Below, piece by piece: positions 1-64,000 of a stretch of DNA of 64,000 bases. The stretch covers positions 311,761 to 375,760 of the forward strand of contig PLZJ01000002.1 in the NCBI GenBank assembly GCA_003152105.1. The letters run 5' to 3'. Source of the DNA: Candidatus Levyibacteriota bacterium. Its GTDB lineage: Bacteria > Patescibacteriota > Microgenomatia > Levybacterales > UBA12049. Made by a program: the position numbers and the translations under genes. The number at the start of each line of letters is the position of its first letter. Positions within the stretch are counted from its first letter, which is position 1. The notes under the pieces were generated by a model. That model did not search any database. It was not told where the DNA came from and saw only the letters and a program-made list of their open reading frames with translations.

Positions 1-2708
1 CATCTGATTTAAATGATTTATACAGAAGAGTTATAAATAGAAATAACAGATTAAGACATTTACTTTCCCTGGGAGCACCTGAAATTATACTTAGAAATGA
101 AAAAAGAATGCTTCAGGAAGCAGTTGATGCATTAATTGATGTATCTCAAAGAGGAACTCAAATTGCTTCTCCTCTTAGATCTCTTTCAGATATGCTTCGA
201 GGTAAACAAGGACGCTTTAGACAAAACTTACTTGGGAAAAGAGTAGATTACTCAGGAAGATCAGTCATCGTAGTTGGACCAGAACTTAAACTTACTGAAT
301 GTGGATTGCCAAAAGAAATGGCACTTGAAATGTTTAAACCATTTGTACTGCGTGAAGTTATAGTAAGAGGATACGCTCCAAATATTAAAAGTGCAAAAAG
401 ATATATTGAAAAAAGACCACCAGAAGTATTCGATATCTTAGAAGAGATTACAAAGAATCATCCAGTTCTTCTAAACCGTGCACCAACATTACATAAACTT
501 GGTATACAGGCATTTTTCCCTGTATTAATTGAAGGAGCAGCAATTGCTCTTCATCCTTGTGTTTGCGCTGGTTATAATGCTGACTTTGATGGTGACCAAA
601 TGGCAGTACATATTCCACTTTCTCAAAAAGCTCAGGAAGAAGCCATTGAACTCATGATGCCAAATAACAATTTATTGAAACCAGCAGATGGTTCTCCTAT
701 TACATTACCAAATAAAGAAATGGCACTTGGTATTTATTATTTAACGTCGATAAATAAATTAGCAGCAAAAGATAATGTTCCTACATTTTCAAATGAAGTT
801 GAAGCATTATTAGCTTGCCAGTTAGATAAAATCACTCTTAGAGAACCAGTAAATGTAAGATTAAGTATTGAAAGCAAAGAAATAGTTGAAACTTCTGTTG
901 GCCGTATTATGTTTAATGAACGATTACCAGAAAAAATGAGATTTATCAATTCTGCTATAAAATTCTCAAATATAAAACAAATTATTATGGATGCTATCAA
1001 AAAATTCTCTCCAGATGAAGTAACTATTCTCATTGACAACATTAAGTCGCTTGGATTCTATGGGGCAACATTATCTGGAGTTTCTGTATCAGTTTTTGAT
1101 AACAAAATTATCCCAGAAAAAGATACGTTACTTGCAAAAGCTGAAGAGCAAATAGTTAACATAGAAAATGAATATCAGACAGGACTTATAACAGATGAAG
1201 AAAGAAAGCGTCTTGAAAACGACGTGTGGCTCAAGACAACTGATACAATAGCTGATTTAACATGGGAATCGCTAGATGAAACAAATGTTGTACGAACAAT
1301 AATTGATTCAGGTGGAGCTCGTGCCGGGAAAGAACAATTAAAGCAATTGAGTGCAATTAGAGGTCTTATTTTGGATCCTCTTGGTAAAATTGTTGAACTT
1401 CCAATTAAATCTAATTTTAGACAAGGGCTTTCGATATTTGAATATGTTGCATCTGCAAGAGGGTCGAGAAAAGGACTTACCGACTCAGCATTAAAGACAG
1501 CAAATGCAGGATACTTAACGCGAAGGTTAGTCGATGCTTCTCATGATGTTATAGTTCTTTCTGAAGATTGTGAAACTACTGATGGAATTACTGTTTATGC
1601 TGAAGATAAGGATCGTGATTCATCGTTTACAGATAGAATTATCGGAAGATATCTAGCAATAGAGTTAAGTGGTAAAGGCAAGAAAGTACTTGGTAAAGCT
1701 GGCGAAGAAATTACTGAAGAACTAGCTAAAATTATCACAGAAAGCGGAGTTACTGAAGTACTTGTAAGATCTTCGTTGACGTGTAAATTATCATACGGTG
1801 TTTGCGCAAAATGTTATGGTTGGGATTTTTCAACAAAACAAAAAGTACAACAAGGAGTACCTGTTGGCGTAATGGCAGCTCAATCGATTGGAGAACCAGG
1901 AACACAGCTTACTATGCGAGTACGACATTTTGGGGGGGTTGTTATGAGTGACGTAACACAAGGATTACCTCGGGTGGAGGAGTTATTTGAAATGAGAACG
2001 CCTAAGAATCTTTCCCCAATTTCCGATATTACTGGTAAAGTAAAAATTGAGACTACAGAAGAAGGATATAAAATTCATATTAAAAATACTAAAATTAAAC
2101 CAATTGAAGAACGAGAATACTTTGTTCCATTAGCTGCAATGTTACGTGTAAAAGATGGCGATGAAATAGCTGCTGGATCTCCTCTTGCTGAGGGATACTT
2201 GGATCCAAAAGAAGTTCTTAAGGTCGGAGGACTACAAATGTCTCAAAGATACATAATCAATGAAGTCCAAAAAGTATATGAGTCACAAGGAATTGCTATT
2301 AACGATAAGCATTTTGAAGTAATAACTAAGAAAATGTCAGACAAAGTGTTAATTGAAACAATTGGTGATACGTCATTAATTCCAGGAGATTTTGTCACTA
2401 AAACCAAATTTGAAGAAATTAATGCAGAAGCATTATCTCAAGGCGGAGAACCTGCTACTGGAAGACAAGTTATCCTTGGTATTACTAAAACAGCTTTATT
2501 TTCAGATTCTTGGCTTAGCGCTTCATCATTCCAAGAAACAACTAAAGTACTTACTGAAGCAGCACTTGAAGGGAGGGAGGATAAGCTCATTGGTTTGAAG
2601 GAAAATGTTATTATTGGTCGACTTATTCCTGTAGATGGGAAAACCAGTGAGGTAATAGTTGAGGAATCTACGATGGCTGAATCTCCTGCTGTTGAGCTAG
2701 TAAATTAG
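1..2708 (+). CDS. rpoC: DNA-directed RNA polymerase subunit beta' (C-terminal about 900 aa; 5' end lies upstream of the window)
   Basis: The reading frame is open from position 3 and translates as [16 protein letters not shown]...[22 protein letters not shown]...[12 protein letters not shown], a classic beta' motif set. The track ORF 108..2708 is only the part after an internal Met. Stop TAG at 2706-2708. Confidence 0.95.
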
Positions 2709-2737
2709 CTCTATTCCTTCTTTTAAGCACAAAACTG

Positions 2738-2746
2738 TGCTATAAT
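2738..2746 (+). promoter_or_regulatory. extended -10 (TGcTATAAT) in front of rpsL, just after a 6-bp hairpin (AGCACA-aaac-TGTGCT, 2726-2741) that follows the rpoC stop
   Basis: The sequence tgtgctataat lies 20 nt upstream of the rpsL ATG. The hairpin has no U-tract, so it is likely a processing or partial termination site. Confidence 0.4.
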
Positions 2747-2765
2747 ACCAAAACATTTAGTTACT

Positions 2766-3191
2766 ATGCCAACTTTATCACAATTAGCCAAACGAGGAAG
2801 AAGTAGAAAAATTAAAAAAACAAGGTCGCTTGCAATGCGTCGTTTATTTAATGCTAAAGATAGAACATATACTAACGTAACAGCACCACAAAAAAGAGGT
2901 GTGGTAACGTTAGTTAAGACAATGACTCCAAAAAAGCCAAATTCAGCGCTCCGAAAAGTTGCTCGCGTAAAATTATCCAACAGAATGGAAGTTACCGCTT
3001 ATATTCAAGGAGTTGGTCATTCTTTATCTGAACACGGAATTGTGTTAGTTAGAGGTGGTAGAGTAAAGGATTTACCTGGAGTTAAATATCATATTGTCCG
3101 GGGTAAATACGACTTAGCAGGCGTAGAAAATAGGAAATCGTCAAGAAGTAAATATGGTACAAAAAAGCCAGGCGATTCCAAATCAGCATAA
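2766..3191 (+). CDS. rpsL: 30S ribosomal protein S12
   Basis: [35 protein letters not shown] signature. About 15 extra N-terminal residues compared with E. coli. Confidence 0.95.
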
Positions 3192-3194
3192 TAT

Positions 3195-3668
3195 ATGAGA
3201 CATAAAAAGGTAATTAAAAGACAAGTAGATGCAGATGAGATATATAATAGTGTTCTTGTCACAAAATTTATTAATAATTTAATGCGTCATGGTAAAAAAA
3301 CCGTCGCACAAAGCGTTGTGTATGGTGCATTCGATATTTTAAAAGAAAAAGGGCATGAACCATTAGAGACATTTGAAAAAGCTCTTCAAAATGTTGCTCC
3401 TAAACAGGAAGTAATTGCAAGACGAGTTGGAGGTGCTTCATATCAAGTGCCACAACCAGTTAAAGCAGAAAGAAGAATCTCTCTTTCGATGCGTTGGATA
3501 CTAGACGCAGCCAAAAAGCGACCCAGCAAAGAACACCATACTTTTAAAGAAAAATTAGCAACTGAATTTTTAGCCGCATTAAACAATGAAGGTGAAGCAG
3601 TAAGAAAGAAAGATATAATGCATAAGCAGGCAGAAGCTAACCGTGCATTCACTCATTTTAGATTTTAA
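3195..3668 (+). CDS. rpsG: 30S ribosomal protein S7
   Basis: Has ...LMRHGKK..A..VY.A.D.. and ARRVGGASYQVP motifs. Lies 4 nt after rpsL. Confidence 0.95.
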   Translation: MRHKKVIKRQVDADEIYNSVLVTKFINNLMRHGKKTVAQSVVYGAFDILKEKGHEPLETFEKALQNVAPKQEVIARRVGGASYQVPQPVKAERRISLSMRWILDAAKKRPSKEHHTFKEKLATEFLAALNNEGEAVRKKDIMHKQAEANRAFTHFRF

Positions 3669-3690
3669 TTCCTTTTGATATACTTATACT

Positions 3691-3888
3691 ATGGCTGATT
3701 CTAATAAAGCTGTCCCTAGTGGACCAGCTGTTAAAACATCTGCTAAAGATCAACTATATATGTTGGTTGCTGCAATCTTTGGGTTACTTTTTATCGTTAT
3801 TGTGTTGTATGTATTTGGTGGTAAAATCGTACAAAGTCATATTGGAACTCTACTTAAAAATTCTTTCACCTTTCCCCGCTTACACTAA
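3691..3888 (+). CDS. small hydrophobic protein (65 aa, one predicted TM helix); it sits where fusA would be expected
   Basis: ORF with a hydrophobic core LYMLVAAIFGLLFIVIVLYVFGG, directly downstream of rpsG. No recognisable family. Confidence 0.3.
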   Translation: MADSNKAVPSGPAVKTSAKDQLYMLVAAIFGLLFIVIVLYVFGGKIVQSHIGTLLKNSFTFPRLH

Positions 3889-3903
3889 ATTTTCTTATAT
3901 TTG

Positions 3904-4563
3904 TTATTGTATTTGGATGTTTTCTATTTTATCTCCTACTTGAATCTTGTTCACAACATCCATGCCTTGGGTTACAATTCCATAATTAGTATATTTACCA
4001 TCTAGCCAATCAGCATTTTGTTTAACTATAAAAAATTGGTCATCATTTTGATATTTCCCATCACCTAAGCTTGCTTGACCAAGTGATCCCACAACAAATG
4101 GTTTAGTATTAAATTCAACTGGCATGTTCGTATCTCCACCTGTGCCATCGCCCTTAGGGTCACCGCCTTGTATTACCCAGTCTTCAACTCTATGGAAAGT
4201 TAACCCATTATAGAAACCACTTAGTGATTTATTGATAAAGTTTACTACGGTATTTGGCGCATCTTGTTTGTCAAGTTGGATAACAATGATGCCTTTGCTT
4301 GTGGTAATTGTTGCAATGCCTTGTATGTCGTTTAATGTTAATTGTTTAGGAGTTGGTGAAGGGCTTGCTTGCTGTGATTGTAATTGAGATGGGTTTGAGT
4401 TAGTTTGAGTTGGAGATAAAAAGCTAATTCCCGGAGTTGGTGATGGAGTTAAAATACTCGAAAAATTGCTTGAAGAAGGAGAGCTATGATTGTTTTCTAC
4501 AAATATTATTCCAATTGCAAGTAATAATGCAATAAATAAAATGTAAAAAATATTTTTACTCAT
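3904..4563 (-). CDS. secreted cyclophilin-type peptidyl-prolyl cis-trans isomerase with an S/P/T/Q-rich linker
   Basis: Cyclophilin motifs FHRV..W.IQGGDP.GDGTGG ... FF. N-terminal hydrophobic signal/anchor followed by a low-complexity SPSPTP linker. Confidence 0.8.
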   Translation of the reverse strand: MSKNIFYILFIALLLAIGIIFVENNHSSPSSSNFSSILTPSPTPGISFLSPTQTNSNPSQLQSQQASPSPTPKQLTLNDIQGIATITTSKGIIVIQLDKQDAPNTVVNFINKSLSGFYNGLTFHRVEDWVIQGGDPKGDGTGGDTNMPVEFNTKPFVVGSLGQASLGDGKYQNDDQFFIVKQNADWLDGKYTNYGIVTQGMDVVNKIQVGDKIENIQIQ

Positions 4564-4568
4564 AGGTT

Positions 4569-5630
4569 ATGTTAAGTTATTTTACCAGTTTAGCCTTACA
4601 AGTCAAGAATAGATTCTCATGGTATAATAGCTTCATGTTTCAAACACTGCTCATACTTTTGTTACTGTGCATACCAACAATCCTTCTTATCTTACTTTAT
4701 AGAAAGATTTCCCAATTAAAGCAATCTGAGAACGATAAAACTTTATTTGAATGGCTCAAATCAATGCAGCAGTCAATGGATATTACTTCATCGTCAATGG
4801 TAAAAACGCTACAAGAGAATTCAAGGCAATTAAACGAAAGACTCGAAAAAGCTGCTGAAGCGATGTCGAACGTTGGAAAAGAAGTTGGTCAAATGAACGA
4901 AATTGGTAGAAACATGAGGGAACTTCAAGAATTTCTTAAAAGTCCAAAATTACGAGGCAATATAGGAGAGCAAGTGTTAAAAGATTTAATTTCTCAAATA
5001 TTTCCTAAAAACAGTTTCTATTTACAATATCAGTTTAAATCAGGTGAACGCGTAGATGCAGCCATAAAGACAGATGCCGGCATTTTATGTATTGACTCGA
5101 AATTTCCTATGGAAAACTTTCAAAAATTATCAAAATCAAAAAACGAACTAGAAAAAACTCAATATCAAAAAGAATTTGTCCGAGATATCAAAGTACACAT
5201 AGACTCAATTGCAAAAAAATATATTTTACCTATTGAAGGAACTATGGATTTTGCCCTTATGTATGTGCCTAGTGAATCAGTATATTATGAAATAATAAAT
5301 ATTTCTGAAATTATGGAATTCGCAAAACAAAAAAGAATTTATATAGTATCCCCAAGTACATTATATGCGCATCTACAAGTTATATTACTTTCTTTTGAAG
5401 GGAAAAAGATTGAACAACAATCTAAGGAAGTGTTTATCTTATTAAGAGCACTGCAAATTGATTACTCAAAAGTTAACGACTCCTTAGATATTATGGGTAA
5501 GCATTTAAGAAATGCTAATGAACAATTTACAAATGTTAAAGCAAATCATGCATCACTTGGTAGTAAGCTGAGTTCTATTCATCATCTGGAGTCAACTATT
5601 GAAAAAAAGGCAATAGATGAGAAAAAGTAA
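4569..5630 (+). CDS. rmuC: DNA recombination protein RmuC family (likely true start ATG 4635; N-terminal TM helix)
   Basis: N-terminal TM, coiled coil, then the RmuC C-terminal region (IDSKFPMENF..., MYVPSESVYYE). TGGTATAAT at 4619-4627 sits 7 nt before ATG 4635, which suggests a leaderless mRNA. Confidence 0.75.
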   Translation: MLSYFTSLALQVKNRFSWYNSFMFQTLLILLLLCIPTILLILLYRKISQLKQSENDKTLFEWLKSMQQSMDITSSSMVKTLQENSRQLNERLEKAAEAMSNVGKEVGQMNEIGRNMRELQEFLKSPKLRGNIGEQVLKDLISQIFPKNSFYLQYQFKSGERVDAAIKTDAGILCIDSKFPMENFQKLSKSKNELEKTQYQKEFVRDIKVHIDSIAKKYILPIEGTMDFALMYVPSESVYYEIINISEIMEFAKQKRIYIVSPSTLYAHLQVILLSFEGKKIEQQSKEVFILLRALQIDYSKVNDSLDIMGKHLRNANEQFTNVKANHASLGSKLSSIHHLESTIEKKAIDEKK

Positions 5631-6329
5631 TTAATATCCACTAAAAACTTCAATTTGAACATTGTCATTTTTCAAATCTAGTGTGCTTACTAACTCTTCC
5701 ATTGCAATAGTCATTTTAAGTGGTCCAACAATCATTATTTTATCAATTTGTTTAACATCGAGATATTTATTTATTAGATTTGTGGTGATTCTACCTCTTT
5801 CTCCGTCCCATGATTTGTCTTCTGATTGATTAGTAATTGTATAAATTATTTTTATATTACTATGTCGTTTAGCTATATTCTGCAGTACATCAAAATATAC
5901 AACTTCATTGCTCTCTGTAAAGGATACAAATAAATATAAATTATTAGATAGTTTTTTATTAGCAGCATAAGTTATCATGCTGTGGAATGGGGTAACTCCA
6001 ATTCCTCCAGCTAAGAATAACTGATTGGCTGCATTTGTATCTAATGTAAACTCTCCGAAGGGTCCTTTATAAGAAATTTTCTCATTTGCAGAAAGCTTAA
6101 AAAGCCTATTTTTAAATGGACTCTTATTATTTACTTTTGTAGTTATCGTAATATATTTTTTTTCACTAGGTGAGGAGCTAATTGTAAATGAGTAAGTTGG
6201 AAGTGTGATAGTCTTTTCCTTTAAATGTAGCGAAATATATTGACCAGGTTTATACAAAAAAAAACTTTCTCTTTTAAAATAAAACTCAAAAGTATCATGA
6301 GAAAGTTTAACCTTTTTTACAAATTGCAA
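5631..6329 (-). CDS. FNR-type oxidoreductase (FAD-binding plus NAD(P)-binding domains; PyrK / ferredoxin-reductase-like)
   Basis: PGQYISLHL ... TYSFTISS (R/PxYS-type FAD motif) and LAGGIGVTPFHSMI (NAD-binding glycine motif). Confidence 0.6.
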   Translation of the reverse strand: MQFVKKVKLSHDTFEFYFKRESFFLYKPGQYISLHLKEKTITLPTYSFTISSSPSEKKYITITTKVNNKSPFKNRLFKLSANEKISYKGPFGEFTLDTNAANQLFLAGGIGVTPFHSMITYAANKKLSNNLYLFVSFTESNEVVYFDVLQNIAKRHSNIKIIYTITNQSEDKSWDGERGRITTNLINKYLDVKQIDKIMIVGPLKMTIAMEELVSTLDLKNDNVQIEVFSGY

Positions 6330-6505
6330 ATATAAGTTATCAGTTTTAGTTTTAATAAATGATAGTATAACAAAGTTATCTTATCCAATAATGACTAATA
6401 TTACTTGTAGGGATGAATTAGAATATGTTACACTAGTTTACCAAGAATACGCTTCTCTAGAATGAGTTTATTCAAGATAAAGATACACATACAGCATGTT
6501 GTAAT

Positions 6506-9412
6506 ATGAATGAGGATAGTATTGTTTTAAATTCCGCGCAAATTAGTGCAATTACTCATGGTGAAGGACCATTACTTATCATAGCTGGAGCTGGGACCGG
6601 TAAGACTACTGTAATTACTGAAAGAATAAAATATTTAGTATTAGAGAAAAATATATTGCCAAAAAATATCTTGGCATTGACCTTTACTGAAAAATCAGCA
6701 GTAGAAATGACAGAGCGTATTGATAGCGTAATGCCGTACGGGTATACGCAAATGGCAATTTCCACATTCCATTCCTTTTGTGACCAAGTATTAAGAGCAG
6801 AAGCAATTCATATAGGTTTAAATCCAGATTATAGATTGGTTAGCGAGGCGGAATTAGTGTTATTTCTACAAAAAAACATAATTAAATTACAACTAGATTA
6901 CTTTATGCCACTTGGAAATCCTACCAAATTCTTGCAGAGCCTACTCCAGCACTTTAGTAGACTAAGAGACGAAGATATTTCGCCAAATGATTACTTGGAG
7001 TACGCTTCAAAAATTTCTAAAGAAAAAACTCTTGAAGTGGATGAGATAAGAAAGATACACGAATTGGCCAGAGCTTACGATGAGTTCGAAAAGTTGAAAA
7101 TTAAAGAAAGCATTATGGATTTTTCAAACTTGATATCTTCAACGCTACTTCTATTTAGAACAAGGAAAAACGTGCTTAAAAAATATCAAGAACTACATAC
7201 ATATATCTTAGTTGATGAATATCAAGATACGAACTACGCACAGAATCAACTTGCGTTGTTGCTTGCAGGAAAAAGAAAAAATATAACAGTGGTTGGAGAC
7301 GATGATCAGGCTATTTATAGATGGAGAGGGGCGGCTATAGCAAATATGCTAGCTTTTAGAAAAACATATCCAGAAGCTAAGGTAATATCATTAATTGAAA
7401 ACTATCGTAGTAGCAAAGAAATTCTTAATGCGGCTTATTCGTTAATTCAAAATAATAACCCAAATAGGTTAGAAGTGAGAGAAAATATCAATAAGAAACT
7501 AGTAGCGGCGAATAAACTAGCTGCTGAGAAGGTAACATTAATATTTGAAGAAAATAATGAAGACGAGGCAGATGCTGTAGCAAAGACTATATTAGACCTG
7601 GTGTCTAAAAAGAAATATTCATTTATAGATATTGCTCTATTAGTTCGCGCAAATGATCATGCTATTGCATTTACAAGATCTTTTGAAAGATTGGGAATAC
7701 CTTATCAATTTTTAGGTCCTACCCAGCTATTTCTGCAAGATGAAATAAGAGATTTGATAGCATATCTACAATTACTACACGATTTTGAAGATTCGATTGC
7801 CGTATATAGAGTATTAACGATGCCACAATTTTCAATATTACCAAAAGATATAGCCTTGCTGTTAAATTATGCTAAAAGAAATAATTATTCTCTGTTTGAA
7901 ACCTTAGAGCATATATCTGAACTCTCCTTAACGCAGTCGTCTAAGGATAAAATACAAGAATTATTGGATAATATTAAAAAGCATTTATCATTAGTTCCAA
8001 AAGAAACGGCGGGTCAAATATTATATAAATTTTTAGTATCAAGTGGATTATTACAATCTTTTGCTAGCCAAAGTTCTCAAGTCGATGAAGTGAAAGTCAA
8101 AAATATTGCTACCTTTTTTGATAAGTTAAAACATTTTGAAACTGAATTTAATGACGCTTCGGTTCATGGGGTTGTAAACTACATTTCTTTATTAGCAGAG
8201 TTGGGAGATAATACATCAACTGAAAATAATTTAGAGCAAAACATGGGAGTTTCAATTTTAACAGTCCATGCTAGTAAAGGATTAGAGTTTCCCGTTGTTT
8301 TTTTGGTTAATTTAGTATCAGAGCGATTTCCTACAAGGCAACGTAGTGAAACTATTCCAATTCCTCAAGAATTTATTAAAGAAGAATTACCTGAGGGGGA
8401 TTATCACTTACAAGAAGAACGCAGACTTTTTTATGTCGGGATGACAAGAGCAAAAAATAAATTATATTTAACTGGGGCAAAATACTATGGACAAGGTAAG
8501 CGTGAAAAAAAACTCTCACCGTATGTTTATGAAGTTTTAAGTAAGAGTGATATCGACGAGGCAATGTTAAAAAATGACAAAAATGATGATCAATTATCGC
8601 TTTTTAATTGGAGTAATATAAGTAGCAAAAATGAGTTGAATGTATCTCAGACTTATCAAAAGTTTCCGATAACATATTTATCATATTCACAAATACAAAC
8701 ATATGATATGTGCCCTTTGCATTATAAGTTGAAATACATATTAAAAATTCCTGTAATTAAATTATTTCCAGCTCCCAGTTTCGGAACTAGCATTCATGAG
8801 ACATTAAGGAAATTTTACCAAGCTGTTCTTGATGGGGAAGAAGGCAGTGTCGAACTAGCACTTTCAATACTTGAAAAGTCTTGGAGTCATCTTGGATATG
8901 AAAGTCGCGACCATGAAAAAAAAGCGTACGAAAGAGCAGTACATGTTATTAAACAATATGTAATAAATAACTTTGACGAGAATAATCTTCCTTTAAGTCT
9001 AGAAACACCCTTTATTTTTGGTGTTAAGGGATTGAAAATAGGTGGTCGTATCGATAGAGTTGATAAGACATCAGACGGGAAAATTGAAATTATTGATTAT
9101 AAGACAGGAAATAATATTCCAACACAAAGTGCGGTAGACAACAATTTACAACTAACAATTTACGCCTTAGCTGCAACAAAATTAAAAGATGCGCTTTTTA
9201 ATAAATCGTCAAGTGATATTGTATTAACGTTGCATTTCGTTGAACAAGACATAAAATTAACAACTACTAGAACGCAAACGGCGTTGGATGAAGCAGAAAA
9301 AATTCTCCAGGAAAAAGCAATTGAAATTGCAAAAAGTGATTTCCAGTGTTCCAAAAGCATATTTTGTAAATCATGTGAATATTCTTTACTCTGTTTTTCT
9401 CAAAGCACCTAA
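6506..9412 (+). CDS. single-polypeptide ATP-dependent helicase-nuclease: UvrD/PcrA-type SF1 helicase fused to a C-terminal PD-(D/E)xK Cas4/AddB-like nuclease with four Cys (likely Fe-S)
   Basis: N-terminal SAQISAI...AGAGTGKTTVITERI (Walker A, UvrD motif I), DEYQDTN (II), VGDDDQAIYRWRGA, HASKGLEFPVVF, YVGMTRAK (VI). C-terminal IDRVDK...IEIIDYKTG (nuclease motifs II-III) plus Cys at MCPLHYK and C-x6-C-x2-C-x5-C at the extreme C-terminus. Confidence 0.85.
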   Translation: MNEDSIVLNSAQISAITHGEGPLLIIAGAGTGKTTVITERIKYLVLEKNILPKNILALTFTEKSAVEMTERIDSVMPYGYTQMAISTFHSFCDQVLRAEAIHIGLNPDYRLVSEAELVLFLQKNIIKLQLDYFMPLGNPTKFLQSLLQHFSRLRDEDISPNDYLEYASKISKEKTLEVDEIRKIHELARAYDEFEKLKIKESIMDFSNLISSTLLLFRTRKNVLKKYQELHTYILVDEYQDTNYAQNQLALLLAGKRKNITVVGDDDQAIYRWRGAAIANMLAFRKTYPEAKVISLIENYRSSKEILNAAYSLIQNNNPNRLEVRENINKKLVAANKLAAEKVTLIFEENNEDEADAVAKTILDLVSKKKYSFIDIALLVRANDHAIAFTRSFERLGIPYQFLGPTQLFLQDEIRDLIAYLQLLHDFEDSIAVYRVLTMPQFSILPKDIALLLNYAKRNNYSLFETLEHISELSLTQSSKDKIQELLDNIKKHLSLVPKETAGQILYKFLVSSGLLQSFASQSSQVDEVKVKNIATFFDKLKHFETEFNDASVHGVVNYISLLAELGDNTSTENNLEQNMGVSILTVHASKGLEFPVVFLVNLVSERFPTRQRSETIPIPQEFIKEELPEGDYHLQEERRLFYVGMTRAKNKLYLTGAKYYGQGKREKKLSPYVYEVLSKSDIDEAMLKNDKNDDQLSLFNWSNISSKNELNVSQTYQKFPITYLSYSQIQTYDMCPLHYKLKYILKIPVIKLFPAPSFGTSIHETLRKFYQAVLDGEEGSVELALSILEKSWSHLGYESRDHEKKAYERAVHVIKQYVINNFDENNLPLSLETPFIFGVKGLKIGGRIDRVDKTSDGKIEIIDYKTGNNIPTQSAVDNNLQLTIYALAATKLKDALFNKSSSDIVLTLHFVEQDIKLTTTRTQTALDEAEKILQEKAIEIAKSDFQCSKSIFCKSCEYSLLCFSQST

Positions 9413-9413
9413 A

Positions 9414-9442
9414 TTGACTTATAGTTATTTGCATGTTATACT
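9414..9442 (+). promoter_or_regulatory. sigma70-type promoter for the RNase P RNA (TTGACT-17 nt-TATACT)
   Basis: TTGACT at 9414-9419, a 17-nt spacer, then TATACT at 9437-9442. The predicted transcript start (about 9450) coincides with the 5' strand of the RNase P P1 helix. Confidence 0.5.
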
Positions 9443-9450
9443 TATTTTGA

Positions 9451-9803
9451 TCCTAGGAGATAGTTTCGCTACGGTTAACTTCATGTTAATCGAGGAAAGT
9501 CCAGACAGGTGTAAGGCTAGGGATGGAGCAAACGCTCTGACTAGTAATAGCTGGTGTTTAAGTTCTTTACCCACATGTGGAACTTAGAACAGATTGTGAA
9601 TTGACACAATTTGAGAGCAACAGAGACGAGTGGGTGTGAAACGGGCAATCCTACCTACTGCAACCTCCGATTAGTACGTTATTATTTGCTTTACAAGAGT
9701 ACTAAGGTTCGAGGGCAACCGCTTAAAGGCGGTCAGGATGATATAAATAGCATCGTGAGATAGATTGCGATTAAAACAGAATCTGGCTTACTCATTTCCT
9801 AGG
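9451..9803 (+). ncRNA. rnpB: RNase P RNA, bacterial type A-like (about 350 nt)
   Basis: Universal P4 sequences are present: GAGGAAAGTCCAGAC (about 9482) and ACAGAATCTGGCTTA (about 9776). The CCAGA/TCTGG change from the E. coli CCGGG/CCCGG is compensatory. GCAACAGAGACGAG matches GCAACAGAGAGCAA of M1 RNA. The P1 helix pairs tcctaggagat (9451-) with atttcctagga (-9803) and is followed by a T-run. An upstream promoter is present. No ORF of 60 aa or more is credible here. Confidence 0.82.
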
Positions 9804-10874
9804 ATTTTTCTTATCATTGTCATTTACAATATCCAAAGAATATTCGAGAAGTATTCTGATAGTTGCAGCAATTGGAACTGCAAGAATTAATCCTACAACA
9901 CCAAACATGTGTCCTCCGGCAAGAACTGAAAAAAGTATTATTATAGATGGAAGTTTTGTTATTTTGCCCATTATTATTGGGGTAATAAAATAATCTTGTA
10001 ATTGTCTAACTAAAAAGTAAATTAATCCAACAACTATCACTCCTTGAATAGGAGCTAGTCCAAAATTATTATTTCCTGTAATAAGAATTACTAAAGCAGC
10101 AACTACACCAGCTGTAATTGGTCCAATAATAGGAACTATTTCTGCAAACCCTGAAAAAATTGAAAGAATAAGTGAAAATCTTTCTCCTAAAATCGAAAGA
10201 CATATAAACAATAAGCAAGATACAATAATAATTAATAATAGCTGACCTCTCAAGTATCCACCCATTACTGCATTTATTCTACGTATTAATATTTCTACAT
10301 CTACCTTATATTTATTAGGGATTTGATGAATAAATCTATCTGTAATTGCTCTTCCTTCTTTTAAGAAATAGAAGCCTGAAAATAGGAAAATAATGAAGCT
10401 TAATATATGTGTAAATATTTGTGGAAATAAGCTAAAAAGAGATGTCGAAGTAAGCAGTTTTGATTTTTGTATTGAATTCAATGCATCAAAAATAAATCCT
10501 TGCGCAAAGTCAGGGAGCGAATGTATTTGTATTTTCGTATGAATTACTAGATGTGTTATATAACCTCTAAGCTCCGAGGATTCTTCAATAGTGCGTTTTG
10601 TCAATATATAACTGGCAATAACTATTATTGCCATTATAATGATATATATTAACGCAACAGAAAGCGTACGTGGCATCCTAAGTTTATTTGATAGAAAGTT
10701 TACTAAGGGGTTAAATATATATGCAAATACCGCAGCTAGAACAAATGGAGTTAATATACCGCGAACTGAATAGAGGAATAAGAAAAGTATACATACTAGA
10801 ATAAAGAAGAATATAAACTTATAACGAATTGACATTGTTAAATTTATTATATCAGAGGCATGATATGCTTGCAC
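9792..10874 (-). CDS. AI-2E family (UPF0118 / PF01594-like) multi-pass membrane transporter
   Basis: Eight or more hydrophobic helices with ...LTPFVLAAVFAYIFNPLVNFL... The track start is a GTG (cac at 10872-10874). An internal ATG (MSIRYKF) is an alternative start. The 3' end abuts or overlaps the RNase P RNA 3' end. Confidence 0.7.
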   Translation of the reverse strand: MQAYHASDIINLTMSIRYKFIFFFILVCILFLFLYSVRGILTPFVLAAVFAYIFNPLVNFLSNKLRMPRTLSVALIYIIIMAIIVIASYILTKRTIEESSELRGYITHLVIHTKIQIHSLPDFAQGFIFDALNSIQKSKLLTSTSLFSLFPQIFTHILSFIIFLFSGFYFLKEGRAITDRFIHQIPNKYKVDVEILIRRINAVMGGYLRGQLLLIIIVSCLLFICLSILGERFSLILSIFSGFAEIVPIIGPITAGVVAALVILITGNNNFGLAPIQGVIVVGLIYFLVRQLQDYFITPIIMGKITKLPSIIILFSVLAGGHMFGVVGLILAVPIAATIRILLEYSLDIVNDNDKKNPRK

Positions 10875-10952
10875 TCGAGCTATTTTGTGTCATTTTATAA
10901 TCACACTATGCTTTTCTGAATTATCAGGTTAAAGTAAAAATAAATATCAATC

Positions 10953-11234
10953 TTAACGAACAGCTTTTTTAAGTGTTTTTCCGGGAGTAAAACCTGGTGC
11001 TTTTCTTGCTGCTATGTTCATTTTTTCTCCAGTTTTCGGATTTCTACCAACTCGTGATTGCCTTTTTCTAATACTAAATGTTCCAAATCCGGTAATAACA
11101 ACTTTTTCACCTCTTTTTAGTGAATCTCTTATCGTATTTAGCATAACTTGCATTGCATCTCTAGATGCCTTGTTGGTAAGATTGGCTTTTTTTGAAATTA
11201 CTTCTATTAAATCTTTTTTAGTCACACAATTCAC
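10953..11234 (-). CDS. hup: DNA-binding protein HU
   Basis: 93 aa. ...GEKVVITGFGTFSIRKRQSRVGRNPKTGEKMNIAARKAPGFTPGKTLK is the HU/IHF arm motif. Confidence 0.85.
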   Translation of the reverse strand: MNCVTKKDLIEVISKKANLTNKASRDAMQVMLNTIRDSLKRGEKVVITGFGTFSIRKRQSRVGRNPKTGEKMNIAARKAPGFTPGKTLKKAVR

Positions 11235-11320
11235 CTCCTTCCATAATGTAAGTTGAAATCGCCGTTTAGACTAACAATATAGGAAAAACGTATTATTGTC
11301 AATATGATCAACTATATCAG

Positions 11321-12580
11321 TTAAGAGGCGATAGAGCGGAATTCTCTTATTGCGGTAACTTTAACTTCACCAGGTACAATCAATGATTTATCGATTTCTT
11401 CTTTTATTTTTTGTGCAGTTATAACGGTTTGAGCATCGTCCAGTTTTCCAGCATTTATTATTACTCGAAGTTCTCGACCTGCCTCAAATGCATATGCGTC
11501 TTCAATTCCTTCATGTCTTTTCGCAATATCTTCCATTTGAGTAAGTCTTTTTGCATAATCTTCATAATCTTCATAGCGAGCCCCAGGTCTAGAACCGGAA
11601 ATAGCATCTCCGATATGTACGATTACGGATTCTATTGATGAAAATGGCTTATCTTCATGATGTTCTGCAACACAATTAATAATAGGTTCTGGTAGATTAT
11701 ATCTTTTAAGAAGCTCAACGCCAAGTTTAACATGAGAGCCTTCTCCTTCTACTACTTTTCCAATGTCATGTAGCATAGCGCCAAGTTTAACTACGTTTAC
11801 ATCAGCTCCTATTTCTTCTGCAATGTGTGCTGCTATTTTAGTAGCTTCTAGAGTATGTACGATTAAGTTTTGTCCATATGATGTTCTGAATTTAAATCTA
11901 CCGAGGACAGACATTAATTCGACAGGCAAATTATATACCCCAACTTCATGAGTTAATTTTTGGCCTTCTTCTATTAAAATTTTATCTACCTCTTCTTGTG
12001 TTTGCTTTACAATTTCTTCTATTCGAAATGGTTGAATACGGGTATCTTTCAATAATTTTTCTAAAGCACGTCTTGCAATTTCTCTTCTTACCTGGTCAAA
12101 GCTTGAGAGTCTAATTATTCCTTCTTCATCCAGGTCAACATCAACTCCAGTAGCCTGTTCAAAGGCACGAATATTTCTGCCTTCTTTCCCAATAATTCTG
12201 CCTTTCATTTCTTCGTCTGGAACTTTTACTACAGAAACAGTATATTCTGGGACATAACTTATTGCTCCGTGTCTCATGCTTTCAACTAAAATTTCCCTAG
12301 CCTTTTTTTCTGACGTTTGCTTTGCCTCTTCTTCAGATTCTTTAATTAATTTAGCTACAGCATGTCTTTGTTGATTTTCTACTTCTGTTAGGAGTTCTTG
12401 CTTTGCCTCTTCTTCAGTAAGACTCGTAATATTTTGTAGTTTTTTACGATATTCGTCTCGCTTTTTTTCGATTTCTAATTTTTCTTTTTCTAATCGATCT
12501 CGATCTATTTCTACTTTTTCTTGTTTTTCAAGTAGTCGTTTTTCGAGTGCAATTAGATCTGATTGTGTAGTATCTGCCAT
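11321..12580 (-). CDS. rny: ribonuclease Y (KH plus HD domains), short form that appears to lack the usual N-terminal membrane anchor
   Basis: GRIIGKEGRNIRAFEQATGVDV (KH), then HTLEATKIAAHIAEEIGADVNVVKLGAMLHDIGK...HHE (HD). The coiled-coil N-terminus begins at MADTTQ with no hydrophobic segment. Confidence 0.85.
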   Translation of the reverse strand: MADTTQSDLIALEKRLLEKQEKVEIDRDRLEKEKLEIEKKRDEYRKKLQNITSLTEEEAKQELLTEVENQQRHAVAKLIKESEEEAKQTSEKKAREILVESMRHGAISYVPEYTVSVVKVPDEEMKGRIIGKEGRNIRAFEQATGVDVDLDEEGIIRLSSFDQVRREIARRALEKLLKDTRIQPFRIEEIVKQTQEEVDKILIEEGQKLTHEVGVYNLPVELMSVLGRFKFRTSYGQNLIVHTLEATKIAAHIAEEIGADVNVVKLGAMLHDIGKVVEGEGSHVKLGVELLKRYNLPEPIINCVAEHHEDKPFSSIESVIVHIGDAISGSRPGARYEDYEDYAKRLTQMEDIAKRHEGIEDAYAFEAGRELRVIINAGKLDDAQTVITAQKIKEEIDKSLIVPGEVKVTAIREFRSIAS

Positions 12581-12719
12581 AAATTGCAGACAATAGCATG
12601 AAGTTGCTTAATAATTTATTTCACTGTGGTTTTAGTTGCAATATGTATCATAATTCACTAAAACGAACAACTACTATTGTCCTTGGACGTATTATACTAC
12701 ACATTCTGTTTTCTGGTCA

Positions 12720-13103
12720 ATGTTCCTAAAATTTTGTATACTAATAAAGATGTTTATTATTTTTATTAATTGGTTGATATCAGCTCTTGTTATTATTGCT
12801 GCATCATATTTATTACCAGGGGTACATGTTCAGTCATTTTTAACTGCGCTGGTAGTTGCAATAGTGCTTGGCATATTGAATGCAGTTATAAAACCAATAT
12901 TATTTTTACTCACGTTGCCTCTTACTATAATAACTCTTGGATTATTCACTTTTATTTTAAACGCATTTATGATTCTTCTAGCAAGTAAAATAGTGCCTGG
13001 ATTTCATGTTGATAATTTTTGGTGGGCATTGTTATTCGGTATAATCTTGTCTATTTTTAACTCTTTTCTTCAGAACTCCAAAAAAGAGCAAAAGCTTAAG
13101 TAA
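12720..13103 (+). CDS. DUF360 / phage-holin-4-like small membrane protein (4 TM)
   Basis: Entirely hydrophobic 127-aa ORF with WLISALVIIAASYLLPGVHV and ...KIVPGFHVDNFWWALLFGIIL, typical of the YvlD/DUF360 family. Confidence 0.5.
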   Translation: MFLKFCILIKMFIIFINWLISALVIIAASYLLPGVHVQSFLTALVVAIVLGILNAVIKPILFLLTLPLTIITLGLFTFILNAFMILLASKIVPGFHVDNFWWALLFGIILSIFNSFLQNSKKEQKLK

Positions 13104-13120
13104 TATTTATTTTTAATGAT

Positions 13121-13588
13121 TTATGTATAATGCGCCAACACTTTTTTAATCGTTTCCCAATTGAAGCCTCTTCTTCCGAGTTGTCCAACAAGTTTTTCAT
13201 ACAATTGATCTCTCGATAAGTTTTTATAACTTGTAATTTTTTTCTCTACAATTTTTTTAGCTAAATCCTCGTCTGAAATATATGTTTCTTGATCACCAAG
13301 AACATCTTCTATAATTTCCTTTGAGATACCTTTTTTGGAAAGCTCAATGCTAATGAGTCTTTTACTTTTTGGTTTGCTATAAACTCTACTTGAAAACCAA
13401 GCCTTTGCAAACATTTTATCATCAATTAGACGTTCATTTTTTAAAAGTTCTATAACCAAAGCTATATCAGTATCATTTGCTTTTTTTCTTACTAAGTAAT
13501 CTTTTATTTCTTTTTCTGATCGCTGTCTGTATGAAAGAAATTTTATGGTTTTCGCATGTAGAGAAGCAACAGATATCGAATGAGTCAT
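13121..13588 (-). CDS. recX: recombination regulator RecX
   Basis: Immediately downstream of recA on the same strand. Three-repeat pattern: LSYRQRSEKEIKDYL / IDDKMFAKAWFSSR / ISIELSKKGIS / LVGQLGRRGF, paralleling E. coli RecX. Confidence 0.8.
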   Translation of the reverse strand: MTHSISVASLHAKTIKFLSYRQRSEKEIKDYLVRKKANDTDIALVIELLKNERLIDDKMFAKAWFSSRVYSKPKSKRLISIELSKKGISKEIIEDVLGDQETYISDEDLAKKIVEKKITSYKNLSRDQLYEKLVGQLGRRGFNWETIKKVLAHYT

Positions 13589-13600
13589 TTAGGAGTATTA

Positions 13601-14701
13601 TTACACATTTACTTCATCAATGGTATCTTTGGTATCTTCAATACCAACAGTTACTGAAGTTGGACGTGATTGAGTAAGTTCTTTAATTTTATCTACTATT
13701 TCTTTTGTTTGAGTAGGATTATTTTTAAGCCATTCCTTGGTATTTTCTTTTCCTTGCCCGATGACTTCATCGTTATATCTAAAGAATGCTCCGGCTTTTT
13801 TAATAACATTCATTTCTACTCCAACATCTAAAACTCCACCTTCTCGTGAAATACCATCTGTAGTCATAACATCAAATTCTGCAATTCTAAACGGCACTGC
13901 TACTTTATTTTTTACAATTTTGGCTCTGTGTCTTGATCCAATTGGTTTATCGCCATCTTTGAGAGATTCAATTTTTCTTACATCAATACGTACAGATGCA
14001 TAAAACTTAAGAGCAAGTCCTCCAGGAGTAGTTTCGGGATTGCCAAACATTATCCCTATTTTTTGTCGTAATTGATTGGTAAAGATAACTACTGTTTTTG
14101 ATTTAGAAATAACACCTGTTAACTTTCTTAGAGCTTGAGACATTAATCTGGCTTGTAATCCAATCATAGCATCTCCCATCTCTCCTTCTATTTCTGCTCT
14201 TGGAACAAGCGCGGCAACTGAATCAATAACAAGAACATCAATTCCTCCAGAACGAATTAATGATTCTGCGATTTCTAATGCTTGTTCACCTGTATCGGGT
14301 TGTGAGATTAGCAATTCTTCAAGTTTTATTCCAATTTTTTCCGCCCATAATGGATCAAGTGCGTGTTCTGCGTCTATAAAAGCTGCAACTCCTCCATGTT
14401 TCTGTGCTTGTGCTATTACAGATAATGAAAGTGTAGTTTTTCCTGATGCTTCGGGTCCATAAATTTCAATGATTCTTCCTCTTGGCAATCCTCCTACTCC
14501 TAATGCTAAATCAACAGGGAGAGAGCCTGTTGAAATAGTTGAAATATCTAACTTATTGCCAATTTCACCAAAACGCATTATGGCACCACGACCATACTGC
14601 TTTTCGATTTGTTCCATAGCCAGTCGAACTGCTTCTAGTTTTGGGGATAAGTGTCCATTTGTTGGTGGAGTTGCTTTTGTAGATCCTGCCTGTTTAGCCA
14701 T
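13601..14701 (-). CDS. recA: recombinase RecA
   Basis: Canonical RecA: [17 protein letters not shown] (Walker A), [23 protein letters not shown]. Confidence 0.95.
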
Positions 14702-14786
14702 CGCAGCACTATTGTAACACGCTTATGTTATAATGCAATAGGCAAAAAACAACAGTTTAACAATCTAATCTCTTTATATAGACTAG

Positions 14787-14814
14787 TAATTAGATTGGTA
14801 TAGTAATCTAATTA
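14787..14814. promoter_or_regulatory. perfect inverted repeat TAATTAGATT-N8-AATCTAATTA about 90 bp upstream of recA (candidate SOS/LexA-like operator). A third half-site-like copy AATCTAATC lies at 14762-14770
   Basis: Arms of 10/10 complementary bases at 14787-14796 and 14805-14814, in the recA / tRNA-Pro intergenic region. A putative recA promoter lies closer to the gene: TTGCAT-16-TACAAT, with the -10 ending about 9 nt before the ATG. Confidence 0.4.
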
Positions 14815-14831
14815 TAGTAATAATTTTTTAT

Positions 14832-14902
14832 CGGGGTATAGTTTAACGGTAGAATTTGCGGATGGGGTCCGTAGGGCAGAGGTTCAATTCCTCTTACCCC
14901 GA
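14832..14902 (+). tRNA. tRNA-Pro (anticodon GGG), hand-folded
   Basis: Acceptor CGGGGTA/TACCCCG, T-arm AGAGG-TTCAATT-CCTCT, anticodon stem TGCGG/CCGTA with loop ATGGGGT (anticodon GGG at 14864-14866), discriminator A. No encoded CCA. Confidence 0.7.
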
Positions 14903-15046
14903 CATAAAATGTGCTAGATTCTTTTTCGAACAAAAATATTTTTTTAATGAATTATTTAGTAAATGATCAACTTGTGCTCAAAAGTATTATGTGATTAACT
15001 TGAAGTGGATTTATAAAACCATTGATACTTATTACGTAGAAGGGAG

Positions 15047-15253
15047 GTGAATAAGATGTTTAAAAAAAGAATAGCGCGTTATGATTTTTGGGACATAGGA
15101 TTGATAAAATTAACAAGTTTTACGGTTGCCTTATTATTTGTTTCATTTTTTAATGGGTTTGCCGCTTGGGTTCAGTCGATAAATCCATTTTACTTATTAT
15201 TACTAGTAATTCTATTTGCAGCAAGACCTGGATATAAATTCTTCAAAAAATAG
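15047..15253 (+). CDS. small membrane protein (likely start ATG 15056, preceded by GGGAGGTG SD)
   Basis: Strong Shine-Dalgarno sequence 6 nt upstream of ATG 15056. Two hydrophobic helices. No family recognised. Confidence 0.4.
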   Translation: MNKMFKKRIARYDFWDIGLIKLTSFTVALLFVSFFNGFAAWVQSINPFYLLLLVILFAARPGYKFFKK

Positions 15254-15262
15254 ATTATAGGA

Positions 15263-15730
15263 TTATTTATTTAATTTCCAAATAGTACCATTGAGTACTG
15301 TTGCGAAGCTTACCCAAAATAGATAAGGCAAAAGAATTAGGCTCGCAATATGATTTAATGGCCAAAAACTTATTGCAGTTAATATAATAAAAAATAGCAT
15401 GAAAAGAATTTCTATAAACGCAATAAATATTTTCTTCCAATAGAAAAAAATAAAAGACCAAACTCCATTTAAAATAAGTTGTATTATAAAATATGTAAGT
15501 GCAGTTACTTTATTTCCCGTATTTATCAGTATTAAATAAAAGGATATCCCCATAAGCGCATATAAAGTAGTCCAAACAGGACCAAAAATATATGACGGAG
15601 GATTAAATGATGGTTTTTTAAGTTTGACATACCAGGTTTTAATGGAACGCATTGTGATTGGTGTTGCACATAAACCGACAATCTCACAAACTAAAATACA
15701 AGTAATAAAAAGTAATGCAGTTGGATTCAT
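15263..15730 (-). CDS. tspO: TspO/MBR family tryptophan-rich sensory protein
   Basis: WYVKLKKPSFNPPSYIFGPVWTTLYALMGISFY and ...PYLFWVSFATVLNGTIWKLN match the TspO signature (WY..L.KP...PP...F..VW..LY..MG). Confidence 0.75.
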   Translation of the reverse strand: MNPTALLFITCILVCEIVGLCATPITMRSIKTWYVKLKKPSFNPPSYIFGPVWTTLYALMGISFYLILINTGNKVTALTYFIIQLILNGVWSFIFFYWKKIFIAFIEILFMLFFIILTAISFWPLNHIASLILLPYLFWVSFATVLNGTIWKLNK

Positions 15731-15750
15731 ATTAGTATGATAACACCTTT

Positions 15751-16467
15751 TTGTGCGTTAAGAAACAATCTTTCTTGAACTTCAATAAAATTGAAGTGTT
15801 ATGGACAAAATATCGTAATAGTTGTATTATAAGCAAAATGATAATCTCCAAATATCTTCATTCTTGTTTATTGGTAGAGGAAAACAATAAAGTAGTTTTA
15901 ATAGATCCTGGAGTGTTTAGTTATCAAGAAAAAGTACTTGTTCCAAAAATGCTTACTGCATTGGACTATATACTTGTGACGCATAATCATTTTGACCACA
16001 TGAGCACCCCAATGATTAAAGATTTTGTGAGTAAATTTCCAGATGTTACCATAATTTCAAACGAAGAAGTAGTAAATGAATTAGTAAAAGAAGGACTGAA
16101 AGCATCAACAAAAGGTGATGAAAATATTACCATAATTCCACTTTCTCATGAGAAGATGTTTGGAGGTCAAAAAATGTCTGAGAACTCTCTGTTTGACATT
16201 TTTGGAAAACTTACTCATCCAGGAGATTCTCTGAGTTTAGATCATACAAAAGATATACTAGCCCTACCTTTAGACGCCCCCTGGGGTAGTACAACTTGGG
16301 CTTTGGAAGTTGCTCTTAAACTAAAGCCAAAAATTGTAATTCCAATTCATGATTACTTATGGAAAGATGCTATTAGAAAAATGTTTTCGGAGAGAATTGC
16401 TGAATATTTAAAAGAAAAAAATATTGATTTTAAACTTCTTGATACAGGACAGAAAATAGAAGTATAA
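15751..16467 (+). CDS. MBL-fold metallo-hydrolase
   Basis: LIDPG...LDYILVTHNHFDHM (HxHxDH zinc motif) with later His/Asp residues. The start is probably the internal ATG (MIISKYL...). Confidence 0.6.
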   Translation: MCVKKQSFLNFNKIEVLWTKYRNSCIISKMIISKYLHSCLLVEENNKVVLIDPGVFSYQEKVLVPKMLTALDYILVTHNHFDHMSTPMIKDFVSKFPDVTIISNEEVVNELVKEGLKASTKGDENITIIPLSHEKMFGGQKMSENSLFDIFGKLTHPGDSLSLDHTKDILALPLDAPWGSTTWALEVALKLKPKIVIPIHDYLWKDAIRKMFSERIAEYLKEKNIDFKLLDTGQKIEV

Positions 16468-16561
16468 ATTGATTCTTTTTATTAGATTTCTTTTGTACTA
16501 ATTTAGTTCCCAAAATACTTTAGAAATAATAGGATTACTAGTTGTTATGAAATAAAAATTT

Positions 16562-17056
16562 ATGTATAGTAATACAATGACAAGTTCAGACGATCTTCAA
16601 AACACAGAGATTCAAGAAGCTGAAATAATAGAGCCACAGAGTGAGCAGTCAAGTGGAGGAGTAGAAATACTTTTGAGTCTTGAAAATATGATTAAGAATC
16701 ATATTGTAAGTTTGGAGAGATTACAGGAAGAAATTAGAAAACATAGAGAAATGGTTGATAGTGCTTTTGAAAATTCAGAAACGTTTAAAACTCATAATGA
16801 AACAGCAAAAGAGGCATTAAAAGTAAAAAATACAACTAAACAAGAAATTTTGAAACAACCTGCTACGATGCAATTAAATATGAAACTAAAATCTATGCAA
16901 TCTGAATATAAAGAAAGAATGCAAGAGCTATCGGATTTGTTGCCAGAATATCAGAGGCTATCTGGTGCAAATATTATTCAAACTGATGATGGTCAGGAAC
17001 GTGAAATTGTAACGTCTGCAAAACTTGTTAAAAGAAGTACTGGGAAGAAAAAATAA
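16562..17056 (+). CDS. hypothetical coiled-coil protein
   Basis: 164-aa hydrophilic, heptad-rich ORF with a lysine-rich end. No recognisable domain. Confidence 0.35.
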   Translation: MYSNTMTSSDDLQNTEIQEAEIIEPQSEQSSGGVEILLSLENMIKNHIVSLERLQEEIRKHREMVDSAFENSETFKTHNETAKEALKVKNTTKQEILKQPATMQLNMKLKSMQSEYKERMQELSDLLPEYQRLSGANIIQTDDGQEREIVTSAKLVKRSTGKKK

Positions 17057-17059
17057 TAT

Positions 17060-17575
17060 TTATCGTTTTGGTGATTGTTTCTTTCTTCGAGCTTTTCCAC
17101 CCATACCAACTTTTCTTCTCTCTCGTGCCCTAGCATCTCTTGTTAGTAAATTGTGTTTTTTTAGTAATGAGTGGAAATCTTCATTGCCTGTTTTATCTAG
17201 CGCTCTTGCAATTCCGTGGACCATAGCATCTAATTGTCCAGATGAACCACCACCCATAACTTTAACGGTTATAACATATTTATCGATAGTGTTTGTAAGT
17301 CTAAGTGGTAGAAGAAATTTATTTTTTGAGACTGGGCCGGAAAAATATTCTTCAATAGGTAAATTGTTAACATAAATATCACCTTTTTTAAGTATTTTAT
17401 CTTCCCAGAAAATATTAGTTGGAGGGTTTGCGTAGAGTCTTACTCTAGCCACTGCCTCACGACGTCTTCCTACTGTGCTAATATAGGTTACTTTTGATTG
17501 TTTTGTAGTATCTTTTGCCATATTATTTTGTTGTAAATTTCTCTGCGTATGGATGGTTGTTATCTGAGTATACAC
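17060..17575 (-). CDS. rpsI: 30S ribosomal protein S9
   Basis: ...GGG.SGQ..A..HGIARAL.......LLTRDAR..ERKK.G..KARR..Q.SKR C-terminal signature. Confidence 0.9.
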   Translation of the reverse strand: MYTQITTIHTQRNLQQNNMAKDTTKQSKVTYISTVGRRREAVARVRLYANPPTNIFWEDKILKKGDIYVNNLPIEEYFSGPVSKNKFLLPLRLTNTIDKYVITVKVMGGGSSGQLDAMVHGIARALDKTGNEDFHSLLKKHNLLTRDARARERRKVGMGGKARRKKQSPKR

Positions 17576-17951
17576 GAAGTCGCTTTAGCATTTCAGCTTG
17601 TAATTTATTTTTCGGTAACATTCCTTTAACAGCATGTTGAATAACTCTTTCAGGATGATCTTTTCTAAGTTCAGCAAGTGTTTCTTTTCTAAATCCTCCA
17701 GGGTAACCTGAATGACGATAATAATTCTTTTGTTCTTCTTTATTTCCAGTTACCTTAACTTCTTTGGCATTAACTACTACGACATAATCTCCACAATCTA
17801 AATTTTTAGAAAAATATGGTTTTGATTTGCCCATTAAAAGTTTCGCTATTTCTGTTGAAATTCTACCTAGAATCTTTTCGTTAGCATCGATTAAATGCCA
17901 TGTTCTTTTTATTTGATCAGTAGTTGTTGGTGCTGTTATTTTATTTTTCAT
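17523..17951 (-). CDS. rplM: 50S ribosomal protein L13
   Basis: W.LIDA....GR..T.IA..L.GK.KP.F motif. Overlaps rplQ by 11 nt. Confidence 0.9.
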   Translation of the reverse strand: MKNKITAPTTTDQIKRTWHLIDANEKILGRISTEIAKLLMGKSKPYFSKNLDCGDYVVVVNAKEVKVTGNKEEQKNYYRHSGYPGGFRKETLAELRKDHPERVIQHAVKGMLPKNKLQAEMLKRLRVYSDNNHPYAEKFTTK

Positions 17952-18450
17952 TTTTAGTTTTAGTATTTTTAGTTACTTTTTTAACTGTTTTTTTTACGGT
18001 TGTCGTCTTTTTACTAATTGTTTTGATAGGTTTTTTTACTACTGCTTTTTTGTCTGAACTTACAGGTATTGACACTTCAGTCCACTCGATAATTGCAAGC
18101 GATGCGCCGTCTGATTTTCTGCTACCTGTTTTTATAATTCTCGTGTAACCACCATTTCGGTTTTGAAATCTTGGTGCGACGTCATTAATGAATTTTTCAA
18201 GAGTTTTACCAGCAAGCTGTTTTTGAATATGCACAACTGCATTATCGCCACTTTTTAGTGCCTTGGTAACTAATTTTTCAACTTGAGGACGGATTGCTTT
18301 TGCTTTTTCCTCAGTAGTTTGAATTCTATCATTGAGAATAAGAGCCGAAATCAAGCTCTTAAAAAGTGCTTGACGCTCGTTCCTATCTCTTTTAAATTTT
18401 CTGCCAAATACCTTTTTTCTCATAAAAAAAATCTCAAAACTCAATTGCAA
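17941..18450 (-). CDS. rplQ: 50S ribosomal protein L17 with a Lys-rich C-terminal extension
   Basis: FGRKFKRD...RQALFKSL....RI.TT..KAK..RP.VEKL.T plus a KK-rich tail of about 45 aa. Confidence 0.9.
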   Translation of the reverse strand: MQLSFEIFFMRKKVFGRKFKRDRNERQALFKSLISALILNDRIQTTEEKAKAIRPQVEKLVTKALKSGDNAVVHIQKQLAGKTLEKFINDVAPRFQNRNGGYTRIIKTGSRKSDGASLAIIEWTEVSIPVSSDKKAVVKKPIKTISKKTTTVKKTVKKVTKNTKTKNEK

Positions 18451-18543
18451 AATTCAAATCGTATTTCAAAATCCAAAAACTAAAGCAGGTCAGATTTGAG
18501 ATTTTTAGTTATCGATTCGAGATTTGCGATTTGAACCTTGAGA

Positions 18544-19467
18544 TTACGCTGACAGCGAAATCCCTTTTTCTTGTAATTTCTCTTCAATAATTGCAATAGA
18601 TTTACCGCCCATATTTCTCATTGAGACTAAATTTTTGCGAGGCGTATCGAGTAATTGACCTAATGTTTCGATGCCGCCATTTCGTAAGCTATTGTATATG
18701 CGAGTAGGTAAGTCTAATTCATCAATCGTCAACCTTAAAACTTCTTCAGGAATATTTGATGATATTTGTGTTTTTTCAGCAGGAGTAGAAATTTGTGGAG
18801 CATAGATTTGTGAGAAATAGGAGGCTAAATTCATGGCTGCTTGATCTAATGCTGCTCGTGGAGAAATTGTTCCATTTGTCCACACTTTCAAAGTTAGACG
18901 ATCTAAATTTGTTTGTCTTCCTACGCGTGTTGGATCAATTGAGTATGAAACTCGTTTTACCGGAGAGAATACTGCATCTGTAGCAATAAGTCCTACTGTG
19001 TTAACGTCTTGTTCTTCAGCTAAGTTATAGCCATAGCCTTTACTAATTGTAAGTTCCATTTCAAATTTATTTTTATTAGATGAAGCATGTCCTATGTATT
19101 GTGTTTTGTCAGCGATTTCAACACCATCAGGAAGGTCTAAATCAGCAGCTGTAACGTCTTTTGGTCCTTTTACTGATAATTTTACAGTAGCAGTAGCTTT
19201 ACTGTCTGAGAGACGAAAATTTAACTGTTTAATATTAAGAATTAAGTCAATTACGTTTTCTTTAACTCCTGGAATTGTTGAGAATCTGTGTTTAACTCCA
19301 GTTATTTTAATTGAAGTTACTGCTGCTCCAAGAATTGATGACAACATTACACGACGAATTGAGTGGCCTAACGTAGCCCCATAGCCAGTTTCTAGAGGCT
19401 CAATTACAAATTCCCCGTAATCATCGGTAAGATTCTGTTCTTTAATTTTAAAAGTTGGTTCCTTCAT
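18544..19467 (-). CDS. rpoA: DNA-directed RNA polymerase subunit alpha
   Basis: N-terminal-domain GYG.TLG..LRR.LLS and C-terminal-domain ...LDLPTRIYNSLRNGGIETLGQL... (HhH). Confidence 0.9.
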   Translation of the reverse strand: MKEPTFKIKEQNLTDDYGEFVIEPLETGYGATLGHSIRRVMLSSILGAAVTSIKITGVKHRFSTIPGVKENVIDLILNIKQLNFRLSDSKATATVKLSVKGPKDVTAADLDLPDGVEIADKTQYIGHASSNKNKFEMELTISKGYGYNLAEEQDVNTVGLIATDAVFSPVKRVSYSIDPTRVGRQTNLDRLTLKVWTNGTISPRAALDQAAMNLASYFSQIYAPQISTPAEKTQISSNIPEEVLRLTIDELDLPTRIYNSLRNGGIETLGQLLDTPRKNLVSMRNMGGKSIAIIEEKLQEKGISLSA

Positions 19468-19488
19468 ATTAAGAGTACTATTATAACA

Positions 19489-20088
19489 TTATCTTGAATA
19501 ATATTCAATAATCTGTTGCGTACTAAAGGGTACTTCGATATCTTCGCGTTTTGGCATTCTTAGTAATTTTCCAGAAAGGCCTTCTCTTGTTAGAAAAGGT
19601 AGAATTTGTGATTCTTGTTCCTGCTGTAAAATACTTGGATTTGTTTGGAATTTTACTGAAAGAGTTATTATATCGTTTTCTTTTACATGATAGGATGGTA
19701 TGTTAATTTTTTGATCATTAACTCTAACGTGTCCATGTACAACCATTTGTCTTGCCATTGCACGTGAGTTAGCAAATCCAAGACGATATACCACATTATC
19801 AAGTCTTGTTTCTAAGTAAGCAATTAATAATTCTCCAGTTTCGCCTTTCTTTTTCTGCATATTCTTTACTAGATTGCTGAACTGTTTTTCTAAGAGACCA
19901 TAAGATCTTTTTGCTTTTTGTTTTTCTCGAAGTTGTGTCCCATATTCAGAAAGTTTTTTAGTTCGTTTTTTTCCATGTACTCCTGGTGGGACATTTAATC
20001 TTCTCGCAAGAGAATTAGAAGTTTTATTTAGTATATTTACTCCTTCTCTTCTAGCTAATTTATGTTTGGGTCCTGTATATCTTGCCAT
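19489..20088 (-). CDS. rpsD: 30S ribosomal protein S4
   Basis: MARYTGPK.KL.RREG and the S4 domain ...RQMV.HGHV.VN. Confidence 0.9.
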   Translation of the reverse strand: MARYTGPKHKLARREGVNILNKTSNSLARRLNVPPGVHGKKRTKKLSEYGTQLREKQKAKRSYGLLEKQFSNLVKNMQKKKGETGELLIAYLETRLDNVVYRLGFANSRAMARQMVVHGHVRVNDQKINIPSYHVKENDIITLSVKFQTNPSILQQEQESQILPFLTREGLSGKLLRMPKREDIEVPFSTQQIIEYYSR

Positions 20089-20093
20089 AATTT

Positions 20094-20495
20094 TTAAACT
20101 CTCCTTTTTTTAGATGGTCTTGGTCCATTATGTGGTATCGGTGTAATATCTGAAATAGCAGCAATTGATAATCCTGCACTTTTAATTGCTCGAAGAGCAG
20201 CATCTCTTCCTGATCCTGGACCTTTAATATAAATCTCAACTGATTTTAATCCTTTTTCAATTGCTCTTTTAGCAGCATCTTCTACTGCTAAAGTTGCAGC
20301 ATATGGAGTTGAACGTCTGGTTCCTTTAAAACCTCTTGCTCCCGATGAGCTCCAAGTAATTGTTTCTCCTTTGTCGTTTGTAATAGTAACCAGTGTATTA
20401 TTAAATGTTGCTGTAACATAAATTTTACCAGTTTGTGTGGCTGAAGCATTAACTTTCTTTTTCTTAGTAGTTTTAGTAATTTTTTTTGTAGCCAT
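20094..20495 (-). CDS. rpsK: 30S ribosomal protein S11
   Basis: ...N.TLVTITD..G..I.WSS.G..GFKG.RRSTP.AA motif. Confidence 0.9.
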   Translation of the reverse strand: MATKKITKTTKKKKVNASATQTGKIYVTATFNNTLVTITNDKGETITWSSSGARGFKGTRRSTPYAATLAVEDAAKRAIEKGLKSVEIYIKGPGSGRDAALRAIKSAGLSIAAISDITPIPHNGPRPSKKRRV

Positions 20496-20498
20496 AGT

Positions 20499-20900
20499 TT
20501 ATTTTTTAGTTTTAGCTGATTCTATTTTTGCTGCAAGTTCTTTTTTAATTGCGCCAATTGTTGTTCTTTTTCCTCTTTTTGTACGCGCATTAGACTTTGT
20601 TCTTTGTCCACGCGCAGGTAAGTTATGACTATGTCTCATGCCACGGTAGCTGCCAATTTCTTTTAACCTTTTGATGTTATTTTGTACTTCTGCTCGTAAA
20701 TCTCCTTCAACTTTTATGCCGTCAATTATTTTTTGAATTCTTTTTTGTTCATCTTCGGTTAATGTTTTAACTCGTTTTGATGCATCGATATCAGCTTGTT
20801 TTAATACACCAACAACATTTTTTCTCCCAATTCCATATAAGTAGGTAAGTGCAATATCAACTCTTTTTTCGTCTAGTAAATTAATTCCTGCGATTCTCAT
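20499..20900 (-). CDS. rpsM: 30S ribosomal protein S13
   Basis: MRIAGINL..K......L..IYGIG... and ...YRG.RH...LP.RGQRT..NART. Confidence 0.9.
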   Translation of the reverse strand: MRIAGINLLDEKRVDIALTYLYGIGRKNVVGVLKQADIDASKRVKTLTEDEQKRIQKIIDGIKVEGDLRAEVQNNIKRLKEIGSYRGMRHSHNLPARGQRTKSNARTKRGKRTTIGAIKKELAAKIESAKTKK

Positions 20901-20902
20901 AA

Positions 20903-21016
20903 TTATCCTTGTCTTTGTTTGTGTCTTGGATTTTCACAAACTACACGAAGAACTCCTCGTCTTTTAATTATTTTACATTTTATACATCTTTTTTTAATGC
21001 TTGCTTGTACTTTCAT
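20903..21016 (-). CDS. rpmJ: 50S ribosomal protein L36 (37 aa; not in the ORF track)
   Basis: Hand translation of the minus strand gives [37 protein letters not shown], the Zn-ribbon L36 consensus (C-x2-C...C...H). Confidence 0.85.
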
Positions 21017-21018
21017 AA

Positions 21019-21237
21019 TTACCTCACTCTATATATTATTCTTCCTTTTGCTTTGTCATATGGTGTCATTTCAATTCTAACCTTATCTCCCGGCAGAATC
21101 TTAATAAAATTCATTCTCATTTTTCCAGATAAATGACAAAGAACTAAAACTCCATTTGGCAATTCAACTCGAAATAATGTGTTAGGAAGTGATTCTTTAA
21201 CTACACCTTCTATTTCAAACGAACCTTGATGTGCCAT
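21019..21237 (-). CDS. infA: translation initiation factor IF-1
   Basis: ...G.V.E.LPN..F.VEL.NG......SGKMR...I.IL.GD.V..E..PYD...GRI..R. Confidence 0.9.
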
Positions 21238-21293
21238 TTATAAAAAACGCCAACCTTGAACAAGTTGAGCTTATCAATTTTACCAAATTTTAG

Positions 21294-22046
21294 CTACGGC
21301 GTCAACATTACAGGTTTATTATTAGTTATTGCTATGCTTCTTTCAAATACTCCAGACAAACTGTGATCTTTTGTTTTAATTGTCCATCCATCATTTCCAA
21401 AATAATAGACATCGGGCTTACCCATATTATAGATAACTTCAACTGCAATAGTCATGCCTGGTTTTAGAGGAGGTGTGTTCGTTATTTTTTCAAATAGTAC
21501 ACCTGGAATTTCTGGGTCTTCATGAAGTTGTTTCCCAACTCCATGTCCAATAAGATTTCTCACTACACTAAATCCAGCACCTTCAACAATACTTTGAATT
21601 GTTTGAGAAATGTTTCCAATTCTATTACCCGCATGAGCTTCTTCAATCGCATTAAATAAAGCTAATTTGCCTACTTCTAAAAATTTCTCCACCTCTGGTT
21701 TTATTTTGCCAACACCAACAGTTTCAGACATATCAGTATTTAAGCCTTTAAAAAAGACACCGCAATCAATACCAATAATATCTCCTTCTTTTAACGTATA
21801 TTTACCTGGAATTCCATGAACTACAACGTCGTTTGTTGAAGCGCAGATTGAATGCTTATATCCTTTTACTCTCATAAATCCAGGTTCCCCACCATATTTT
21901 CTAATTTGTCGATTTGCTAGTTCGTCGAGTTCGATTTCATTTACTCCAGGTTTAACATGTTCAACTACTTGTGACAGAACATCTGAAAGAATTTTTCCTC
22001 CTTCTTGCATTGCTCTTATTTCAGATTGTGATTTATAGTGAATCAT
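21294..22046 (-). CDS. map: type I methionine aminopeptidase
   Basis: ...HGIP......GDI..ID......G...D...T..VG... and HG.G...HE.P. Confidence 0.9.
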   Translation of the reverse strand: MIHYKSQSEIRAMQEGGKILSDVLSQVVEHVKPGVNEIELDELANRQIRKYGGEPGFMRVKGYKHSICASTNDVVVHGIPGKYTLKEGDIIGIDCGVFFKGLNTDMSETVGVGKIKPEVEKFLEVGKLALFNAIEEAHAGNRIGNISQTIQSIVEGAGFSVVRNLIGHGVGKQLHEDPEIPGVLFEKITNTPPLKPGMTIAVEVIYNMGKPDVYYFGNDGWTIKTKDHSLSGVFERSIAITNNKPVMLTP

Positions 22047-22591
22047 GTTTGTAGCGTTTTTGTAATAATTTCTTGAATATCTTCTACGCTTTGTTCGCCA
22101 TTTATTTCAGTAAGTAAATTAATATGTTTGAAATATTCAATTACAGGTTTTCTGTCTTCATCTTGATTTAGTCTTCTTTTATCAATTATTTCAATAATAT
22201 CATCCTTTCGTCCTCTGTTGAGAATTCTATTATTCATTTCATCTATAGAAATTGATAAATAAAATACTCTGTGAATCGAAAGATGTGATTCTCTCAAATA
22301 ATCCAGTAATGTATCTAAATCTTCTTGCGTAGCAGGATAATTGTCTAATATAAAACCTGATTGTGCTTTATCCATTTCGTTTTTAAGCAGTTCAAATTTA
22401 AGGCTATTTGGGACATGTAGTCCTTTTAAACTATATTCTTCTAATCCTTTAATTGCTTTATGATGTCCAACACTCGATGCTTCTCTAATGAGATGACCCA
22501 TGCCAAATATAGGAATTTGTAACTTTTGTCCAAGTAATTTAGACTGAGTATCTTTTCCTGCAAAAGGTGGACCAATAAAAATTATTATCAT
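22043..22591 (-). CDS. adenylate-kinase-family paralog #3, divergent: P-loop GPPFAGKDT, NMP motif MGHLIRE, GFILDNYPA. The catalytic Arg of G-F-P-R is replaced by Ala
   Basis: Collinear with Adk motifs throughout, including an RGRKDD LID-like segment, but key residues are substituted. 4-nt overlap with the neighbouring genes. Confidence 0.55.
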   Translation of the reverse strand: MIIIFIGPPFAGKDTQSKLLGQKLQIPIFGMGHLIREASSVGHHKAIKGLEEYSLKGLHVPNSLKFELLKNEMDKAQSGFILDNYPATQEDLDTLLDYLRESHLSIHRVFYLSISIDEMNNRILNRGRKDDIIEIIDKRRLNQDEDRKPVIEYFKHINLLTEINGEQSVEDIQEIITKTLQT

Positions 22592-23130
22592 ATTTTTTTA
22601 ATAAATTCTTCTAATTTCTCTTTGAAAACTTCTATGTTTTCATTGTTTTCTATATACACATCAGCAATTGCTGTACAAAAAGCTACTTGAAGTCCAGTGC
22701 TTTTTTCATTTAAACCTAAGTCTCGATAATCAAGTTTATTAAACAACTCCCATGTCAATTTTTCGCGTTTTTTATGATTTTTAATTCTATTAAAACGAAT
22801 AGCCCTATCAGAAATAACAGCAACGAGTATGAAATTTTTACTTTTTCTAAGTTCTTCAACTTCGCCAATATTTCGAATGCCATCTATAACAATTAGTTTG
22901 TGATTTTTTGTATTTTCAATCGCTTTCTTAGCGAGAATACCACTACCATAATCTTTTCTCCATTCATTTCCAATATCTTGTAACACTTTTCGAGTATTGG
23001 GGAGATTTCGATTTTGTACTTCTTCTTCTAGAAAGGAAGATAACGTAATAAGTTTATATTTCTTTGATACAAAAAATGATGCCGCTGTGGATTTTCCACT
23101 GCCAAATGCTCCAGTAATGCCAATTACCAT
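22588..23130 (-). CDS. P-loop nucleoside/nucleotide kinase family protein (paralog #2; CoaE/dNK-like, exact specificity unknown)
   Basis: MVIGITGAFGSGKST Walker A at residue 5-17, then ...LIVIDGIRN..EVEEL... No DAD motif of canonical dephospho-CoA kinase. Confidence 0.5.
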   Translation of the reverse strand: MVIGITGAFGSGKSTAASFFVSKKYKLITLSSFLEEEVQNRNLPNTRKVLQDIGNEWRKDYGSGILAKKAIENTKNHKLIVIDGIRNIGEVEELRKSKNFILVAVISDRAIRFNRIKNHKKREKLTWELFNKLDYRDLGLNEKSTGLQVAFCTAIADVYIENNENIEVFKEKLEEFIKKI

Positions 23131-23132
23131 GT

Positions 23133-23678
23133 TTATATTTTGACTCCAAGTTTACCTAATATTTCTTGGAATATGTCCTTAATTGGTTTTTCACCATCAA
23201 CTTCAATTAATTCCCCTTTTTTTCTATAAAAATCTAAAACCGGCTCAGTAAATTTATGAAAGCTCTCAATTCGTTTTCTCAGTGCAGCAAGTGTTTCATC
23301 TTCTCTGCTATCTGTATTTCGAAAGCTCAGTCTCCATAGTGCCTCTTTGTCAGAAACGTTTAAGTAAATGACTTTATCTATGCCGTTTTTAAAACTTTTT
23401 GATTGCGTTAATGTTCTTGGATAACCATCCATAATATAACCCTTTTCATATTCTGGTCGTGAAAGGTATTCGCTTACTATTTCATTTGTCTTATCATCGG
23501 GTATAAGATATCCAGCGTTCATTATCTCCTTAATATATCTACCCATTGCTGTTTTTTCTTTGGCAATTTCTCTAAATATGTGACCTGTAGATAAGTAAGG
23601 AATAGCTAGTTTTTTAGACAACAAGTTTCCTTGCGTAGATTTTCCTGCTCCTTGTATTCCTATTAATATAAGTTTCAT
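23133..23678 (-). CDS. adk: adenylate kinase (short-LID type), the canonical copy
   Basis: ILIGIQGAGKSTQ, STGHIFRE, GYIMDGYPRT (catalytic Arg retained), ...VDGEKPI..I...I. Confidence 0.85.
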   Translation of the reverse strand: MKLILIGIQGAGKSTQGNLLSKKLAIPYLSTGHIFREIAKEKTAMGRYIKEIMNAGYLIPDDKTNEIVSEYLSRPEYEKGYIMDGYPRTLTQSKSFKNGIDKVIYLNVSDKEALWRLSFRNTDSREDETLAALRKRIESFHKFTEPVLDFYRKKGELIEVDGEKPIKDIFQEILGKLGVKI

Positions 23679-23683
23679 ATAAT

Positions 23684-24970
23684 TTATTTTCTAAAACCTT
23701 CGTAGCTTCTCATGACGAGTTGAGCTTCAATTTGTTTAATTGTATCCAGCACGACGCTAACTACAATTAAAATACCAGTTCCTCCTAGCAATAAATTTTG
23801 GACGCCAGTTGCTGTTCTTGCTATTGTCGGAAAGATAGCTATTAAACCGAGAAAGATAGCGCCTGCTAGTGTAATACGAGTTAATATATAATTCAAGTAT
23901 TTTGCAGTTGGGGTACCAGGTCTAATTCCTGGTATAAATCCTCCATATTTTTGTATTTCTTCGGCAATTTTCTTTGGATTAAAAATTACTGCAGTATAAA
24001 AATAAGTAAATCCAATGACAAGAACAAAATATAAGATATTATAAAGCCAGCCATTTGGATCAAACCATACGGTTAAATTCGTACCAAGCGCATGAAGCGC
24101 AGGATTTTTTACAGCAGAGAAATAATTCGCTAGTAATGTAGGAAGTAGCACTAGTGAAACAGCAAAAATAATAGGAATAACACCTGCTTGATTAAGTCGA
24201 AGGGGCAAATGAGTGGATTGTCCACCTGAAATATTATTACCGCGAACTGATCTCGCGTAATAAACCGTGATTTGTCTTGTTGCTTCATTGATTATAACTA
24301 TTCCTCCAATAACTACCAGACCCATAACAAGAAATGTTAATATGCTTCCAAAATTAGTACCTGTTGTCGTAGTAGCAGTTTGCGTAAATGCAACAGGGAG
24401 TCTGCCTACAATGCCAGCAAAAATAAGAACTGAAATACCATTTCCTACGCCACGTTCAGATATTAATTCCCCTAGCCACACAAGTAGCATAGTTCCAGCT
24501 GTCATAGTTATCACAAAAGAAAGTAGTCCAAGGGGAGTAAGTACTGAAATTATATCTTGGCTTTTTAAGAGAGCATACATTCCTATTGATTGTACTGCAG
24601 CAAGTGGAACAGTAAGCATTCTAGTATATTGATTTATTTTTTGTCTTCCCTGCTCTCCTTCTTTTGATAATTCCTCAAGTTTAGGAAACACCATAGTCAA
24701 TAATTGGAGAATAATCGAAGCATTAATATAAGGATTTAGTCCAAGAGCCATGATAGAAAATGAAGCGAGTGTGCCGCCAGAAAAAATATCTAAAAGTCCA
24801 AGAAATTGATTTTGTGCAAATAGGACTTTAAGTTTTGTGATATCTACTCCAGCTACTGGGATGTGAGCAAAGAGTCTAAATACGATAAAAATAAGTGCAG
24901 TAAATAATAGTTTTTTCCGTACTTCTTCTGCTTTAAAACTGTTGCGAAATAAACTTAATAAGTTATTCAT
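23684..24970 (-). CDS. secY: preprotein translocase subunit SecY
   Basis: Ten-TM protein with ...[16 protein letters not shown]... and ...[14 protein letters not shown]... Confidence 0.95.
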
Positions 24971-25443
24971 GAGTCAGTAGAAAGACCCTGTTTATTAATT
25001 TCTTTTTCTTCAACACTTCCCCCAGCTTTTTCGATTTTTATTTTCGCTGAATTTGATACTGGGAGTAAAACGGTTATTGGATTTTGTAATTCGCCGTCTC
25101 CGAGTATTTTTACTCCAAATTCTAAAGCATCTTGTGCGTTAACTATTTTGTGTTTTATTAATAATTCTAGTGTTACCTTACTGTTTTTTGGAACTAAATT
25201 TAAATATTTTATATTAACGGTAATTGGTCGTTTTTTAAATGACTTATTTCTTCCTTTCCCTCGTAAAAAAGGTAGGCGTTTTTTTAGTGGTAATGCACCA
25301 CCTTCAAAATATTGTGGAATTGATCGTTTTGCTTTTTGACCTTTAGTACCTCTTCCAGAAGTTTTGCCACGACCAGTTCCATGTCCCTGGCCACCTCTTT
25401 TTTTCGCTTTTGTAGTTGTTTTTATAAGTTTATGTAGTTCCAT
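24967..25443 (-). CDS. rplO: 50S ribosomal protein L15
   Basis: Gly/Arg-rich N-terminus ...[22 protein letters not shown]. It sits directly after S5, with no L30 gene between. Confidence 0.9.
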
Positions 25444-25936
25444 GTTTTTCTCCCTTCATTGATTTGCTTGTTCTTTTCTTAATATTATTATATCTAATAG
25501 AAAGTAATTTAAGCGCCTCGATGGTTGCATATACATTACTTGCTTGATTATCACTTCCAAGTACTTTAGATGAGATATTTTTAATTCCTGCAGCTGATAC
25601 TACTGATCGTACCGCTCCTCCTGCGATTACTCCTGATCCTTGTGGTGCTGGTTTTAGCATTATTCTTGCTCCGCCTCTTTTTATGAGTATTTCAATTGGG
25701 ATAGTGTCTCGAATTATCGGAACTTTAACCATATGTTTTCTGGCCAAACTACTGCCTTTTCTAATAGCAAAAGATACGTCAGGAGCTTTTCCAAGTCCTA
25801 CCCCAACGTGACCATTTTTGTCACCAACGACTATAAGGGCTGAAAAACCTATTTTATTTCCTCCTTTAGTTTTTTTAGAAACTCTGTTAATTTGAACAAT
25901 TTGTTCAATAAACTCATCTTGTCTATTTGGTTCCAT
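25430..25936 (-). CDS. rpsE: 30S ribosomal protein S5
   Basis: ...V..I.RV.KV.KGG....F.AL.VVGD..G.VG.G.GKA..V..AI.KG...A... Confidence 0.9.
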   Translation of the reverse strand: MEPNRQDEFIEQIVQINRVSKKTKGGNKIGFSALIVVGDKNGHVGVGLGKAPDVSFAIRKGSSLARKHMVKVPIIRDTIPIEILIKRGGARIMLKPAPQGSGVIAGGAVRSVVSAAGIKNISSKVLGSDNQASNVYATIEALKLLSIRYNNIKKRTSKSMKGEKHGTT

Positions 25937-26277
25937 TAAAATTGTAATCCCTCCATTCTTGCCCCTTCAGCAACTTGTTTTACTCTGCCATGATACGCAT
26001 AGCTACCTTTATCAAAAACTACTTTTTTAATTTTTTGCTCAAGAGCTTTTTTTGCTATCTGTTTACCAAGTTCTAATGCTTTTTCGGACTTTGTGCCTTT
26101 GGCTGATATATTTTTTTCTGATATACCACATAAAGATTTCCCCGAAACATCATCGATTAGCTGGGCATATATATACTTATTAGATCGATAGATCGTAAGT
26201 CTTGGTATTGACTTATTACCTTCGATTTTTCCTCTTACTCGCTTTGTTCTTCTTAGTTTTGCTGATATTTTCTGCAT
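25936..26277 (-). CDS. rplR: 50S ribosomal protein L18
   Basis: ...RL.I.RS.K.IYAQ.IDD... and FD.G.Y.YHGRV. Confidence 0.9.
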   Translation of the reverse strand: MQKISAKLRRTKRVRGKIEGNKSIPRLTIYRSNKYIYAQLIDDVSGKSLCGISEKNISAKGTKSEKALELGKQIAKKALEQKIKKVVFDKGSYAYHGRVKQVAEGARMEGLQF

Positions 26278-26882
26278 TATTTACCTCCAACAGCTTTTGC
26301 TGCTTTTCCTGCCTTTCTTCTAACTTTTTCTCCCATATATTTTATTCCCTTTCCTTTGTAGGGTTCAGGTGGACGAACTGATCGAATTTTTGCTGCCATT
26401 TCACCTACTAAAATTTTATCTGCTCCTAAAACTGATATTGTATTATCTTTTACCATATATGTAATGCCTTCTTTAGCAGGAATTATTACTTGATGAGAAA
26501 AACCTACGGATAGTGCAAGACTAGTTCCTTGTAAGGTTGCACGATATCCAACACCAGTAAGTTCCAGTTTTTTTTCAAAACCCTCACTAACACCAGTCAC
26601 TAGGTTTGCTAAATTTGCTCTTGTTAATCCGAATAAGGCTTTTGAAGCATCATCATTAGTAATTTTTTGAGATACAATGATTTGATTATCTTTTACTTCA
26701 ACTTTAATAGGGTTTGGAACTGTATATGAAAAATTTCCCTTCGTTCCATTGATTGTTATTTTATTATCATCAATATTTACCGTTACACCCGACACGATAT
26801 TGATTGGTAGTCTTCCAATTTTACTCATATTACCAAATGCGGAATAATAGTTCTCCGCCGACTCCTTTCTTTTCTGCCTCAC
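26277..26882 (-). CDS. rplF: 50S ribosomal protein L6 (probable true start MSKIGRLPI at about 26828)
   Basis: MSKIGRLPI..V.GV.V......I...G.KG. The upstream part of the track ORF overlaps rpsH and is probably not translated. Confidence 0.9.
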   Translation of the reverse strand: MRQKRKESAENYYSAFGNMSKIGRLPINIVSGVTVNIDDNKITINGTKGNFSYTVPNPIKVEVKDNQIIVSQKITNDDASKALFGLTRANLANLVTGVSEGFEKKLELTGVGYRATLQGTSLALSVGFSHQVIIPAKEGITYMVKDNTISVLGADKILVGEMAAKIRSVRPPEPYKGKGIKYMGEKVRRKAGKAAKAVGGK

Positions 26883-27222
26883 GAGTTGTCATAACGCCTT
26901 TGCTTGTTGTGATAATAGATACAGTCATTCCCTTTTTTTCCATAGGTGTAATTTTATGTATTGGTTGATAGATTCTCAAAGACGGTTTAGAAATAATAGT
27001 AACGTCTGTGATGACTGGGTTTCGACTATCATATGCTATTTCTGCAATAAGCATTGTTTTATTTCCATCTTTTTGTTCTTTAATACTTGTTAAAAATCCT
27101 TCTTTTACAAGAGTAAGACCTATTGCTTTATTAAGCTTTGAATAGGGAAGTAGAGTATCTTTTTTTCGAGCTCTACTTGCATTTTTAAGTCTAATTACAA
27201 AGTCTGATACTAAATGATTCAT
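26830..27222 (-). CDS. rpsH: 30S ribosomal protein S8
   Basis: ...D.I.RL.NA..A.K. and ...TS.G.MT...A...GG.LL...W. Confidence 0.9.
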   Translation of the reverse strand: MNHLVSDFVIRLKNASRARKKDTLLPYSKLNKAIGLTLVKEGFLTSIKEQKDGNKTMLIAEIAYDSRNPVITDVTIISKPSLRIYQPIHKITPMEKKGMTVSIITTSKGVMTTREAEKKGVGGELLFRIW

Positions 27223-27232
27223 ATTTTTTGTT

Positions 27233-27418
27233 CTACCATGATGCCTTTACAACACCTGGAAGTTCTCCTTTACTTGCGAGCATTCTAAAACAATTTCTAC
27301 AAAGTCCAAATTTTCGCATATAGCTTCGTGCTCTTCCACAAATTTGACAACGGTTTCTGTCTCGAACCTCAAATTTTTGTTTTCTTTTAAATTTAACTAT
27401 ATCTGATACTTTTGCCAT
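27233..27418 (-). CDS. rpsZ: 30S ribosomal protein S14 type Z (zinc-binding, 61 aa)
   Basis: ...[23 protein letters not shown]... (C-x2-C...C-x2-C). Confidence 0.9.
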
Positions 27419-27421
27419 ATA

Positions 27422-27973
27422 TTATTTAGTTTTTTGAAAAGGCATTTGCATTGCTTCTAGAAGCGCAAATCCTTCTTCGTTAGTTGCTGCTGTTGTTATT
27501 ATTGATATTTCTAAGCCTTGTATTCGATCTGTTTTACCTGGGTCAATTTCAGGAAAAACAGTATGTTCTGGAAATCCTAACGTATAATTTCCATGTCCAT
27601 CAAAGCTTTCTCTAGGTACTCCATGGAAGTCTCGAATACGAGGAAGCACTATTGTAACAAGTTTGTCATAGAAATCATACATGCGTTTTCCACGTAGGGT
27701 TACCATAAGTCCAACAGGATCTCCTTCTCGTAATTTAAAGCTAGCAATTGATTTTTTTGCTTTTGTCGTTTTTGGTAGTTGACCTGCAATCTGAACAAGC
27801 GCCTCACGTGAACGATCAATATTCTTTTTATCAGCGAGTGAATCTTTTACGCCCATATTAATAACAATCTTTTTAATTTGTGGCGTTGCCATAACATGCT
27901 TCGCATGCATTTTATCTTGTAATTGTTTTTTCATCTCAATTATTTGTTCTTTTTTCATAATTCTGCACCACAC
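27422..27973 (-). CDS. rplE: 50S ribosomal protein L5
   Basis: ...N.M..P.I.KIVINMGV... and ...RDF.G........G.Y..G..E...FPE. Confidence 0.9.
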   Translation of the reverse strand: MWCRIMKKEQIIEMKKQLQDKMHAKHVMATPQIKKIVINMGVKDSLADKKNIDRSREALVQIAGQLPKTTKAKKSIASFKLREGDPVGLMVTLRGKRMYDFYDKLVTIVLPRIRDFHGVPRESFDGHGNYTLGFPEHTVFPEIDPGKTDRIQGLEISIITTAATNEEGFALLEAMQMPFQKTK

Positions 27974-28260
27974 TTTCTACATATTCTTACCTTTTCTTTA
28001 TTGGTAAGTTTGTATCCTACGCGTGTTTGTTGTTTACATTTAGGACAAAGTAACGCAACGTTTGAAACTGGTAATGGTTTTGTTAGCGTAATAATCTCAG
28101 ATTTCTGATTTTGCGTTCGCGCTTTTACATGTCTTTTATATGTATTTATATCAGGTAATAAAACTTTATTTAGTTTAGGAAAAATTTGTTCAATTTTACC
28201 GGTTTTACCTTTATCTTTACCAATTACTACTTTTACGTTATCACCTTTTTTTAATTTCAT
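27955..28260 (-). CDS. rplX: 50S ribosomal protein L24 with a C-terminal Cys4 zinc-ribbon (CPKC...CRKC)
   Basis: KOW motif [23 protein letters not shown]. The C-terminus is ...VSNVALLCPKCKQQTRVGYK...VRICRKCGAEL. Confidence 0.9.
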   Translation of the reverse strand: MKLKKGDNVKVVIGKDKGKTGKIEQIFPKLNKVLLPDINTYKRHVKARTQNQKSEIITLTKPLPVSNVALLCPKCKQQTRVGYKLTNKEKVRICRKCGAEL

Positions 28261-28634
28261 TACAATACCTCCGGTGCCATACTGGCAATTTTTGCAAATC
28301 CTTTTTCTCTAATTTCTCGTGGGATCGGGCCAAATATGCGAGTTCCACGTGGATTTTTATCTTTGATCGTATCAATTACAACTCCTGCATTTTCTGAAAA
28401 ACGAATATATGATCCATCTTTTCTTTTAATTTCCTTTTTGCTTCTTACTAATACTACTTTAACCATCTCGCTATCTTTGACTTGTCCATTTGGATTGGCT
28501 TCTCTGACGACACAATTTAAAATATCTCCAATATACCCAAATTTATGTCGAGAACCTCCATAAATATGCATAACAACAAGTGCTTTCGCTCCTGAATTAT
28601 CTGCAACTTTTAATATTGATCTAAGTTGAATCAT
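28260..28634 (-). CDS. rplN: 50S ribosomal protein L14
   Basis: [13 protein letters not shown]... Confidence 0.9.
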
Positions 28635-28900
28635 TATTTCTTCACCTTTCCATTTTTGCCATTTTGCACATCTAGTATTTTTTCAATTTTAAAATATTTA
28701 TCTTTAGATACTTTTTTTGTTTCACTAATTTGCACATTTTGCCCTTTTTCGACTACATTGCCATTTAAAGCTACTTTAAATTTTTTACTTCGTTTCATCA
28801 ATTTTTTATATAATGGATGAGCTACTCGTCTAGTTACTTCAACGATGGCTGTGTTTTGCATTTTTGTTGAAACTACTGTTCCTATTAAATTTCTTGCCAT
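28634..28900 (-). CDS. rpsQ: 30S ribosomal protein S17
   Basis: ...G.VVS.KM.NT..V.V.R...HP.Y.K... Confidence 0.9.
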
Positions 28901-28903
28901 AGA

Positions 28904-29137
28904 TTATTTAGAATTAACTTCTCCTCCTTTTGTAAGTTGTAAAGATTGTTGTTCTTTAAGTGCTGTTAAAATTTGCGCAATATCTCTTCGTTTGGTACCA
29001 AGTGCACTTGTGTTTTTTAATTTATTTCTTGATAAATCCATAGTTAAGGTAAACAAGTCTTTTTTACCTGCTTGTAGCATGCTTTTTAGTTCAGCTGTTG
29101 ATTTAGTTTTTAGTTCTTTCTGATCTTTATTTTTCAT
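28904..29137 (-). CDS. rpmC: 50S ribosomal protein L29
   Basis: 77-aa coiled-coil protein in the conserved position (...[27 protein letters not shown]...). Confidence 0.85.
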
Positions 29138-29139
29138 AT

Positions 29140-29544
29140 TTATTTTAAAACTACTCGTGTTTTAATAGGTAATTTATGCGCTGCTAGTCGAAGAGCCTCT
29201 CTTGCTACTTCGTCAGTAACTCCACTCATTTCAAAAAGAATTCTCCCTGGTTTAACTCGAGCAACATATTCAAAAATATCACCTTTTCCTCCACCCATTC
29301 TTACTTCTGGTGGTTTTTTAGTAATTGGTTTATCTGGAAATATACGAATCCAAAGCTTTCCTCCGCGTGCGGTATAGTGAGTAATAGCACGTCTTGCCGC
29401 TTCTATTTGTCTGCTAGAAACCCAAGAAGTACCTTCTGACATTAATCCAAAAGTACCAAAATTTACACGCGTTCCTCGCGTGGCATTTCCAGGCATTTTT
29501 CTTCTCATTTGTTTTCGATATTTAACTCTTCTTGGTAATAACAT
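29140..29544 (-). CDS. rplP: 50S ribosomal protein L16
   Basis: [14 protein letters not shown]...G.A..G..V.FG.FGL. Confidence 0.9.
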
Positions 29545-29547
29545 ATT

Positions 29548-30198
29548 TTATTCCTTATCTTCTGGTTTATTGATCCATACTTTTACTCCGATATATCCTT
29601 TTTGTGTTAATGCTGGTGAACTTGCATAGGTAACATGTTCGCGAATAGTTGAAAGGGGAACAGTCCCTTTTTGAATTTTTTCTCTTCTCCCAATTTCTGC
29701 TCCTGCAATACGTCCTGATAATAGAATTCGGACACCTTTCGCTCCAGATCCCATAACTCTTTCTGCAGATTGAGCAATAACTCTTTTATATGGCATACGT
29801 CTGATTAATTGATCAGATATATTTTTTGCAACAAGATATGCGTCAAGATTTGGTTCCTTTACTGGTTCAATGAGAAGATCCAATTTTGGTGTATTTTTGG
29901 TTCTACTACTATCTTTTAATAATTTTTGTAAAAATTTCTTTATTTCTTCTGCTCCTGCACCGCCTCTACCAATTACCATACCTGGTCGAGAAACATATGT
30001 TATTACTTTAATGCTATTAATTGATCTCTCAATTTCAACCCGAGCGATCCCTGCATTTTTTAACTTATCCATAAGAACTTTTCGAAGCATATAGTCTTCT
30101 AGAAGTACTTCTTTGTACTGTTTATCATCAAACCATCTACTAGTCCAGTTGTATAATGGACCGGTTCGAAGCAGCATTGGATTAATTTTTTGTCCCAT
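29548..30198 (-). CDS. rpsC: 30S ribosomal protein S3
   Basis: MGQKINP...R and a KH domain (...GMVIGRGGAGAEEIKK...). Confidence 0.9.
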   Translation of the reverse strand: MGQKINPMLLRTGPLYNWTSRWFDDKQYKEVLLEDYMLRKVLMDKLKNAGIARVEIERSINSIKVITYVSRPGMVIGRGGAGAEEIKKFLQKLLKDSSRTKNTPKLDLLIEPVKEPNLDAYLVAKNISDQLIRRMPYKRVIAQSAERVMGSGAKGVRILLSGRIAGAEIGRREKIQKGTVPLSTIREHVTYASSPALTQKGYIGVKVWINKPEDKE

Positions 30199-30204
30199 AG
30201 GTTA

Positions 30205-30567
30205 CTATTCGCTCGCAGCGACTATTTCTCCTTTCTTTTCTTTACCTTTTAATATTATTTTAATATGACTTGTACGTTTTTTGTATGGATGCACTCTACC
30301 TCTTGAAGAAGGATGAAAGCGTTTTAATGCAGGTCCTTCATTAACTTCAACGCGATAAACATATAAACTATCTTGTGCAATGTTTTTAACACTTGCATTA
30401 GCAATTGCACTTTGTAGTGTTTTATATAAATCTGTTGCTGCTCGTTTGTTGGTTAACATAAGAACATCCAATGCTTTATAAATAGGCACGTTACGTATAA
30501 GCTCAGCAATTAAGCGAGCTTTTCGTGGACTTATTTTTGCTCCTTTAGATTGTGCTATTATTTCCAT
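30205..30567 (-). CDS. rplV: 50S ribosomal protein L22
   Basis: ...ISPRKARL.A..IR......A...L..... and RF.P.S.GR...Y.KRTSHI. Confidence 0.9.
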   Translation of the reverse strand: MEIIAQSKGAKISPRKARLIAELIRNVPIYKALDVLMLTNKRAATDLYKTLQSAIANASVKNIAQDSLYVYRVEVNEGPALKRFHPSSRGRVHPYKKRTSHIKIILKGKEKKGEIVAASE

Positions 30568-30572
30568 AATTG

Positions 30573-30857
30573 TTAGGTTTTAGATATCTCTCTTGCGACA
30601 ACTCTACCATGACTTCTAAAAGTACGTGTTGGTGAAAATTCACCCAATCTATGTCCAACCATGCCCTCAACTACGAGAACATTTACATGTATTCTTCCAT
30701 TGTGTACACCAATAGTGTGTCCAACAAATTCAGGTGGGATCTGTGATGCTCTTGCCCATGTTTTAATAGGCGACTTATCGCCACCGGATTTTTGAGCCAT
30801 CACTTTTTTTAATAGTTTTGGGTCAATAAATGGTCCTTTTTTTGTACTTCTACTCAT
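30573..30857 (-). CDS. rpsS: 30S ribosomal protein S19
   Basis: MSRS.KKGPFID..L.KK and ...HNG....V.V...MVGH.LGEF.PTRTF..H. Confidence 0.9.
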
Positions 30858-30860
30858 ATA

Positions 30861-31616
30861 TTATTTACTCTTTCTTTTACTTTTTCTTCTACTTAAAATT
30901 AGACTATTGCTATACTTTTTTCGATTTCTTGTTTTTCCAACCGCTTTTCGTCCAGCATATGTTTTAGGACTTTTCATACCAATTCCTGATCTTCCTTCTC
31001 CTCCGCCATGGGGATGAGATCTTGGATTTTGTGCGACTCCTCGAACAGTTGGACGAATACCTAAATGGCGTTTTGCTCCAGCTTTACCAAGTACTCTATT
31101 CTTCCAATCAATATTTCCAAGTTGTCCGATAGTTGCCATTCCATCTGCTCGAACTTTTCTAACTTCACCTGAGGGCATACGTAAATGAACAAATGCTCCT
31201 TCCTTAGCTGCAACTGTAGCTGATGTACCTGCGCTTCTTGCAAGTTGTCCGCCTCTACCCGGAGTAAGTTCTACATTATGAACTGTAGTGCCAATAGGTA
31301 GAGATTTTAATTGATGTGCATGTCCCGCTTTCAAATCTGCGTCTTTACCTGAGTTAATTGTATCATTTAGATTAAGTCCTTCAGGTCGTAATATATATCT
31401 TTTTTCTCCATCATGATAGTGAATCAAAGCAATATCAGATGATCTATTTGGATCATATTCTATGGAAACTACTTTCCCAACTACTCCGTCTTTATTTCGT
31501 TTAAAATCAATTTCACGTAAGAACCTTTTATGTTGTCCACCTTGATGTCGAACAACTACATGTCCTTTTTGATCTCTTCCCGAATGTTTTTTCTTAATGT
31601 GCTTTAAGTTTTTCAT
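30861..31616 (-). CDS. rplB: 50S ribosomal protein L2
   Basis: ...GRD..G...VRH.GGG.KR..R.IDF.R.KDG... and ...RNP..HPHGGGEG. Confidence 0.9.
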   Translation of the reverse strand: MKNLKHIKKKHSGRDQKGHVVVRHQGGQHKRFLREIDFKRNKDGVVGKVVSIEYDPNRSSDIALIHYHDGEKRYILRPEGLNLNDTINSGKDADLKAGHAHQLKSLPIGTTVHNVELTPGRGGQLARSAGTSATVAAKEGAFVHLRMPSGEVRKVRADGMATIGQLGNIDWKNRVLGKAGAKRHLGIRPTVRGVAQNPRSHPHGGGEGRSGIGMKSPKTYAGRKAVGKTRNRKKYSNSLILSRRKSKRKSK

Positions 31617-31617
31617 T

Positions 31618-31911
31618 TTAAGCTCCTAGATCGAATAAGTCAATTTTTTGTCCTTTTTCAAGCCTAACAATTGCTTTTTTAGTTGGTGATTTCTTAATTT
31701 CAGTTCTTTTAGCTCCTACCCGTTGTGTTTGGCCTTTTGTAATTTGTGTTGTAATACTAAGCACAGTGACGCCATACATTTTTTCAACTGCCTTTTTAAC
31801 GTCATACTTACTTGCAGAAAGACCTACCAAAAAAGTAAATTTATCATTGGTCACATCTTTCATAGATTTTTCAGTAATGAGTGGTTTGAGTAAAACATTA
31901 TGTGCATCCAT
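31618..31911 (-). CDS. rplW: 50S ribosomal protein L23
   Basis: ...L..P.ITEKS......N.F.F.V...A.K.....AVE..Y.V.V. Confidence 0.9.
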   Translation of the reverse strand: MDAHNVLLKPLITEKSMKDVTNDKFTFLVGLSASKYDVKKAVEKMYGVTVLSITTQITKGQTQRVGAKRTEIKKSPTKKAIVRLEKGQKIDLFDLGA

Positions 31912-31913
31912 AT

Positions 31914-32636
31914 TTATAGTTCACCCTTTCTTAAAAAATGAGTACTTAAGCTTTCTACTGCATTTTTAGTAAATAATACGATTTTACTATTTACTATTTC
32001 ATACGTATTAATTCTGTCTGCATGAAGTAGAGTTATGCCTGGCAAATTTTTAGTTGCTTGTTTGATGTTTTTTAGATTTTCTGCTCCATCCTTTTTAGGT
32101 AATACAAATAAAACTTTTCGTTTTTTACTTTCAAGTGATAAGTCTTTAAACGCTTGTGCCATTATTTTTGTTTTAGGTTCTGTTATTTCAGTTGCAGAAA
32201 GAAAAGTAATATGACCTTCTTGCAATTTTGAAGTTAGCGCACTAAAAAGTGCTGCTTTCTTCATCTTTTTCGAAAGCTTTAAACTATAATCAGTTGGTTT
32301 AGGTCCATGAGCAATACCTCCATGAACAAAAATTGGTGCTCGTGCGCCACCATGTCGTGCTCTTCCAGTCCCTTTTTGTTTATAAATCTTTCTAGTTGAT
32401 CCTTGCACTTGACCTCTGGTTTTTGTTGAAGCATTTCCCTGACGTTGATTAGCAAGATATACTCTAATAGCTTGAGCCATTAACGTCGGATTAATTTTTG
32501 CACCAAAAATTTCCGTTGGTAAAGACAGTAAGCCTGCATTTTTTCCTTTGAGATCTTTCATCTCAATTTCTATGCCTTTTGCTTTAATTACAGCTGTTGT
32601 TTTTTTAGGTAACGGGGCTGTTTTTTTAACTGGCAT
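31914..32636 (-). CDS. rplD: 50S ribosomal protein L4 (N-terminal extension in the track ORF; the true start may be the internal MKDLKG...)
   Basis: ...Q...V...LAN.RQG.ASTKTRG.V.GS.RK...QKGTGRAR.G..R.P. Confidence 0.9.
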   Translation of the reverse strand: MPVKKTAPLPKKTTAVIKAKGIEIEMKDLKGKNAGLLSLPTEIFGAKINPTLMAQAIRVYLANQRQGNASTKTRGQVQGSTRKIYKQKGTGRARHGGARAPIFVHGGIAHGPKPTDYSLKLSKKMKKAALFSALTSKLQEGHITFLSATEITEPKTKIMAQAFKDLSLESKKRKVLFVLPKKDGAENLKNIKQATKNLPGITLLHADRINTYEIVNSKIVLFTKNAVESLSTHFLRKGEL

Positions 32637-33561
32637 TTGCTTCCTCCTTTACGTTTTCAGTAGGTGCTTCAGTTTCTGTTTCAGTTATCTGTATATCAGT
32701 TTTTTGTTCATCGTTTGTTATATTTTCTTTAGTTTCTTGATCATTTTTTTCTTCAGTTGGAATTTCTTTTGGTGTTTCTTGCGATTCTGGTAGAGTGGTT
32801 GGGGTTGGTTCAGTTTGTTCGATTGTTTCTTCTTGTTTTTGTTCTTCAGTGGAGTAGAGGGGGATATGTTTTTTGTTTTCTCCGGTTTTTGAAACTATTA
32901 CGAGTCCATTTTTGCTTCCGGGGATAAGTCCCTTTAGCCAAAGTTCAGAATCAGTTACTTGTAATACTTCCAAATTTTGAACAGTAACTTTCTCATTACC
33001 CATTCTACCTGCCATTCTTTTACCTTTATATACTCTTCCTGGAGTTGTGGTTTGTCCTATTGATCCTGGTGCTCGTTCACGATCTGATTGTCCGTGAGTT
33101 CTTGGGCCACCTTTAAAATGATATCTTTTAACTCCTCCTGCAAATCCTTTTCCTTTTGAAGTGCCAGAAACTGCTACAAAGTCTCCTGCGCTTAAAACTT
33201 GTGTTGGGGTAATTACATCTCCGACTTTTGGTAGTGATTCTGCTTGCATGGTTTCTTCAGATACTCGTGCTTCTTTAATGAATTTTGGTGTAATATTGTC
33301 TTTGTGCGAGTGTTTAGAGTGGCCTAGGAGGGATTTTTTGGAGTTCTTGCGGCTACCTACTCCAATTTGAATTGAATTATAGCCATTTGCATCTTGTTTT
33401 TTAATTTGCATGACAATATTTCCAGATACGTTAATTTGGGTAACTGGTACTCGTTGCCCATTTTGTAAAAATTTTTGTGACTGATTAATTTTAATTCCAA
33501 GTAATGTTTGCATAATCATTAAAAAAGCGGCCATTGGGCCGCAATTACGGTATAATCGCAA
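32626..33561 (-). CDS. rplC: 50S ribosomal protein L3 with an acidic T/E/P-rich C-terminal extension of about 100 aa. The likely start is one of the ATGs at 33519 or 33513, not the track start
   Basis: MQTLLGIKI..S.......G..VPVT.I...GN.V..IK... and ...F..G..V.V.G.SKGKGFAG..KR. The tail EEQKQEETIEQTEPTPTT...TETETEAPTENVKEEANAS is not part of the conserved L3 core. Confidence 0.85.
   Translation of the reverse strand: MRLYRNCGPMAAFLMIMQTLLGIKINQSQKFLQNGQRVPVTQINVSGNIVMQIKKQDANGYNSIQIGVGSRKNSKKSLLGHSKHSHKDNITPKFIKEARVSEETMQAESLPKVGDVITPTQVLSAGDFVAVSGTSKGKGFAGGVKRYHFKGGPRTHGQSDRERAPGSIGQTTTPGRVYKGKRMAGRMGNEKVTVQNLEVLQVTDSELWLKGLIPGSKNGLVIVSKTGENKKHIPLYSTEEQKQEETIEQTEPTPTTLPESQETPKEIPTEEKNDQETKENITNDEQKTDIQITETETEAPTENVKEEANAS
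33527..33542 (-). terminator. GC hairpin plus U-tract (GCGGCC-CAAU-GGCCGC UUUUUU on the minus strand) 1-7 nt upstream of the L3 start codons. A candidate attenuator/terminator inside the 190-nt S10-L3 spacer
   Basis: A perfect 6-bp GC stem with a 4-nt loop at 33527-33542, followed on the minus strand by six U (33526-33521), then AAUGAUUAUG. Confidence 0.5.
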
Positions 33562-33717
33562 TTAGCTGCTCACTTTATGTGCCCGTTTGTCGCATTCCGT
33601 TTTCCACGAACATAAATTTATATAGTATTGTAGCAAAAGTTTAAAGCTAATGCAACGGAGAAATTTAAAAATTAGGCTAGAAAACCATTGTTGACATGCT
33701 GTTTTCTTTGAGGCTTG

Positions 33718-34026
33718 TTATATTTTAATTTCAATGTCGACACCTGCGGGTAATTCTAGATGAGTTAGAGAGTCTATTGTCTTTTCGGTTGGTTGCATAA
33801 TGTCGATTAAGCGTTTATGTACTTTTAGTTCAAAATGATCTCTGGCATCTTTATCGATAAAAGGGGATTTATTAACGGTATACACTGTTCTATTTGTAGG
33901 CAAAGGAATAGGGCCAATAACTTTAGCTCCGGTACGTATTGCCGTATCTAAAATTTGTTGACAACAAGCGTCTATTACGCGTGCATCATAGCTTTTTAAA
34001 CGAACTCTAATTCTACCTTTTGGCAT
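33718..34026 (-). CDS. rpsJ: 30S ribosomal protein S10
   Basis: IRV.LK..D...ID.....I......G..V.GP.PLPT... and ...VHKRLIDI...T..T...L..L.LPAGVD..IK. Confidence 0.9.
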   Translation of the reverse strand: MPKGRIRVRLKSYDARVIDACCQQILDTAIRTGAKVIGPIPLPTNRTVYTVNKSPFIDKDARDHFELKVHKRLIDIMQPTEKTIDSLTHLELPAGVDIEIKI

Positions 34027-34055
34027 ATGATTTCCTTTTTCCTTTTAATGTGCTG

Positions 34056-34064
34056 ATTTTACCA
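34056..34064 (-). promoter_or_regulatory. extended -10 element TGGTAAAAT (minus strand) upstream of rpsJ, followed by an AAGGAAAAAGGAAA Shine-Dalgarno region
   Basis: Read on the minus strand: ...ttttatggtaaaatcagcacattaaaaggaaaaaggaaatcaATG. Confidence 0.45.
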
Positions 34065-34074
34065 TAAAACTGGG

Positions 34075-34097
34075 CATAAAAAAAGACGCATCAGCGT
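34075..34097 (-). terminator. intrinsic terminator after tuf (GACGC-UGAU-GCGUC + U7 on the minus strand)
   Basis: Hairpin at 34084-34097, then a T-run (A-run on plus, 34075-34083) immediately downstream of the tuf stop in the transcript direction. Confidence 0.6.
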
Positions 34098-34118
34098 CAT
34101 TTCTTATATCCATAGATT

Positions 34119-35303
34119 TTAAGCAATGACTTTTGTTACAACTCCTGCACCAACTGTTCTCCCACCTTCTCGGATTGCAAATCGCATTCCGTCTTCCATT
34201 GCAACAGGTACAATGAGTTTAACTGTCATTTTCGTGCTATCACCAGGCATTACCATTTCAACTCCTTGTGGAAGAGATACATTTCCTGTTACATCAGTAG
34301 TTCTAACATAGAATTGAGGTCGATATCCAGTAAAGAATGGAGTATGTCTACCGCCCTCTTCTTTAGTTAAGATATATGCTTCTGCTTCAAATTCAGTGTG
34401 AGGAGTAATTGATCCGATTTTTGCAATAACTTGCCCGCGCTCTACATCACTTTTTTCAATTCCTCGAAGTAATAATCCAACGTTATCTCCTGCTTGTCCT
34501 TCATCGAGCAATTTTTTGAACATTTCAACTCCAGTAACAACTGTGGTTTTTGTTGGACGTATTCCTACAATTTCAACAGTATCATTTATCTTGACTTGAC
34601 CTCGTTCAATTCTCCCAGTTACAACTGTGCCTCTTCCTTTAATTGAGAAAACGTCTTCAATAGGCATTAATAATGGTTTATCAATTTCACGAACTGGTGT
34701 AGGGATATATTCGTCTACTTTATCCATTAATTCTTCGATTGCTTTTACTGCTTCTGGATCTCCTTCAATAGCTTTTAACGCTGAACCTCGAACAATAGGA
34801 GTATCATCTCCAGGATATTGATATTTAGTGAGAAGTTCTCGAACTTCCATTTCAACTAAATCCAATAATTCCGGATCTTGAACCATATCAGTTTTGTTCA
34901 TAAATACGACGATTGCAGGTACGCCTACTTGTCTTGCAAGAAGGATATGTTCTCGAGTTTGAGGCATTGGTCCGTCTGGTGCAGAAACAACAAGTATTGC
35001 ACCGTCCATTTGTGCAGCTCCGGTAATCATGTTTTTGATATAGTCAGCATGACCAGGAGCATCAATATGAGCATAGTGTCTTTTTTCAGTTTCGTACTCA
35101 TTGTGGGAAATATTAATTGTGACGCCACGTGCTCTTTCTTCTGGAGCATTATCAATATCCTCATATTTTTTGGCTTGAGCCATTCCTTTTTTAGCAAGAA
35201 CTGTAGTAATTGCTGAGGTTAATGTCGTTTTTCCATGGTCGACGTGACCAATGGTTCCGATATTTAAATGTGGTTTATTGCGTATAAATTTATTGTCCGC
35301 CAT
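34119..35303 (-). CDS. tuf: elongation factor Tu
   Basis: ...[19 protein letters not shown]... and [38 protein letters not shown]. Confidence 0.95.
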
Positions 35304-35605
35304 ATGTATTTTTTAAAAAAAGAAACTTCAAAAAGAAGTCTATATGCACTATACATTACTTTTGCTTTTTCGTCAATACCTTTTTTTTTAGAACCAAAGG
35401 CTTGTTATTTTTCTATTGCTGAGGCTTTAGATTGTTGAATAAGCGTCGACGGAGAATATGATTTTTTTTGAAACTGACTAAGAAAGAAAGCAAAAACTAT
35501 GATAAATAGCGCTAATATAAAGGGAACAAAAAGTTTTCCCATACAGAGCTACCTTAATTATATGCATCATTTGCATATTGTCAAGTTCATGTATATAAAT
35601 TTAAT

Positions 35606-36694
35606 TTAATAATATGAATAGGCCCAATACCCGCTGCCATTTATGCCGTTGTCGTTTGCAAATTGTTGTTTTTGACTTGCAGATTTTTGATCTTCAAACC
35701 AGATAATATGGTTAATCCCAGAGGAGTCTGTATAGGTAATTTCTGTTTCTTTAGATATCGGATCTTGTTTAATCTTGCAATTTTTTTCTGAACAAGAAGT
35801 TGCATAGGTGTTTTGTATTTGTTTAAGCGTTAAAGATTTAGCTTGTGAATTCGAAATATTATTTTTATCTACGCTCCAGTCGTAGCCAAATAGTCCATAT
35901 ATTATTGAAAGTTTTTGCTTCGGTACAGAAGCAATATAATCATTTATCATAGTTTGAAAATCGTATCCATATAGTTGCTTATCAGAAAAGGGAAAATTAG
36001 GACCTGGATTTGCACCATCTGCTTTTGAAAAATCATAGGTCATTACATAAATTCTATCTACTTTTCCTCCAATAGTTTTGACATCAAAGGGGCGTGCACG
36101 ATAAAAAGTATCACCATATAAAGCAATGCCGAATTGTAGGTTATTTTGTTTTGCGTCAGTTGTAAATTTTGATACAAATGAATTTATTTGTGTTACTAAG
36201 CTGTTGAATGATATTGCTGAAATTTCAAAATCTAATACGACTCCATCAAAATTATATTTTTTTGCTATTTGATCGCTTTGCGTAATAACGCCATTTTCTG
36301 CAACTTGCGAAGAAAGAATTGATAAATTCTGGTCAGAATTTATCATGCGAACCACTAAGAGTTTTTTTTGACTAGCGTCTGCATCTTGGATAAAAAGTGG
36401 AATTGTTTTATATCCAATCTCATCGGTATCTATTCCGTTTGCTGTTGGGGTAATTCCAAAATATATCAGCTCATCGCTATTTGATTGTATTTTTTGATTG
36501 GATAGTGCCCAGTATGGAACAAAAAGTGACGTTATCTTAGGCGACGTTGTTGAGGTAATAGTTGATCCAAGAGTTACTGAGGGTTGGTTTTGAGAAATCG
36601 GGGAGAGGGTTTGTTCTTTAGAATTAAAAATGACCAGATAAGATAAAAATAACAATATTACAAGTAATAATAGCCAGGCGCTAAATTTTTTCAT
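35606..36694 (-). CDS. secreted GH18 (chitinase-like) family protein with a non-canonical catalytic motif (DGVVLDFE instead of DGxDxDWE)
   Basis: Signal-peptide-like N-terminus. Has ...FVPYWAL..., ...NFDGVVLDFEIS..., ...VMTYDF... and a C-terminal ...GSGYWAY pattern typical of the GH18 TIM barrel. The middle Asp of the catalytic triad is Val. Confidence 0.5.
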   Translation of the reverse strand: MKKFSAWLLLLVILLFLSYLVIFNSKEQTLSPISQNQPSVTLGSTITSTTSPKITSLFVPYWALSNQKIQSNSDELIYFGITPTANGIDTDEIGYKTIPLFIQDADASQKKLLVVRMINSDQNLSILSSQVAENGVITQSDQIAKKYNFDGVVLDFEISAISFNSLVTQINSFVSKFTTDAKQNNLQFGIALYGDTFYRARPFDVKTIGGKVDRIYVMTYDFSKADGANPGPNFPFSDKQLYGYDFQTMINDYIASVPKQKLSIIYGLFGYDWSVDKNNISNSQAKSLTLKQIQNTYATSCSEKNCKIKQDPISKETEITYTDSSGINHIIWFEDQKSASQKQQFANDNGINGSGYWAYSYY

Positions 36695-36782
36695 TGTCTC
36701 ATTATATAGTATGTGGAAAGTGGAATAGTTGCTAAGAAGTATTAACGAATATAAGGCTTAGAAAACATATATCTTTTACTGA

Positions 36783-37460
36783 TTATTTTTGTTGTGATTT
36801 TTTTATGACGAGGAAATATTCTTCTTTTGGAAAAGTATTAATCTCTTTTATCGCATAGTTTATGTCTGCTTGTTGAGACTTATGTGAAGAAATAGCTTCA
36901 ATGACTTTTGGAAATACGTCAGAAATTGTGATAATCTTATTGACTTTAATTCTTTCATATCCTCGAGGTACGTATACAAACTCTGAGTAATATTTTCTCA
37001 CACTTTTTGATCTTTCTTCAAGAAAGCATGCTTGCCAAAGTTCGTTTGTAGAACGGGATTTTTCAAATACGAAAGAGGCAATATGTGAAATTGCTATATG
37101 GTCTAAGTGGCCAGTAATACCATTTGGGGCAATAGTAATTAGTATCTTAGGCGATAGTGTATCTAAAATTTTCAATATGGCACTTGTAATGTCTCCATAT
37201 ATGCTATTTGAAAGATAGCCATCCTCGAAGCCTAGAAAATAGACATTCTTTACTCCTAAGATTTTCGCAGATTTTTTTAGCTCATCTACCCGGCGTGTGG
37301 CAAGTGTATTTTTTTCATCTAAGCTATCCTCTCCAGCTTGTCCATTTGTGGCACAAATTAAATATACATTATTGTTCTTGCAGAGCTTAGCTAAAGTTCC
37401 TGCCATAAAGAATGCTTCATCATCTGGGTGCGCAATAATACCTACGATTGTTTTTTTCAT
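36783..37460 (-). CDS. PIG-L/LmbE family N-acetylglucosaminyl deacetylase
   Basis: ...IVGIIAHPDDEAFFMAGTL... (AHPDDE zinc-binding motif), ...GITGHLDHIAISHIASF... Confidence 0.75.
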   Translation of the reverse strand: MKKTIVGIIAHPDDEAFFMAGTLAKLCKNNNVYLICATNGQAGEDSLDEKNTLATRRVDELKKSAKILGVKNVYFLGFEDGYLSNSIYGDITSAILKILDTLSPKILITIAPNGITGHLDHIAISHIASFVFEKSRSTNELWQACFLEERSKSVRKYYSEFVYVPRGYERIKVNKIITISDVFPKVIEAISSHKSQQADINYAIKEINTFPKEEYFLVIKKSQQK

Positions 37461-37506
37461 CCTATATATAATTGCATTTTATCATACTGACTCGTATGAT
37501 ATTTTT

Positions 37507-38115
37507 ATGTTTGAAAAAGCATTAGTACATTTTAAAAAGGTTGATAAAGTGCTATACCTGGTTGCACAAAATAGCAAACCGATAAGGTTACAGACTTCAA
37601 ATGATTTATTTGATAGTATTTGCAGAGAAATAATCGGCCAACAATTATCTGGTAAAGTTGCAGATACTATATATAAGAGATTTATTGAATTATTTCCACA
37701 TCAAAAACCAACGCCTACTGCAATTAGCTTATTGAGTGCTGATCAACTACGAAATGTCGGAATGTCTTGGGCTAAAGTGCGTTCATTATTAGACTTAACA
37801 GATAAAATTACTACTTATAAGTTAAATATAAATTCTCTCGAGAATTTAGATAATGAGTCAATAGTTTTGGAACTTACAAAGATAAAAGGAATAGGGCCCT
37901 GGACCGCAGAAATGTTTCTCATGTTTGCATTAGCCAGAGAAGACGTATTTTCACCAGGAGACGTAGGATTAAAAAATGCAATAACCAAACTTTATAAGTT
38001 AAAAGAAAAACCTGATGAAAATAAATTGCTTGCTATATCGAGAAAATGGATTCCTTATAGAACGTATGCGTCAATAATATTATGGAACTTTTTAGATAAT
38101 AACCTCCAAAAATAA
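37507..38115 (+). CDS. HhH-GPD superfamily DNA glycosylase (AlkA / 3-methyladenine glycosylase II-like). The true start is ATG 37507, not the track start 37297
   Basis: ...LTKIKGIGPWTAEMFLMFALAREDVFSPGDVGLKNAI... (helix-hairpin-helix plus Gly/Pro loop plus catalytic Asp). The upstream part of the track ORF overlaps the LmbE gene on the other strand. Confidence 0.75.
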   Translation: MFEKALVHFKKVDKVLYLVAQNSKPIRLQTSNDLFDSICREIIGQQLSGKVADTIYKRFIELFPHQKPTPTAISLLSADQLRNVGMSWAKVRSLLDLTDKITTYKLNINSLENLDNESIVLELTKIKGIGPWTAEMFLMFALAREDVFSPGDVGLKNAITKLYKLKEKPDENKLLAISRKWIPYRTYASIILWNFLDNNLQK

Positions 38116-38137
38116 TTTTAAATCCAAAATAATTAAC

Positions 38138-38752
38138 TTATGAGAGTGCTAAAAATGTATTAGCTTGAAGCGGAATTTTTGGTGTAGGTTTTTTTCTCAA
38201 GTGTAGTGTGTCTTTGTTTCCAGATGCTCCACCCAATAGCCGCACAATCATTATCGCAGGGTCTTTTCCTGAAAAGCCTTGATGATATATTTCGGGCTCG
38301 ATTTCGTGTGTGTTTCCTGGTAGTAGTAATGTGCTACCCAAAGATATTAGTTGATGATCCCTCATTCTATACTGCGCAATCTCTAATGGGCCGGATTTTT
38401 CTCCGGGAATTATGTAATACAATTCATCCGGTTGATTGGCTGGTTTTTCATTAAAGGCATGGTTGTGTAATGAAGTGTTAGCATAGGAAGGAAGACCAAG
38501 AACATAGATTCTATCCTTACCGCTAATTTCTCCGTCAATAACATAAAATGCATCAGACCCTTCATGTCTTATAAATTGCGTAAATGTGGAAAAATGTTCA
38601 TCCAATTCTTTTTTTGAAAAAACATTTTGTAAAACGAGCTCATTGATAAGCGTTTGCTTCCATTCAAGACCTAACCCCTCTCTAAATGGATTTACTATTA
38701 GTGAAGTACCCATGTGTTCGCCCATATGTTGCTTGTCATTTTCTGCCTTCAT
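38138..38752 (-). CDS. hypothetical protein (possibly cupin-like)
   Basis: 204-aa soluble ORF with His-rich patches (HNHAFNE, HEIEPEIYHQG). No confident family assignment. Confidence 0.35.
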   Translation of the reverse strand: MKAENDKQHMGEHMGTSLIVNPFREGLGLEWKQTLINELVLQNVFSKKELDEHFSTFTQFIRHEGSDAFYVIDGEISGKDRIYVLGLPSYANTSLHNHAFNEKPANQPDELYYIIPGEKSGPLEIAQYRMRDHQLISLGSTLLLPGNTHEIEPEIYHQGFSGKDPAIMIVRLLGGASGNKDTLHLRKKPTPKIPLQANTFLALS

Positions 38753-38844
38753 GAAAAATTATTCTATCATTTACGTTTTTAGTATACAATTTATCATAAA
38801 ATGTATAAACAAAGTGCTTTACAATCCAAAAATTATGTGTTATT

Positions 38845-39354
38845 TTGTACTTCATAATGATCAAGAACGTTGCAATCGGCGTATTATTAATTGTAGTAAT
38901 AATTGAATCTGGCTTGTTACTTAAGCATTCGAGTTCACCTTCTCAGTTAGCAATGACACCACAGGCTTCGAATAAATCTACTTTACCTCCAGCAGGTCCA
39001 AATGCACTACGAAGAGGTGGGCCTCCGGTAATAATGAGTAAAGGTATGAATTTACTAACATCTCCACTTTTTAAATATGCATATCAAATTGCTCCCGGAG
39101 CTGTATCTACAGATTCACAGAAAGCACTCACGGGATGGTCCGTTGATTCAAAAACCGCCGCAGATGGATCAGTTGTTGTTTCATTAACACCTAAAGATTC
39201 TGATGACCAAAGTCAAACATATACGATAAAATCAGGAGAGAAATTATACTTTATTGAACAAACGCCAGCTGATGATAAAGTAGATCAAGATAAGGATTTA
39301 AATTATAGAGATGATTACGGAATAATAGTAGATCAGTCAGGCATCATTCAGTAG
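38845..39354 (+). CDS. hypothetical membrane-anchored / secreted protein
   Basis: N-terminal hydrophobic helix, then a Ser/Pro linker and a small hydrophilic domain. Confidence 0.35.
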   Translation: MYFIMIKNVAIGVLLIVVIIESGLLLKHSSSPSQLAMTPQASNKSTLPPAGPNALRRGGPPVIMSKGMNLLTSPLFKYAYQIAPGAVSTDSQKALTGWSVDSKTAADGSVVVSLTPKDSDDQSQTYTIKSGEKLYFIEQTPADDKVDQDKDLNYRDDYGIIVDQSGIIQ

Positions 39355-39372
39355 GAGTAAGTAGGTACCTAT

Positions 39373-40407
39373 TTATGAATGAACAATTTCCACTTCTGGT
39401 TCAGGCATAAAACCAAATGTTTCTTGATATTTTTTTTGTATAGTTCTAATAATTGCTTCAACATCTGCTGCTGTTGCCTTTCCTCTATTGAGAATAAAAT
39501 TTGTATGAAGTGGTGAGACTTGTGCTTCACCGATATGATATCCAGAAAAACCTAAACGATTATTAATATAACCTACTGATACTTTCCCATACCATTTAGT
39601 TGCTACTAAATGTGCTATATCTGGCCAAACAGTCAAAATTTTATCTATGTCTTCTTTTTCTTTAATGTTCTTAAATGTTGAACCTGTATTTGGATAAGTG
39701 TATGGATCTGGATGGTGTTGCTTTCGATAGAATATATTATTGTTGTAAACAAGCTTAGCTTTTTCAATTTCACTATTCGTACCGTCTTTTAGTTGAAATG
39801 TTGCAGACAAAACAATAAGACTCCTATCTTTTTTAACAACACTACTTCTGTACGAGAATGCAAGGTTGGATGATGGTACTTGCGTTTCGTTATACGAATT
39901 ATCAATAATTCGAAGTAAATTTGCTTCTTTTGTAACATCTTTAATTTCTCCACCGAATGCGCCAACATTACCTCGAATAGCTGCTCCGATTGTACTTGGT
40001 AAACCTCCCGCCCATTCAAGTCCCATGAGATTGTTTGAAAAGCCAGTTTGTATTACTGAATCTAGCGTTATCCCAGCGAATGCGCTAATACAATCACCTT
40101 TAACATTAATGTCAGATTGAGATGAGGTGGTTATCTCAGTATGTTGATTCCCGAACATGAAATCTGATGTATTGTCTTGAATTGGTGAAGAAGTAATATG
40201 GATTACGGCACCATCAAAATAATTATCCGTAAATAATAAATTCGCACCCATTCCAAAAATAAAATAGTTTTTTATATTGTGTTGGAATATAAAATCAAAA
40301 GCGTCTTTTACGTCTTGTTCAGAGGTGGCTTCAATAAAATATTTTGTAATTCCCCCAATTTTGTACCAAAGAATTTCAGATAAATCAAACTCTTTATAAA
40401 CTTGCAT
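39373..40407 (-). CDS. murB: UDP-N-acetylenolpyruvoylglucosamine reductase
   Basis: FAD-binding PCMH-type N-terminus (...IGGITKYFIEA...FIFGMGANLLFTD...), ...AGGLPSTIGAAIRGNVGAFGGEIKDV..., and a MurB C-terminal domain. Confidence 0.8.
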   Translation of the reverse strand: MQVYKEFDLSEILWYKIGGITKYFIEATSEQDVKDAFDFIFQHNIKNYFIFGMGANLLFTDNYFDGAVIHITSSPIQDNTSDFMFGNQHTEITTSSQSDINVKGDCISAFAGITLDSVIQTGFSNNLMGLEWAGGLPSTIGAAIRGNVGAFGGEIKDVTKEANLLRIIDNSYNETQVPSSNLAFSYRSSVVKKDRSLIVLSATFQLKDGTNSEIEKAKLVYNNNIFYRKQHHPDPYTYPNTGSTFKNIKEKEDIDKILTVWPDIAHLVATKWYGKVSVGYINNRLGFSGYHIGEAQVSPLHTNFILNRGKATAADVEAIIRTIQKKYQETFGFMPEPEVEIVHS

Positions 40408-40455
40408 AATTTTACGTATAGTATATCAGAAGTAAGTAGCTAAGAAGTGAAATTA

Positions 40456-42585
40456 TTATTCAACCCGACCAGTAAATGTTGATTTTGCGAGCATATCTTT
40501 AACAATGTTTTGTGGCACATCTTCATAATGTGATGGTTCCATGTAGTAACTTGCTCGTCCTTGAGACATTGATCTGAGTGTTGTCGCATAACCTGATAAT
40601 TCTGCAAGTGGCACCATTGCTTTTACGATAGTTGCGCGTGCACGTTCTTCCGTTCCAAGAATTTGTGCTCTTTTTGATGAAAGATCTCCGATAATGTCGC
40701 CCATAAATTCTGATGGAGTAGTGACCTCCACTTTCATTATAGGTTCAAGTAATGATAAATTAGCTTTTCTTGTTGCTGCCTGAAGTGCTTGAGAAGCTGC
40801 AATTTTAAAGGCAACTTCTGAAGAGTCTACATCGTGATAAGAACCATCATAGCAAGTAACTTTCATATCAACCATTGGATAGCCAAGCAGAATTCCATTA
40901 TCCATGGTTTCAATGACGCCTTTTTCAACTGCCTTAACATATTCAGCTGGTATCGCTCCTCCTTTAATTGCATTCACGAATTCGTATCCTTCTCCTCGTC
41001 CCGTAGGTTCAACTCGCAGGAAACAGTGGCCGTATTGACCTCTTCCTCCTGATTGCTTAATATATTTTCCTTCAGCTTCTGCTTGATTAGAAATGGTTTC
41101 CTTATATGCAACTTGAGGAGCTCCTACATTTGCCTCAACATTAAATTCACGTTTCATACGATCTACCATTACTTCAAGTTGTAATTCACCAATTCCTGAA
41201 ATAATAGTTTGGCCTGTTTCGTGGTTTGTTTTAACAGTAAATGTAGGATCTTCTTCGGTTAATCTTTTTAATGCATAGCCAAGTTTTTCTTGATCAGATT
41301 TGGTTTTTGGTTCGATTGCTAATGAAATGACAGGTTCAGGGAATGTAATTTGTTCTAAAATAATTTGATTTTGTTGTTCACAAAGTGTGTCTCCAGTACC
41401 GGTTTCTTTTAGTCCAACGATTGCTACAATTTCTCCGGCCCTTGCTTCTTTAAGTTCTTCTCTGGTATTTGCGTGCATAAGTAACAGTCTCCCAATTCTT
41501 TCTTGTGTATTTTTTGTGCTATTAAACGCGTATGAGCCTGATGCTATTTTTCCTGAGTAGACTCTAAAATATGTCAATTTACCAACGTGTGGATCGATTT
41601 GAATTTTGAAGGCAAGGCCAGCAAAGGGTTGATTATCATCAGCTATTCGTTCTGTCTCTTCTCCGGTTTTTGGATTAATTCCTTTCGCAGGCAATATATC
41701 TGCTGGAGATGGAAGGTAATCTACTACTGCATCAAGTAATGGTTGTACGCCTTTATTTCTAAGAGAAGTGCCAGCATAGATAGGCACCAGTTTATATGCT
41801 ATAACTGCTGCACGTAAAGCCTTTTTAAGTTCTTCAACACTTGGTTCTTCACCATTTAAATATTTTTCTAAAAGAGCATCGTCTGTTTCAGCAATTTTTT
41901 CAATAAGTTTATGACGATATTCTTCGACCTGAGACTTCATTTCTTCTGGGATATCATCAGATGTTTCATACTTTGCTCCAAGTTCATCTGAACCCCATAT
42001 AAGCGACTTTTTAGATAAAAGATCAACATTGCCTTTATATGTTTGTTCTGCTCCTATTGGAAGAACCATTATTGCTGGATTTGCACCTAATCTATCTTCA
42101 ATTGATTTTACTGTTGCTAAAAAATCTGCACCAAGTTTATCCATTTTGTTTACAAAACAAATACGAGGAACGTTATATTTATCTGCTTGTCTCCAAACTG
42201 TTTCAGATTGTGATTGTACCCCTTCTTCAGCATCTAGAACTGTTATGCCACCATCTAATACGCGAAGAGATCGTTCAACTTCTGCAGTAAAATCTACGTG
42301 ACCTGGAGTATCAATAATATTTATTCTACAATCTTGCCAAAAAGTAGTTGTTGCAGCAGATACTATAGTTATCCCTCTTTCTTTTTCTTGTTCCATCCAG
42401 TCCATTTGCGTATTGCCTTCATCAATATCTCCTATTTTATAGGTGCGGCCAGTATAAAAGAGTATTCGTTCTGTTGTTGTCGTTTTTCCTGCGTCAATAT
42501 GAGCAATAATACCTATGTTTCTTACTTTATCGAGAGAAAATTCTTTTTGTGGTTTTGGTTCAGCCATAATTATAAAAAATCCCAA
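40456..42585 (-). CDS. fusA: elongation factor G
   Basis: ...[21 protein letters not shown]..., [25 protein letters not shown]... Full-length, 709 aa. Confidence 0.95.
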
Positions 42586-42636
42586 TCAAGGGATGAATTT
42601 AGTATACCATAGTATGTGGTGATAATCTAGAACAAG

Positions 42637-43668
42637 TTAGTCAAAATATAACTGAGGGTTTGCTTGAACATTCTCCCACAATTGTTGTACTGGATTATAA
42701 AATGCTGCTGCCCCTATCATTGCTGCGTTATCAGTGCATAACTGCGCAGGAGGAACGGATAATTGAATAGGTAACTCTAGTGCACTGATGTGTTCTTGTA
42801 GTATTTTAATAAGTTTTTTATTTGCCGCAACGCCACCCCCAAGTAATATTGTTTTAGCTTGATATAGCTCAGCTGCACTAACTGTTTTTTTTACAAGTAC
42901 GTCAATTATCGCTTTTTGCATAGATGCAGCGATGTCAGCAATTAACTTTTCATCAAGAGCGTTATGTAGTTTTATTTCTCTAAGAACTGCAGTTTTTAAT
43001 CCTGAAAAGGAGAAGTCAAAATTATTAGATGCAAGTAATGCCCTTGGGAACCGAAATGCTTTTTCATTTCCTTTCTCGGCGATTTTTTCAATTGCAGGTC
43101 CACCCGGATATGTAAGCTTCAGAACTCTTCCGATTTTATCTAACGCTTCGCCAGCAGCATCATCTAGCGTTCCTCCAAGCCATGTTACATCTCCATGTTT
43201 TTTTAACAAGACCAAGTCTGTATGACCGCCTGACACTATCAATGCAAGAGCGGGGAAAGCAATATTTTTACTCTGAGGAGTTTCAATAAAATTTGCGTAT
43301 ATATGACCGTATAAATGATTAACTGGTATGAGTGGTTTATTCCATACAAAAGAAAGAGTTTTTGCCGTTTCAACCCCAACAAGTAGTGAGCCTATTAGTC
43401 CTGGACCATACGTAACAGCAACCGCGTCGATAGAAGGATTCGTTGAAGATATGTTAGCATCATGGAGTGTTTTAGTAATAACAGGGAGAATATAGGCAAC
43501 TTGATTTCTAGCAGCGTGTTCTGGAATAATACCGCCAGTTTTTGCGTGAATTTCCATAGAAGTTGCGATTGTTTGTGATATAAGTTTAATTGCTGCATTG
43601 CCTTTTCTACCTTCAACAATAGCGGCAGCAGTTTCATCGCAACTGGTTTCAATTGAGAGGATTTTCAT
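42637..43668 (-). CDS. tsaD: tRNA N6-adenosine threonylcarbamoyltransferase TsaD (Kae1/Gcp family)
   Basis: MKILSIETSCDETAAAIVEG..., ...HL.GH......., ...GGGVAAN..L. Confidence 0.9.
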   Translation of the reverse strand: MKILSIETSCDETAAAIVEGRKGNAAIKLISQTIATSMEIHAKTGGIIPEHAARNQVAYILPVITKTLHDANISSTNPSIDAVAVTYGPGLIGSLLVGVETAKTLSFVWNKPLIPVNHLYGHIYANFIETPQSKNIAFPALALIVSGGHTDLVLLKKHGDVTWLGGTLDDAAGEALDKIGRVLKLTYPGGPAIEKIAEKGNEKAFRFPRALLASNNFDFSFSGLKTAVLREIKLHNALDEKLIADIAASMQKAIIDVLVKKTVSAAELYQAKTILLGGGVAANKKLIKILQEHISALELPIQLSVPPAQLCTDNAAMIGAAAFYNPVQQLWENVQANPQLYFD

Positions 43669-43715
43669 TGTAGTGTTAGTATATATGTTTTGAAAACAAT
43701 GTAAATAAAGGCAAG

Positions 43716-44186
43716 CTATAAATTACTAAAGGTGACAGTATCTCCAACTTTAAATTTGTCTTTTTGTGAAAGTCCTGCATTAATTTCCAGTACTTTATCA
43801 GCTTTTTGAGAAGGTGTGATTACCGGAATTTGAGTATCTTGATAATAAGATGGGGCTATTGGTTGATTCGAAAAAATCTGTACTATTTTTCCGTTGTAGA
43901 CATAAATAATATCGAGTGGAAATTTCATATTTTTCATCCAAAACGCATACGTATCAGGTTTGTCAAACAAAAATAACATCCCTTGATTCGTATTTAGACT
44001 GGTTCTTCCTGATAAGCCTGTTTGTCTATCTTTTTCTGTTTTTGCTTCGATAAGCGTAAAGGAAACACTATTAATCTTTGCAGTTGGCGTACCAAATCCT
44101 AGTCCTCCGAATAACAAAGCTTTACTATAGGTTCCAATAATAATAATGAGTAATAAAACACCAAATAATCCAAGTATTAATTTCAT
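43716..44186 (-). CDS. DUF192 family protein
   Basis: N-terminal TM helix then ...TGLSGRTSLNTNQGMLFLFDKPDTYAFWMKNMKFPLDIIYV..., characteristic of DUF192 (COG1430). Confidence 0.6.
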   Translation of the reverse strand: MKLILGLFGVLLLIIIIGTYSKALLFGGLGFGTPTAKINSVSFTLIEAKTEKDRQTGLSGRTSLNTNQGMLFLFDKPDTYAFWMKNMKFPLDIIYVYNGKIVQIFSNQPIAPSYYQDTQIPVITPSQKADKVLEINAGLSQKDKFKVGDTVTFSNL

Positions 44187-44671
44187 AATGTATTTTTCTT
44201 TGCAAGCAATGTGGCAATATTACTTGTAGACGAATCTTTAATTTTTTTAATTTGTATAACCTGTGCGCCCGTTAATTTTGCTTGACGTATTTTGTGATGT
44301 AAATACGGATCGCCAAAGGTAGCAGCAATTATAGCAGGTTTTATTTTTTTTACCAGCGTATCGTAAGATGTATCATTTTCCATTTTTCCAAGAAGCAATA
44401 CAATATCAACACTGCGAAGCTCAGATAGTACTTTTGCTCTGTCTTTTTGTATATAAATTGGTCTACTTACTCCTTTGCTTCCCATAATGGTTTTGTCATC
44501 TTCCAAAAGGACAATTACCAAATCTCCTAGGCTTTTGGCGCGTTGTAAAAAATAAATATGCCCAATATGTAGAATATCAAAACATCCTCCGACAACAACA
44601 ATTTTTTTCTTTTGATCGTGCAATTTGTTAATTGTTTTTGATACATCGCGAGCAGATATAATAGTATTCAT
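44183..44671 (-). CDS. cytidylyltransferase-like nucleotidyltransferase (HxGH family)
   Basis: ...VVVGGCFDILHIGHIYFLQRAK... (the (T/H)xGH nucleotide-binding motif of RfaE-II / TagD / CoaD-like enzymes). Confidence 0.65.
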   Translation of the reverse strand: MNTIISARDVSKTINKLHDQKKKIVVVGGCFDILHIGHIYFLQRAKSLGDLVIVLLEDDKTIMGSKGVSRPIYIQKDRAKVLSELRSVDIVLLLGKMENDTSYDTLVKKIKPAIIAATFGDPYLHHKIRQAKLTGAQVIQIKKIKDSSTSNIATLLAKKNTL

Positions 44672-44724
44672 ACGACCGGATGTTATCAGTTTTACGGTAA
44701 ATGGTCAACGTATTATGCGCGGGT

Positions 44725-46197
44725 TTAACCTGTTCCTACTTCGAAAACAGCTTGCCAAGGTTGATAATTACTGGTAAATGTTTCATTGATTAAAACTACT
44801 CCGTTTCTAACAACTTTTCTTGTAAAGTAAACATTTGCTCCATTTGCAGAAAAATCTGTTTGTTTAACTGTGCCTTTTGGTAGCGAAGGGTCATTTTGAT
44901 ACAGCGCCGGTGGTGCAGGAGTTTGAGAAGTGATAACTGGTGTAGAAACTGTTGCTATTCTACCATCGCTCGTTCCGTAAAATGATACCGTTAATTTCAA
45001 GTTAACTGGGTCGATTGCAGTTTGAATTAAGATATAGTGACCAGTATCATTTTTAAACTTTAAGTCAACTGTGGGAACATAAATAGTAGCATCTATGCCT
45101 GGGGGAGAGTCTTCCTCATAGTATTCTACCCGATAAGCGTGAGCATGTCTTTCAACAACAGGTAATCCAGAGTTTAATATTGCTCTAAATACTGTAGTTG
45201 AAACCTGACATACGCCGCCACCATCTCCTAGCACTGTTTTTCCGTTTTGAATTACATATGCTTGTTTATAACCAGTAAACGAAGTTACATCACCTAGCGT
45301 TTGATCAAAAGAAAATGTGTCACCAGGCGCAACGAGTGCTCCATTGATACGAGAAGCAGCAAGTTCAATATTATAGATACGTGAATCTATTGATCCTTGA
45401 AATTGTGATTCTCCTTGACCGAGTAAATCAGTAATACCTAAATTGTTAACCTTATCTGTCGTAAGCTTGGGCTTTAGTGTTGAGACAGTTATGGGAATTG
45501 TATAATTGTTACTAGTGCTTGATCCAATAAGATAGGTAATTTTATTGGCTATTTCTTGTTTTATTTTTGCCTCATCAATTTGTTGTCCGTCAGCAGAAGG
45601 CCTAAATGCGCTAACTCTGCCGTTTGCAAACGTAAATATGGCGTCTACAGGAGCAAGGTAAACCTCCTTCTCAACAGGCAGAAGAATGGCGTGAATTTTT
45701 TCGTCATTATATGTTTTTTGTGAATTGAAAGTTACTCCATTAACATATGCTTGAAGAATAATGCTTAAGTTCGATAAAGGGTCTTTTGATCTTCCTATAC
45801 TATATGCGCCTACAGCAAGTAAATTAGCGTCATAACCAATGTTTAATGATTTTGCTGAAATAGTGGCTGTAGTGTCATTGTAGGTAAGTGTAAATTTATT
45901 TTTCCACATTACTGCGTTTTTTTCATTAAAATAATTTCTTACTTCATTTTGTGTTTTGCCACCAAAATTTACACCGTTTATCATGACACCAGGATAAATA
46001 CGGTTAGTATACAATTGTTGGAAAAGTATGTAGATGATGCTTGTTACCAGTAAAATCCCAAGAATCGCTCCAACAGAAAACCAAAAAATAATTTTTGCAC
46101 TTAAGGTAAAGATATTATGCTTTTTTTTGATAATTTGCTGCGAATTATCCTGAGGAATTACGTCTTGCGTTTTATTTTTTTTCCTAATGATACTCAT
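44725..46197 (-). CDS. VanW-domain protein (membrane-anchored)
   Basis: N-terminal TM helix. The C-terminal ...GYKQAYVIQNGKTVLGDGGGVCQVSTTVFRAILNSGLPVVERHAHAY... matches the VanW domain signature. Confidence 0.7.
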   Translation of the reverse strand: MSIIRKKNKTQDVIPQDNSQQIIKKKHNIFTLSAKIIFWFSVGAILGILLVTSIIYILFQQLYTNRIYPGVMINGVNFGGKTQNEVRNYFNEKNAVMWKNKFTLTYNDTTATISAKSLNIGYDANLLAVGAYSIGRSKDPLSNLSIILQAYVNGVTFNSQKTYNDEKIHAILLPVEKEVYLAPVDAIFTFANGRVSAFRPSADGQQIDEAKIKQEIANKITYLIGSSTSNNYTIPITVSTLKPKLTTDKVNNLGITDLLGQGESQFQGSIDSRIYNIELAASRINGALVAPGDTFSFDQTLGDVTSFTGYKQAYVIQNGKTVLGDGGGVCQVSTTVFRAILNSGLPVVERHAHAYRVEYYEEDSPPGIDATIYVPTVDLKFKNDTGHYILIQTAIDPVNLKLTVSFYGTSDGRIATVSTPVITSQTPAPPALYQNDPSLPKGTVKQTDFSANGANVYFTRKVVRNGVVLINETFTSNYQPWQAVFEVGTG

Positions 46198-46216
46198 ATA
46201 GGCAGAATTGGAATGA

Positions 46217-47857
46217 TTGCTCCATAGCTTCTTCTCGTATTATACTATATGTATGGACGAAACTACGCTTTTTAATTCAGCTCAAAATCAATCATCAGAA
46301 AAAGAAGCAAATGAAGTGAATGCTTTAGATAATCAAGATAAAAATATCACAGAAGGTAGTCAAGCACAAGTAACCCAAGAGCCAGTGATTCCAAAGGAAC
46401 CAATCGTTAATCCGCTTACAAATCCAAGCCCACTACCTACTTTTGACTCACCTTTATACCAGTCGCCAACATATGAAGAAAAAACACCTGGAGATATTCC
46501 TCCTCCGATAACGCAGTCTCGCAGACCCATACCGCTTGGCACTGTAATTAGGTTCTTGTTAGGGTTTGCAGTCTTTGTCGTAATTGCTATTGTGATATTT
46601 ATATTTGCAAAAAGTAATTTTGGAACGAAGCCTAAAATTACACTGACCTATTGGGGGCTATGGGAAGATCAGAATACTATGAATAGCATTATTTCTGATT
46701 TTGAAAAAAAGAACCCAAATATAATAATAAATTATCAAAAACAAGACATTGCGCAATATGAACAGCGTCTGCAGACAAGAATTCAAGAAAACGCAAGTGA
46801 CGCACCGGATATTTACCGATTTCATAATACATGGACGAGCTCACTTAGGAACTATTTAGCACCTGTGCCATCTACTACCATGACAACCGATATGTTTCAA
46901 AAAACATTTTACCCAGTGGCATCAGATGATTTGATTAAAAACAATGTGTTATATGGGATTCCACTTGAAATTGATACGCTCTCCCTGTTTATTAATACTG
47001 ATGCTTTCTCAGCAAGTGGTCAAAAAGCACCTACTGATTTAATTTCTGACTTTCCAAGAGTCGCAACACTATTAACTTCAGTGCAAAGCAATGGAGATAT
47101 AAATAAATCAGGTGTTGCGTTAGGAACCTATGATTATATTAATCATGCTCCTGATATTATTTCGTATCTTCTTGCGATTGAAGGAGTAGACTTAAAAAAT
47201 CTATCTTCAGATCAAAATCAAAAATATACAGCAGAAGCTCTCGATTATTACACCAAATACGCACTTTCTACCGATACACATCCAGCGCTTTGGAGTGATA
47301 AGCTAGGCAATTCACTTGATGCTTTTGCGCAGGGAAATGTTGCAATGTATTTTGGTTATTCATGGGATGTTAGTTTAATACAGGCTGAAAATAAAAATCT
47401 TCATTTTGCAGTTGTTCCTGTGCCTCAACTACCTCCAAACAAGACTACTATAGCAAGTTATTGGGCTGAGGGAGTATCCTCCAAAACGAAACACTTAAAA
47501 GAAGCAATGTTGTTTTTGAATTTTTTAGCACAAAAGCAAACAGAAGAAGAGTTCTATCAAGCAGCTGCGAAAGAAAGAGGGTATGGAGAACCATATGCGA
47601 GAGTTGATTTGGCTTCTACTTTGCAAAGTAATCCGTTAATATATCCTTTTGTAGAACAAGCAAGCTATGCAACCTCTTCGTACTTTGCAGGAGACACAGG
47701 TGACGATCCTGGGGTTGGGTTAAATGGTGTTATGGATCAATATTTATCAGGAGCAATTAATTCAATTCTGTCCACTTCAAATCCTACGAGTCCTCAAACC
47801 GCGGCTCAAACGCTAGGAACTCAAGTACAGCAGTCACTTCCGCAATATGGATATTGA
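46217..47857 (+). CDS. extracellular solute-binding protein (ABC-transporter family-1 SBP-like) with a Pro-rich N-terminal region and a TM anchor. No cognate permease/ATPase genes nearby
   Basis: ...LTYWGLWEDQNTMNSIISDFEKKNPNIIINYQKQ... and ...MYFGYSWDV... are typical of sugar-type SBPs. The start is possibly ATG 46253. Confidence 0.65.
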   Translation: MLHSFFSYYTICMDETTLFNSAQNQSSEKEANEVNALDNQDKNITEGSQAQVTQEPVIPKEPIVNPLTNPSPLPTFDSPLYQSPTYEEKTPGDIPPPITQSRRPIPLGTVIRFLLGFAVFVVIAIVIFIFAKSNFGTKPKITLTYWGLWEDQNTMNSIISDFEKKNPNIIINYQKQDIAQYEQRLQTRIQENASDAPDIYRFHNTWTSSLRNYLAPVPSTTMTTDMFQKTFYPVASDDLIKNNVLYGIPLEIDTLSLFINTDAFSASGQKAPTDLISDFPRVATLLTSVQSNGDINKSGVALGTYDYINHAPDIISYLLAIEGVDLKNLSSDQNQKYTAEALDYYTKYALSTDTHPALWSDKLGNSLDAFAQGNVAMYFGYSWDVSLIQAENKNLHFAVVPVPQLPPNKTTIASYWAEGVSSKTKHLKEAMLFLNFLAQKQTEEEFYQAAAKERGYGEPYARVDLASTLQSNPLIYPFVEQASYATSSYFAGDTGDDPGVGLNGVMDQYLSGAINSILSTSNPTSPQTAAQTLGTQVQQSLPQYGY

Positions 47858-48707
47858 GAAGGCAATACTTTATACGCTTTCCTATAGTGATATTTTTAAT
47901 TACCCACTTACATTAGAGCAAATTTGGTTTTATTTAATTTACCAAGTCCCCGTCTCAATAGGTGAAGTTGAAAGAGTAGTTAAAAAAAGTAAAAAAATTA
48001 GTCGAAATAATGAGCTACATTGCTTAAAAGGAAGAGAGGAAATTTTTGCAATGAGAAATAGTAGGAAAAGCAATAATAAAGAGAAAGTGCAAATTGCAAA
48101 ATACGCTTCGAAAATACTAGCATTTATACCAACTATTACTTTTATTGGTATAAGCGGTGCTGTAGCAATGGGAAATGCAAAAGAGGAAGATGATATAGAT
48201 TTTGTAATACTTGTTCAAAAAAATTCTCTGTGGATAACAAGATTGTTATGTATTGCATTGCTAGATACATTGCAGCTTAGAAGAAAAAGAAAAATAAGAA
48301 AGGTTGCAAATAAAATTTGTCTTAATTTATTTATATCTTCAGATTATGTATTCGGCAACTCAATGCAAAATATTTATACGGCACATGAGGTGGTTCAAAT
48401 AATGCCATTGTTAAATAGAAATAATTCGTACCTTTCTTTTCTAAAAAACAACAATTGGACAAAAAAACTATTACCAAACAGTTTTGAAAGAGAGGGGAAT
48501 TATGTAACTAACAATAAACCAGTGTTTAAAAATCTTGTCCCAGTATTAATTATGTTGGAGCCGATAGCAAAGTATTTACAACTCCTTATTATGAAAAAAC
48601 ACATAACAAGCGAAGTTTTGACCTCTAATATATTGGCATTTCACCCATACAATTATAACCAAAAAATAGTTAATGGATATCTTAGAAAGATTAAGAAATT
48701 TTCTTAA
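47847..48707 (+). CDS. Pol-beta-superfamily nucleotidyltransferase domain protein
   Basis: ...GISGAVAMGNAKEEDDIDFVILV... (GS-x10-DDxD minimal NTase motif). The ATG overlaps the stop of the upstream SBP gene (ATGGATATTGA), which implies translational coupling. Confidence 0.5.
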   Translation: MDIEKAILYTLSYSDIFNYPLTLEQIWFYLIYQVPVSIGEVERVVKKSKKISRNNELHCLKGREEIFAMRNSRKSNNKEKVQIAKYASKILAFIPTITFIGISGAVAMGNAKEEDDIDFVILVQKNSLWITRLLCIALLDTLQLRRKRKIRKVANKICLNLFISSDYVFGNSMQNIYTAHEVVQIMPLLNRNNSYLSFLKNNNWTKKLLPNSFEREGNYVTNNKPVFKNLVPVLIMLEPIAKYLQLLIMKKHITSEVLTSNILAFHPYNYNQKIVNGYLRKIKKFS

Positions 48708-48750
48708 AAATAATGTGATAGAGGTATAGTAATTTAACTACTAGAGGTTC

Positions 48751-48780
48751 TTGACAAACCTTAATAAATACTGCTAATAT
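48751..48780 (+). promoter_or_regulatory. sigma70-type promoter upstream of greA (TTGACA-18-TAATAT). A 12-bp perfect palindrome AAGCAATTGCTT in the leader (48808-48819)
   Basis: Direct sequence reading. Confidence 0.4.
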
Positions 48781-48813
48781 GCCGAGTGATTATCATTATT
48801 CCTCAAGAAGCAA

Positions 48814-49317
48814 TTGCTTGGGGAATTTATTTTAAAAAGCCGTATGGATAAGAAAAAAATTTATTTAACAAAAGAACGACTAGAAGAACTAAAGCATGAA
48901 CTTTTGGAGCTTTCACAAGTTAAGCGTCCTCAAGTGCTTGAGAGAGTTTCTTCTGCGAGAAACATGGGAGATTTATCTGAAAATGCAGAATATGTTGCTG
49001 CTAGAGATGAATTATCATTTATCGATGGACGAATTGATGAACTCGAGCAAATTGTTAAGCAAGCAGTATTAATTGATAAGGTGGCCGCAAAAGGAGTACA
49101 TAAGGAAATCGAGATAGGCTCTACAGTGACGCTTCATATAAAAGGCAAAAAAGAAGATTATATGATTGTGGGAGAATGGGAAGCGAATCCAGCTGAAAAA
49201 AAGATTTCTCATGAATCACCTCTTGGTAAAGCGTTAATCGGGAAAAAAGCTGGAGAAAAAGTTGAAATAGAAGCACCAGCAGGTAAAGTACTCTATACAA
49301 TAGTTAGTATTGCGTAA
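48814..49317 (+). CDS. greA: transcription elongation factor GreA (likely start ATG 48844)
   Basis: ...YLTKERLEELKHEL..., ...ARNMGDLSENAEYVAARDELSFIDGRI.ELE..., C-terminal FKBP-like ...SPLGKALIGKKAGE.VE... Confidence 0.85.
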   Translation: MLGEFILKSRMDKKKIYLTKERLEELKHELLELSQVKRPQVLERVSSARNMGDLSENAEYVAARDELSFIDGRIDELEQIVKQAVLIDKVAAKGVHKEIEIGSTVTLHIKGKKEDYMIVGEWEANPAEKKISHESPLGKALIGKKAGEKVEIEAPAGKVLYTIVSIA

Positions 49318-49372
49318 AATAATTCGTATTATTGTAGCGTAGCATTCTTGACATTTTAAGTGCGTAGTATTA

Positions 49373-50413
49373 TTGTTAATACACTTTATATATATGGCAG
49401 ATACAATGCTTGCAGTAGTTAAAACCGCTAAAGCTCCAGGAGTTACTCTTTCACAAATTCCACTTCCCAAAGCTGCAAAAAATGAAGTTCTCATAAAAGT
49501 AAAAGGTGCATCAATTTGTGGAACAGATATTAGTATTTATGACTGGACTCCTTGGGCTGATGGACACATAAAAAATGTTCCATTAGTAATTGGACATGAA
49601 GTTGTCGGAGAAATTATTGATATAAATACTTCTGAGAATACACATTTAAAAAAGGGAGATTTAGTATCTTCAGAAACACATATTTTTGATAATACTTGTT
49701 ACCAGTGTCTAATTAATAATAGACACATATGTGAACATATGGAACTTTTTGGTATAGGGAGAAATGGTGGATTTGCAGAGTATGCAACGATCCCTTTAAG
49801 AACTACCTGGAAAAATACCGCTAAAATTCCCATAGAAGCAATGAGTGCTCAGGAGCCATTGGGTAATGCTGTTCACGTGTGTGAGAAAGCAAATGTTGCA
49901 GGTAAAACAGTAGCAGTTTTTGGACTTGGGCCTGTTGGGCTTTGCGCAGTTGCTGTAGCAAAAGCATATGGTGCTAAGAAAGTTATCGGTATTAATCGAG
50001 GCGAATATAGAAGGAATTTGGCAATAAAAATGGGAGCAGATGAGGTGTATAGTGAATTACCAAAAGAATACATAAATAAATGCGAAGTGGTACTTGAAAT
50101 GTCGGGAAATTCTGAGGTAATTGGTCAATCATTAGGAGCAGCACGTATAGCAGGAACGATTGTATTTTTTGGTATACCAAAAAAAGAAGCAGTGATAGAT
50201 ATTGGGAAATATTTTATTAATAAAGAACTTACTGCAAAAAGTGTGTTTGGGAGAAAAATATGGCAAACGTGGTATCAAACATCAGATTTATTGGATGAGG
50301 GTAAAGTAGATTTGTCAAAAATAGTAACCCACAAATTTAAATTAGAGGAATTTGAAAAAGCAATGGAAATAATGAAAAGTGGCGAGTGTGGAAAAATTGT
50401 ATTAATTCCATAA
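49373..50413 (+). CDS. tdh: L-threonine 3-dehydrogenase (zinc-dependent MDR family)
   Basis: ...GASICGTDISIYDWTPWA...VPLVIGHEVVGEIIDI..., a GxGxxG Rossmann motif (VFGLGPVGL). Adjacent to kbl. Confidence 0.8.
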   Translation: MLIHFIYMADTMLAVVKTAKAPGVTLSQIPLPKAAKNEVLIKVKGASICGTDISIYDWTPWADGHIKNVPLVIGHEVVGEIIDINTSENTHLKKGDLVSSETHIFDNTCYQCLINNRHICEHMELFGIGRNGGFAEYATIPLRTTWKNTAKIPIEAMSAQEPLGNAVHVCEKANVAGKTVAVFGLGPVGLCAVAVAKAYGAKKVIGINRGEYRRNLAIKMGADEVYSELPKEYINKCEVVLEMSGNSEVIGQSLGAARIAGTIVFFGIPKKEAVIDIGKYFINKELTAKSVFGRKIWQTWYQTSDLLDEGKVDLSKIVTHKFKLEEFEKAMEIMKSGECGKIVLIP

Positions 50414-50430
50414 TAGCTTTGTAAATATTT

Positions 50431-51627
50431 ATGACAAAAGACGCTTTTTATACGGAAATAGCTCAACTTGCAAAACTTGCAAATGAACCTCGAATAATAG
50501 GCTCTTCAGAAGGTGCATATCTGACTATTAATGGGAAGAAGGTATTAAACTTTTGCTCAAGTCACTATTTAGGATTTGCAACTGATGAGCGAATAATCAA
50601 AGCTGTACAACTTGCAGTAAAAGAGTATGGTATTGGTACTGGGTATAGGACACTTGCAGGTACTCATTTGCTTCACGTTGAGCTTGAGAAATCATTAGCA
50701 CGTTTCAAAAATGCCGAAGATGCCATAGTGCTTACTGGAGGATATATGGCAAATTTGACCGCGGTACAAACGATAATTGGAAAAGAAGACATAGTTATTT
50801 CAGATGCATTAAATCATGCTTCAATAATTGATGCTGTAAGGTTAAGCGGTGTAAAAAATAAACTAATTTATAAGCACTTAGACACTAATGATTTAGAAGA
50901 AAAATTGAAGGAAGCAAAGATAATCGCGCAAACGAAACGATCTGACGGAAAATTTCCACTTATATTAATTATTACTGATGGTGTATTCTCCATGGATGGT
51001 GATTTAGCCCCTCTCCCAGAAATAGTTAGTCTTGCAAATAAATATGAAGCACTAACTATGGTAGATGATGCACATGGTGAGGGGGTACTCGGAAAAGGTG
51101 GGAGAGGTATTGTAGATCATTTTAATCTCCATGGACAGGTTGATATAGAAGTCGGAACTCTTTCAAAGGCATTTTCAGTGATGGGTGGTTTTATCACTGC
51201 TAAAAAAGATTTAATAAAGGTATTTAAGCAAAAATCTCGTCAATTTCTATTTTCTAATGCTCTTACCATAGCAGATACTGCAGCCAATTTCGAAGCAGTT
51301 AAAATTCTTGAAGAATCCGATCAGCACGTGGTGAAACTTTGGGATAATACAAAATACCTAAAAGCGCAATTTAAACAGCTTGGTTTTGATATTGGTCAAA
51401 GCAAATCTCCTATTACCCCAATAATGCTAGGAGATGAACAACTTTCTAAAGAGTTTAGCGCAAAACTATTTGAATACGGAGTATTCGCAACGCCAATAGT
51501 ATTTCCAATGGTAGCTAAAGACGCTTCTCGAATAAGAGTAATTCCATCAGCTTCACATAGTAAAAATGATATAGATTTTGGTGTCTCACAATTTGAAAAA
51601 GTTGCAAAGGAGCTTAAGGTACTTTAA
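50431..51627 (+). CDS. kbl: 2-amino-3-ketobutyrate CoA ligase (glycine C-acetyltransferase); PLP-dependent
   Basis: ...[10 protein letters not shown]..., ...LTGGYMANL..., ...D.AHG.GV.G..GRG..., ...[13 protein letters not shown] (PLP-Lys). Pairing with tdh indicates a Thr-to-Gly pathway. Confidence 0.8.
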
Positions 51628-51690
51628 TTACTCCACTTTTATCATTCCCAAAGAGATTAGTGCTTGAAAATTAAAAATTAGAAAACTACA

Positions 51691-53220
51691 ATGAGAACTA
51701 TGTTTTGGGCAGATACTATAGCAATTGAACTGAAAAAAAGAAAGCTTCCTTTGGAGTGGGTTGATGATATGAAAACCCCTTCTGGAAAGATACATGTTGG
51801 CGCACTCCGAGGTGTGGTTGTCCACGACTTGGTCTATAAAGCGTTGCGAGATAGTGGGGTTAAGGCAACGTATACATATATTTTTGATGATCATGATCCA
51901 ATGGATGGTCTGCCTGTTTATTTACCAAAGGAATACGAAAAATATTTAGGCCTACCTCTTTTTAAAATTCCCTCTCCGGAAAAAGGATATAAAAGTTATG
52001 CAGAGTATTATGCAAAGGATTTTGAGAAGGTTTTTAACGATATAGGTTGTTTCCCAGAAATTAGTTGGGCAAGTCAGATGTATCTAAGTGGAAAGATGAA
52101 CGGCGTCATAAAAGAATGCTTAGATGCTGCCACAAAGATTAGAGAAATTTACGAAGACATTTATAAAAAAGAGGTAAGTAAAACTTGGTATCCTTTTAAA
52201 ATTTGTTGTCCGAAATGTGGCAAAATTGCAACTACCGATATTGACAATTGGAATGGGGAAACAGTACATGTAATATGTAGAGATTTAACATGGACAAAGG
52301 GATGTGGTTTTGAAGGCAACCTTACTCCGTTTAGCAACAAAAATCATTTCGCAGGAAAATTGCCTTGGAAAGTGGAATGGGCAGCAAAATGGAAAGTGAT
52401 AGGAGTTACCGTTGAAGGTGCAGGAAAAGATCATATGAGTAAAGGTGGATCACATGATCTTGCTTCGCTCATTTCAGAAAAAGTTCTAGCATATCCAGTT
52501 CCTTATCCAGTTTTTTACGAATGGTTTTTGATTGGAGGACGGAAAATGTCAACTTCAAAAGGAGTTGGAGTGACTGCTTCGGAAATGACAGAGATATTGC
52601 CACCAGAATTATTAAGATTTTTAATGGTTAAAACTAAAAAAGAACAACAGATTAATTTTGATCCGTCTGGTGAAACTATCCCATCATTATTTGACGCGTA
52701 CCAAGAGGCAGCAGAAGCATATTTTACAAAATCTAATTCAGATCTTGCTCGTATTTTTGAATTGTCCCAAGTTAACGATATTAAAAAACCACCAATGGTT
52801 CGTTTCTCACAACTTGCACAATGGGTGCAGTCTCCCAATATGCATGAAATGATTAAGAAAGAGAAAGCAGATGAATGGATACCTTATGTCAAAATATGGC
52901 TTGAACGTTTTGCGCCTGATGAAGTCAAATTTTCAGTGTTAGATAAGTCTCCAGATGTAAAAGTAAAATTAACCGAAGGACAAATACAATTCTTAAAAAA
53001 AATTCTTCTTGAATTGGAACATAAATGGGAACCGGAGGAATTACAGCAAATGCTCTTTGATTGGGCAAAAGAAAATAATATTTCTTCAAAAGATGGATTT
53101 AGTGCAATATATCTTTCATTAATTGGAAAAAGTTATGGCCCAAAAGCTGGTTGGTTGCTTTTAGAAAACAGTACAGTGGCAAAAAGTCGTTTTAAGGAAA
53201 TAATTGATATATCTGAATAA
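51691..53220 (+). CDS. lysK: lysine--tRNA ligase, class I (archaeal/LysK type)
   Basis: MFWADTIA...TPSGKIHVGALRG (HIGH-like), a zinc knuckle ICCPKCGK, KMSTSKG (KMSKS). About 510 aa. Collinear with class I LysRS (HWADY...TPSG.VHVGN.R). Confidence 0.8.
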   Translation: MRTMFWADTIAIELKKRKLPLEWVDDMKTPSGKIHVGALRGVVVHDLVYKALRDSGVKATYTYIFDDHDPMDGLPVYLPKEYEKYLGLPLFKIPSPEKGYKSYAEYYAKDFEKVFNDIGCFPEISWASQMYLSGKMNGVIKECLDAATKIREIYEDIYKKEVSKTWYPFKICCPKCGKIATTDIDNWNGETVHVICRDLTWTKGCGFEGNLTPFSNKNHFAGKLPWKVEWAAKWKVIGVTVEGAGKDHMSKGGSHDLASLISEKVLAYPVPYPVFYEWFLIGGRKMSTSKGVGVTASEMTEILPPELLRFLMVKTKKEQQINFDPSGETIPSLFDAYQEAAEAYFTKSNSDLARIFELSQVNDIKKPPMVRFSQLAQWVQSPNMHEMIKKEKADEWIPYVKIWLERFAPDEVKFSVLDKSPDVKVKLTEGQIQFLKKILLELEHKWEPEELQQMLFDWAKENNISSKDGFSAIYLSLIGKSYGPKAGWLLLENSTVAKSRFKEIIDISE

Positions 53221-53273
53221 ATTGCCCAGTCTTTTGGTAAAGAGTATAATCACAAATAGGATTATTTACTAAC

Positions 53274-54530
53274 ATGCTAGATATCTCATACATAAAAGAT
53301 AATACAGAAAAAGTAATAAAAGGCATTGAAAGCAAAAATGCCTCTGTTGACGTACATAAGATAATAGAACTCGATAATGCATTTCGAGAACTTTCAGTTG
53401 ATTTGCAAAGACTCAGAGAAAAAAGAAATACGAACACATCTGCAATTTCTGGTAAGCCTACCCAAGAACAGATTGATCAAGGCAAAAGCATAAAAGAGGC
53501 AATTGAAAAGATAGAATCTGCTCTCGAGAAAATAAAAAACGATCGAGATACGTTGCTTTTACAAGTTCCGAATATTCCAAAAGCGGATGTAAAAATTGGG
53601 AAAAATGAAGACGAAAACGAAATTGTTAAAACAGTAGGTAAGCCTACTATTTTTTCTTTTACGCCAAAAGACCATGTTGAGATCGGAAAATCGCTTGATA
53701 TTATAGATATTGAACGAGCCGCCAAAGTTTCAGGACCTCGATTCGGTTATTTAAAAAATGAAGGAGTGCTTTTAGAGTTTGCATTGAAAAGATTAGCTTT
53801 CGACACGCTGTTAAAAGAAGGATTTACTCCATTATTGCCACCAGTTCTAATTAAAGAAGAAATAATGAAAGGGCTTGGATACATGGAAAATGGTGAAGAT
53901 GAAAATATGTATATTTTAGACAAAGATAACATTGTTTTAGTTGGAACTGCTGAGCAGTCAATGGTGCCTTTTCATATGAACGAGGTGCTAAAAGAGTCAG
54001 ATTTACCCAAGCGATATGTGGGATTTTCAACTTCATTTAGAAGAGAAGCTGGTAGTTATGGCAAAGATACAAAAGGAATATTTAGAGTACATCAATTTGA
54101 TAAAGTAGAAATGGTATCTTTTGTAAAAGAAGGAGAAGATGACAAAGAACAAGAATATCTTCTTTCTCTTGAAGAGCAGTTTTTCAATTTACTAGAAATT
54201 CCTTATCAAGTGGTAAAAATGTGCACTGGCGACTTAGGATTCCCTGCAGCTAGGAAATATGACTTAGAAGCATGGATGCCCTCCCAAAATAAATACAGAG
54301 AAGTAACATCAGTTTCTACTGTTACAGATTTTCAATCTCGAAGGCTCAATATTAAATACCAAGTTGGTAACGAAAAGAAGTTTGTTAGCATATTAAATGG
54401 TACTGCATATTCAATGAACAGGCCAATCATTGCTATTTTAGAAAACAATCAACAGGCAGATGGCTCTGTTCATATTCCTAAAATTTTACAGCCTTATATA
54501 GGCAAAGAAAAAATTTCTATTAAACAATAA
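53274..54530 (+). CDS. serS: serine--tRNA ligase
   Basis: N-terminal coiled coil, then ...FRREAGSYGKDTKGIFRVHQFDKVE... (class II motifs 2 and 3). Confidence 0.9.
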   Translation: MLDISYIKDNTEKVIKGIESKNASVDVHKIIELDNAFRELSVDLQRLREKRNTNTSAISGKPTQEQIDQGKSIKEAIEKIESALEKIKNDRDTLLLQVPNIPKADVKIGKNEDENEIVKTVGKPTIFSFTPKDHVEIGKSLDIIDIERAAKVSGPRFGYLKNEGVLLEFALKRLAFDTLLKEGFTPLLPPVLIKEEIMKGLGYMENGEDENMYILDKDNIVLVGTAEQSMVPFHMNEVLKESDLPKRYVGFSTSFRREAGSYGKDTKGIFRVHQFDKVEMVSFVKEGEDDKEQEYLLSLEEQFFNLLEIPYQVVKMCTGDLGFPAARKYDLEAWMPSQNKYREVTSVSTVTDFQSRRLNIKYQVGNEKKFVSILNGTAYSMNRPIIAILENNQQADGSVHIPKILQPYIGKEKISIKQ

Positions 54531-54591
54531 ACTCCCTAAAATTATTAGCAAGACTATATTTCGAGGCTATTTTGTGATAAAATAAAGCAAC

Positions 54592-57306
54592 ATGATTCCA
54601 ATAATTTCTAAATTTTTTGATTCTAACGACAAAGAAGTGACCAAGCTTTTTCCTCTTATTGAAGAAATTAATTTACTTGAAGAAAAAACTAAAAAACTAA
54701 AAGACACAGATTTTCCAAAAAAGACAAATGAATTTAAAAAAAGAATTCAAGATGGAGAATCATTGGATGCAATACTTCCTGAAGCATTTGCACTCGTTAG
54801 AGAAGCAGCAAGAAGAACTACTGGTTTGCGTCATTTTGATGTGCAACTAATGGCAGCAGTGGCTTTATCAAGAGGTAAGATTGCAGAACAAAAAACTGGT
54901 GAAGGAAAAACATTATCAGCTGTGCCTGCATTATATCTCAATGCACTAAGTGGAAATTCTGTGCATTTGGTTACTGTTAACGATTATCTTGCTCGTCGAG
55001 ATGCGGGTTGGATGGGGCCAATTTTCAGTCTTTTGGGTATGAGCGTATCATCAATAATTGCCGAACAATCTTTTGTCTTTGACCCAAATTTTATTGACGA
55101 AAATGCACATGATGTCAGATTAACTCATCTGCGTCCGATAACAAGAAAAGAAGCATACAAGTGTGAGGTTGTATATGGTATAAATTCGGAATTTGGATTT
55201 GATTATCTCAGAGACAATATGGCCCAAGATCAAGAACAAATATCTCAAACAGGACATTTTTTTGCAGTTGTTGATGAAGTAGATTCAGTTCTGATAGATG
55301 AAGCAAGAACACCCCATATTATTTCTGCTCCGGATGCACAACCTACTCAAAAGTATTATGAATACGCCAGTTTAGTTGATAAATTAAGTTCTGAAACTGA
55401 TTATAAGATTGATGAAAAAATGCGTACTGCTCATTTGACCGATCATGGCATAGGCAAAGTTGAAAAGATTTTTGGTATAAAAGATATTTATGAAAAAGAT
55501 TTCGATACAGTTTACCATCTAGAAGCTGCTCTTAAGGCAAGGACGTTGTATCAAAAAGAAAAAGATTACATTGTAAAAGACAATCAAGTTATTTTAGTTG
55601 ATGAATTTACTGGTCGTCTCATGCAAGGGAGAAGGCTTTCTGAGGGACTTCACCAAGCATTAGAAGCAAAAGAAAATGTTCCTATACAGCGAGAGTCAAA
55701 AACACTAGCAACGGTATCGTTACAGAACTACTTTAGAATGTACGAAAAATTAGCTGGTATGACAGGTACTGCAGCAACAGAAGCTGAAGAATTCCATAAA
55801 ATATATGGAATTGACGTAATTACGATTCCAACTAACAACCCGATGAAACGCATTGATCATGCAGATGTGGTATATAAAACTACTCGAGCTAAATACTCGG
55901 CTGTTGCTCAAGACATTGAGGATGCATATAAAAAAGGACAACCAGTACTGGTTGGTACGACCTCAATTGATAAAAACGAGATTATCTCACAGCTCTTAAT
56001 AAGAAAGAAGATTCCTCATGAGGTATTAAATGCAAAAAATCATGAAAGAGAAGCTGAAATAATTTCAAAAGCTGGACAAATTGGAGCAGTTACTGTTGCA
56101 ACAAATATGGCAGGACGTGGAGTAGATATTATTTTGGGTGGAGAGCCGCCTACATCTGACGATGCTCCTGCAATGAAAAAATGGGAAAAAGAGCACGAGA
56201 AGGTTATTGATCTTGGTGGTTTATATGTTATTGGAACTGAACGACATGAGTCAAGAAGAATTGATAATCAGCTACGAGGCCGATCAGGAAGACAAGGAGA
56301 TCCTGGAGCATCAAGATTTTTTGTCGCTTTGGATGATGAGATAATGCGACTTTTTGGAGGAGATAAGATCGCGGGAATAATGAGTAAGTTTAATATGCCA
56401 GAAGATACGCCTCTATCTCATGGATTAGTTTCACGAGCAATAGAGCAAGCGCAAAGTAAGGTTGAGGGATTCTATTTCCAAAATAGAAAAAATACCGTTG
56501 AATACGATGACGTTTTAAATAAGCAAAGGGAAATAATTTATGGCAGACGGAGAGAAATACTAAAAGCTGGTGCAAACACTAAAGATACGATTTTAAAGGA
56601 TCAAATTAAGGAAAAGATTCAATTAAGTATTCGAGATATTGTAACTGCTGAAGCTCAAGCTGAGTTATTGCCAAGCGGAATTGAAAATGAATCTCGGCTT
56701 CTTAATATAAATGAACGTATTGTTGCACAACTTGTAACAATCATTAATTTTGATGAAGCTTCTCAAAAACAAATTTATACACAGTTAGAGCAACTTCATG
56801 GACAAGAAGAAAAAATAGATTTTTTAGTAAAGCTTTCGTCTGATCTATATGATAAACGTGAGGTTGAAGTCGGCTCAGAATTAATGCGATTTGTCGAAAA
56901 AGCAGTAATGTTGGAAGTTAGTGATAGATTATGGATGGATAATTTAGATGCTATGGAACATTTACGACAAGGAATTGGACTTAGGGGTTATGGGCAAAGA
57001 GATCCATTAGTTGAATATAAGAATGAAGGCTTTAGAATGTTTGAAAAACTTATAAGAACAATTGATGATGAATTAGTGCATAGAATATATCGAGTACAAA
57101 TTCAAAATCAGCCACTTGAGCAAAAAAATACTAATCAAAATAACATTGAACTAAATAGGCCTCAAAGCGAGATAAGTCAAAGCGGAAGAATTGCAAAACC
57201 GAAAGTTGCTAAGCCTATAAATGAAAATAAACTAGGTAGAAATGATCTTTGTTGGTGTGGTAGTGGGAAGAAATGGAAAAAATGCCACTGGCCTCAATTA
57301 GCTTGA
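54592..57306 (+). CDS. secA: preprotein translocase ATPase SecA
   Basis: ...LHDVQLMAAVALSRGKIAEQKTGEGKTL..., DEVDS.LIDEARTP.IIS, and the C-terminal zinc finger CWCGSGKKWKKCH. Confidence 0.95.
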   Translation: MIPIISKFFDSNDKEVTKLFPLIEEINLLEEKTKKLKDTDFPKKTNEFKKRIQDGESLDAILPEAFALVREAARRTTGLRHFDVQLMAAVALSRGKIAEQKTGEGKTLSAVPALYLNALSGNSVHLVTVNDYLARRDAGWMGPIFSLLGMSVSSIIAEQSFVFDPNFIDENAHDVRLTHLRPITRKEAYKCEVVYGINSEFGFDYLRDNMAQDQEQISQTGHFFAVVDEVDSVLIDEARTPHIISAPDAQPTQKYYEYASLVDKLSSETDYKIDEKMRTAHLTDHGIGKVEKIFGIKDIYEKDFDTVYHLEAALKARTLYQKEKDYIVKDNQVILVDEFTGRLMQGRRLSEGLHQALEAKENVPIQRESKTLATVSLQNYFRMYEKLAGMTGTAATEAEEFHKIYGIDVITIPTNNPMKRIDHADVVYKTTRAKYSAVAQDIEDAYKKGQPVLVGTTSIDKNEIISQLLIRKKIPHEVLNAKNHEREAEIISKAGQIGAVTVATNMAGRGVDIILGGEPPTSDDAPAMKKWEKEHEKVIDLGGLYVIGTERHESRRIDNQLRGRSGRQGDPGASRFFVALDDEIMRLFGGDKIAGIMSKFNMPEDTPLSHGLVSRAIEQAQSKVEGFYFQNRKNTVEYDDVLNKQREIIYGRRREILKAGANTKDTILKDQIKEKIQLSIRDIVTAEAQAELLPSGIENESRLLNINERIVAQLVTIINFDEASQKQIYTQLEQLHGQEEKIDFLVKLSSDLYDKREVEVGSELMRFVEKAVMLEVSDRLWMDNLDAMEHLRQGIGLRGYGQRDPLVEYKNEGFRMFEKLIRTIDDELVHRIYRVQIQNQPLEQKNTNQNNIELNRPQSEISQSGRIAKPKVAKPINENKLGRNDLCWCGSGKKWKKCHWPQLA
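57277..57302 (+). repeat. copy 1 of a 26-bp imperfect direct repeat (last 26 nt of secA: aaaaaatgccactggcctcaattagc). Copy 2 lies at 59467-59492
   Basis: 24 of 26 nt identical between the copies. They bracket the GC-rich TetR+SDR segment. Confidence 0.7.
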
Positions 57307-57385
57307 TTTAACAGACTAAAATAATATTATTGGAGTAATAAATATCAGTATATTAAATATAGTCAAATTATACCATAATAATGGA

Positions 57386-58069
57386 CTAAATGTGCTTGCC
57401 AAGAATCAGGGGCTCATAGCTTCGAGCGTCTTGTAGCAACTGTTCACGTGCAATACCGGCCTTAGCGCGAATTTTCAAACCCTGCACTAGGTCAACGAGC
57501 GCACGACTTCGCACCTTGGCAGAAGGTGTTCGAGTCAGACGACCTGCCTTTATCTCCTTTTCGAAACGTATCGCGAAAATATCAGCAGATTCATTGAGGG
57601 CTTTTGCGACAAATATACGTATCTCCGTTACACGCTCCGACTGTCCCAGCGTAGCGGAAAGCATCAGGCAACCGGCACGACCCTCACTCGAAGCGGTGTT
57701 GACAGTAGCCTCACAAAGGGCCGCTACAGCCTTATGGATATCCGGCTCCGCTCGAAAATCTGCCAGCATGGCTGCTCCATACGTTATTGCATAGCGCTCA
57801 ACCGCCTTGAGTAGTAGGGTTGACTTGTTTCCGAAGGCTCGGTAAATCGCGGGTTTGGTGACATTCACAGCCCGTGCGATCCGATTTACGTCAACTCCTT
57901 CATACCCATGTTCCCAAAACATCTCAACGGCACGATCGAGGGCTTCGTCAGGGATAAAGCTTTTTGGACGTCCTGGTGTTCGGTTTGTTGTATTAGTTAC
58001 CATAGAGTATGAAATTGGTCCTTGCATTACACTTTTTATTATTATACTCTTGAGTATGTAATACATCAA
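57386..58069 (-). CDS. TetR/AcrR family transcriptional regulator (GC-rich, foreign-looking composition)
   Basis: An N-terminal HTH ...LDRAVEMFWEHGYEGVDVNRIARAVNVTKPAIYRAFGNKSTLL... and an all-alpha C-terminal domain. Codon usage is GC3-rich, unlike the flanking genes. Confidence 0.8.
   Translation of the reverse strand: MMYYILKSIIIKSVMQGPISYSMVTNTTNRTPGRPKSFIPDEALDRAVEMFWEHGYEGVDVNRIARAVNVTKPAIYRAFGNKSTLLLKAVERYAITYGAAMLADFRAEPDIHKAVAALCEATVNTASSEGRAGCLMLSATLGQSERVTEIRIFVAKALNESADIFAIRFEKEIKAGRLTRTPSAKVRSRALVDLVQGLKIRAKAGIAREQLLQDARSYEPLILGKHI
58044..58057. promoter_or_regulatory. palindrome ATACTC-TT-GAGTAT overlapping a TATACT -10-like box in the 23-bp tetR/SDR divergent junction. Candidate TetR operator
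   Basis: A 6-2-6 perfect inverted repeat inside the AT-rich divergent promoter region between the tetR start (58069) and the SDR start (58093). Confidence 0.3.
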
Positions 58070-58092
58070 GTCAGTTAAACAAAGGAGACTAT

Positions 58093-59097
58093 ATGGATAC
58101 GATCAAAGAAAAAACAAGTCGACCCTCACTTTCTACAATGAAGAAATCTATCAAACATTCGATCGCACTCATCACCGGTGCCACCTCAGGGGTCGGTTAT
58201 GCGGCTGGCCGCATGCTCGCCATCGAGGGCTACCGTCAGATCATCGTTACCGGACGCAGTCTGGCCCAGATTCAAGAAACGGCCGCTCAGCTCGCGGCTG
58301 AGACCAAGATACAGGTCTTCACGCCGCTGGAACTGGAGCTGGATAGTGTATCCAGCGTTCAGTCCTTCCTCGCCGAGCACGTCAAGCGAGGTCAGCCGGT
58401 CGACTTCCTACTGCTCAATGCAGGAATCATGGGACGTAAGGAACTCAAGCTCACTGCGGCAGGAATAGAGATGTCTTCGGCTCCGCTCATCGGCCATCAT
58501 CAACTGACTGTCGGGTTGCTCCGCGCCAAGCTGTTGAGCCCGAATGCTCGAATTGTTATTGCCAGCTCGGAAGCTGCCCGAGGTGATGTACCCCTGTTCA
58601 GCTACACCGATGTAGCGGCCTTCGCGGCCAAATACTTCCAGGGTGACCGAACCGCTGCTGTGGAAGCCTTGTTGCATAGCGGACCGAATGTAAAATATCA
58701 GCCCAACCGGGCGTTCGCAGATGCGAAACTAATCGGTACTTTGTGGGTAGCTGCACTGGCTCGCCGGCTGCCCTCCGGCATGGCGATATATGCCGTTTCG
58801 CCTGGTGCCGCGCCTGCCACCAATGCGGTGCGAAACGCAGGTCTCCTTACGAGATTGGTGCTGATTCCACTGACGAAGCTTATCCCCGGCATGTCTCATA
58901 CTCCTGAGACCGCGGCCCGTCGGTATCTCAATGCATCGGAATTCGGAACCGACGTTTCGGGTCAATTCTTCGCATCGCCGCCCAAGAAGTTAACCGGCCC
59001 AATCGAGGCAATGCGCCAACCACACTTTCACGATCGAGCCAACCAGGAAGCCGCGTGGCAGGCCGTCGTCAAGGTTACGGGCGTCGATTTGTCTTAA
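58093..59097 (+). CDS. short-chain dehydrogenase/reductase (SDR) family oxidoreductase (GC-rich)
   Basis: ...IALITGATSGVGYAAGRML... (TGxxxGxG), ...LLLNAGIM... (NAG), and AAGGAG Shine-Dalgarno before ATG 58093. Divergent from the TetR gene. Confidence 0.8.
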   Translation: MDTIKEKTSRPSLSTMKKSIKHSIALITGATSGVGYAAGRMLAIEGYRQIIVTGRSLAQIQETAAQLAAETKIQVFTPLELELDSVSSVQSFLAEHVKRGQPVDFLLLNAGIMGRKELKLTAAGIEMSSAPLIGHHQLTVGLLRAKLLSPNARIVIASSEAARGDVPLFSYTDVAAFAAKYFQGDRTAAVEALLHSGPNVKYQPNRAFADAKLIGTLWVAALARRLPSGMAIYAVSPGAAPATNAVRNAGLLTRLVLIPLTKLIPGMSHTPETAARRYLNASEFGTDVSGQFFASPPKKLTGPIEAMRQPHFHDRANQEAAWQAVVKVTGVDLS

Positions 59098-59466
59098 CCA
59101 GCATCCTTGAGAGCGGTGTTCTGAAATTCTGAAATTAAATCACTGGTTTCTTTACGTATCCCAGCTTGTTGCTGTCTATTTTGCTCTATAGTTTACCCAA
59201 GTGGGCTTAATTAGTTGTGTTGAAACTAATGATCCAATTGGCGGCAAATTTTTGACGAGCTTTTCAATTAGCTAGGACACTCAAGTTCAGTATTATATAC
59301 TATAAGACTGTTAATGAGCCTGTAAGTCATGACTTATCAGTGTCTCATTTGTCTCACTAAGCCTGTATAAGAGACATCGCTATAATGATAATATGGGTTT
59401 AGACCGCTATACTCAGGGATTGCGGATTCGGCCGAAGCTATTTGGTACCTATTTAAATGACAGTTC

Positions 59467-59492
59467 AAAAAATGTCATTGGCCTCAATTAGC
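59467..59492 (+). repeat. copy 2 of the secA-terminus direct repeat (aaaaaatgtcattggcctcaattagc)
   Basis: See copy 1. It lies about 370 bp after the SDR stop and just before an AT-rich spacer. Confidence 0.7.
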
Positions 59493-59724
59493 CTAACTTT
59501 ACTTTTATACAATTATTGCCTTAATTACTATTTATGATTTTTTCCAAAAGAAAAAACCACCCTTTATTATTATCCGCTTACGCGGTCCCAAGAAGGGAAG
59601 GATGGTTTAGATATTCAATTGTAGATTTGTGCAGCCGAAGCTGGATTGATAACGGGATCATCCGTCTTGGTCGTCGAATTGACGCTCAAGCCCCATGGAG
59701 ACCATGAGTTTATGTGATATTCAG

Positions 59725-60645
59725 TTATTTGGTTGGCGTCGACGATCCGTTCCCGAGACTCCCCAAGTTGAAGAGATTGCCCGAGTTGTTCGGAAGGACG
59801 TAGACCTTCGCTTGTCCGTAGAGGCTCTGTACCGCCTGGATCGAGAGATATCTCAGCACCTGCGGTGAAAGCGACTTGGTCAAGAGGGAGTTAGCCTTTG
59901 ATTGGCCTTCTGCCTTGGCGATGGTAGCCCTACGAGCTCCTTCAGCTTGTGCAACGACTTGTTGCGCTTGAAGTTGAGCTGTTTGAACCTGCTGGGCCGC
60001 GATCTGTTTTGCCTCGATGCTCTGCTCGAACTGCTTGCTGTAGTTGAAGTTTGAGATAAGTAGATTGTCTACTATAATCCCATTCTTCCCAAGATCAGTC
60101 GTGAGAGCATTCTGGATTTTGACAGAAAGCTGAGCTCGATTCGGAGCGATCTCCACCGTGTGGTAGTGAGATACTTGCTCCTTCACGTCTTGCTGGACTT
60201 GGTTTGGTACCAAGACATCGAACCAGTCAACTCCAAAATCTCGGTAGAGATGTTGAAGTTTGGTCGGATCGAGATGGTAGTTCAGCTGGACATCAAACGT
60301 TAGAGTCTGAGACTCCTTCGAGAACGCGTTGATGTTGTTTTCCGTGAACTTCTGCGTCTTGACGTTGGCGGTGTGGACCGAATTCCAAGGTGCGACAAAG
60401 TGCGTTCCCGATTGAAGGGGAGACCCGCTAAGTACACCGGAATAGTTGTAGACCATACCGACTTGCCCGGTTCCGATGTTTTGGATCGATGCTATGAAGA
60501 AGATCACAAAATACAGAACCACTGTAGCTCCGGCGGCCGCCCATCCTGCACCTTTTTCGCCTGTTGTTTCACCGAAGAGACCGAATGCCAGTCCGAGAAA
60601 GATGATGATGAGTCCGACGACAGTTAAACCGATCCATAGTGCCAT
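59725..60645 (-). CDS. SPFH / band-7 (stomatin-prohibitin-HflK/C-like) membrane protein (GC-rich)
   Basis: N-terminal TM helices, then ...GQVGMVYNYSGVLSGSPLQSGTHFVAPW... and a long Ala/Gln coiled-coil tail (...AQQVQTAQLQAQQVVAQAEGARRATIAKAEG...), typical of SPFH domains. Confidence 0.8.
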   Translation of the reverse strand: MALWIGLTVVGLIIIFLGLAFGLFGETTGEKGAGWAAAGATVVLYFVIFFIASIQNIGTGQVGMVYNYSGVLSGSPLQSGTHFVAPWNSVHTANVKTQKFTENNINAFSKESQTLTFDVQLNYHLDPTKLQHLYRDFGVDWFDVLVPNQVQQDVKEQVSHYHTVEIAPNRAQLSVKIQNALTTDLGKNGIIVDNLLISNFNYSKQFEQSIEAKQIAAQQVQTAQLQAQQVVAQAEGARRATIAKAEGQSKANSLLTKSLSPQVLRYLSIQAVQSLYGQAKVYVLPNNSGNLFNLGSLGNGSSTPTK

Positions 60646-60887
60646 GTGCGTTCAACTCCTTGTTGTTATTTCGGCATTGATCGAACTACTTTTAGTGCTA
60701 CACGTTTCACCCTCCATTTTGTTATTTGTTGTCTTCTCATTTATGCCCATGATAGATTATGGATTAGTACAAATATTTATACTTTTGCATAAAAAAGAAG
60801 ACAACTTTTCTCAGCAATTGAGAGTTAATAAAGGATGTCCTACAATTAAATGTAAATGTGCTACTAAATTCCCTATAGGGTATTTAG

Positions 60888-60944
60888 TAATACAGGATTA
60901 TATACTGAAAACATGAAATTGTCAATATTATAGGATTAAAATTA
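60888..60944. repeat. AT-rich repeated motif, copy A: ..TACAGGATTATATACT.. AAATTGTCAATATTATAGGATTAAAATT. Copy B is at 61899-61927, and a third TACAGGATTAAT is at 63899-63912
   Basis: The shared core is AAATTGTCAA-N5-7-TA(c/t)AGGATTA(t/a)AT. The copies lie in the spacers that flank the GC-rich SHOCT gene patch. Confidence 0.5.
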
Positions 60945-61068
60945 TTGAAGCTAAAGGGAGTGCGCGGGGGTTGTTGTAGCTAGAGTAGCTAAGATCTGTA
61001 GCTTGAATCACAGATTGTCCAGATGGACCAACACCCCACACGCGGCGCACATCTTTGTTGCGGGTTAC

Positions 61069-61329
61069 TTACGCGCTTGAACTTGGTCGATGAACGACAT
61101 CTTTAACCTTTTGTTCATAGGTTGGGAAGTCCATCTCGCCTGCAACGTATTTGTCTTGAAGAGACTTGATCGTATCTTCTTCGGATCCGAGTTCCTGCTC
61201 CTTCGCTTGGAGAGTTTTCTCCTTAGCTTTCACCTTGGAACGTTGTTTCCTCAAGTACCCGATGAAGAAGATTCCTCCACTACCGAGTAAGAGCATGCCT
61301 ACCACGACATCAAGTAGATCTCTTAGCAT
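61069..61329 (-). CDS. SHOCT-domain small membrane protein (GC-rich)
   Basis: N-terminal TM (LLLGSGGIFFIGYL), then ...LQDKYVAGEMDFPTYEQKVKDV..., resembling the short C-terminal SHOCT domain. Confidence 0.5.
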   Translation of the reverse strand: MLRDLLDVVVGMLLLGSGGIFFIGYLRKQRSKVKAKEKTLQAKEQELGSEEDTIKSLQDKYVAGEMDFPTYEQKVKDVVHRPSSSA

Positions 61330-61898
61330 TGCGAATTCCTTTCAGTGTTTTGTTGAGTTTGAATATGTCTATTCGACGTTTTTGTCGCGTTTTGCCTCCT
61401 TCTTGTATGAAAGTATTGTTAAACGAAAATGACCGCGATTACCTTGACTACATCAAATACTCCTTCAAAGTTCACTTCTGTCCCTTCGTTGATTATGAGT
61501 CTACCGGAATATTCTAATCTCCATTTCAGAAGCAGCTTCGAAGAATAGAATCAGAGTAAAAGCTCCAAATAGAACAAAAAAGACTGTGTTAGAAACATCG
61601 TACTTATGATGTGATAAGTTAATGAGAGCTAATGAATATCCTGCTGTACTCAAATTAGCTATCATAGCTAGAACAAGTAGCAATGCTCTTATCAAGTAAC
61701 TCTATATTTTTCCTTAATGTTATTTCTATATACCTGGGAAAGAGAAAAGGTTATTACCATCTCTCTTCCCAAGGCAAAAGAATATAAGGAATGTTCCGCA
61801 ACTTGTGAATGTGCAATAAGTTAAAAAAGGCTTTAATTTAGACAGCTATAGTCTAATTTAGCTCTTTTTTAGCCATGGGAGTATAGCAATAAATAGTC

Positions 61899-61927
61899 AA
61901 ATTGTCAAATACTACAGGATTATATTT
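61899..61927. repeat. AT-rich repeated motif, copy B (CAAATTGTCAAATACTACAGGATTATATTTT)
   Basis: See copy A. Confidence 0.5.
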
Positions 61928-62146
61928 TCGGCTTGCTTAAGTACATAACTTCTATAGTTTCACAGGTATTTGAGGTTTAAACCAATTTATTTCAAAAAAA
62001 GGTCCACAAAATAATAATTAGATTGTATTTATTGGCCAGGTCAATTAATATTCATGGACTTTATTGGTGGTTAACTATTCTGTAAGCGTAACTATTTTAT
62101 TCCCGATCTTGGCCAAAATTTAAAAAAGAAGTGGTATAATTTAGGA

Positions 62147-62569
62147 GTGATCACGCTTCGTCCCTATAGCCCAAATGACCACAGACAAATACTGGCTATT
62201 TTAAAAGAGTCTGGAATGGGTCCTTATGAAAATTGGGATGACTTGGATAATTACGCATCTATAGTTAAACTAGATAATGAAAATATCCTAGTAGCTCAAG
62301 ATGATGCAGAAATTATAGGCGTAGTCTTACTTACTTTTTTTGGTAGTAAAGTAGCATGGATTTTTAGACTTGCGGTTAAGGAAGCGTATAGGGAAAAAGG
62401 CATTGGTTCAAAATTAATTGAAGAAGCAGAAAAGATTGTTAGGAAAAAAGGAGTTAAAGAATTAGGTTTATATGCAAATGCTTCAAATATGAAGCTCCAA
62501 AGTTTCTACAAAAAGAGAAAATACAAAACGTTTGGAAAAGAGTATATTTACATGTGGAAGCTTATGTAA
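62147..62569 (+). CDS. GNAT family N-acetyltransferase (GTG start in the track; TGGTATAAT extended -10 at 62130-62138)
   Basis: ...IIGVVLLTFFGSKVAWIFRLAVKEAYREKGIGSKLIEEAEKI... (acetyl-CoA-binding motif A: R/Q-x-x-G-x-G/A). Confidence 0.7.
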   Translation: MITLRPYSPNDHRQILAILKESGMGPYENWDDLDNYASIVKLDNENILVAQDDAEIIGVVLLTFFGSKVAWIFRLAVKEAYREKGIGSKLIEEAEKIVRKKGVKELGLYANASNMKLQSFYKKRKYKTFGKEYIYMWKLM

Positions 62570-62575
62570 GGTGAT

Positions 62576-63121
62576 ATGAATAAAAAGCAAGGACCATGGA
62601 CAATAACTGCTACAAAAACTATCTATAAAAATCCTTGGATACGAGTTCGAGAAGATTCAGTAATTAGGCCAGATAAAAAGACCGGAATATTTTCAGTAAT
62701 TGAAATGAAAGAAGGAGTAAGTGTGTTGCCAATTGATAAAGATAATAACGTATATATTACGAAAGAATTCAAATATGCGGTAAATAGAGAAATGATAGAA
62801 GCAAGTAGTGGTGGATTGGAAGATGGCGAAAGTGTGCTAGAAGCTGCAAAAAGAGAATTGAATGAAGAAATGGGCATTTCTGCTAAGGAATGGATTTATC
62901 TTGGCTATATTGATCCTTTTACTTCAATTGTTACTTCTCCTAATCATATGTATATTGCCAAAGACCTAGCTTTTACAAGCACCAATCCAGAGGGGACTGA
63001 ACTAATTTCACCGGTAAAGATCTCATTAAATGAGGCCATACAAATGGTTATGAAAAACAAAATAACTCACGGAGCAACAGTTGCGATTATATTAAAGACA
63101 AAAAACTATTTTAATCTTTAA
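62576..63121 (+). CDS. NUDIX hydrolase
   Basis: Nudix box ...GGLEDGESVLEAAKRELNEEMGI... (GX5EX7REUXEEXGU). Confidence 0.8.
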   Translation: MNKKQGPWTITATKTIYKNPWIRVREDSVIRPDKKTGIFSVIEMKEGVSVLPIDKDNNVYITKEFKYAVNREMIEASSGGLEDGESVLEAAKRELNEEMGISAKEWIYLGYIDPFTSIVTSPNHMYIAKDLAFTSTNPEGTELISPVKISLNEAIQMVMKNKITHGATVAIILKTKNYFNL

Positions 63122-63142
63122 TATTCGAAGCTAAGTATTATT

Positions 63143-63712
63143 TTATTTATACTCATCTTTTACATCATTTCCGTATTCTTTTAATAATTTTTGTATTTTG
63201 GGATTAATGACAAACGTACAGTATGGAGAAGACTGATTTTTTTCAGCAAAATTCATATGTTCTTCTTCAGCTGGATAAAAGGAGCTATATGGAACGATTT
63301 CGGTTACTATGGGGTCTTTAAAAGTACCTGAATTTTCAATTTCTTGTTTTGATTTTAGTGCTATATTTTTTTGTTTTTCAGAGTGATATAAAATCATTGA
63401 TCTATACTCAGTGCCAACGTCTGCGCCTTGTCCATCTTTGGTAGTGGGATTGTGTGTATGCCAAAATATATCAAGAATTTTTTCGTAAGGAATAATAGAT
63501 GGATCAAAGGTAAGTTGTATTGCTTCGCCATGTCCAGTAGTTCCAGTAACTACATCATAATAACTTGGGTTTTCCTTATTCCCTCCAGCGTAGCCAGGAG
63601 TAACAGTTGTCACTCCTTTTAATCGCCTAAAGATAGCTTCAGTACACCAAAAACAACCACCTGCTAATGTTGCTGTATCTATCATAATGTTAGTATACAT
63701 GACAGTTATCAC
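63143..63712 (-). CDS. msrA: peptide methionine-S-sulfoxide reductase
   Basis: ...ATLAGGCFWCTEAIF... (GCFWC active site). The start is probably the internal ATG (MIDTATLAGG...). Confidence 0.9.
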   Translation of the reverse strand: MITVMYTNIMIDTATLAGGCFWCTEAIFRRLKGVTTVTPGYAGGNKENPSYYDVVTGTTGHGEAIQLTFDPSIIPYEKILDIFWHTHNPTTKDGQGADVGTEYRSMILYHSEKQKNIALKSKQEIENSGTFKDPIVTEIVPYSSFYPAEEEHMNFAEKNQSSPYCTFVINPKIQKLLKEYGNDVKDEYK

Positions 63713-63751
63713 TCCAAGCTCTCGTAAATTAACTATAAGCCTAGATAAAGG

Positions 63752-63780
63752 TTGACTTTAGCGCAGGTTTATCCTATAAT
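63752..63780 (+). promoter_or_regulatory. near-consensus sigma70 promoter (TTGACT-17-TATAAT) driving a partial ORF that starts at 63857
   Basis: TTGACT at 63752-63757, TATAAT at 63775-63780. Confidence 0.5.
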
Positions 63781-63856
63781 AGGATACCTAAAACGTACAG
63801 GGACCTATCATTATTAGATCGATTTTGCTGTACAATTTAACTTTTAGGATAAATGT

Positions 63857-64000
63857 ATGTCTCTTGCAATAACAAAAATTAAAGTATTTTATAAATATAT
63901 TACAGGATTAATTAAAAAGAAAAGCTTTAAGCGTTTTTACGCAAAACAAGTAATTAGAATTCGAAAGCATCCACTACTCAGTTTTTGCTTAGTACTATTT
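63857..64000 (+). CDS. hypothetical protein, 5' fragment (runs off the window end)
   Basis: ATG at 63857 with an open frame to the window end (MSLAITKIKVFYKYITGLIKKK...). Confidence 0.25.
   Translation, partial: MSLAITKIKVFYKYITGLIKKKSFKRFYAKQVIRIRKHPLLSFCLVLF

Follow-up and report, generated by a model that had tools for sequence, protein, structure and literature searches.

A single-chain UvrD-type helicase with a putative Fe-S nuclease domain and conserved rmuC linkage: a candidate DNA-end-processing enzyme of Patescibacteria

How do the CPR/Patescibacteria, whose genomes are tiny, process broken DNA for RecA? The subject is essentially undescribed: our literature search found nothing on it, nor anything on Patescibacteria together with RmuC, RecBCD or AddAB. 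The question is raised by a gene in a 64,000-nucleotide stretch of DNA of a Levybacteria genome (hereafter the window), whose product was read in a first-pass annotation as a UvrD-family helicase fused to a Cas4/AddB-type Fe-S nuclease, encoded beside rmuC and perhaps the minimal end-processing enzyme of the lineage. The product is identical to protein P0001, which is encoded on a 1.14-1.15 Mb scaffold. The gene and the parts of its motor are:

6506..9412, + strand, helicase-nuclease gene, 968 aa plus stop, ATG start (ORF list and translation)
6527..7372, + strand, UvrD-helicase N-terminal domain, UvrD/REP (PF00580), aa 8-289 (Pfam, 4.5e-72)
6584-6607, + strand, Walker A motif AGAGTGKT, aa 27-34 (sequence reading)
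7205-7234, + strand, motif II ILVDEYQDTN, with DEYQD at aa 237-241 (sequence reading)
7289-7333, + strand, helicase motif III VVGDDDQAIYRWRGA (sequence reading)
7385..8479, + strand, UvrD_C, UvrD-like helicase C-terminal domain (PF13361), aa 294-658 (Pfam, 5.9e-56)
8258-8308, + strand, motif V LTVHASKGLEF, within UvrD_C
8414-8470, + strand, motif VI VGMTRAK, within UvrD_C
8480..8677, + strand, linker between motor and nuclease, aa 659-724 (low conservation in the homolog alignment)

Translation, Pfam and sequence reading agree with the first-pass annotation that a single 968-aa ORF carries all the SF1 motifs. The complete set is readable, including motifs Q (Q12), I, Ia, II, III, IV (NYRS), V and VI, the helicase string VGDDDQAIYRWRGA occupies aa 262-276 of the 968-aa protein, and the key residues of these motifs show no variation in an alignment of 119 homologs. 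Both UvrD domains and motifs Q to VI place the protein in the SF1A UvrD/PcrA/Rep superfamily. Among proteins of known structure, PcrA (1pjr) is matched over aa 8-659 with an E-value of 1.2e-98, and the values for the motor and its relatives in the PDB run from 1e-98 for PcrA and 8e-80 for UvrD through 9e-43 for AdnB and 3e-28 for AddA to 4.5e-11 for AdnA and 8e-8 for RecB. PcrA is also the top Foldseek match (8.5e-39), while the full-length Foldseek matches also include AddA, AddB, AdnA and AdnB. Judged by its motifs, the motor is of the PcrA/UvrD-like SF1A type and apparently active, with all ATPase and translocase motifs kept. In the linker, residues 693-718 (nt 8582-8659) are predicted by AlphaFold2 to be disordered (pLDDT < 50), and the full-length AlphaFold2 model has a pTM of 0.58, so that it does not fix where the nuclease sits against the motor.

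The second half of the question concerns the C-terminal part of the protein, in which the following features are found:

8678..9394, + strand, PDDEXK_1 domain (Cas4/AdnA/AddB-type PD-(D/E)xK nuclease), aa 725-963 (Pfam, 2e-37)
8711..8713, + strand, C736 in MCPLHYK, candidate N-terminal Fe-S ligand (alignment)
8795..8797, + strand, H764, candidate metal-binding His of a RecB-type active site (invariant across the family)
9044..9109, + strand, nuclease motifs II/III GRIDRVDKTSDGKIEIIDYKTG, with D850, D864 and K866 (AdnA alignment)
9149..9163, + strand, QxxxY motif with Q882 and Y886 (invariant; opposite QLAMY of AdnA in the alignment)
9347..9394, + strand, C-terminal cysteine cluster CSKSIFCKSCEYSLLC, with C948, C954, C957 and C963 (CX2CX5C formed by C954/C957/C963)

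The strings IDRVDK, IEIIDYKTG, MCPLHYK and CSKSIFCKSCEYSLLC, on which the nuclease had been recognized, are all present. The motif II/III segment GRIDRVDKTSDGKIEIIDYKTG lines up with GRLDRLE...VVDLKTG of AdnA, including the position of AdnA D934, and the RecB-type catalytic residues H764, E833, D850, D864, K866, Q882 and Y886 are constant in 19 diverse family members. From what is known of the RecB family, H764 would bind metal. The earlier count of four cysteines, one in MCPLHYK and three at the extreme C-terminus, is right for the set that is invariant in the wider family (C736, C954, C957 and C963, which follow the pattern C-Xn-C-X2-C-X5-C), but the C-terminal string itself holds four cysteines rather than three, which makes five conserved cysteines in total. 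The additional one, C948, is limited to the closest clade and occurs in 9 of 50 full-length family representatives, 45 of which possess CX2CX5C; the family profile places this CxxCx5C on CANCPVRSSC of AdnA. C736 does not vary in 120 close homologs or in the 19 diverse members. Fold comparison likewise places the domain in the Fe-S nuclease fold with AdnA as its closest structural relative, and the earlier assignment to Cas4/AddB-type Fe-S PD-(D/E)xK nucleases therefore survives both alignment and fold comparison in its catalytic residues and Cys ligands. The domain is not Cas4 sensu stricto: it scores 22.4 with PF01930 (cut-off, 22.7) and 26.5 with TIGR00372 (cut-off, 65), and no cas genes are found in the annotated neighbourhood. 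It belongs to the Fe-S-bearing Cas4/AdnA/AddB/DNA2 class and is a putative iron-sulfur-binding nuclease.

The combination of the two halves is not the rarity that the first-pass annotation took it for. The helicase-nuclease has more than 8000 homologs and its nuclease domain defines a family of 5739 clusters at 50% identity (E<=1e-3), while AdnA has an equal domain order. A UvrD helicase with C-terminal PF12705 is found in all of the best 120 of the more than 8000 homologs and in about 50 diverse representatives. In view of the domain E-values and the number of homologs, the architecture is not due to chance. UvrD-Cas4-like fusions were described as the largest and a monophyletic branch of pfam12705, as stand-alone genes in many genomes and, in the tree, as 'Cas4-UvrD' leaves from candidate division CPR2 and Parcubacteria (Hudaiberdiev et al., 2017; PMC5704561). 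As described in that study, these fusions share the layout seen in the window, with a UvrD-type SF1 helicase in front and a Cas4-like PDDEXK_1 domain with its Cys set at the C-terminus (Hudaiberdiev et al., 2017). By its architecture, the helicase-nuclease belongs to this large family. The architecture has been known since 2017, and the new result is the linkage to rmuC. On the biochemistry of UvrD-Cas4 fusions, our literature search gave nothing beyond the 2017 study.

What, then, do the neighbouring genes suggest? Those that bear on the question are:

4569..5630, + strand, rmuC (PF02646, 9.8e-54)
5631..6329, - strand, FAD/NAD(P)-binding oxidoreductase (FNR-like), 232 aa (PF00175 and PF00970)
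10953..14701, - strand, recombination/nucleoid block from HU to RecA (Pfam and called genes)
10953-11234, - strand, HU (Pfam)
11321-12580, - strand, RNase Y (Pfam)
12720-13103, + strand, holin-family gene, inside the HU-RecA block
13121-13588, - strand, RecX (Pfam)
13601-14701, - strand, RecA (Pfam)

The encoded RmuC consists of an N-terminal transmembrane helix, a coiled coil and the RmuC PD-(D/E)xK domain. rmuC is indeed nearby and on the same strand as the helicase-nuclease gene, but the two are not immediate neighbours, as had been stated, since the oxidoreductase gene lies antisense between them; an equal insertion is found in 21 related loci. A scan of positions 4300-9900 for promoter and terminator signals gave counts no higher than those in shuffled sequence. 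The HU-RecA block was correctly placed close by, and the compact recombination neighbourhood that it had suggested is real in the window and conserved in related loci.

With a 7-sequence nuclease-domain alignment, we retrieved related loci, 75 of which, spanning Levy-, Woese-, Gottesman-, Roizman-, Ames- and Beckwithbacteria, were scored for rmuC. In 64 of them rmuC lies upstream and on the same strand as the helicase-nuclease gene; on a complete Woesebacteria chromosome the gap between the two is 21 nt. In a Gracilibacteria locus (L085) the order is reversed, with rmuC immediately downstream after a gap of 8 nt, and the adjacency therefore survives a change of gene order. Metagenomes scanned with a Gracilibacteria homolog as query yielded mainly generic UvrD helicases, recovered via the motif II pattern, and about 20 usable full-length members, three of which have rmuC upstream, at a distance of about 0.65 kb (L103) or about 4.5 kb (L094 and L108). 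The linkage is missing from most of the more distant family members sampled and is largely restricted to Microgenomates, which could make it in part a matter of inherited synteny. Beyond rmuC, Levybacteria loci also show linkage of the helicase-nuclease gene with recA, recX, rny and hup, and a separate Patescibacteria lineage has recA-recX-rny-ymdB-hup-helicase-nuclease in one direction. Across the Microgenomates classes sampled, the gene sits in a stable core synteny (rpoBC, S12/S7, recA and ribosomal proteins), and in the distant non-CPR members examined its neighbours are also housekeeping genes. The sections of Hudaiberdiev et al. (2017) drawn on here stress defence contexts, in contrast to the core housekeeping synteny of the Patescibacteria members, and contain no mention of the rmuC neighbour or of the linkage to recA, recX, rny and hup in these members.

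Known helicase-nuclease machines are built differently, as the first-pass annotation rightly pointed out for AddAB: their Fe-S nuclease belongs to a subunit other than the lead motor, namely AddB in AddAB and AdnA in AdnAB. In AddAB, the Fe-S nuclease is carried by AddB with an inactive helicase-like domain, whereas AddA is the active motor and has a nuclease without Fe-S; the helicase-nuclease unites an active-looking motor and a putative Fe-S nuclease in one chain. AdnA has the same domain order and the nuclease most like that of the helicase-nuclease, but AdnA functions only in the heterodimer that it forms with AdnB, the lead motor encoded next to adnA, and the helicase part of our protein is far nearer to PcrA, UvrD and AdnB than to AdnA. 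Compared domain by domain, the protein appears in effect to be an AdnB/PcrA-like motor carrying an AdnA-like nuclease. DNA2 and Bad differ in having an N-terminal nuclease and an SF1B (5'->3') helicase, while the helicase-nuclease starts with an SF1A motor of the UvrD type. PcrA, UvrD and Rep, to which aa 8-659 are closest in both sequence and structure (about 30% identity, all motifs), have no nuclease domain.

We favour, with moderate confidence, the reading that the helicase-nuclease is a housekeeping enzyme of recombinational DNA-end processing, and four other readings have to be weighed against it. The protein could be one subunit of an AddAB/AdnAB-type heterodimer, with the gene for the other subunit at a distant place in the genome, as its domain order, which matches those of AdnA, AdnB and AddA, its AdnA-like nuclease and the full-length Foldseek matches to AddA, AddB, AdnA and AdnB might suggest. 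The known pairs addA-addB and adnA-adnB are, however, adjacent genes, and the helicase-nuclease is a single gene: no second helicase-nuclease gene is found within ±8 kb of it in the window, and no adnA/addB-like partner within ±8 kb in 83 loci or within ±5-6 kb in 27 loci. The two adjacent genes for UvrD-like motors with RecB-like nucleases that characterize AdnAB are not seen, the only neighbouring paralogs in related loci being plain helicases without a nuclease, and there is no recC or recD among the annotated genes of the window. The scores are also far under the equivalog cut-offs for AddA (186.7 vs 707.65), AddB of the alpha type (33.1 vs 486.5) and RecB (TIGR00609, 126.7 vs 696), and the ATPase motifs are fully conserved on the chain with the putative Fe-S nuclease, unlike those of AddB. 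A heterodimer with a distantly encoded partner is therefore improbable. Somewhat easier to entertain, but still doubtful, is that the protein is the general PcrA/UvrD-type repair and replication helicase of the lineage with a nuclease add-on, rather than an enzyme that resects double-strand breaks; excision repair, removal of RecA filaments, replication-transcription conflicts and processing of stalled forks would then be its jobs. The motor has its nearest relatives in PcrA, UvrD and Rep, and database labels read PcrA or 'ATP-dependent helicase', yet the NCBIfam equivalog cut-offs are missed by a wide margin (PcrA, 477 vs 911.2 bits; UvrD, 345.6 vs 1144.45; Rep, 400.7 vs 951.45). Furthermore, in Woesebacteria-type genomes a plain UvrD/PcrA paralog of about 610 aa is encoded separately, at a distance of only 2-5 kb, which argues that, at least in these genomes, the helicase-nuclease is an additional, specialised paralog. 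When the 607-aa Woesebacteria paralog was used as query, the best 120 matches listed were all Woesebacteria-like.

A part in phage defence, which the first-pass annotation had kept in view, finds no support in the genomic context. The protein would then be an anti-phage or anti-plasmid nuclease-helicase, perhaps acting with RmuC in a Shield-like manner or as an accessory of restriction-modification. Many UvrD-Cas4 fusions are reported to have genes for Type III restriction-modification or Dcm/Vsr as neighbours (Hudaiberdiev et al., 2017; PMC5704561), and the Shield defence system makes use of RmuC domains, for which DNA degradation in vitro is reported (PMC10270631). PADLOC models for GajB and DRT-associated proteins match the helicase as well, but these are generic UvrD-helicase matches without partner genes, and the vicinity is free of GajA, reverse-transcriptase, restriction-modification and other defence genes. 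With no cognate partner and housekeeping genes as neighbours, the locus does not qualify as Gabija or another defence-helicase system. The stable core synteny in Microgenomates is the reverse of what defence genes show, namely a patchy distribution on islands, and the housekeeping neighbours of the distant non-CPR members point the same way, which makes a defence role very unlikely. The fourth reading is that the enzyme, with membrane-anchored RmuC, degrades or processes DNA at the membrane, for nucleotide scavenging or on imported DNA, in auxotrophic episymbionts. CPR bacteria depend on external nucleotides, and RmuC has both an N-terminal transmembrane helix and the status of a conserved neighbour. 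This reading is pure inference; in the loci examined no competence or uptake genes are tied to rmuC and the helicase-nuclease gene, and recA, recX and hup as linked genes speak for chromosomal recombination. We regard it as the least probable of the four.

For the reading that we favour, recombinational DNA-end processing, we propose the following mechanism. Like PcrA, UvrD and AdnB, the motor would move 3'->5' along one strand of a DNA end or fork. The putative Fe-S nuclease would cut the displaced 5'-ended strand and help to hold the strands apart, by analogy with AdnA, AddB and DNA2, each of which acts on the 5' strand. The resulting 3' tail would be the product needed by RecA. Processing may take place within one chain, or by a homodimer that mimics the division of labour between AdnA and AdnB. 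In RecB and AddA, however, a C-terminal nuclease tethered to an active motor cuts the 3' strand, and the single-chain geometry could therefore favour the strand opposite to the 5' strand proposed here. This mechanism is inferential as regards strand choice, oligomeric state and Fe-S binding alike. Membrane-anchored RmuC, the conserved operon neighbour in this lineage, probably acts in the same pathway, in which it may create ends or be a second nuclease.

A bolder version, which we advance only tentatively and consider rather unlikely, is that RmuC and the helicase-nuclease form a one-motor, two-nuclease module that replaces AddAB, RecBCD and AdnAB in feeding RecA in Patescibacteria, chiefly Microgenomates, and that the enzyme, working alone or as a homodimer, might resemble an ancestor of the heterodimeric AddAB and AdnAB machines. 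If this is true, the long-enigmatic RmuC gains a concrete partner and a pathway. The suggestion of a minimal end-processing enzyme of the lineage is plausible but unproven. The helicase-nuclease is nevertheless a strong candidate for the break processing that feeds RecA in CPR/Patescibacteria, and, with an apparently active SF1A motor joined directly to a putative Fe-S nuclease, it makes a useful test case. Since the architecture is already in the literature, our finding refines annotation and opens no new category; its most useful by-product is the conserved pairing with rmuC, which makes a joint function testable.

Inteins, which are typical of replication and repair proteins, are located at helicase motif III in several homologs. 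Homologs of 1200-1330 aa, which were considered as possible RmuC-helicase-nuclease fusions, are not such fusions, as Pfam attributes them to inteins at this motif.

The open reading frame claimed by the first-pass annotation at 6506-9412 (plus strand) is real, with 968 codons and an ATG start in the ORF list and translation, and it encodes a UvrD-type helicase followed by a Cas4/AddB-type nuclease of the PD-(D/E)xK fold class. Its Pfam domains, and the helicase motifs read from the sequence, are as follows.

Domains and helicase motifs of the helicase-nuclease
aa 8-289, UvrD/REP N-terminal helicase domain (E 4.5e-72)
aa 294-658, UvrD C-terminal domain (E 5.9e-56)
aa 725-963, PDDEXK_1 nuclease domain (E 2e-37)
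Q12, SF1 motif Q
aa 27-34, Walker A, AGAGTGKT
aa 237-241, DEYQD
aa 262-276, helicase motif III, VVGDDDQAIYRWRGA
aa 299-302, NYRS
aa 586-595, TVHASKGLEF
aa 644-650, VGMTRAK

The set of SF1 motifs is complete, as had been claimed, and every sequence string quoted in that annotation is found in the protein. The motor looks active, judging from ATPase and translocase residues that are invariant across 119 aligned homologs. The full-length predicted model (pLDDT 80.9, pTM 0.58) has a disordered linker at residues 693-718. In several family members an intein (PF14890/Hint) sits at helicase motif III, around residue 270 of the 968-aa protein, and lengthens them by 200-390 aa (proteins P0003, P0126, P0202 and P0205; loci L058, about 5555-6636, L062, about 5630-6711, and L109).

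Ranked by sequence search against solved structures, the helicase domain matches PcrA (E 1.2e-98), D. radiodurans UvrD (E 8e-80), M. tuberculosis UvrD1 (E 1.1e-72), Rep (E 2.1e-72), AdnB (E 8.6e-43), AddA (E 2.7e-28), the AdnA motor (E 4.5e-11) and RecB (E 8e-8), and Foldseek with the full-length model is consistent with this ranking. None of the NCBIfam equivalog cut-offs, including those for PcrA, Rep, UvrD, AddA, AddB, RecB and Cas4, is reached. The comparison values for the nuclease domain are 20.1 with the AdnA nuclease (234 residues aligned), 18.5 with ACE1, an Argonaute-associated Cas4-family enzyme, 16.2 with DNA2, 12.7 with Cas4, 10.6 with AddA, 10.0 with AddB (237 residues aligned), 9.6 with RecB and 6.9 with the AdnB nuclease. 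In AdnAB, AdnB is the tracking motor, while AdnA bears the iron-sulfur cluster and touches the unwound 5' strand (PMC8789073). Compared with these studied machines, the helicase-nuclease joins an active-looking motor of PcrA/AdnB type to an Fe-S-type nuclease like those of AdnA and AddB.

The catalytic D/E-x-K residues, whose loss on alignment would have spoken against the first-pass reading, are kept. Across 19 diverse members (30-43% identity), C736, H764, E833, D850, D864, K866, Q882, Y886, C954, C957 and C963 are invariant. The alignment of the family profile with AdnA of M. smegmatis runs from the His motif via GRLDRLE, VVDLKTG and QLAMY, and the profile's CxxCx5C lies opposite the C-terminal CANCPVRSSC of AdnA. 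The strings quoted for the cysteine set are present, but the count of three at the C terminus was mistaken: CSKSIFCKSCEYSLLC carries four, so the nuclease domain has five cysteines (C736, C948, C954, C957 and C963), all invariant among the 120 closest homologs. CX2CX5C occurs in 45 of 50 full-length family representatives. The fifth cysteine, C948 (window 9347-9349), six residues before CX2CX5C, occurs in just 9 of the 50, and most of the wider family lacks it; it may serve as an alternative ligand or be sensitive to redox state.

The gene lies in a housekeeping and recombination-linked context. It is preceded in the window by rpoC, rpsL and rpsG, a cyclophilin gene (minus strand), and the following features.

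Features immediately upstream of the helicase-nuclease
4569-5630, plus strand, rmuC
5631-6329, minus strand, FNR-like FAD/NAD oxidoreductase, antisense between rmuC and the helicase-nuclease

Contrary to the reported adjacency, the oxidoreductase places rmuC one gene away. Downstream, the minus strand carries genes for an AI-2E transporter, HU, RNase Y, RecX and RecA, in that order, with a plus-strand gene for a holin-family protein between RNase Y and RecX. This agrees with the closeness claimed for recA/recX, RNase Y and HU. Ribosomal-protein operons come next beyond RecA. The holin-family protein (PF04020; 12720-13103), encoded opposite both RNase Y and RecX, has four transmembrane segments. 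In the RmuC of the window, an N-terminal transmembrane helix is accompanied by a coiled coil, and the D...D-x-K motif is intact.

Two further Levybacteria genomes, including the complete chromosome CP066685.1, have rmuC directly before the gene and in its orientation, and the transporter-HU-RNase Y-RecX-RecA block follows the gene as in the window. When the window proteins were compared with 83 loci by tblastn and the 75 loci with a complete, evaluable gene were sorted by rmuC position, 64 had rmuC upstream in the same orientation, either within 300 nt (20 loci), beyond an antisense oxidoreductase (21 loci) or beyond other short inserts (23 loci); rmuC was not found in 11 and was on the opposite strand in none of the 75. 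Because the oxidoreductase arrangement recurs in 21 loci, the insertion itself is conserved in a subclade. In a complete chromosome of Woesebacteria, 21 nt separate rmuC from the gene. A Gracilibacteria locus has the helicase-nuclease 8 nt ahead of rmuC, and since the two remain neighbours in reversed order, their adjacency has been kept through rearrangement. A further Patescibacteria lineage has the gene after recA-recX-rny-ymdB-hup, all on one strand and without rmuC, and rmuC is absent from the loci of three non-CPR or distant members, whose context is housekeeping. Among about 20 more distant full-length members from metagenomes, rmuC is upstream in three (about 0.65 kb in L103; about 4.5 kb in L094 and L108). 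Given this mixed presence, the link is strong in Microgenomates and recurs elsewhere, but does not hold for the family as a whole. The conserved rmuC pairing is the sole result beyond the literature found, where our search returned no link between RmuC and Patescibacteria. RmuC domains of the Shield defence system have non-specific nuclease activity in vitro, and housekeeping RmuC is mechanistically undefined (PMC10270631).

The protein itself is conserved. A scaffold of 1.14-1.15 Mb encodes an identical copy. The best 120 homologs (55-59% identity, 939-1172 aa) have an identical Pfam architecture and, where labelled, are from Candidatus Levybacteria or Patescibacteria and named 'ATP-dependent helicase' or 'PcrA'. 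The nuclease domain alone, searched against 1.84 billion cluster representatives, matched 5739 clusters at E<=1e-3 (1765 at the stricter E<=1e-10), the complete matches being mostly ~940-1000 aa with the nuclease C-terminal. With each GTDB species represented by one genome, a scan gave 532 relatives, the best 80 of which are nearly all Patescibacteria (Levy-, Woese-, Gottesman-, Roizman-, Ames- and Beckwithbacteria); remoter members include Gracilibacteria and, outside the CPR, Candidatus Edwardsbacteria. According to Hudaiberdiev et al. (2017; PMC5704561), the fusion of a Cas4-like nuclease with a UvrD-like helicase is the largest branch of pfam12705, monophyletic for both domains and present in many bacteria and mesophilic archaea, either stand-alone or in loci for Type III restriction-modification or Dcm/Vsr. 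The 'Cas4-UvrD' leaves of their tree include candidate division CPR2 and Parcubacteria. Our literature search turned up no biochemical work on any of its members. The first-pass observation is confirmed and its interpretation supported in part. The protein is a new member of a known, biochemically uncharacterised family and does not represent a new type of enzyme. Two proteins of odd architecture from the search of cluster representatives, P0121 (1297 aa) and P0127 (1245 aa), have five tandem PDDEXK_1 (Cas4-like) domains without a helicase. Many MAGs with a locus plainly of Patescibacteria type (L006, L009, L012, L015 and others) are titled 'uncultured Gammaproteobacteria bacterium', which suggests a placeholder or an incorrect taxonomic label in the records.

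In contrast to adnA-adnB and addA-addB, no second helicase-nuclease gene was detected within +-8 kb in the 83 tblastn loci or within +-5-6 kb in 27 further metagenome loci. In many Woesebacteria-type loci, a plain UvrD/PcrA paralog of ~610 aa that lacks a nuclease is encoded on the other strand, 2-5 kb downstream, which makes the helicase-nuclease an additional, specialised paralog there. The plain paralog lies at 11137-12960 (minus strand) in L053 and at equivalent places in about 25 such loci, with FemAB-family genes between the two.

We propose that the helicase-nuclease binds an Fe-S cluster, that it works by itself or as a homodimer, and that RmuC belongs to its pathway. Its motor would translocate 3'->5' and, by analogy with AdnA, AddB and DNA2, its nuclease would act on the 5' strand, leaving a 3' tail for RecA. 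Strand choice is the main uncertainty of this mechanism, because in RecB and AddA the nuclease tethered to the active motor cleaves the 3' strand. An anti-phage role, raised in the first-pass annotation, is unlikely because the gene lies in stable core synteny. The similarities reported by PADLOC are only generic.

Elsewhere in the window, positions 58000-60000 have a GC content of 0.49 (0.32-0.36 in the rest), with genes for a short-chain dehydrogenase (58093-59097, plus strand) and a Band 7/SPFH protein (59725-60645, minus strand), and may be a recent horizontal acquisition. The lysyl-tRNA synthetase at 51691-53220 (plus strand) is of class I type (PF01921); the usual bacterial enzyme is class II.

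Follow-up and report, generated by a model that had tools for sequence, protein, structure and literature searches.

Regulators such as CRP and Fis act from activator or architectural sites upstream of a promoter: CRP sites of the class I-type activator lie near -61.5, and Fis sites are found upstream of stable-RNA promoters. Signals and insertions associated with stable RNA genes include the boxA antitermination motif known from E. coli rrn leaders, and the rRNA intervening sequences (IVS), which carry the gene of a 23S rRNA-IVS protein (Pfam PF05635). To our knowledge, almost nothing has been learned from experiment about transcription control in uncultured Patescibacteria. An SOS network with its LexA motif has reportedly been described for this group, by Sanchez-Osuna, Barbe and Erill in 2017 (Environ Microbiol 19:3465). 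LexA motifs vary widely between phyla, and Bacteroidetes, for example, have the non-canonical motif CTAA-N5-TTAG (PMC8565304). Bidirectional promoters are another class of compact regulatory region: in the work of Warman et al. 2021, as it is presented in PMC10268837, one pseudo-symmetric -10 element serves both directions and the two start sites lie 18 bp apart. Here we compare with these systems the region between recA and a divergent tRNA-Pro gene in a 64-kb stretch of Levybacteria DNA, which we call the window.

The recA/tRNA-Pro locus

The window has a G+C content of about 33% and encodes a RecA protein that is 68-82% identical to its counterparts in metagenome-assembled genomes of Candidatus Levybacteria and other Microgenomates (Patescibacteria/CPR). 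The exact protein is also found on a 1.139-Mb scaffold (WOOD18-1_SAMN07125042_METAG-scaffold_5) of ENA sample ERZ28653421 and on short contigs from three other runs, in which the 300 nt upstream of the ATG are identical too. The recA gene (13601-14701, minus strand, 366 aa) has recX and the RNase Y gene downstream and is divergent from a tRNA-Pro gene with anticodon GGG (14832-14903, plus strand), a synteny observed in 101 of 147 loci. The window also contains the repair genes rmuC (4569-5630), a UvrD/PD-(D/E)XK helicase-nuclease gene (6506-9412) and an HhH-GPD glycosylase gene (37507-38115). No candidate regulator gene was found near the recA/tRNA-Pro locus.

Far from this locus, positions 58000-61300 form an island of 40-49% G+C (versus about 33% elsewhere in the genome), which carries a TetR regulator, a short-chain dehydrogenase and an SPFH/Band 7 gene, the last of these being followed by about 1.2 kb without any ORF of 90 aa or more. 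This island may have been acquired horizontally.

A predicted leaderless promoter for recA

On the recA strand, TTGCAT (14738-14733) is followed by a 16-nt spacer, by TACAAT (14716-14711) and, 9 nt further on, by the ATG, as a previous reading of this DNA from its sequence alone (hereafter the sequence-only reading) had described. As TACAAT is preceded by TGT, it belongs to an extended -10 element, TGTTACAAT (14711-14719, minus strand), while the -35 hexamer (14733-14738, minus strand) overlaps by 2 bp the -10 element of the tRNA promoter described below. No Shine-Dalgarno sequence precedes recA, and its predicted 5' UTR is 0-3 nt long. If a leaderless gene is taken to be one whose -10 element ends some 6-12 nt before the ATG, with no Shine-Dalgarno in between, then the 9 nt observed in the window fall well within this range.

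This organization is widespread. A promoter of the form TTGnnn-16/18-TAnWWT lies no more than 45 nt from the ATG in 111 of 136 distinct orthologous upstream regions, and its -35 hexamer is TTGTAT or TTGCAT in 77 of these 111, a Shine-Dalgarno-like word being found between promoter and ATG in six. In 104 of the 136 distinct loci the promoter ends 6-12 nt before the recA ATG, mostly at 9 or 10 nt, and in many loci the start codon is fixed by in-frame stops located 3-12 nt upstream. Because the position of the promoter is kept across orthologous loci, the leaderless or near-leaderless transcript proposed in the sequence-only reading is well supported in the window, and the prediction that the recA promoter is leaderless is strongly supported across Levybacteria. 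Distant Microgenomates (Gottesman- or Woesebacteria-like loci) have longer leaders with a GGAG-type Shine-Dalgarno instead.

Other start regions were noted in passing. On the minus strand, TTGTAT-17-TAGAAT (38753-38789) precedes an unannotated ORF of 204 aa (38138-38752), with 8 nt between this sequence and the ATG, for which reason leaderless starts seem common in the window genome. A small ORF at 15056-15253 has a strong GGGAGGTG Shine-Dalgarno, contrasting with the leaderless starts nearby. Finally, a second class of recA promoter, devoid of the tRNA block discussed in the next section, occurs in L011, L017, L040, L116, L126, L130 and L131. These promoters have a conserved GTTC(G/T)AGAA and a CTAGAA direct repeat between -35 and -10, and a repeated TTGACCTAT upstream; this arrangement could be an operator in that sub-lineage.

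A tRNA-Pro promoter predicted back-to-back with the recA promoter

Upstream of recA, the block TTGyATTwTAnCAwAAAnnTGnTAnAAT is conserved throughout the lineage. Its first part, TTGyATTwTAnCA, is the reverse complement of TGnTAwAAT(G/A)CAA, and the window version of the latter, TGTTATAAT (14726-14734, plus strand), is the reverse complement of the conserved ATTATAACA block. Read in this direction, TGTTATAAT has the features of an extended -10 element for the divergent tRNA-Pro(GGG), with a predicted start near 14741. The distribution of the block fits this assignment: TTGyATTwTAnCA is present in 30 of the 32 loci in which a divergent tRNA-Pro lies within 70 nt of the ATG and in two of the ten loci in which the tRNA is on the same strand, and recA promoters without the block are accompanied by a separate TGnTAwAAT, 9-20 nt from the tRNA. 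The 753 kb of loci contain 91 occurrences of the block upstream of recA and seven elsewhere, of which four adjoin a tRNA-Pro(GGG) located more than 0.8 kb from recA. Among the loci with a divergent tRNA, 77 of 94 contain a match to TGnTAwAwT; the (A/G)CAA flank beside it is strongly conserved even though it was not part of the search pattern. TGnTAwAAT is thus conserved and moves with the tRNA, as would be expected of an extended -10 promoter of the sigma-70 type, and on this comparative evidence TTGyATTwTAnCA represents the extended -10 element from which the divergent tRNA-Pro(GGG) is transcribed, joined back-to-back to the recA promoter. The distance between this predicted promoter and the tRNA is 8-25 nt in 35 loci, versus 97 nt in the window, which belongs to a long tail of the distribution.

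We also considered whether TAACA-N6-TGTTA, a dyad located between the -35 and -10 elements of the recA promoter, is a real LexA box, and rejected this candidate. The central base of each half varies freely, without symmetry, and the left half, which is the TGn extended -10 of the other strand, follows tRNA-Pro and not recA. As judged from these comparisons, the dyad consists of two extended -10 elements that face away from each other and is not an operator.

Directly upstream of the recA -35 hexamer lies TAGGCAAAAAA (14739-14749, plus strand; TTTTTTGCCTA on the recA strand). This block is almost invariant in the clade of the nearest relatives (one variant, in L166), and may be an UP-element-like sequence of the recA promoter or else, with respect to the tRNA promoter, the initial transcribed region. 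In another part of the window (37472-37506), a TTGCATTTTATCA block is again found, in the 46-bp gap between the divergent genes of a PIG-L deacetylase and the HhH-GPD glycosylase. It contains a perfect palindrome with 7-nt arms, ATCATAC-N6-GTATGAT, which corresponds to two outward-facing -10-like hexamers. The ATG of the glycosylase gene stands 6 nt after its -10, and this gene is also predicted to be leaderless.

Anatomy of the palindrome

The sequence-only reading had reported a perfect inverted repeat with 10-nt arms and an 8-nt loop, together with a third half-site, and both are indeed present. The palindrome occupies positions 14787-14814 of the plus strand, with a left arm TAATTAGATT (14787-14796), a loop GGTATAGT (14797-14804) and a right arm AATCTAATTA (14805-14814), the arms being 100% complementary. 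From its centre it is 31.5 nt to the 5' end of the tRNA and about 97 nt to the predicted start of recA, the palindrome being upstream of both. The extra half-site, AATCTAATC, occupies 14762-14770 and is separated by 16-17 nt from the recA side of the palindrome. This half-site and the right arm are two direct copies of the same sequence, while the left arm is an additional, inverted copy.

Perfect inverted repeats with arms of at least 10 nt and loops of at most 20 nt number five in the window, against 2.75 +/- 1.6 in Markov-1 simulations. The full palindrome pattern, when up to three mismatches are allowed, occurs once in the window (0.03 expected), and a 10-nt arm is unusual within the 97-nt spacer in which it lies (p = 0.005 versus shuffles). 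In addition, three of the nine copies of AATCTAAT found in the window fall within 53 nt. Given these chance tests and the clustering of AATCTAAT, the local repeat structure is therefore non-random, the palindrome alone being only mildly so. Overlapping the end of the palindrome, TATAGT (14813-14818, plus strand) might conceivably act as a weak -10 close to the tRNA; neither a TG nor a -35 accompanies it.

Three further interpretations were set aside. An intrinsic terminator is out, as there is no G+C-rich stem directly before a U run: the stem has a single G-C pair, the T run begins 6-10 nt past it, and a scan of 14500-15100 gave 0 terminator sites. A phage or mobile-element att-like site was rejected as well, no match being found in the viral contigs searched. 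A dispersed palindromic repeat of the REP/MITE type would have many copies in the genome, and the 64-kb window contains one copy of the palindrome. Lastly, 8-mers in common with the D-arm and a 43-nt spacing had suggested that the spacer arose by tandem duplication of the 5' part of the tRNA, but this similarity is not significant (Smith-Waterman p = 0.23) and the spacer gives no clear signal of 43-nt periodicity.

A direct repeat shared by the nearest relatives

A protein search identified contigs L165-L168 as the nearest relatives (RecA 81-88% identical). As L165 ends 51 nt upstream of the ATG, the four-genome comparison consists of the window, L166, L167 and L168. These four have the long spacer in common and their spacer sequences align; the spacer is not shared by L169 and L170 (RecA 80-81% identical). 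The identity of recA four-fold sites among the relatives is 36-49%, i.e. saturated, and two control intergenic regions keep promoter elements only. The holin/rny intergenic region (12581-12719) was used as a control for neutral divergence. There, the promoter region of rny (RNase Y), ATTGACCA...TGTAGTATAATAC, is the sole island conserved between the window and L165.

Two units stand out in the aligned spacers. The proximal unit, AGTTTAACAATCTAATC (14754-14770, plus strand; TTAGATTG on the recA strand), contains the third half-site and is located exactly 30 bp upstream of the recA -35 hexamer in the window, L166, L167 and L168. The distal unit includes the palindrome loop, four columns of which are invariant among the four genomes, and its core is the palindrome right arm, which reads TAATTAGATT on the recA strand and lies 73 bp upstream of the recA -35 in the window. 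Across the four genomes, the distal TTAG(A/C)TT is found 73-75 bp upstream of TTGCAT. In its fuller form the unit reads TTAG(A/C)TT(G)nTTWAAC on the recA strand. The distance from unit to tRNA varies (17-56 nt), while the distance to the promoter stays fixed. Over columns -12 to -93, aligned without gaps, nine columns are invariant, against 3.2 +/- 1.7 in shuffles (p = 0.003), and the best 12-column stretch is the proximal unit (40/48, against 31.6 +/- 1.5 in shuffles; p < 0.0002), although these statistics are thin, since the element is found in four genomes only.

Besides the window, only L167 retains the inverted copy that completes the palindrome. Ten of the ten arm positions pair in the window and nine in L167, where two double compensatory changes are included, versus six in L166 and about three in L168. 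Because the inverted arm decays in L166 and L168, what the clade conserves is a promoter-anchored direct repeat and not a palindrome. A PWM built from eight unit sites retrieved no further good match in the approximately 7 kb of intergenic DNA of the window. On the genomes compared, the motif is confined to four or five closely related uncultured Levybacteria, a genus-level clade.

Islands of sequence maintained at fixed promoter offsets, despite saturation at neutral sites, point to function. From this pattern, the AATCTAA motif seems to be a real cis-element, and the element as a whole is probably a functional, clade-restricted upstream repeat.

A candidate protein-binding repeat

What this function might be is addressed here with caution. 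We tentatively favour the idea, which we consider possible though short of probable, that the units are bound by a sequence-specific protein acting on the recA/tRNA-Pro promoter pair. The region consists of two layers. The first, present across Levybacteria, is the predicted leaderless recA promoter TTGCAT-16-TGTTACAAT, placed back-to-back with the tRNA-Pro extended -10 TGTTATAAT. The second, present only in the genus-level clade, is a spacer of about 95-135 bp inserted between the promoter pair and the tRNA gene and carrying two direct copies of a unit of about 15 bp (TTAGATTGnTTAAAC on the recA strand; ...AATCTAA... on the plus strand). Relative to the predicted recA start, the two copies are at about -62 and -105; on a tRNA transcript beginning at 14741 they would be at about +22 and +65. 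In the window the extra inverted half-copy turns the distal unit into a perfect palindrome. A protein bound there would act from upstream of recA, in an activator, architectural or looping position, and the units would not be a promoter-occluding operator of the LexA type. The anatomy of the units, their conservation and their fixed offsets are direct observations; the binding of a protein, with any regulatory effect that it may have, is what we infer from them.

A much more specific proposal, namely that a clade-specific, LexA-independent candidate regulator of recA uses the TTAGATT units as its operators, binds the palindrome with high affinity and acts from upstream of the leaderless promoter, appears quite improbable at present. 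If it were true, this regulator would couple the expression of recA, and perhaps of tRNA-Pro, to DNA damage or to growth state.

Possible neutral filler at an insertion hot spot

The spacer could also be non-functional AT-rich filler, in which a motif of 8-10 nt was duplicated locally in inverted orientation to give the palindrome, the likeness among relatives being residual ancestry. We regard this as rather unlikely. Synonymous sites are saturated, control intergenic DNA is scrambled except at promoters, and yet two islands keep both their sequence and their exact offsets, which makes neutral filler appear less likely than function in the four genomes. On the other side, the window has five comparable palindromes versus about 2.8 expected, the motif is absent outside the clade, and from its length variation the spacer is, by all appearances, an insertion hot spot across Levybacteria: between tRNA-Pro and the recA ATG there can be as few as 44 or more than 500 nt, and the sequences are unrelated. 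Part of this variation takes the form of heptad repeats and of an inserted gene. At least 11 loci (L008, L014, L029, L033, L041, L094, L096, L097, L124, L144 and L145) carry, between tRNA-Pro and its promoter, a gene of about 120 aa for a PF05635 (23S rRNA-intervening-sequence) protein, flanked by complementary heptad arrays (TTAGTCn on the 5' side and GACTAAn on the 3' side; 13-42 nt complementary). This insertion looks like an rRNA-type IVS cassette located in a pre-tRNA leader.

We rejected the window element as a member of this heptad-repeat/IVS family: TAGTC-type hexamers are enriched 6.5-fold in other spacers and the TAGAT type of the window is not enriched, and no PF05635 gene was found in the window. 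Two side observations concern repeats in other loci. In L007, L079 and L102, a conserved GGGACAAAACCnnnCGGTTTTTTCCCnACGATTTTCCC followed by a hairpin with 10-bp arms stands beside the 5' end of tRNA-Pro, with an apparent compensatory change between the L007 and L102 hairpins. In loci L001-L080, 7 is the commonest tandem-repeat period (72 of 402 low-threshold TRF rows), many period-7 arrays being located at least 1.3-1.5 kb downstream of the recA start, past the recA CDS; the window genome has few such arrays.

A possible element of the tRNA-Pro leader RNA

The main rival to protein binding is a role at the RNA level, in the tRNA-Pro leader, which we hold to be unlikely in its turn. The element would here belong to a pre-tRNA-Pro 5' leader of about 91 nt (14741-14831), transcribed from the TGTTATAAT promoter, in which the palindrome hairpin and the repeated CAAUCUAAA motifs would influence processing, stability or anti-termination until the leader is cut off by RNase P. 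The fixed offsets of the units are equally compatible with such a leader element, and the only canonical tRNA-Pro promoter in the window is indeed 97 nt from the tRNA, where 8-25 nt is the rule. As to structure, the two double compensatory changes keep the stem in L167, but pairing falls to six of ten in L166 and about three of ten in L168. Over the four sequences, 70% of the arm cells pair, versus 61% in shuffles, a level reached by 26 of 500 shuffles. Long spacers elsewhere are rich in hairpins (8 of 27 with p <= 0.05; mean MFE z-score of -1.6), whereas shuffled sequences fold as well as the window leader (z = -1.5) and RNAalifold found no consensus structure in the four leaders. Other Levybacteria do have, in at least 11 genomes, the IVS-like cassette with its complementary repeat arrays at this very site.

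Several specific forms of RNA element were rejected along the way. No known RNA family is involved as far as Rfam is concerned, the tRNA being its sole match; the lack of consensus pairs in RNAalifold dismisses a conserved structure in the four leaders; and leader-trailer pairing, which would form a processing stem around the tRNA, is at chance level (p = 0.17-0.92 versus shuffles). A boxA-like motif, TTTAACAAT, was rejected as well, since neither L167 nor L168 keeps the part of the unit concerned.

The SOS-operator hypothesis

The sequence-only reading had proposed the palindrome as the SOS-type operator of this lineage. Palindrome and half-site would in that case be bound by a LexA-like repressor controlling recA together with other repair genes, which we find very improbable. 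The hypothesis is attractive at first sight: the site lies upstream of recA, its dyad symmetry has the size of an operator, the half-site motif is kept in the nearest relatives, and LexA motifs are known to differ widely among phyla (PMC8565304). None of these points, however, speaks for SOS control in particular. The palindrome is, as had been stated, unlike the E. coli CTGT-N8-ACAG and Gram-positive GAAC-N4-GTTC boxes. On reading, it matches none of the six LexA motifs tested (these two, TTAC-N3-GTAA, GTTC-N7-GTTC, TGTTC-N4-GAACA and GTAC-N4-GTAC), and these described motifs are absent or at control level in the 136 recA upstream regions.

Distribution, position and conservation all argue against the hypothesis. 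With at most one mismatch in 16 core positions, none of the 136 regions examined upstream of recA in Levybacteria/Microgenomates contains the palindrome, and the half-site, with two occurrences in 33.6 kb against 3.4 in shuffles, is not enriched; a lineage-wide operator was rejected on these counts. What is conserved upstream of recA in related genomes is the unit, in L166-L168, and not the palindrome; the unit itself is kept only in the three or four nearest relatives, and the inverted arm is dispensable in L166 and L168. The sites do not overlap the core promoter but are centred upstream of it, at about -62 for the proximal unit and at -97 to -105 for the distal one, the palindrome centre being some 97 bp from the predicted start. 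In the 64-kb window, no copy precedes the uvrD-like, rmuC or glycosylase genes. Lastly, tblastn searches with the B. subtilis and E. coli LexA proteins detected no LexA gene in the window or in the first 80 recA loci (L001-L080), and a protein search with B. subtilis LexA returned only Bacillus LexA.

Implications

These results remove a tempting false lead, in that the palindrome is not a lineage-wide SOS box, and the Levybacteria recA upstream regions lack a known LexA box (for the motifs tested, in 136 regions). The more general finding is a predicted leaderless recA promoter which, in Levybacteria, shares DNA with the promoter of tRNA-Pro(GGG). If recA is constitutive in these bacteria, or under the control of a factor other than LexA, this would bear on the way in which reduced genomes handle DNA damage. 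The conserved upstream repeat of one small clade, for its part, provides a defined target for binding assays.

Comparison with known systems

The palindrome resembles LexA operators in its dyad symmetry, in its length of about 28 bp, in its position upstream of recA and in the recurrence of its half-site nearby. Unlike them, its conserved unit is a direct repeat, with copies about 44 bp apart, and the palindrome shows neither overlap with the core promoter nor conservation in the whole lineage, nor were regulon copies seen in the window. The likeness to rRNA IVS is of another kind: the insert of the window, which contains a stem, is found at the tRNA-Pro leader site where other Levybacteria loci hold a PF05635 gene. 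The window has no such gene, and homology is only suggestive.

Parallels also exist with sites of the CRP and Fis type, as the units, centred around -62 and -105 from the predicted recA start, keep a fixed helical offset from the -35 hexamer and stand beside an A/T tract. They differ from these sites in having no similarity to the CRP or Fis consensus and in lying also downstream of a divergent tRNA promoter. As for the promoter pair itself, it can be compared with the bidirectional promoters of Warman et al. 2021 (in the account given by PMC10268837), with which it would share divergent transcription from one compact pseudo-palindromic region, here TAACA-N6-TGTTA. Instead of the shared -10 element described there, however, the recA/tRNA-Pro region appears to have two separate extended -10 hexamers, 12 bp apart; the predicted start sites are about 37-40 bp apart rather than 18 bp; and the recA -35 overlaps the tRNA-Pro -10, i.e. 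the two promoters would be arranged back-to-back.

What the first reader, a model, noticed from the sequence alone, without database searches (positions are those of the whole stretch)
22043..23678. Three tandem NMP-kinase paralogs between secY and map; the third lacks the catalytic arginine
The conserved secY-adk-map junction here holds a canonical short-LID adenylate kinase (23133-23678). It also holds a second P-loop kinase with an N-terminal GITGAFGSGKST Walker A (22588-23130) and a third Adk-like protein (22043-22591). In the third protein the Walker loop is GPPFAGKDT, the NMP-binding TGDMLR is MGHLIRE, and the GFPR arginine is alanine (GFILDNYPA). The genes overlap by 4 nt, which implies co-translation within the essential ribosomal operon. 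Paralogs 2 and 3 may supply missing nucleotide-salvage kinases (CMP/UMP/dNMP) in a reduced genome, or may be regulatory pseudo-kinases.
Basis: partly seen in the sequence, partly recalled or inferred. Interest (0 to 1): 0.55.

Follow-up and report, generated by a model that had tools for sequence, protein, structure and literature searches.

The report
Adenylate-kinase paralog standing in for cytidylate kinase
In this small, reduced Levybacteria genome, three nucleotide-kinase genes sit between secY and map, and the odd third one (an adenylate-kinase copy missing a normally invariant arginine) occupies exactly the slot that holds an ordinary cytidylate kinase in close relatives, so it is probably a new kind of CMP kinase, not a dead gene.

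Summary
Three intact ORFs lie between secY and map at the stated coordinates: P1 23133-23678, P2 22588-23130, P3 22043-22591, all on the minus strand.

- **P1** is a canonical short-LID adenylate kinase.
- **P2** is not an Adk paralog. It belongs to the uncharacterised SSO1041/UPF0200-type P-loop kinases. It is also homologous to the kinase domain of anti-phage dCTP deaminases.
- **P3** is an Adk-family protein in which R88 (E. coli numbering) is Ala.

The R88 change in P3 is fixed: 113 Ala and 7 Gly among 120 homologs. It comes with G10->Y/F, T31->M, G85->N and Q92->D. K13, R36, D84, R119, R123, R156, D158 and R167 stay invariant. P3 is therefore a conserved enzyme with a rebuilt acceptor site, not a pseudo-kinase.

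The cassette is a Candidatus Levybacteria trait, seen in 34 GTDB species. Among 111 related loci, the gene just upstream of map is either P3 (77) or a bona fide cmk (34), never both. The two types are interleaved on the locus tree, with at least 12 switches. One pair shares 83% nucleotide identity everywhere except that cassette. In a sister lineage, P2 and an R88-retaining P3 relative are fused into one protein.

Best reading: P3 is an Adk-derived stand-in for cytidylate kinase, and P2 is a functionally linked pyrimidine-related kinase. No substrate has been tested.

The parts
23684..24970 (-). secY, upstream anchor of the cassette
   Evidence: 428-aa ORF. Pfam SecY on the identical gene of the source scaffold.
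23133..23678 (-). P1: canonical short-LID adenylate kinase (adk)
   Evidence: Pfam ADK 4.3e-35, 121.5 bits. All of G10, K13, T31, R36, G85, R88, Q92, R123, R156, D158 and R167 are canonical. Orthologs in 29 Levybacteria species average 69% pairwise identity, as conserved as secY.
22588..23130 (-). P2: SSO1041/UPF0200-type P-loop kinase, substrate unknown
   Evidence: Pfam gives only AAA_18/AAA_17, and CoaE is below cutoff. NCBIfam hits the kinase half of anti-phage dCTP deaminase at 2.6e-17 and PRK08356 at 2e-14. PADLOC dCTPase kinase domain 2.9e-28. PDB SSO1041 (3lw7/3h0k) 3e-17 over the full length. AlphaFold model pLDDT 93.3, with Foldseek top hit 3lw7 at TM 0.81-0.86.
22043..22591 (-). P3 ('Adk2'): Adk-family kinase with a rebuilt acceptor site (G10F, T31M, G85N, R88A, Q92D); proposed cytidylate-kinase analog
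   Evidence: Pfam ADK 4.6e-21. Model pLDDT 93.1, TM 0.92 to M. tuberculosis Adk 2cdn. Signature conserved in 120 homologs. Shares its slot with canonical cmk in relatives.
22588..22591 (-). ATGA overlap of the P2 stop and the P3 start
   Evidence: Read directly from the sequence.
22043..22046 (-). ATGA overlap of the P3 stop and the map start
   Evidence: Read directly from the sequence.
21294..22046 (-). map (methionine aminopeptidase), downstream anchor of the cassette
   Evidence: 250-aa ORF. Pfam Peptidase_M24 on the source scaffold.

Best explanation
The secY-map interval of this Candidatus Levybacteria (Patescibacteria) genome carries a conserved nucleotide-kinase cassette. It is probably co-transcribed with the ribosomal-protein genes.

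P1 is the housekeeping adenylate kinase.

P3 belongs to an old Adk-derived paralog clade ('Adk2'). It keeps the ATP site and the phosphoryl-transfer machinery: the Walker Lys, Asp84, R36, R119, R123, R156, D158/D159 and R167. Every residue that reads the acceptor nucleotide in Adk has been replaced: T31M, K57L, L58H, V64K, G85N, R88A and Q92D. It most likely works as an ATP:(d)CMP phosphotransferase, possibly UMP/CMP, and does the job of cytidylate kinase. Asp91 sits where eukaryotic UMP/CMP kinases carry an Asn. Two clade-specific arginines, R140 and R147, lie on the helix that carries R167 and are candidates to replace R88 as a phosphate ligand.

P2 is a separate SSO1041/UPF0200-type P-loop kinase. 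It acts in the same pyrimidine-nucleotide route, either on an adjacent step or on a sister substrate.

Shown: the family assignments, the residue conservation, the slot-sharing with cmk and the P2::Adk2 fusion.

Inferred: the substrates, the compensating arginines and co-transcription.
For: (1) P3 is under purifying selection with an intact catalytic core. In 120 homologs K13, R36, R119, R156, D158, D159 and R167 are 100% conserved and R123 is 118/120. Over the same set, G10->Y/F, T31->M (119), G85->N (119), R88->A/G (120) and Q92->D (120) are fixed. Mean pairwise identity across 29 species is 0.51, against 0.61 for map and 0.54 for P2.

(2) Slot-sharing with cmk. In 80 metagenomic loci recovered with the P2 profile, the gene between P2 and map is P3 in 42 and Cmk in 32. 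Six loci are truncated and none has both. The Cmk proteins pass the TIGR00017 equivalog cutoff, scoring 187-229 bits against 135.55. Adding the GTDB loci gives 77 P3-type and 34 Cmk-type, with no locus holding both.

(3) The two types are interleaved on a concatenated secY+adk+map NJ tree, with at least 12 switches by parsimony. L163 (Cmk) and L172 (P3) are 83% identical in DNA over 3.5 kb upstream and 2.3 kb downstream. They differ only in the cassette.

R88-retaining sister forms carry D or N at this site. NCBIfam scores P3 about equally on the UMP_CMP_kin_fam (96.5) and adk (99.7) models. P1 scores 100.5 and 152.2 on the same two models.

(5) Functional link between P2 and P3. Eight protein clusters (48-100% identity) are P2::Adk2 fusions, found in secY-adk-[fusion]-ADK-map loci. 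In the window the two genes overlap by 4 nt.

(6) Pyrimidine link for P2-type domains. A P2-like domain is fused to a dCMP deaminase next to a thymidylate kinase gene. P2 is also homologous to the kinase domain of dCTP deaminases.

(7) Clade-specific gains that accompany R88A: L168->R140 (87%), T175->R147 (96%), Y171->Q143 (100%) and L58->H59 (99%).

(8) Context from the literature. Only 51% of Patescibacteriota genomes encode PNPase together with Cmk, and Cmk is proposed to be central to their RNA-based nucleotide economy (preprint 10.64898/2026.06.21.733656).
Against: - No biochemical data exist for any member of the clade.
- Slot-sharing shows interchangeability of position, not of function. 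I could not scan whole genomes, so P3-type genomes may still carry cmk elsewhere, and the reverse.
- R88A in E. coli Adk leaves under 1% activity (PMC8297476), so P3 could be a poor catalyst. The equivalent R97A in short-LID human AK1 keeps 19% (same paper).
- The proposed compensating arginines were inferred from alignment and helix periodicity only. No model coordinates were available.
- About a third of P3-carrying species (12 of the 34 GTDB loci) lack P2 at this locus, so the P2-P3 coupling is not obligatory.
- The trees are rough NJ trees, and the metagenome loci include some near-duplicates.
Confidence: 0.58

Rival explanations
1. P3 is an active kinase for some other acceptor (UMP, GMP, a dNMP, a nucleoside or an NDP). 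The P2-map junction is simply a recombination hot spot where different kinase genes are dropped in, with no functional equivalence to Cmk.
For: The interval holds variable extra kinase genes. A fourth ADK-like ORF occurs in L016, L026 and L028 and in four Cmk-type loci. A third ADK follows the fusion in L088. An Asp at the base-reading position would also suit guanine. Gmk is reported absent from at least one cultivated Patescibacterium.
Against: Strict mutual exclusivity in 111 loci, with at least 12 switches and none holding both, is what analogous displacement predicts. A hot spot for unrelated genes would be expected to yield some loci with both or with neither. The N/D at position 92 matches UMP/CMP kinases.
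Confidence: 0.2
2. P3 is still an adenylate kinase: a second, kinetically different AMP kinase isozyme in which other arginines replace R88.
For: Its best sequence and fold matches are bacterial Adks. Its ATP-site and LID residues are canonical.
Against: Q92, T31 and G85 contact the AMP adenine in E. coli Adk (from my memory of the Ap5A complex). All are replaced by fixed, different residues. A canonical, better-conserved Adk lies two genes upstream in every locus.
Confidence: 0.1
3. P3 is a catalytically impaired pseudo-kinase or nucleotide-binding regulator, or a Fap7/AK6-like ATPase linked to ribosome assembly. It would be retained in the ribosomal operon for a non-metabolic role.
For: It has lost one of the five conserved active-site arginines, and the same change cuts E. 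coli Adk activity to under 1%. It lies inside the ribosomal-protein operon. The P-loop Gly10 is replaced by an aromatic residue.
Against: All remaining catalytic residues are invariant across about 50% sequence divergence. The operon position is inherited from adk and shared with cmk. Sister Adk2 forms keep R88. A Bacteroidota Adk-like family also has Tyr at position 10 together with canonical STGD and GYPR motifs, so that change need not inactivate.
Confidence: 0.08

Closest known systems
Bacterial short-LID adenylate kinase (Pfam PF00406; e.g. M. tuberculosis Adk, PDB 2cdn/1p4s)
   Same: P1 fully matches. P3 shares the fold (TM 0.92), the Walker A lysine, R36, D84, R119, R123, R156, D158 and R167, the short LID, and the position between secY and map.
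   Different: P3 lacks R88 (Ala) and the adenine-reading Q92 (Asp). It also has T31M, G85N and G10F. It forms a separate clade from the Levybacteria Adk orthologs and is 30% identical to P1.
Eukaryotic-type UMP/CMP kinase (TIGR01359; human CMPK1 1tev, yeast 1uky, Dictyostelium 1qf9)
   Same: It is an Adk-family, short-LID enzyme that phosphorylates pyrimidine NMPs. It has a short polar residue (Asn) where Adk has Q92, and P3 has Asp there. P3 scores as well on this model as on the adk model.
   Different: UMP/CMP kinases keep the GFPR arginine. P3 scores far below the family cutoff (96.5 against 207.6 bits).
Bacterial cytidylate kinase Cmk (TIGR00017/PF02224)
   Same: It occupies the identical genomic slot (P2-[x]-map) in sister Levybacteria and never co-occurs with P3 there. 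This is the proposed shared function.
   Different: It is a different NMP-kinase family with an inserted NMP-binding domain. P3 shows no significant similarity to it (Pfam Cytidylate_kin E 0.025, TIGR00017 E 0.023).
SSO1041 / UPF0200 'AdkA-like' protein (PDB 3lw7, 3h0k) and the archaeal CoaE-like kinases
   Same: P2 aligns over its full length (E 3e-17, 31% identity, TM 0.81-0.86).
   Different: No function is known for the family. T. kodakarensis CoaE-like proteins TK1334 and TK2192 (arCOG01045) lack dephospho-CoA kinase activity (PMC6650551). That SSO1041 belongs to that arCOG is my recollection and was not tested here. P2 is bacterial and embedded in a kinase cassette.
Kinase domain of anti-phage dCTP deaminase (NF041025; PADLOC dCTPase)
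   Same: P2 is homologous to this domain (2.6e-17 and 2.9e-28). That domain is needed for dCTP depletion (10.1101/2021.04.26.441389).
   Different: P2 has no deaminase domain, is a housekeeping-operon gene, and scores 62.8 bits against a cutoff of 400. It is not a defence protein.

Membership tests
Adenylate kinase family (PF00406), P1 | Pfam ADK score above the gathering threshold, plus canonical G10, K13, T31, R36, G85, R88, Q92, R123, R156, D158 and R167 | tested here: met
   121.5 bits against 26.8. All residues canonical. It stays below the NCBIfam equivalog cutoffs (163 against 187), as expected for a divergent CPR sequence.
Adenylate kinase family (PF00406), P3 | Domain-level homology and the Adk fold | tested here: met
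   76 bits against 26.8. TM 0.92 to 2cdn.
Adenylate kinase (enzyme, EC 2.7.4.3), P3 | NMP-phosphate arginine R88 of the GFPR motif | tested here: not met
   Ala87 in the window. Ala in 113 and Gly in 7 of 120 homologs.
Adenylate kinase (enzyme, EC 2.7.4.3), P3 | Adenine-specific Gln92 (with T31 and G85) in the AMP site | tested here: not met
   Asp in 120/120, Met31 in 119/120, Asn85 in 119/120.
Adenylate kinase (enzyme, EC 2.7.4.3), P3 | ATP-site and transfer residues K13, D84, R119, R123, R156, D158, R167 | tested here: met
   Invariant or nearly so in 120-149 homologs.
Adenylate kinase (enzyme, EC 2.7.4.3), P3 | ATP:AMP phosphotransferase activity | not testable with these tools
   Needs an enzyme assay.
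UMP/CMP kinase family (TIGR01359), P3 | Score above the family cutoff | tested here: not met
   96.5 bits against 207.6.
UMP/CMP kinase family (TIGR01359), P3 | Asn (a short polar residue) at the Adk-Q92 position, together with the GFPR arginine | tested here: inconclusive
   Asp aligns with the Asn (reference sequence from memory). The arginine is absent.
Cytidylate kinase Cmk (TIGR00017), P3 | Sequence membership | tested here: not met
   14.4 bits against 135.55. The proposed relation is functional analogy, not homology at family level.
Cytidylate kinase Cmk (function), P3 | Genomic interchangeability with cmk | tested here: met
   77 P3-type and 34 Cmk-type loci, none with both. At least 12 switches. 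Clean cassette swap between L163 and L172.
Cytidylate kinase Cmk (function), P3 | Genome-wide absence of cmk where P3 is present | not testable with these tools
   Only 3-10 kb of flank could be fetched. There is no Cmk in the 64-kb window.
SSO1041/UPF0200-type kinase, P2 | Full-length sequence and structural similarity | tested here: met
   E 3e-17 over residues 2-177. TM 0.81-0.86.
Dephospho-CoA kinase CoaE (PF01121/TIGR00152), P2 | Score above the cutoffs over the whole domain | tested here: not met
   PF01121 scores 23.2 against 27, over residues 1-39 only. TIGR00152 scores 20 against 65.55. The 'dephospho-CoA kinase' labels on homologs are therefore unsupported.
Anti-phage dCTP deaminase (NF041025), P2 | Kinase domain plus C-terminal zinc deaminase domain | tested here: not met
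   Only the kinase half matches (profile positions 2-207 of 437; 62.8 bits against 400). P2 is 180 aa with no deaminase.

The most novel reading that the evidence does not exclude
Levybacteria and neighbouring Patescibacteria carry a previously unrecognised pyrimidine-salvage module. Its first part is an Adk-derived CMP (UMP/CMP) kinase that has dispensed with the 'invariant' GFPR arginine by relocating arginines to the R167 helix. Its second part is an SSO1041/UPF0200-type kinase that is fused to it in some lineages. This would give the first functional context for a family that is also nearly universal in archaea and forms the kinase half of anti-phage dCTP deaminases. The module swaps repeatedly with canonical cmk by cassette exchange inside the ribosomal operon. 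It would explain part of the apparent absence of Cmk in about half of Patescibacteriota genomes.
Probability: 0.3. Interest if true: 0.7.

Novelty: new variant of a known kind. Interest (0 to 1): 0.55.

Why it matters
Patescibacteria cannot make nucleotides de novo and depend on phosphotransferases to recycle host-derived nucleotides. A 2026 preprint argues that Cmk is central to that economy, yet finds it together with PNPase in only about half of the genomes.

An Adk-derived analog that alternates with cmk in the same operon slot would fill part of that gap. It would also correct the current 'adenylate kinase / nucleoside monophosphate kinase' annotations of these genes.

For enzymologists, it would offer a natural experiment on whether R88, one of five conserved arginines of a textbook enzyme, can be lost and relocated.

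The P2::Adk2 and P2::dCMP-deaminase fusions give the first testable functional context for the uncharacterised SSO1041/UPF0200-like kinases. They may also bear on the kinase domain of defensive dCTP deaminases.

Tried and rejected
- **P2 as dephospho-CoA kinase.** Several sources label its homologs this way. I rejected it: only the P-loop region matches CoaE and scores are below cutoff. Archaeal CoaE-like relatives lack that activity.
- **P2 as a defence dCTP deaminase.** Rejected because there is no deaminase domain.
- **P3 as a recent tandem duplicate of the resident adk.** Rejected: it is 30% identical to P1, forms a separate clade, and has R88-retaining sister forms outside Levybacteria.
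- **Literature search for UPF0200/SSO1041.** Returned nothing. 'Levybacteria' with 'adenylate kinase' returned one paper, which I judged irrelevant from its title and abstract.
- **The exhaustive representative search.** It was swamped by multi-domain ADK-repeat proteins, probably eukaryotic, whose summed scores outrank single domains. Only single-domain hits and one 390-aa fusion were informative.
- **Promoter and terminator scan.** Uninformative: counts equal the shuffled expectation, and there is no terminator inside the cassette.
- **Profile search of PDB with the P3 family.** It did not discriminate Adk from UMP/CMP kinase.
- **Other NMP kinases in the window.** Pfam on ten mid-sized window ORFs and tblastn with Cmk found none.
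- **Model coordinates.** These are not exported, so I could not measure distances from R140, R147 or K65 to the acceptor phosphate.
Full report
**1. What is in the sequence**

On the minus strand the window carries the 3' part of the ribosomal spc/alpha operon. Between secY (23684-24970) and map (21294-22046) there are three complete ORFs: P1 23133-23678 (181 aa), P2 22588-23130 (180 aa) and P3 22043-22591 (182 aa).

The P2 stop overlaps the P3 start, and the P3 stop overlaps the map start, each as ATGA. P1 and P2 are separated by 2 nt, and secY and P1 by 5 nt. No terminator-like site lies inside the cassette, and promoter-like matches equal the shuffled expectation. This is consistent with co-transcription but does not prove it.

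The identical genes lie on a 1.14-Mb metagenomic scaffold (ENA ERZ28653421, WOOD18-1). Close homologs are named Candidatus Levybacteria/Levyibacteriota. S5 is followed directly by L15 with no L30. From my own knowledge, that is usual for Patescibacteria.

**2. Family assignment**

- **P1** is an ordinary short-LID adenylate kinase. It scores Pfam ADK 121.5 bits, and all diagnostic residues are canonical.
- **P3** is also an ADK-family protein. It scores 76 bits, its best PDB sequence match is M. tuberculosis Adk, and its AlphaFold model (pLDDT 93.1) has TM 0.92 to 2cdn.
- **P2** is not an Adk paralog.
  - BLASTP against P1 and P3 is not significant, and Pfam gives only generic AAA_18/AAA_17.
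  - It matches the S. solfataricus structural-genomics protein SSO1041 ('UPF0200', 'AdkA-like', crystallised with AMP) over its whole length. The sequence match is E 3e-17. The model has pLDDT 93.3 and TM 0.81-0.86.
  - It also matches the kinase half of anti-phage dCTP deaminases: NCBIfam 2.6e-17 and PADLOC 2.9e-28.
  - The 'dephospho-CoA kinase' label on some homologs is not supported, because CoaE models match only the P-loop and fall below cutoff.
  - Archaeal CoaE-like kinases tested in T. kodakarensis lack that activity and have no known function (PMC6650551). That SSO1041 belongs to the same arCOG is my recollection and was not tested.

**3. The missing arginine is real, fixed and part of a coordinated change**

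I aligned P3 with 120 homologs plus E. coli and M. tuberculosis Adk (E. coli numbering).

| Group | Residues |
|---|---|
| Conserved in all 120 | G7, P9, G12, K13, R36, R119, R156, D158, D159, R167 |
| Nearly conserved | R123 (118/120) |
| Changed and fixed | G10->Y/F (117), T31->M (119), G85->N (119), R88->A (113) or G (7), Q92->D (120) |

The ATP site and the LID/transfer arginines are therefore intact. The residues that contact the acceptor AMP in Adk are all replaced by new, conserved residues.

Across 29 species, mean pairwise identity is 0.51 for P3, 0.54 for P2, 0.61 for map, 0.69 for P1 and 0.68 for secY. P3 evolves faster than P1 but is clearly constrained.

R88 is one of five conserved active-site arginines. 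R88A leaves under 1% activity in E. coli Adk. The equivalent R97A leaves 19% in short-LID human AK1 (PMC8297476).

I then compared the A88 clade with its R88-retaining relatives. The loss coincides with gains of Arg at positions 168 (R140, 87%) and 175 (R147, 96%). It also coincides with Gln at 171 and His at 58. Positions 171 and 175 lie one and two helical turns after R167, roughly on the same face. I propose these arginines as candidate replacements for R88.

**4. Distribution and origin**

- A scan of one genome per GTDB species found the P3 signature in 34 loci, all with the order secY-adk-[P2]-P3-map. Those whose titles are informative are named Levybacteria/Levyibacteriota, Microgenomates or 'Patescibacteria group'; about a dozen carry an apparently wrong 'uncultured Gammaproteobacteria' title. 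P2 is present in 22 of the 34. Three loci carry a fourth ADK-like ORF.
- In a library of 1.84 billion representative proteins, only about seven 50%-identity clusters carry A88 together with D92.
- The next relatives keep R or K at position 88 but already have D or N at 92 (P0261, P0277, P0303). Those with enough flanking sequence to judge are a second ADK gene between adk and map.
- On an NJ tree the P3 clade is sister to these forms and separate from the Levybacteria Adk clade. 'Adk2' is therefore an old paralog. The order of change was Q92->D/N first, then R88->A with G10->aromatic.

**5. P2 and Adk2 are functionally linked**

A 390-aa protein, P0298, is a fusion of a P2-type domain (165 bits) and an Adk2-type domain. 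The Adk2 domain scores 150 bits on the P3 profile against 86 on the P1 profile. P0298 was seen on nine contigs from several samples. Its locus reads secY-adk-[P2::Adk2]-ADK-map.

Eight clusters at 48-100% identity share this architecture. All retain R88 and have D92.

Separately, a P2-like domain is fused to a dCMP deaminase and sits next to a thymidylate kinase gene. Together with the homology to dCTP-deaminase kinase domains, this ties P2-type kinases to pyrimidine, and especially cytosine, nucleotide metabolism. It does not reveal the substrate.

**6. The key result: P3 and cmk share one slot**

A P2 homolog at 56% identity lies in secY-adk-P2-[Cytidylate_kin]-map. A metagenome scan with the P2 profile returned 80 loci, all in this operon.

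| Gene between P2 and map | Loci |
|---|---|
| P3 | 42 |
| Canonical Cmk | 32 |
| Truncated | 6 |
| Both | 0 |

Five of the Cmk proteins were scored and exceed the TIGR00017 equivalog cutoff, at 187-229 bits against 135.55. Adding the GTDB loci gives 77 P3-type and 34 Cmk-type, and no locus has both.

On a concatenated secY+adk+map NJ tree of 66 loci (858 columns), the two types are interleaved, with at least 12 changes by parsimony. L163 (Cmk) and L172 (P3) come from the same sample series. They are 83% identical in DNA over 3.5 kb upstream and 2.3 kb downstream, and differ only in the segment between the P2 stop and the map start.

This is the pattern expected for in-situ non-orthologous displacement of functionally equivalent genes.

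It fits the chemistry. P3 scores as well on the UMP/CMP-kinase model as on the adk model, unlike P1.

**7. Interpretation**

- **Most likely (about 0.58).** P3 is an active ATP-dependent kinase that does the job of cytidylate kinase. P2 acts on a neighbouring step or a sister substrate of pyrimidine salvage. Both are translationally coupled to map in an operon whose expression tracks growth.
- **Rivals.**
  - P3 uses another acceptor, with only positional coincidence with cmk (0.2).
  - P3 is a second AMP kinase (0.1).
  - P3 is a pseudo-kinase or ATPase (0.08).

The main gap is the lack of a genome-wide check that P3-type genomes lack cmk. The 64-kb window has none, but it is only about 6% of the scaffold.

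**8. Novelty and significance**

I found no description of these paralogs, of the P2::Adk2 fusion or of the Cmk/P3 alternation. Databases call P3 'adenylate kinase' or 'nucleoside monophosphate kinase'.

A 2026 preprint reports that Patescibacteriota live on host RNA through PNPase plus Adk/Cmk. It finds PNPase together with Cmk in only 51% of genomes. An unrecognised Cmk analog bears directly on that gap.

This is a new variant of a known kind: an NMP kinase with changed specificity and a relocated catalytic residue. It is not a new category of system. Interest 0.55.

Noticed in passing
window 57400-60800: A G+C-rich island at 44-56% GC, against about 33% for the rest of the window. It carries a TetR-family regulator (57386-58069, -), a short-chain dehydrogenase (58093-59097, +) and an SPFH/Band 7 protein (59725-60645, -). 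It looks like horizontally acquired DNA or an assembly chimera.
   Followed up: partly
L016:2816-3439, L026:2552-3205, L028:2496-3419; also L097, L117, L119, L123: Some Levybacteria have a fourth, very divergent ADK-like gene (207-307 aa) between adk and P2. It has GPEGSGK, keeps R88, and has E or Q at position 92. It occurs with both P3-type and Cmk-type cassettes, so the interval can hold four kinase genes.
   Followed up: partly
L088:5454-8554 (also L089-L092, L087): A sister Patescibacteria lineage has secY-adk-[P2::Adk2 fusion, 390 aa]-third ADK (185 aa in L088; the L087 homolog P0359 has V31, N85, R88, Q92)-map. That makes four kinase domains in three genes.
   Followed up: partly
L095:444-2051: A thymidylate kinase gene is followed by a 348-aa fusion of a P2-like kinase domain with a dCMP/cytidine deaminase domain (P0399). 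This is a small, probably housekeeping counterpart of the kinase-deaminase architecture of anti-phage dCTP deaminases.
   Followed up: partly
L037-L081 (e.g. L040:3995-4558): Bacteroidota (Flavobacterium, Chitinophaga, Saprospiraceae, Aquimarina) encode an Adk-like protein of about 187 aa with the P-loop GPPYSGKGT. It has Tyr at the G10 position, as in P3, but canonical STGD..R and DGYPRT motifs, and the ±4 kb fetched holds no secY or map. It may be a second, uncharacterised NMP kinase family.
   Followed up: no
window 24967-25936: Ribosomal protein S5 (25430-25936) is followed directly by L15 (24967-25443) with no L30 gene. This is consistent with a Patescibacteria origin.
   Followed up: no
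L003, L006, L012, L018, L020 and others: Many GTDB records that carry this Levybacteria-type operon are titled 'uncultured Gammaproteobacteria bacterium' (the CAZ.../CAY... assemblies). The titles look like mislabelled taxonomy.
   Followed up: no
window 38138-38752 (-) and 38845-39354 (+): Two ORFs of 204 and 169 aa have no Pfam match at E<=0.001.
   Followed up: no

Follow-up and report, generated by a model that had tools for sequence, protein, structure and literature searches.

The stretch of DNA analysed here, 64,000 nucleotides long and hereafter called the window, carries on its forward strand an intact secA gene (54592-57306, 904 amino acids, GC3 0.21) in which the SecA_DEAD, PP_bind, P-loop_SecA, SecA_SW and SEC-C Pfam domains are all present. 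The nearest SecA proteins belong to Levybacteria, Microgenomates and Patescibacteria and are 72% or less identical, which bears out the CPR-type host assumed in the original prediction. The 3' end of this host gene is the putative docking site: the last 26 nucleotides of secA (57277-57302) recur at 59467-59492 with 24 of 26 positions identical, as the prediction had claimed, and the similarity extends over 36 nucleotides at 83% identity (57277-57312 against 59467-59502). No third match with three or fewer mismatches exists in the 64 kb, and none arose in 100 dinucleotide shuffles (chance expectation 0), which rules out the chance recurrence that the prediction had itself named beforehand as a possible refutation. 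The first, attL-like copy (57277-57312, forward strand) comprises the last nine codons and stop of the live secA (KKCHWPQLA-stop, 57277-57306) and six further nucleotides. The second, attR-like copy (59467-59502, forward strand) is a truncated secA end that reads, in the secA register, the same KKCHWPQLA-stop (59467-59496), with an in-frame stop upstream at 59458. All four differences between the two are silent transitions, and frame and stop are kept in both, a pattern with a probability of about 0.012-0.018 under random transitions and of 0.0006-0.0008 if any substitution is allowed; both copies are thus bona fide secA ends rather than products of a decaying random duplicate, which supports an attL/attR-like duplication in which the replacement gene end is functional. 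The two copies also differ (2 of 26) by as much as the private divergence of the cassette (about 7%), so simple decay of a once-perfect duplication could account for it if all changes hit the live copy.

Between the copies lies a cassette of 2.19 kb whose only genes encode a TetR-family regulator (57386-58027, reverse strand; 213 amino acids as called, with an alternative ATG at 58003; PF00440, E = 2.5e-14) and an SDR-family oxidoreductase (58093-59097, forward strand; 334 amino acids; PF00106 adh_short, E = 6e-15; PRK06197/LPOR-like subgroup by NCBIfam), so that the identities and divergent pairing first proposed for these genes stand. The 23-bp junction described between them does not: the actual intergenic region spans 65-89 bp (from 58004 or 58028 to 58092) and is homologous to the donor-type intergenic region, with which it aligns in contig L019. 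In the predicted divergent promoter/operator region (58028-58092), a promoter scan found a promoter-like site for tetR (58069-58041); a perfect 6+6 palindrome (ATACTC-TT-GAGTAT) occupies 58044-58057, and an AGGAG ribosome-binding site precedes the SDR ATG. The regulator thus shows the hallmarks of a TetR repressor, namely an N-terminal helix-turn-helix (PF00440), a divergent neighbour gene and a palindrome as candidate operator, and an operator role for the region is probable; by analogy with other TetR-controlled units, the protein would repress the SDR for as long as a small-molecule ligand is absent. The SDR retains the cofactor motif TGATSGVG; PF00106 covers only residues 24-169, and the YxxxK position, assigned by eye, reads AFADAK here as well as in each of the three donor-type homologues of the alignment. 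Its dN/dS is 0.18-0.23. The genes are flanked by two AT-rich arms, the left at 57313-57385 and the right, non-coding and 341 nucleotides long, at 59126-59466; searches found homologues of neither, in donor contigs or elsewhere.

Origin and residence of the cargo

The bulk of the window has a GC content of 34.1% (1-kb windows, sd 2.2, maximum 38.7), and between 57.5 and 59.5 kb individual windows reach 50-54% (z +7 to +9) while the tetranucleotide correlation to the bulk drops from 0.89 to -0.18; the TetR/SDR pair itself has 53-59% GC in a genome of 34%. The original prediction had placed a GC-rich segment at 57386-59100 in an AT-rich window; its high GC is confirmed and its end is not, as anomalous composition runs past the second repeat to about 61.4 kb. 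This extension holds genes for an SPFH/Band-7 protein (59725-60645, reverse strand; 306 amino acids; PF01145, E = 1.9e-31; GC3 0.59) and, as its upstream partner, an 86-residue membrane protein (61069-61329, reverse strand; GC3 0.48), against GC3 values of 0.21-0.28 in host genes. The SPFH protein has its best homologue, at 45% identity, in a contig of 65% GC, and the pairing of a gene of about 80 codons with an SPFH gene is also found in L070, where the similarity to the 86-residue protein is weak (E = 0.008). The two genes are a second foreign module directly after the repeat, missed by the first reading.

The closest homologues of the SDR are 85-87% identical, one of them named Ktedonobacterales, and no database sequence closer than 87% was found. 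At the DNA level, blastn aligns a contig of 62% GC (L019) at 81% identity over 1740 nucleotides, exactly 57387-59125 with the intergenic region included, and three others (L020, L021 and L022) at 84% over the SDR. Homology to these donor-type contigs is confined to this interval, which delimits the transferred high-GC cargo block and leaves the arms outside. The TetR proteins are co-linear, the divergent arrangement is kept in L019, L020 and L021, and the same pair occurs in contigs of 55-62% GC that are rich in integrases and transposases. Relatives of the host checked for TetR and SDR genes at the same place lack them there, as the original reading requires, and the foreign origin that it proposed is supported: on sequence grounds, the TetR/SDR unit is from a GC-rich soil or wood bacterium and came with its own intergenic control region. 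Substitutions private to the cassette amount to about 7% and are biased towards AT, with 53 GC-to-AT against 7 AT-to-GC changes, compared with 7-18 against 6-10 in the donor-type copies. Judged by this record and by the dN/dS of the SDR, the cassette is a long resident of its genome and not a fresh arrival.

The same site in other Microgenomates

The same anatomy is found in two other Microgenomates genomes. In a Levybacteria genome (L004, the same organism as L027), a copy of the secA end matching at 24 of 25 positions lies 743 nucleotides away, start to start, and 714 nucleotides past the secA stop; this remnant reads KKCHWPN-stop, and hicB and hicA, a HicAB toxin-antitoxin pair, lie between the copies. 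In L006, a 20/21 copy 1097 nucleotides downstream reads KKCHWPNLS-stop against secA's own KKCHWPNTA-stop, and the intervening cargo is one gene for a secreted beta-helix protein of 317 amino acids. Each repeat has a chance expectation of 0, coding sequence extends up to the repeats in both genomes, and all three remnants start at the identical codon (KKCH). The L006 copies differ in one block (5 of 6 nucleotides) with the stop still in register, and comparison with L069, which by gene order represents an empty site and in which secA is followed by genes of 298 and 111 codons, matches these to the genes of 281 and 115 codons that follow cassette and remnant in L006 (46-49% identity), placing the L006 remnant precisely at the junction of cassette and native neighbour. 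The two lysine codons of the motif are AAA AAA in all three genomes with the duplication; at least one of them is AAG in 8 of 9 relatives without it, the exception being L038, a contig of 2 kb.

Counting against site-specific insertion, the duplication pattern occurs in only three of about ten usable genomes, and in L068 a 4-kb insertion follows secA without a remnant. The three cassettes share no conserved arm motif, genome and metagenome collections yielded no strain closer than 72% SecA identity, and neither an empty-site strain nor an excised circle was found. Because the same anatomy appears in two further Microgenomates genomes, site-specific recombination at a conserved site is much likelier than a one-off event, and the recurrence suggests a previously undescribed insertion site at the secA end, which seems to behave as an attachment site for small cassettes.

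Mechanism of insertion and its rivals

We think it probable that a recombinase-less cassette of 2.19 kb was placed at the 3' end of secA by site-specific recombination, with the recombinase supplied in trans. A circular molecule that bore an imitation secA end (KKCHWPQLA-stop) would have entered the cell and undergone a site-specific crossover within the conserved SEC-C zinc-finger codons, at the core AAAAAATGYCAYTGGCC; secA would then end on one copy and the other would be stranded 2.19 kb downstream. The enzyme would have to act in trans, since a recombinase gene is missing from all three cassettes. The absence of integrase, transposase and relaxase noted at the outset has held up: gene tables that take in 13 kb before the cassette and 16 kb after it, beginning at 44.6 kb and ending at about 73.7 kb (9.7 kb past the window end, on locus L065), list no integrase, transposase, rve, Resolvase or Phage_integrase, a six-frame Pfam search of the non-coding parts of the cassette gave no hit and thus no recombinase pseudogene, and a low-sensitivity phmmer screen detected no recombinase among all fetched relatives. 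Among IMG/VR, phage and plasmid sequences, sets in which CPR elements are poorly represented, no autonomous element with a secA-end site was found; the att pattern had 26 matches in IMG/VR, of which the two that look most like att sites (L044 and L048) fall within unrelated open reading frames and the others do not read as a secA end, and an IMG/VR search by the SecA C-terminus likewise returned no autonomous element. More tentatively, the SEC-C end codons (KKCHWP) with this core might constitute the att site of an undescribed Microgenomates or CPR cassette-capture system that inserts and exchanges very small recombinase-less cassettes of one or two genes through a trans-acting recombinase; each insertion would then rewrite the last few secA codons, which would also account for the hypervariability of SecA tails right after KKCH[WY]P.

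The cassette could instead be what is left of an autonomous island, the first option of the original prediction: a conventional integrase-bearing element at the secA 3' end would have been stripped by deletion of the integrase and of most other genes, with cargo and att scars left behind. The att-like repeats fit such a history, the AT-rich arms (57313-57385 and 59126-59466) could be backbone remnants, the cassette is long established in its genome and CPR genomes are prone to deletion. We nevertheless regard decay as unlikely: three independent cassettes in divergent genomes all lack a recombinase and measure only 0.7-2.2 kb, the coding sequence that runs up to the repeats in L004 and L006 leaves no space for a decayed backbone, and no integrase pseudogene was detected.

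A host Xer-type or other housekeeping recombinase might also have been at work, recognising a simple site much as happens with IMEX or dif modules; the secA end would then double as, or resemble, a chromosomal recombination site. Elements without a recombinase and with direct repeats of about 26 nucleotides would be in keeping with this, as would coding sequence that abuts the repeats, which implies that arm sites are not needed, and toxin-antitoxin modules are typical cargo of dif modules. Such modules use a 28-bp dif-like site with two inverted recombinase-binding arms, which for IMEX lies at the replication terminus. By inspection, however, the core has neither dif-like dyad symmetry nor a TTATG-type arm. 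The locus also appears origin-like rather than terminus-like, with secA about 10 kb from a gene-strand switch (minus to plus) near 46 kb and a GC skew that is negative up to about 32 kb and has become positive by about 48 kb; in the annotated part of the window no dnaA was seen. We accordingly hold a housekeeping recombinase to be improbable.

More doubtful again is a non-specific origin, whether as a long transposon target-site duplication or as a by-product of foreign DNA being taken up and joined by illegitimate or short-homology recombination. That no recombinase was found, and that the copies diverge as much as the cassette's private divergence, would suit it; yet the cassette contains no transposase domain and no terminal inverted repeats (the end-to-end local alignment score of 11 was reached by 46 of 500 shuffles), we know of no transposon family with target duplications of 26-36 nucleotides, the left boundary is the same in three genomes, and the block difference in L006 suggests two different secA ends rather than decay. 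Least credible is an assembly chimera, in which GC-rich DNA of a co-occurring organism was misjoined into the CPR scaffold: related SDR variants are present in the same samples and the first 77 nucleotides of Logan contig L025 belong to another SDR variant, meaning that the assembly graph is branched here, but the block sits inside both a 1.14-Mb scaffold and a 1.15-Mb NCBI contig, independent assemblies cross both junctions (Logan contigs cover 53237-57705 on the left, and a contig from another sequencing run covers 59043-61050 on the right), an outcome in favour of the original prediction on its own junction criterion, the private substitutions carry the strong AT bias that residence at 34% GC would be expected to leave, and nothing in the databases comes closer than 87%.

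CPR bacteria (Patescibacteria) are marked by very small, streamlined genomes, and how they acquire genes is poorly understood. At this locus an enzyme unit complete with its regulator has crossed between phyla into a CPR genome and is accompanied by a physical signature of insertion, and the use of the same codon in two further, deeply diverged Microgenomates genomes leads to the testable hypothesis that the secA terminus docks mini-cassettes. If confirmed, it would extend the known attachment sites by one and might define a novel type of non-autonomous cassette system, and a truncated KKCHWP-stop remnant downstream of secA would offer a handle for finding recent CPR gene acquisitions. Were cassette capture the correct reading, it would give streamlined CPR genomes a route to sample genes, including those of distant GC-rich phyla.

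Comparison with known systems

The cassette has neither the terminal inverted repeats nor the transposase of DDE transposons. Integron cassettes and the pdif modules of Acinetobacter resemble the secA cassettes as promoter-proximal units of one or two genes that lack a recombinase of their own, occupy a fixed site and often carry toxin-antitoxin pairs or small regulated enzymes. In contrast to integron cassettes, however, the secA locus has no IntI and no attC-like imperfect palindrome, the fold at neither repeat being significant (z -1.07 and -0.3); its repeats duplicate the end of a gene in direct orientation and are neither attC nor inverted XerC/D sites, with no inverted repeat reported around the two copies, and secA-site cassettes bring their own regulator and promoter. 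Tyrosine-integrase islands and prophages insert at the 3' ends of tRNA, tmRNA or protein genes (such as guaA) and carry an integrase beside one att site. Like them, the cassette has att repeats, an intact target gene to which the element would bring a replacement end (attP), a displaced partial copy at the far junction and a foreign composition, but an integrase lies inside none of the three secA cassettes.

Further parallels are found among elements whose recombinase resides elsewhere. Staphylococcal SCC elements, typically 20-60 kb, occupy the 3' end of rlmH (orfX) and depend for their movement on Ccr serine recombinases that related elements encode; SCC and pseudo-SCC share with the secA cassettes the use of the last codons of a conserved gene, direct repeats of the gene end, composite or tandem arrays and the existence of recombinase-less pseudo-elements, although no Ccr-type recombinase is seen at the secA cassette. 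In Streptococcus thermophilus, the CIMEs (cis-mobilisable elements) of the ICESt1/ICESt3 family lie at the fda 3' end, where a cognate ICE with a tyrosine integrase uses the same att sites. The secA cassette differs from them in its target (the SEC-C codons of secA), its CPR host and its much smaller size (0.7-2.2 kb across the three cassettes), and in that no cognate element or integrase was found for it. It resembles them as a short att-flanked element at the 3' end of a housekeeping gene that carries cargo and no recombination or transfer genes, with the recombinase presumed to act in trans and modules that accrete in tandem at a single site. Att sites without recombination or transfer genes are likewise the arrangement in L004, with hicB and hicA only, and in L006, with its single 317-residue gene.

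The duplicated secA end

The cassette, a 2.19-kb unit with a divergent TetR/SDR gene pair as cargo, lies between two copies of the end of secA (54592-57306, + strand), an intact gene whose 904-aa product contains all SecA domains, including SEC-C. The 26-mer at 57277-57302 (AAAAAATGCCACTGGCCTCAATTAGC), which stops before the last base of the secA Ala codon, recurs at 59467-59492 with two mismatches, confirming the duplication at 24/26 identity put forward in the original prediction; a chance origin is disfavored by its recurrence in 0 of 100 dinucleotide-preserving shuffles, and no further site within three mismatches occurs elsewhere in the 64-kb window. Similarity between the copies extends to 36 nt at 83%, and in the secA register the second copy is translated as KKCHWPQLA-stop, ten codons with the same meaning as those of the live gene, with an in-frame stop and unrelated sequence on its upstream side. 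The live and second copies differ four times within this reach (TGC/TGT, CAC/CAT, GCT/GCC and TGA/TAA), and all four differences are silent transitions, an outcome with a probability of ~0.012-0.018 for random transitions and ~0.0006-0.0008 for random substitutions, so that both copies have the character of working secA ends. Such a silent-only pattern is expected of an integrating circle that carries a mimic of its target gene's end. Alternatively, the live copy may have acquired all four changes after an initially perfect duplication, as the 2/26 divergence between the copies is similar to the cassette's private divergence (~7%).

A GC-rich cargo in an AT-rich host

The bulk of the window has 34.1% GC (sd 2.2%; maximum 38.7% in 1-kb windows), rising to 50-54% in the windows at 57.5-59.5 kb, over which the tetranucleotide correlation with the bulk falls from 0.89 to between -0.18 and 0.14. 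Both profiles bear out the GC-rich segment of the original prediction but not its extent, since the anomaly runs past the second repeat to ~61.4 kb. The cassette encodes two proteins, a TetR-family regulator at 57386-58027 on the - strand (PF00440, E 2.5e-14) and, at 58093-59097 on the + strand, an SDR oxidoreductase (PF00106, E 6e-15); 65-89 bp separate their genes, rather than the 23-bp junction first proposed. Judging solely by family membership, TetR probably represses the divergent SDR gene through the palindrome at 58044-58057 until a ligand binds. The SDR is assigned to the PRK06197/LPOR-like subgroup. Classical SDRs carry the catalytic motif YxxxK; at the expected place, assigned by eye to residues ~214-220, this protein has AFADAK, with Phe for Tyr, as do all three aligned homologues, and its Pfam adh_short match ends at residue 169. 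Toward the right end of the cassette, the 13-nt run TGTATAAGAGACA at 59364-59376 is identical to part of the Tn5 mosaic end/Nextera adapter. We rejected an adapter scar, as only 14/19 positions match, no flanking adapter is present, and about one chance match is expected by a rough estimate.

The cargo was almost certainly acquired horizontally. SDR homologues at 85-87% identity are numerous in soil-type metagenomes, one of them annotated Ktedonobacterales, and megaplasmids of Paraburkholderia, Ralstonia and Methylovirgula carry family members at 66-69% identity. Three donor-type contigs of 55-62% GC (L019, L020 and L021) share the divergent TetR-SDR pairing, among integrases, transposases and a resolvase; in a fourth (L022, Ktedonobacterales, 59% GC), the SDR gene has a transposase gene just upstream and a TetR gene ~400 nt downstream, the latter in the same orientation as the SDR gene. 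L019 aligns at the DNA level to 57387-59125 (81% over 1740 nt), from the tetR stop to 28 nt beyond the SDR stop and including the TetR/SDR intergenic region. The homology is confined to this interval, and the transferred block is thus sharply defined. These matches in GC-rich contigs uphold the earlier proposal of a foreign donor. Between block and repeats lie AT-rich arms of 73-84 nt on the left and 341 nt on the right, which had no nucleotide or translated similarity in any fetched locus or in the rest of the window.

The window lies within a 1.14-Mb scaffold (WOOD18-1_SAMN07125042, ENA ERZ28653421), and a 1.15-Mb contig at NCBI encodes the same proteins. The nearest SecA proteins share at most 72% identity, and the named ones among them are from Levybacteria, Microgenomates or Patescibacteria; the host is therefore a Microgenomates-type CPR bacterium without a close sequenced relative. 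We checked the junctions against contigs from a different assembler (Logan). SRR7151530_628035 corresponds to window 53237-57705, running through serS and secA and then 320 nt into tetR. SRR7151531_1091834, from a separate run, is identical to window 59043-61050; it covers the 3' end of the SDR gene, the AT-rich spacer and the second repeat and reaches into an SPFH gene. The junctions at the secA end and at the second repeat are each crossed by an independent contig, an outcome in favor of the original prediction. The first 77 nt of the second contig (against window 58966-59042) are ~23% divergent and belong to a different SDR variant, so that related SDR genes co-occur in the community and the assembly graph branched there; this variant may come from a donor-like organism in the same community. 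A branched graph near 59043, with another SDR variant at hand, is what an assembly chimera could grow from, but the reproduction of the left and right junction structures in two runs argues against one.

An independent, mutational argument against a chimera comes from private substitutions in the SDR gene, counted at sites where the donor-type copies agree: the window copy has 53 GC->AT versus 7 AT->GC changes, compared with 16-18 versus 6-8 in L019 and L020/L021 and 7 versus 10 in L022. An AT bias of this kind marks a gene that has resided in an AT-rich genome. The synonymous branch of the window copy is also longer (dS 0.45-0.49 to the donors versus 0.23-0.32 among them), and, with dN/dS at 0.18-0.23, the gene is still under purifying selection.

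Recurrence and gene order at the secA locus

When the secA loci of relatives were each scanned for a repeat of the local secA end, two of ~9 other usable genomes contained one. In L004, a Levybacteria MAG (MFOT01000005) whose structure is repeated in an independent JGI contig of the same organism, secA ends in KKCHWPN-stop and a 24/25 copy, also reading KKCHWPN-stop with one silent difference, lies 743 nt away start-to-start (714 nt from the secA stop), enclosing a hicB-like/hicA toxin-antitoxin pair (HicA, E 5e-18). A PIN/RHH toxin-antitoxin pair follows at once on the other strand, so that L004 9252-10666 forms a small islet of toxin-antitoxin genes behind secA. In L006, an 835-kb contig, secA ends in KKCHWPNTA-stop and a 20/21 copy 1097 nt downstream reads KKCHWPNLS-stop; the next six bases differ at 5/6 positions, with the stop in the same register, and the entire cargo is one opposite-strand gene for a secreted, beta-helix-like protein of 317 aa. 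The remnant, as we call the truncated secA end downstream of each cassette, starts identically in all three genomes, at the first Lys codon of KKCH, and a recombinase gene was found inside none of the three cassettes. Both Lys codons are AAA in all three occupied genomes, and at least one is AAG in eight of nine relatives without the duplication, the exception being L038, a 2-kb contig.

In the SecA tails of 120 relatives (P0121-P0240), KKCH[WY]P marks the end of the invariant part; what follows is hypervariable, both in sequence and in length (N, D, QLG, NLP, DIPSNVV and others). This variability begins just past the 17-nt core common to the three duplications, and the repeats reach into the tail. 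Proteins encoded in L014, L016, L018 and L031-L037 (Parachlamydiales and others) have an N-terminus (M..RND.CWCGSGKKWKKCHWP) that is 82-95% identical to the CPR SecA C-terminal SEC-C motif, placing the motif at the start rather than the end of the protein.

In the closest relative with flanks (L069, 72% SecA identity), two genes, of 298 and 111 aa, come straight after serS-secA. L006 has secA, its one-gene cassette, the remnant, homologues of these two genes (46-49% identity) and, slightly beyond, UDG; its remnant therefore lies precisely between the inserted gene and the ancestral neighbors, as the integration model predicts. Another relative, L068, has homologues of the two genes (293 and 111 aa) and UDG after a 4-kb insertion (10670-14750) that encodes proteins of 323 aa, 372 aa (FecR-domain), 245 aa and 353 aa (PGA_cap). 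This block, with which no secA-end remnant was found, is another insertion at the secA junction, possibly by another route. In the window, both ancestral neighbors are lost, and secA is separated by 13.9 kb from the UDG gene on its downstream side. Within this lineage, the stretch from secA to UDG is clearly a zone of plasticity. No cassette-free strain was found: SecA C-terminus scans of genome and metagenome contigs gave relatives at no more than 59% over the C-terminal query, the best match of a SecA protein search was at 72%, and exact-protein look-ups matched only this genome's contigs.

Immediately past the remnant lie an SPFH/Band-7 gene (59725-60645, - strand, GC3 0.59) and an 86-aa membrane-protein gene (61069-61329, - strand, GC3 0.48). 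The nearest SPFH homologue (45% identity) is on a 1.39-Mb contig (L070) from a 65% GC genome, where it is directly preceded by an 80-aa gene whose product resembles the 86-aa protein at its N-terminus (E 0.008). Given this pairing and the high GC3, the two genes form a second foreign unit beside the first, either older or from an unsampled donor. No third secA-end copy was found at its far side or up to 10 kb past the window end; one may speculate that the module was an earlier arrival at the secA site whose scar has decayed. The 86-aa gene is flanked by non-coding stretches of 423 nt (60646-61068) and 817 nt (61330-62146), long for a streamlined genome, which could be decayed genes; six-frame Pfam and Rfam searches of both returned nothing, and Rfam over the non-coding parts gave one sub-threshold match (E 0.17). 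PADLOC linked none of the TetR, SDR, SPFH, 86-aa and L006 cargo genes to a defense system.

Composition is host-like at the window end (64.0 kb). Beyond it (L065, ~63.9-70.9 kb in window-equivalent positions), between the island and the conserved UDG, this genome has a 721-aa gene that resembles those of DUF87/TrwB-type coupling proteins and an RND efflux pair (a 479-aa membrane-fusion protein and a 1112-aa ACR_tran protein); as cargo, a pump of this kind seems unusual in a CPR genome. On the other side of secA, genes pass from the - strand, which includes the ribosomal-protein, EF-G and EF-Tu operon, to the + strand at ~46.2 kb, and GC skew turns from negative to positive over ~32-48 kb in an origin-like pattern; there is no dnaA among the ten annotated ORFs of at least 180 aa at 31.9-43.7 kb.

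Recombination model and comparison with known systems

We propose that a circle carrying a mimic of the secA end would cross over in the shared core, after which secA would finish on element-derived sequence and the displaced end would be left behind at the far junction. In this way, small non-autonomous cassettes would be inserted by site-specific recombination within the SEC-C zinc-finger codons, which contain the core, with the recombinase supplied in trans. The empty attB would be AAAAAATGCCACTGGCCTCAATTAGC joined directly to CTAACTTTAC, and the excised circle would join 59466 to 57303. The attL/attR-like integration at the secA 3' end in the original prediction is supported by these data and extended by its recurrence in L004 and L006. 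We consider site-specific docking at the secA end probable, and a dedicated cassette-capture system a tentative and rather doubtful further step.

The original prediction held that integrase, transposase and relaxase are absent from the cassette, and this withstood several searches. The gene tables, which cover 13 kb upstream of the cassette and 16 kb downstream of it, contain no domain of an integrase, resolvase or transposase; translated Pfam searches detected no recombinase remnant in 59098-59730 (four of six frames) or 60640-62150 (six frames); and a phmmer screen of low sensitivity, using two tyrosine integrases and a resolvase from L020, retrieved nothing from the ORFs of the window and ten relatives. 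Terminal inverted repeats were not found (46 of 500 shuffles scored as well), nor was an attC-like hairpin (fold z -1.1 and -0.3). The att pattern had 26 matches in IMG/VR, of which the two most att-like (L044 and L048) lie in a different frame within unrelated ORFs, and no other match reads as a secA end. The SecA C-terminus had no match in IMG/VR, and the predicted attP junction none in phages or plasmids.

Each cassette may instead be what is left of a once-autonomous island, a reading that requires three independent reductions to one or two genes. A Xer/dif-type mechanism is not favored, since the secA-end core shows no dyad symmetry on inspection and the locus lies ~10 kb from the origin-like strand switch near 46 kb.

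Site-specific docking of small cassettes at the secA end can be set beside several known systems. Integrons are recognized by attC and IntI, and the cassette shows neither. A classical island has its integrase inside the element, whereas the cassette here has none; tyrosine-integrase islands that restore the 3' end of the gene they target offer a more distant parallel. Within the searchable library, we found no paper in which the 3' end of secA is described as an att site and nothing specific on integrases in CPR bacteria. The closest known analogues are streptococcal CIMEs, which occupy the 3' end of fda, and the pseudo-SCC elements at the rlmH 3' end; relative to these, the cassette, att-flanked and without a recombinase of its own at the 3' end of a gene, is new in site and phylum, and it would exceed that status if the site proved to be in wide use and served by a dedicated recombinase.
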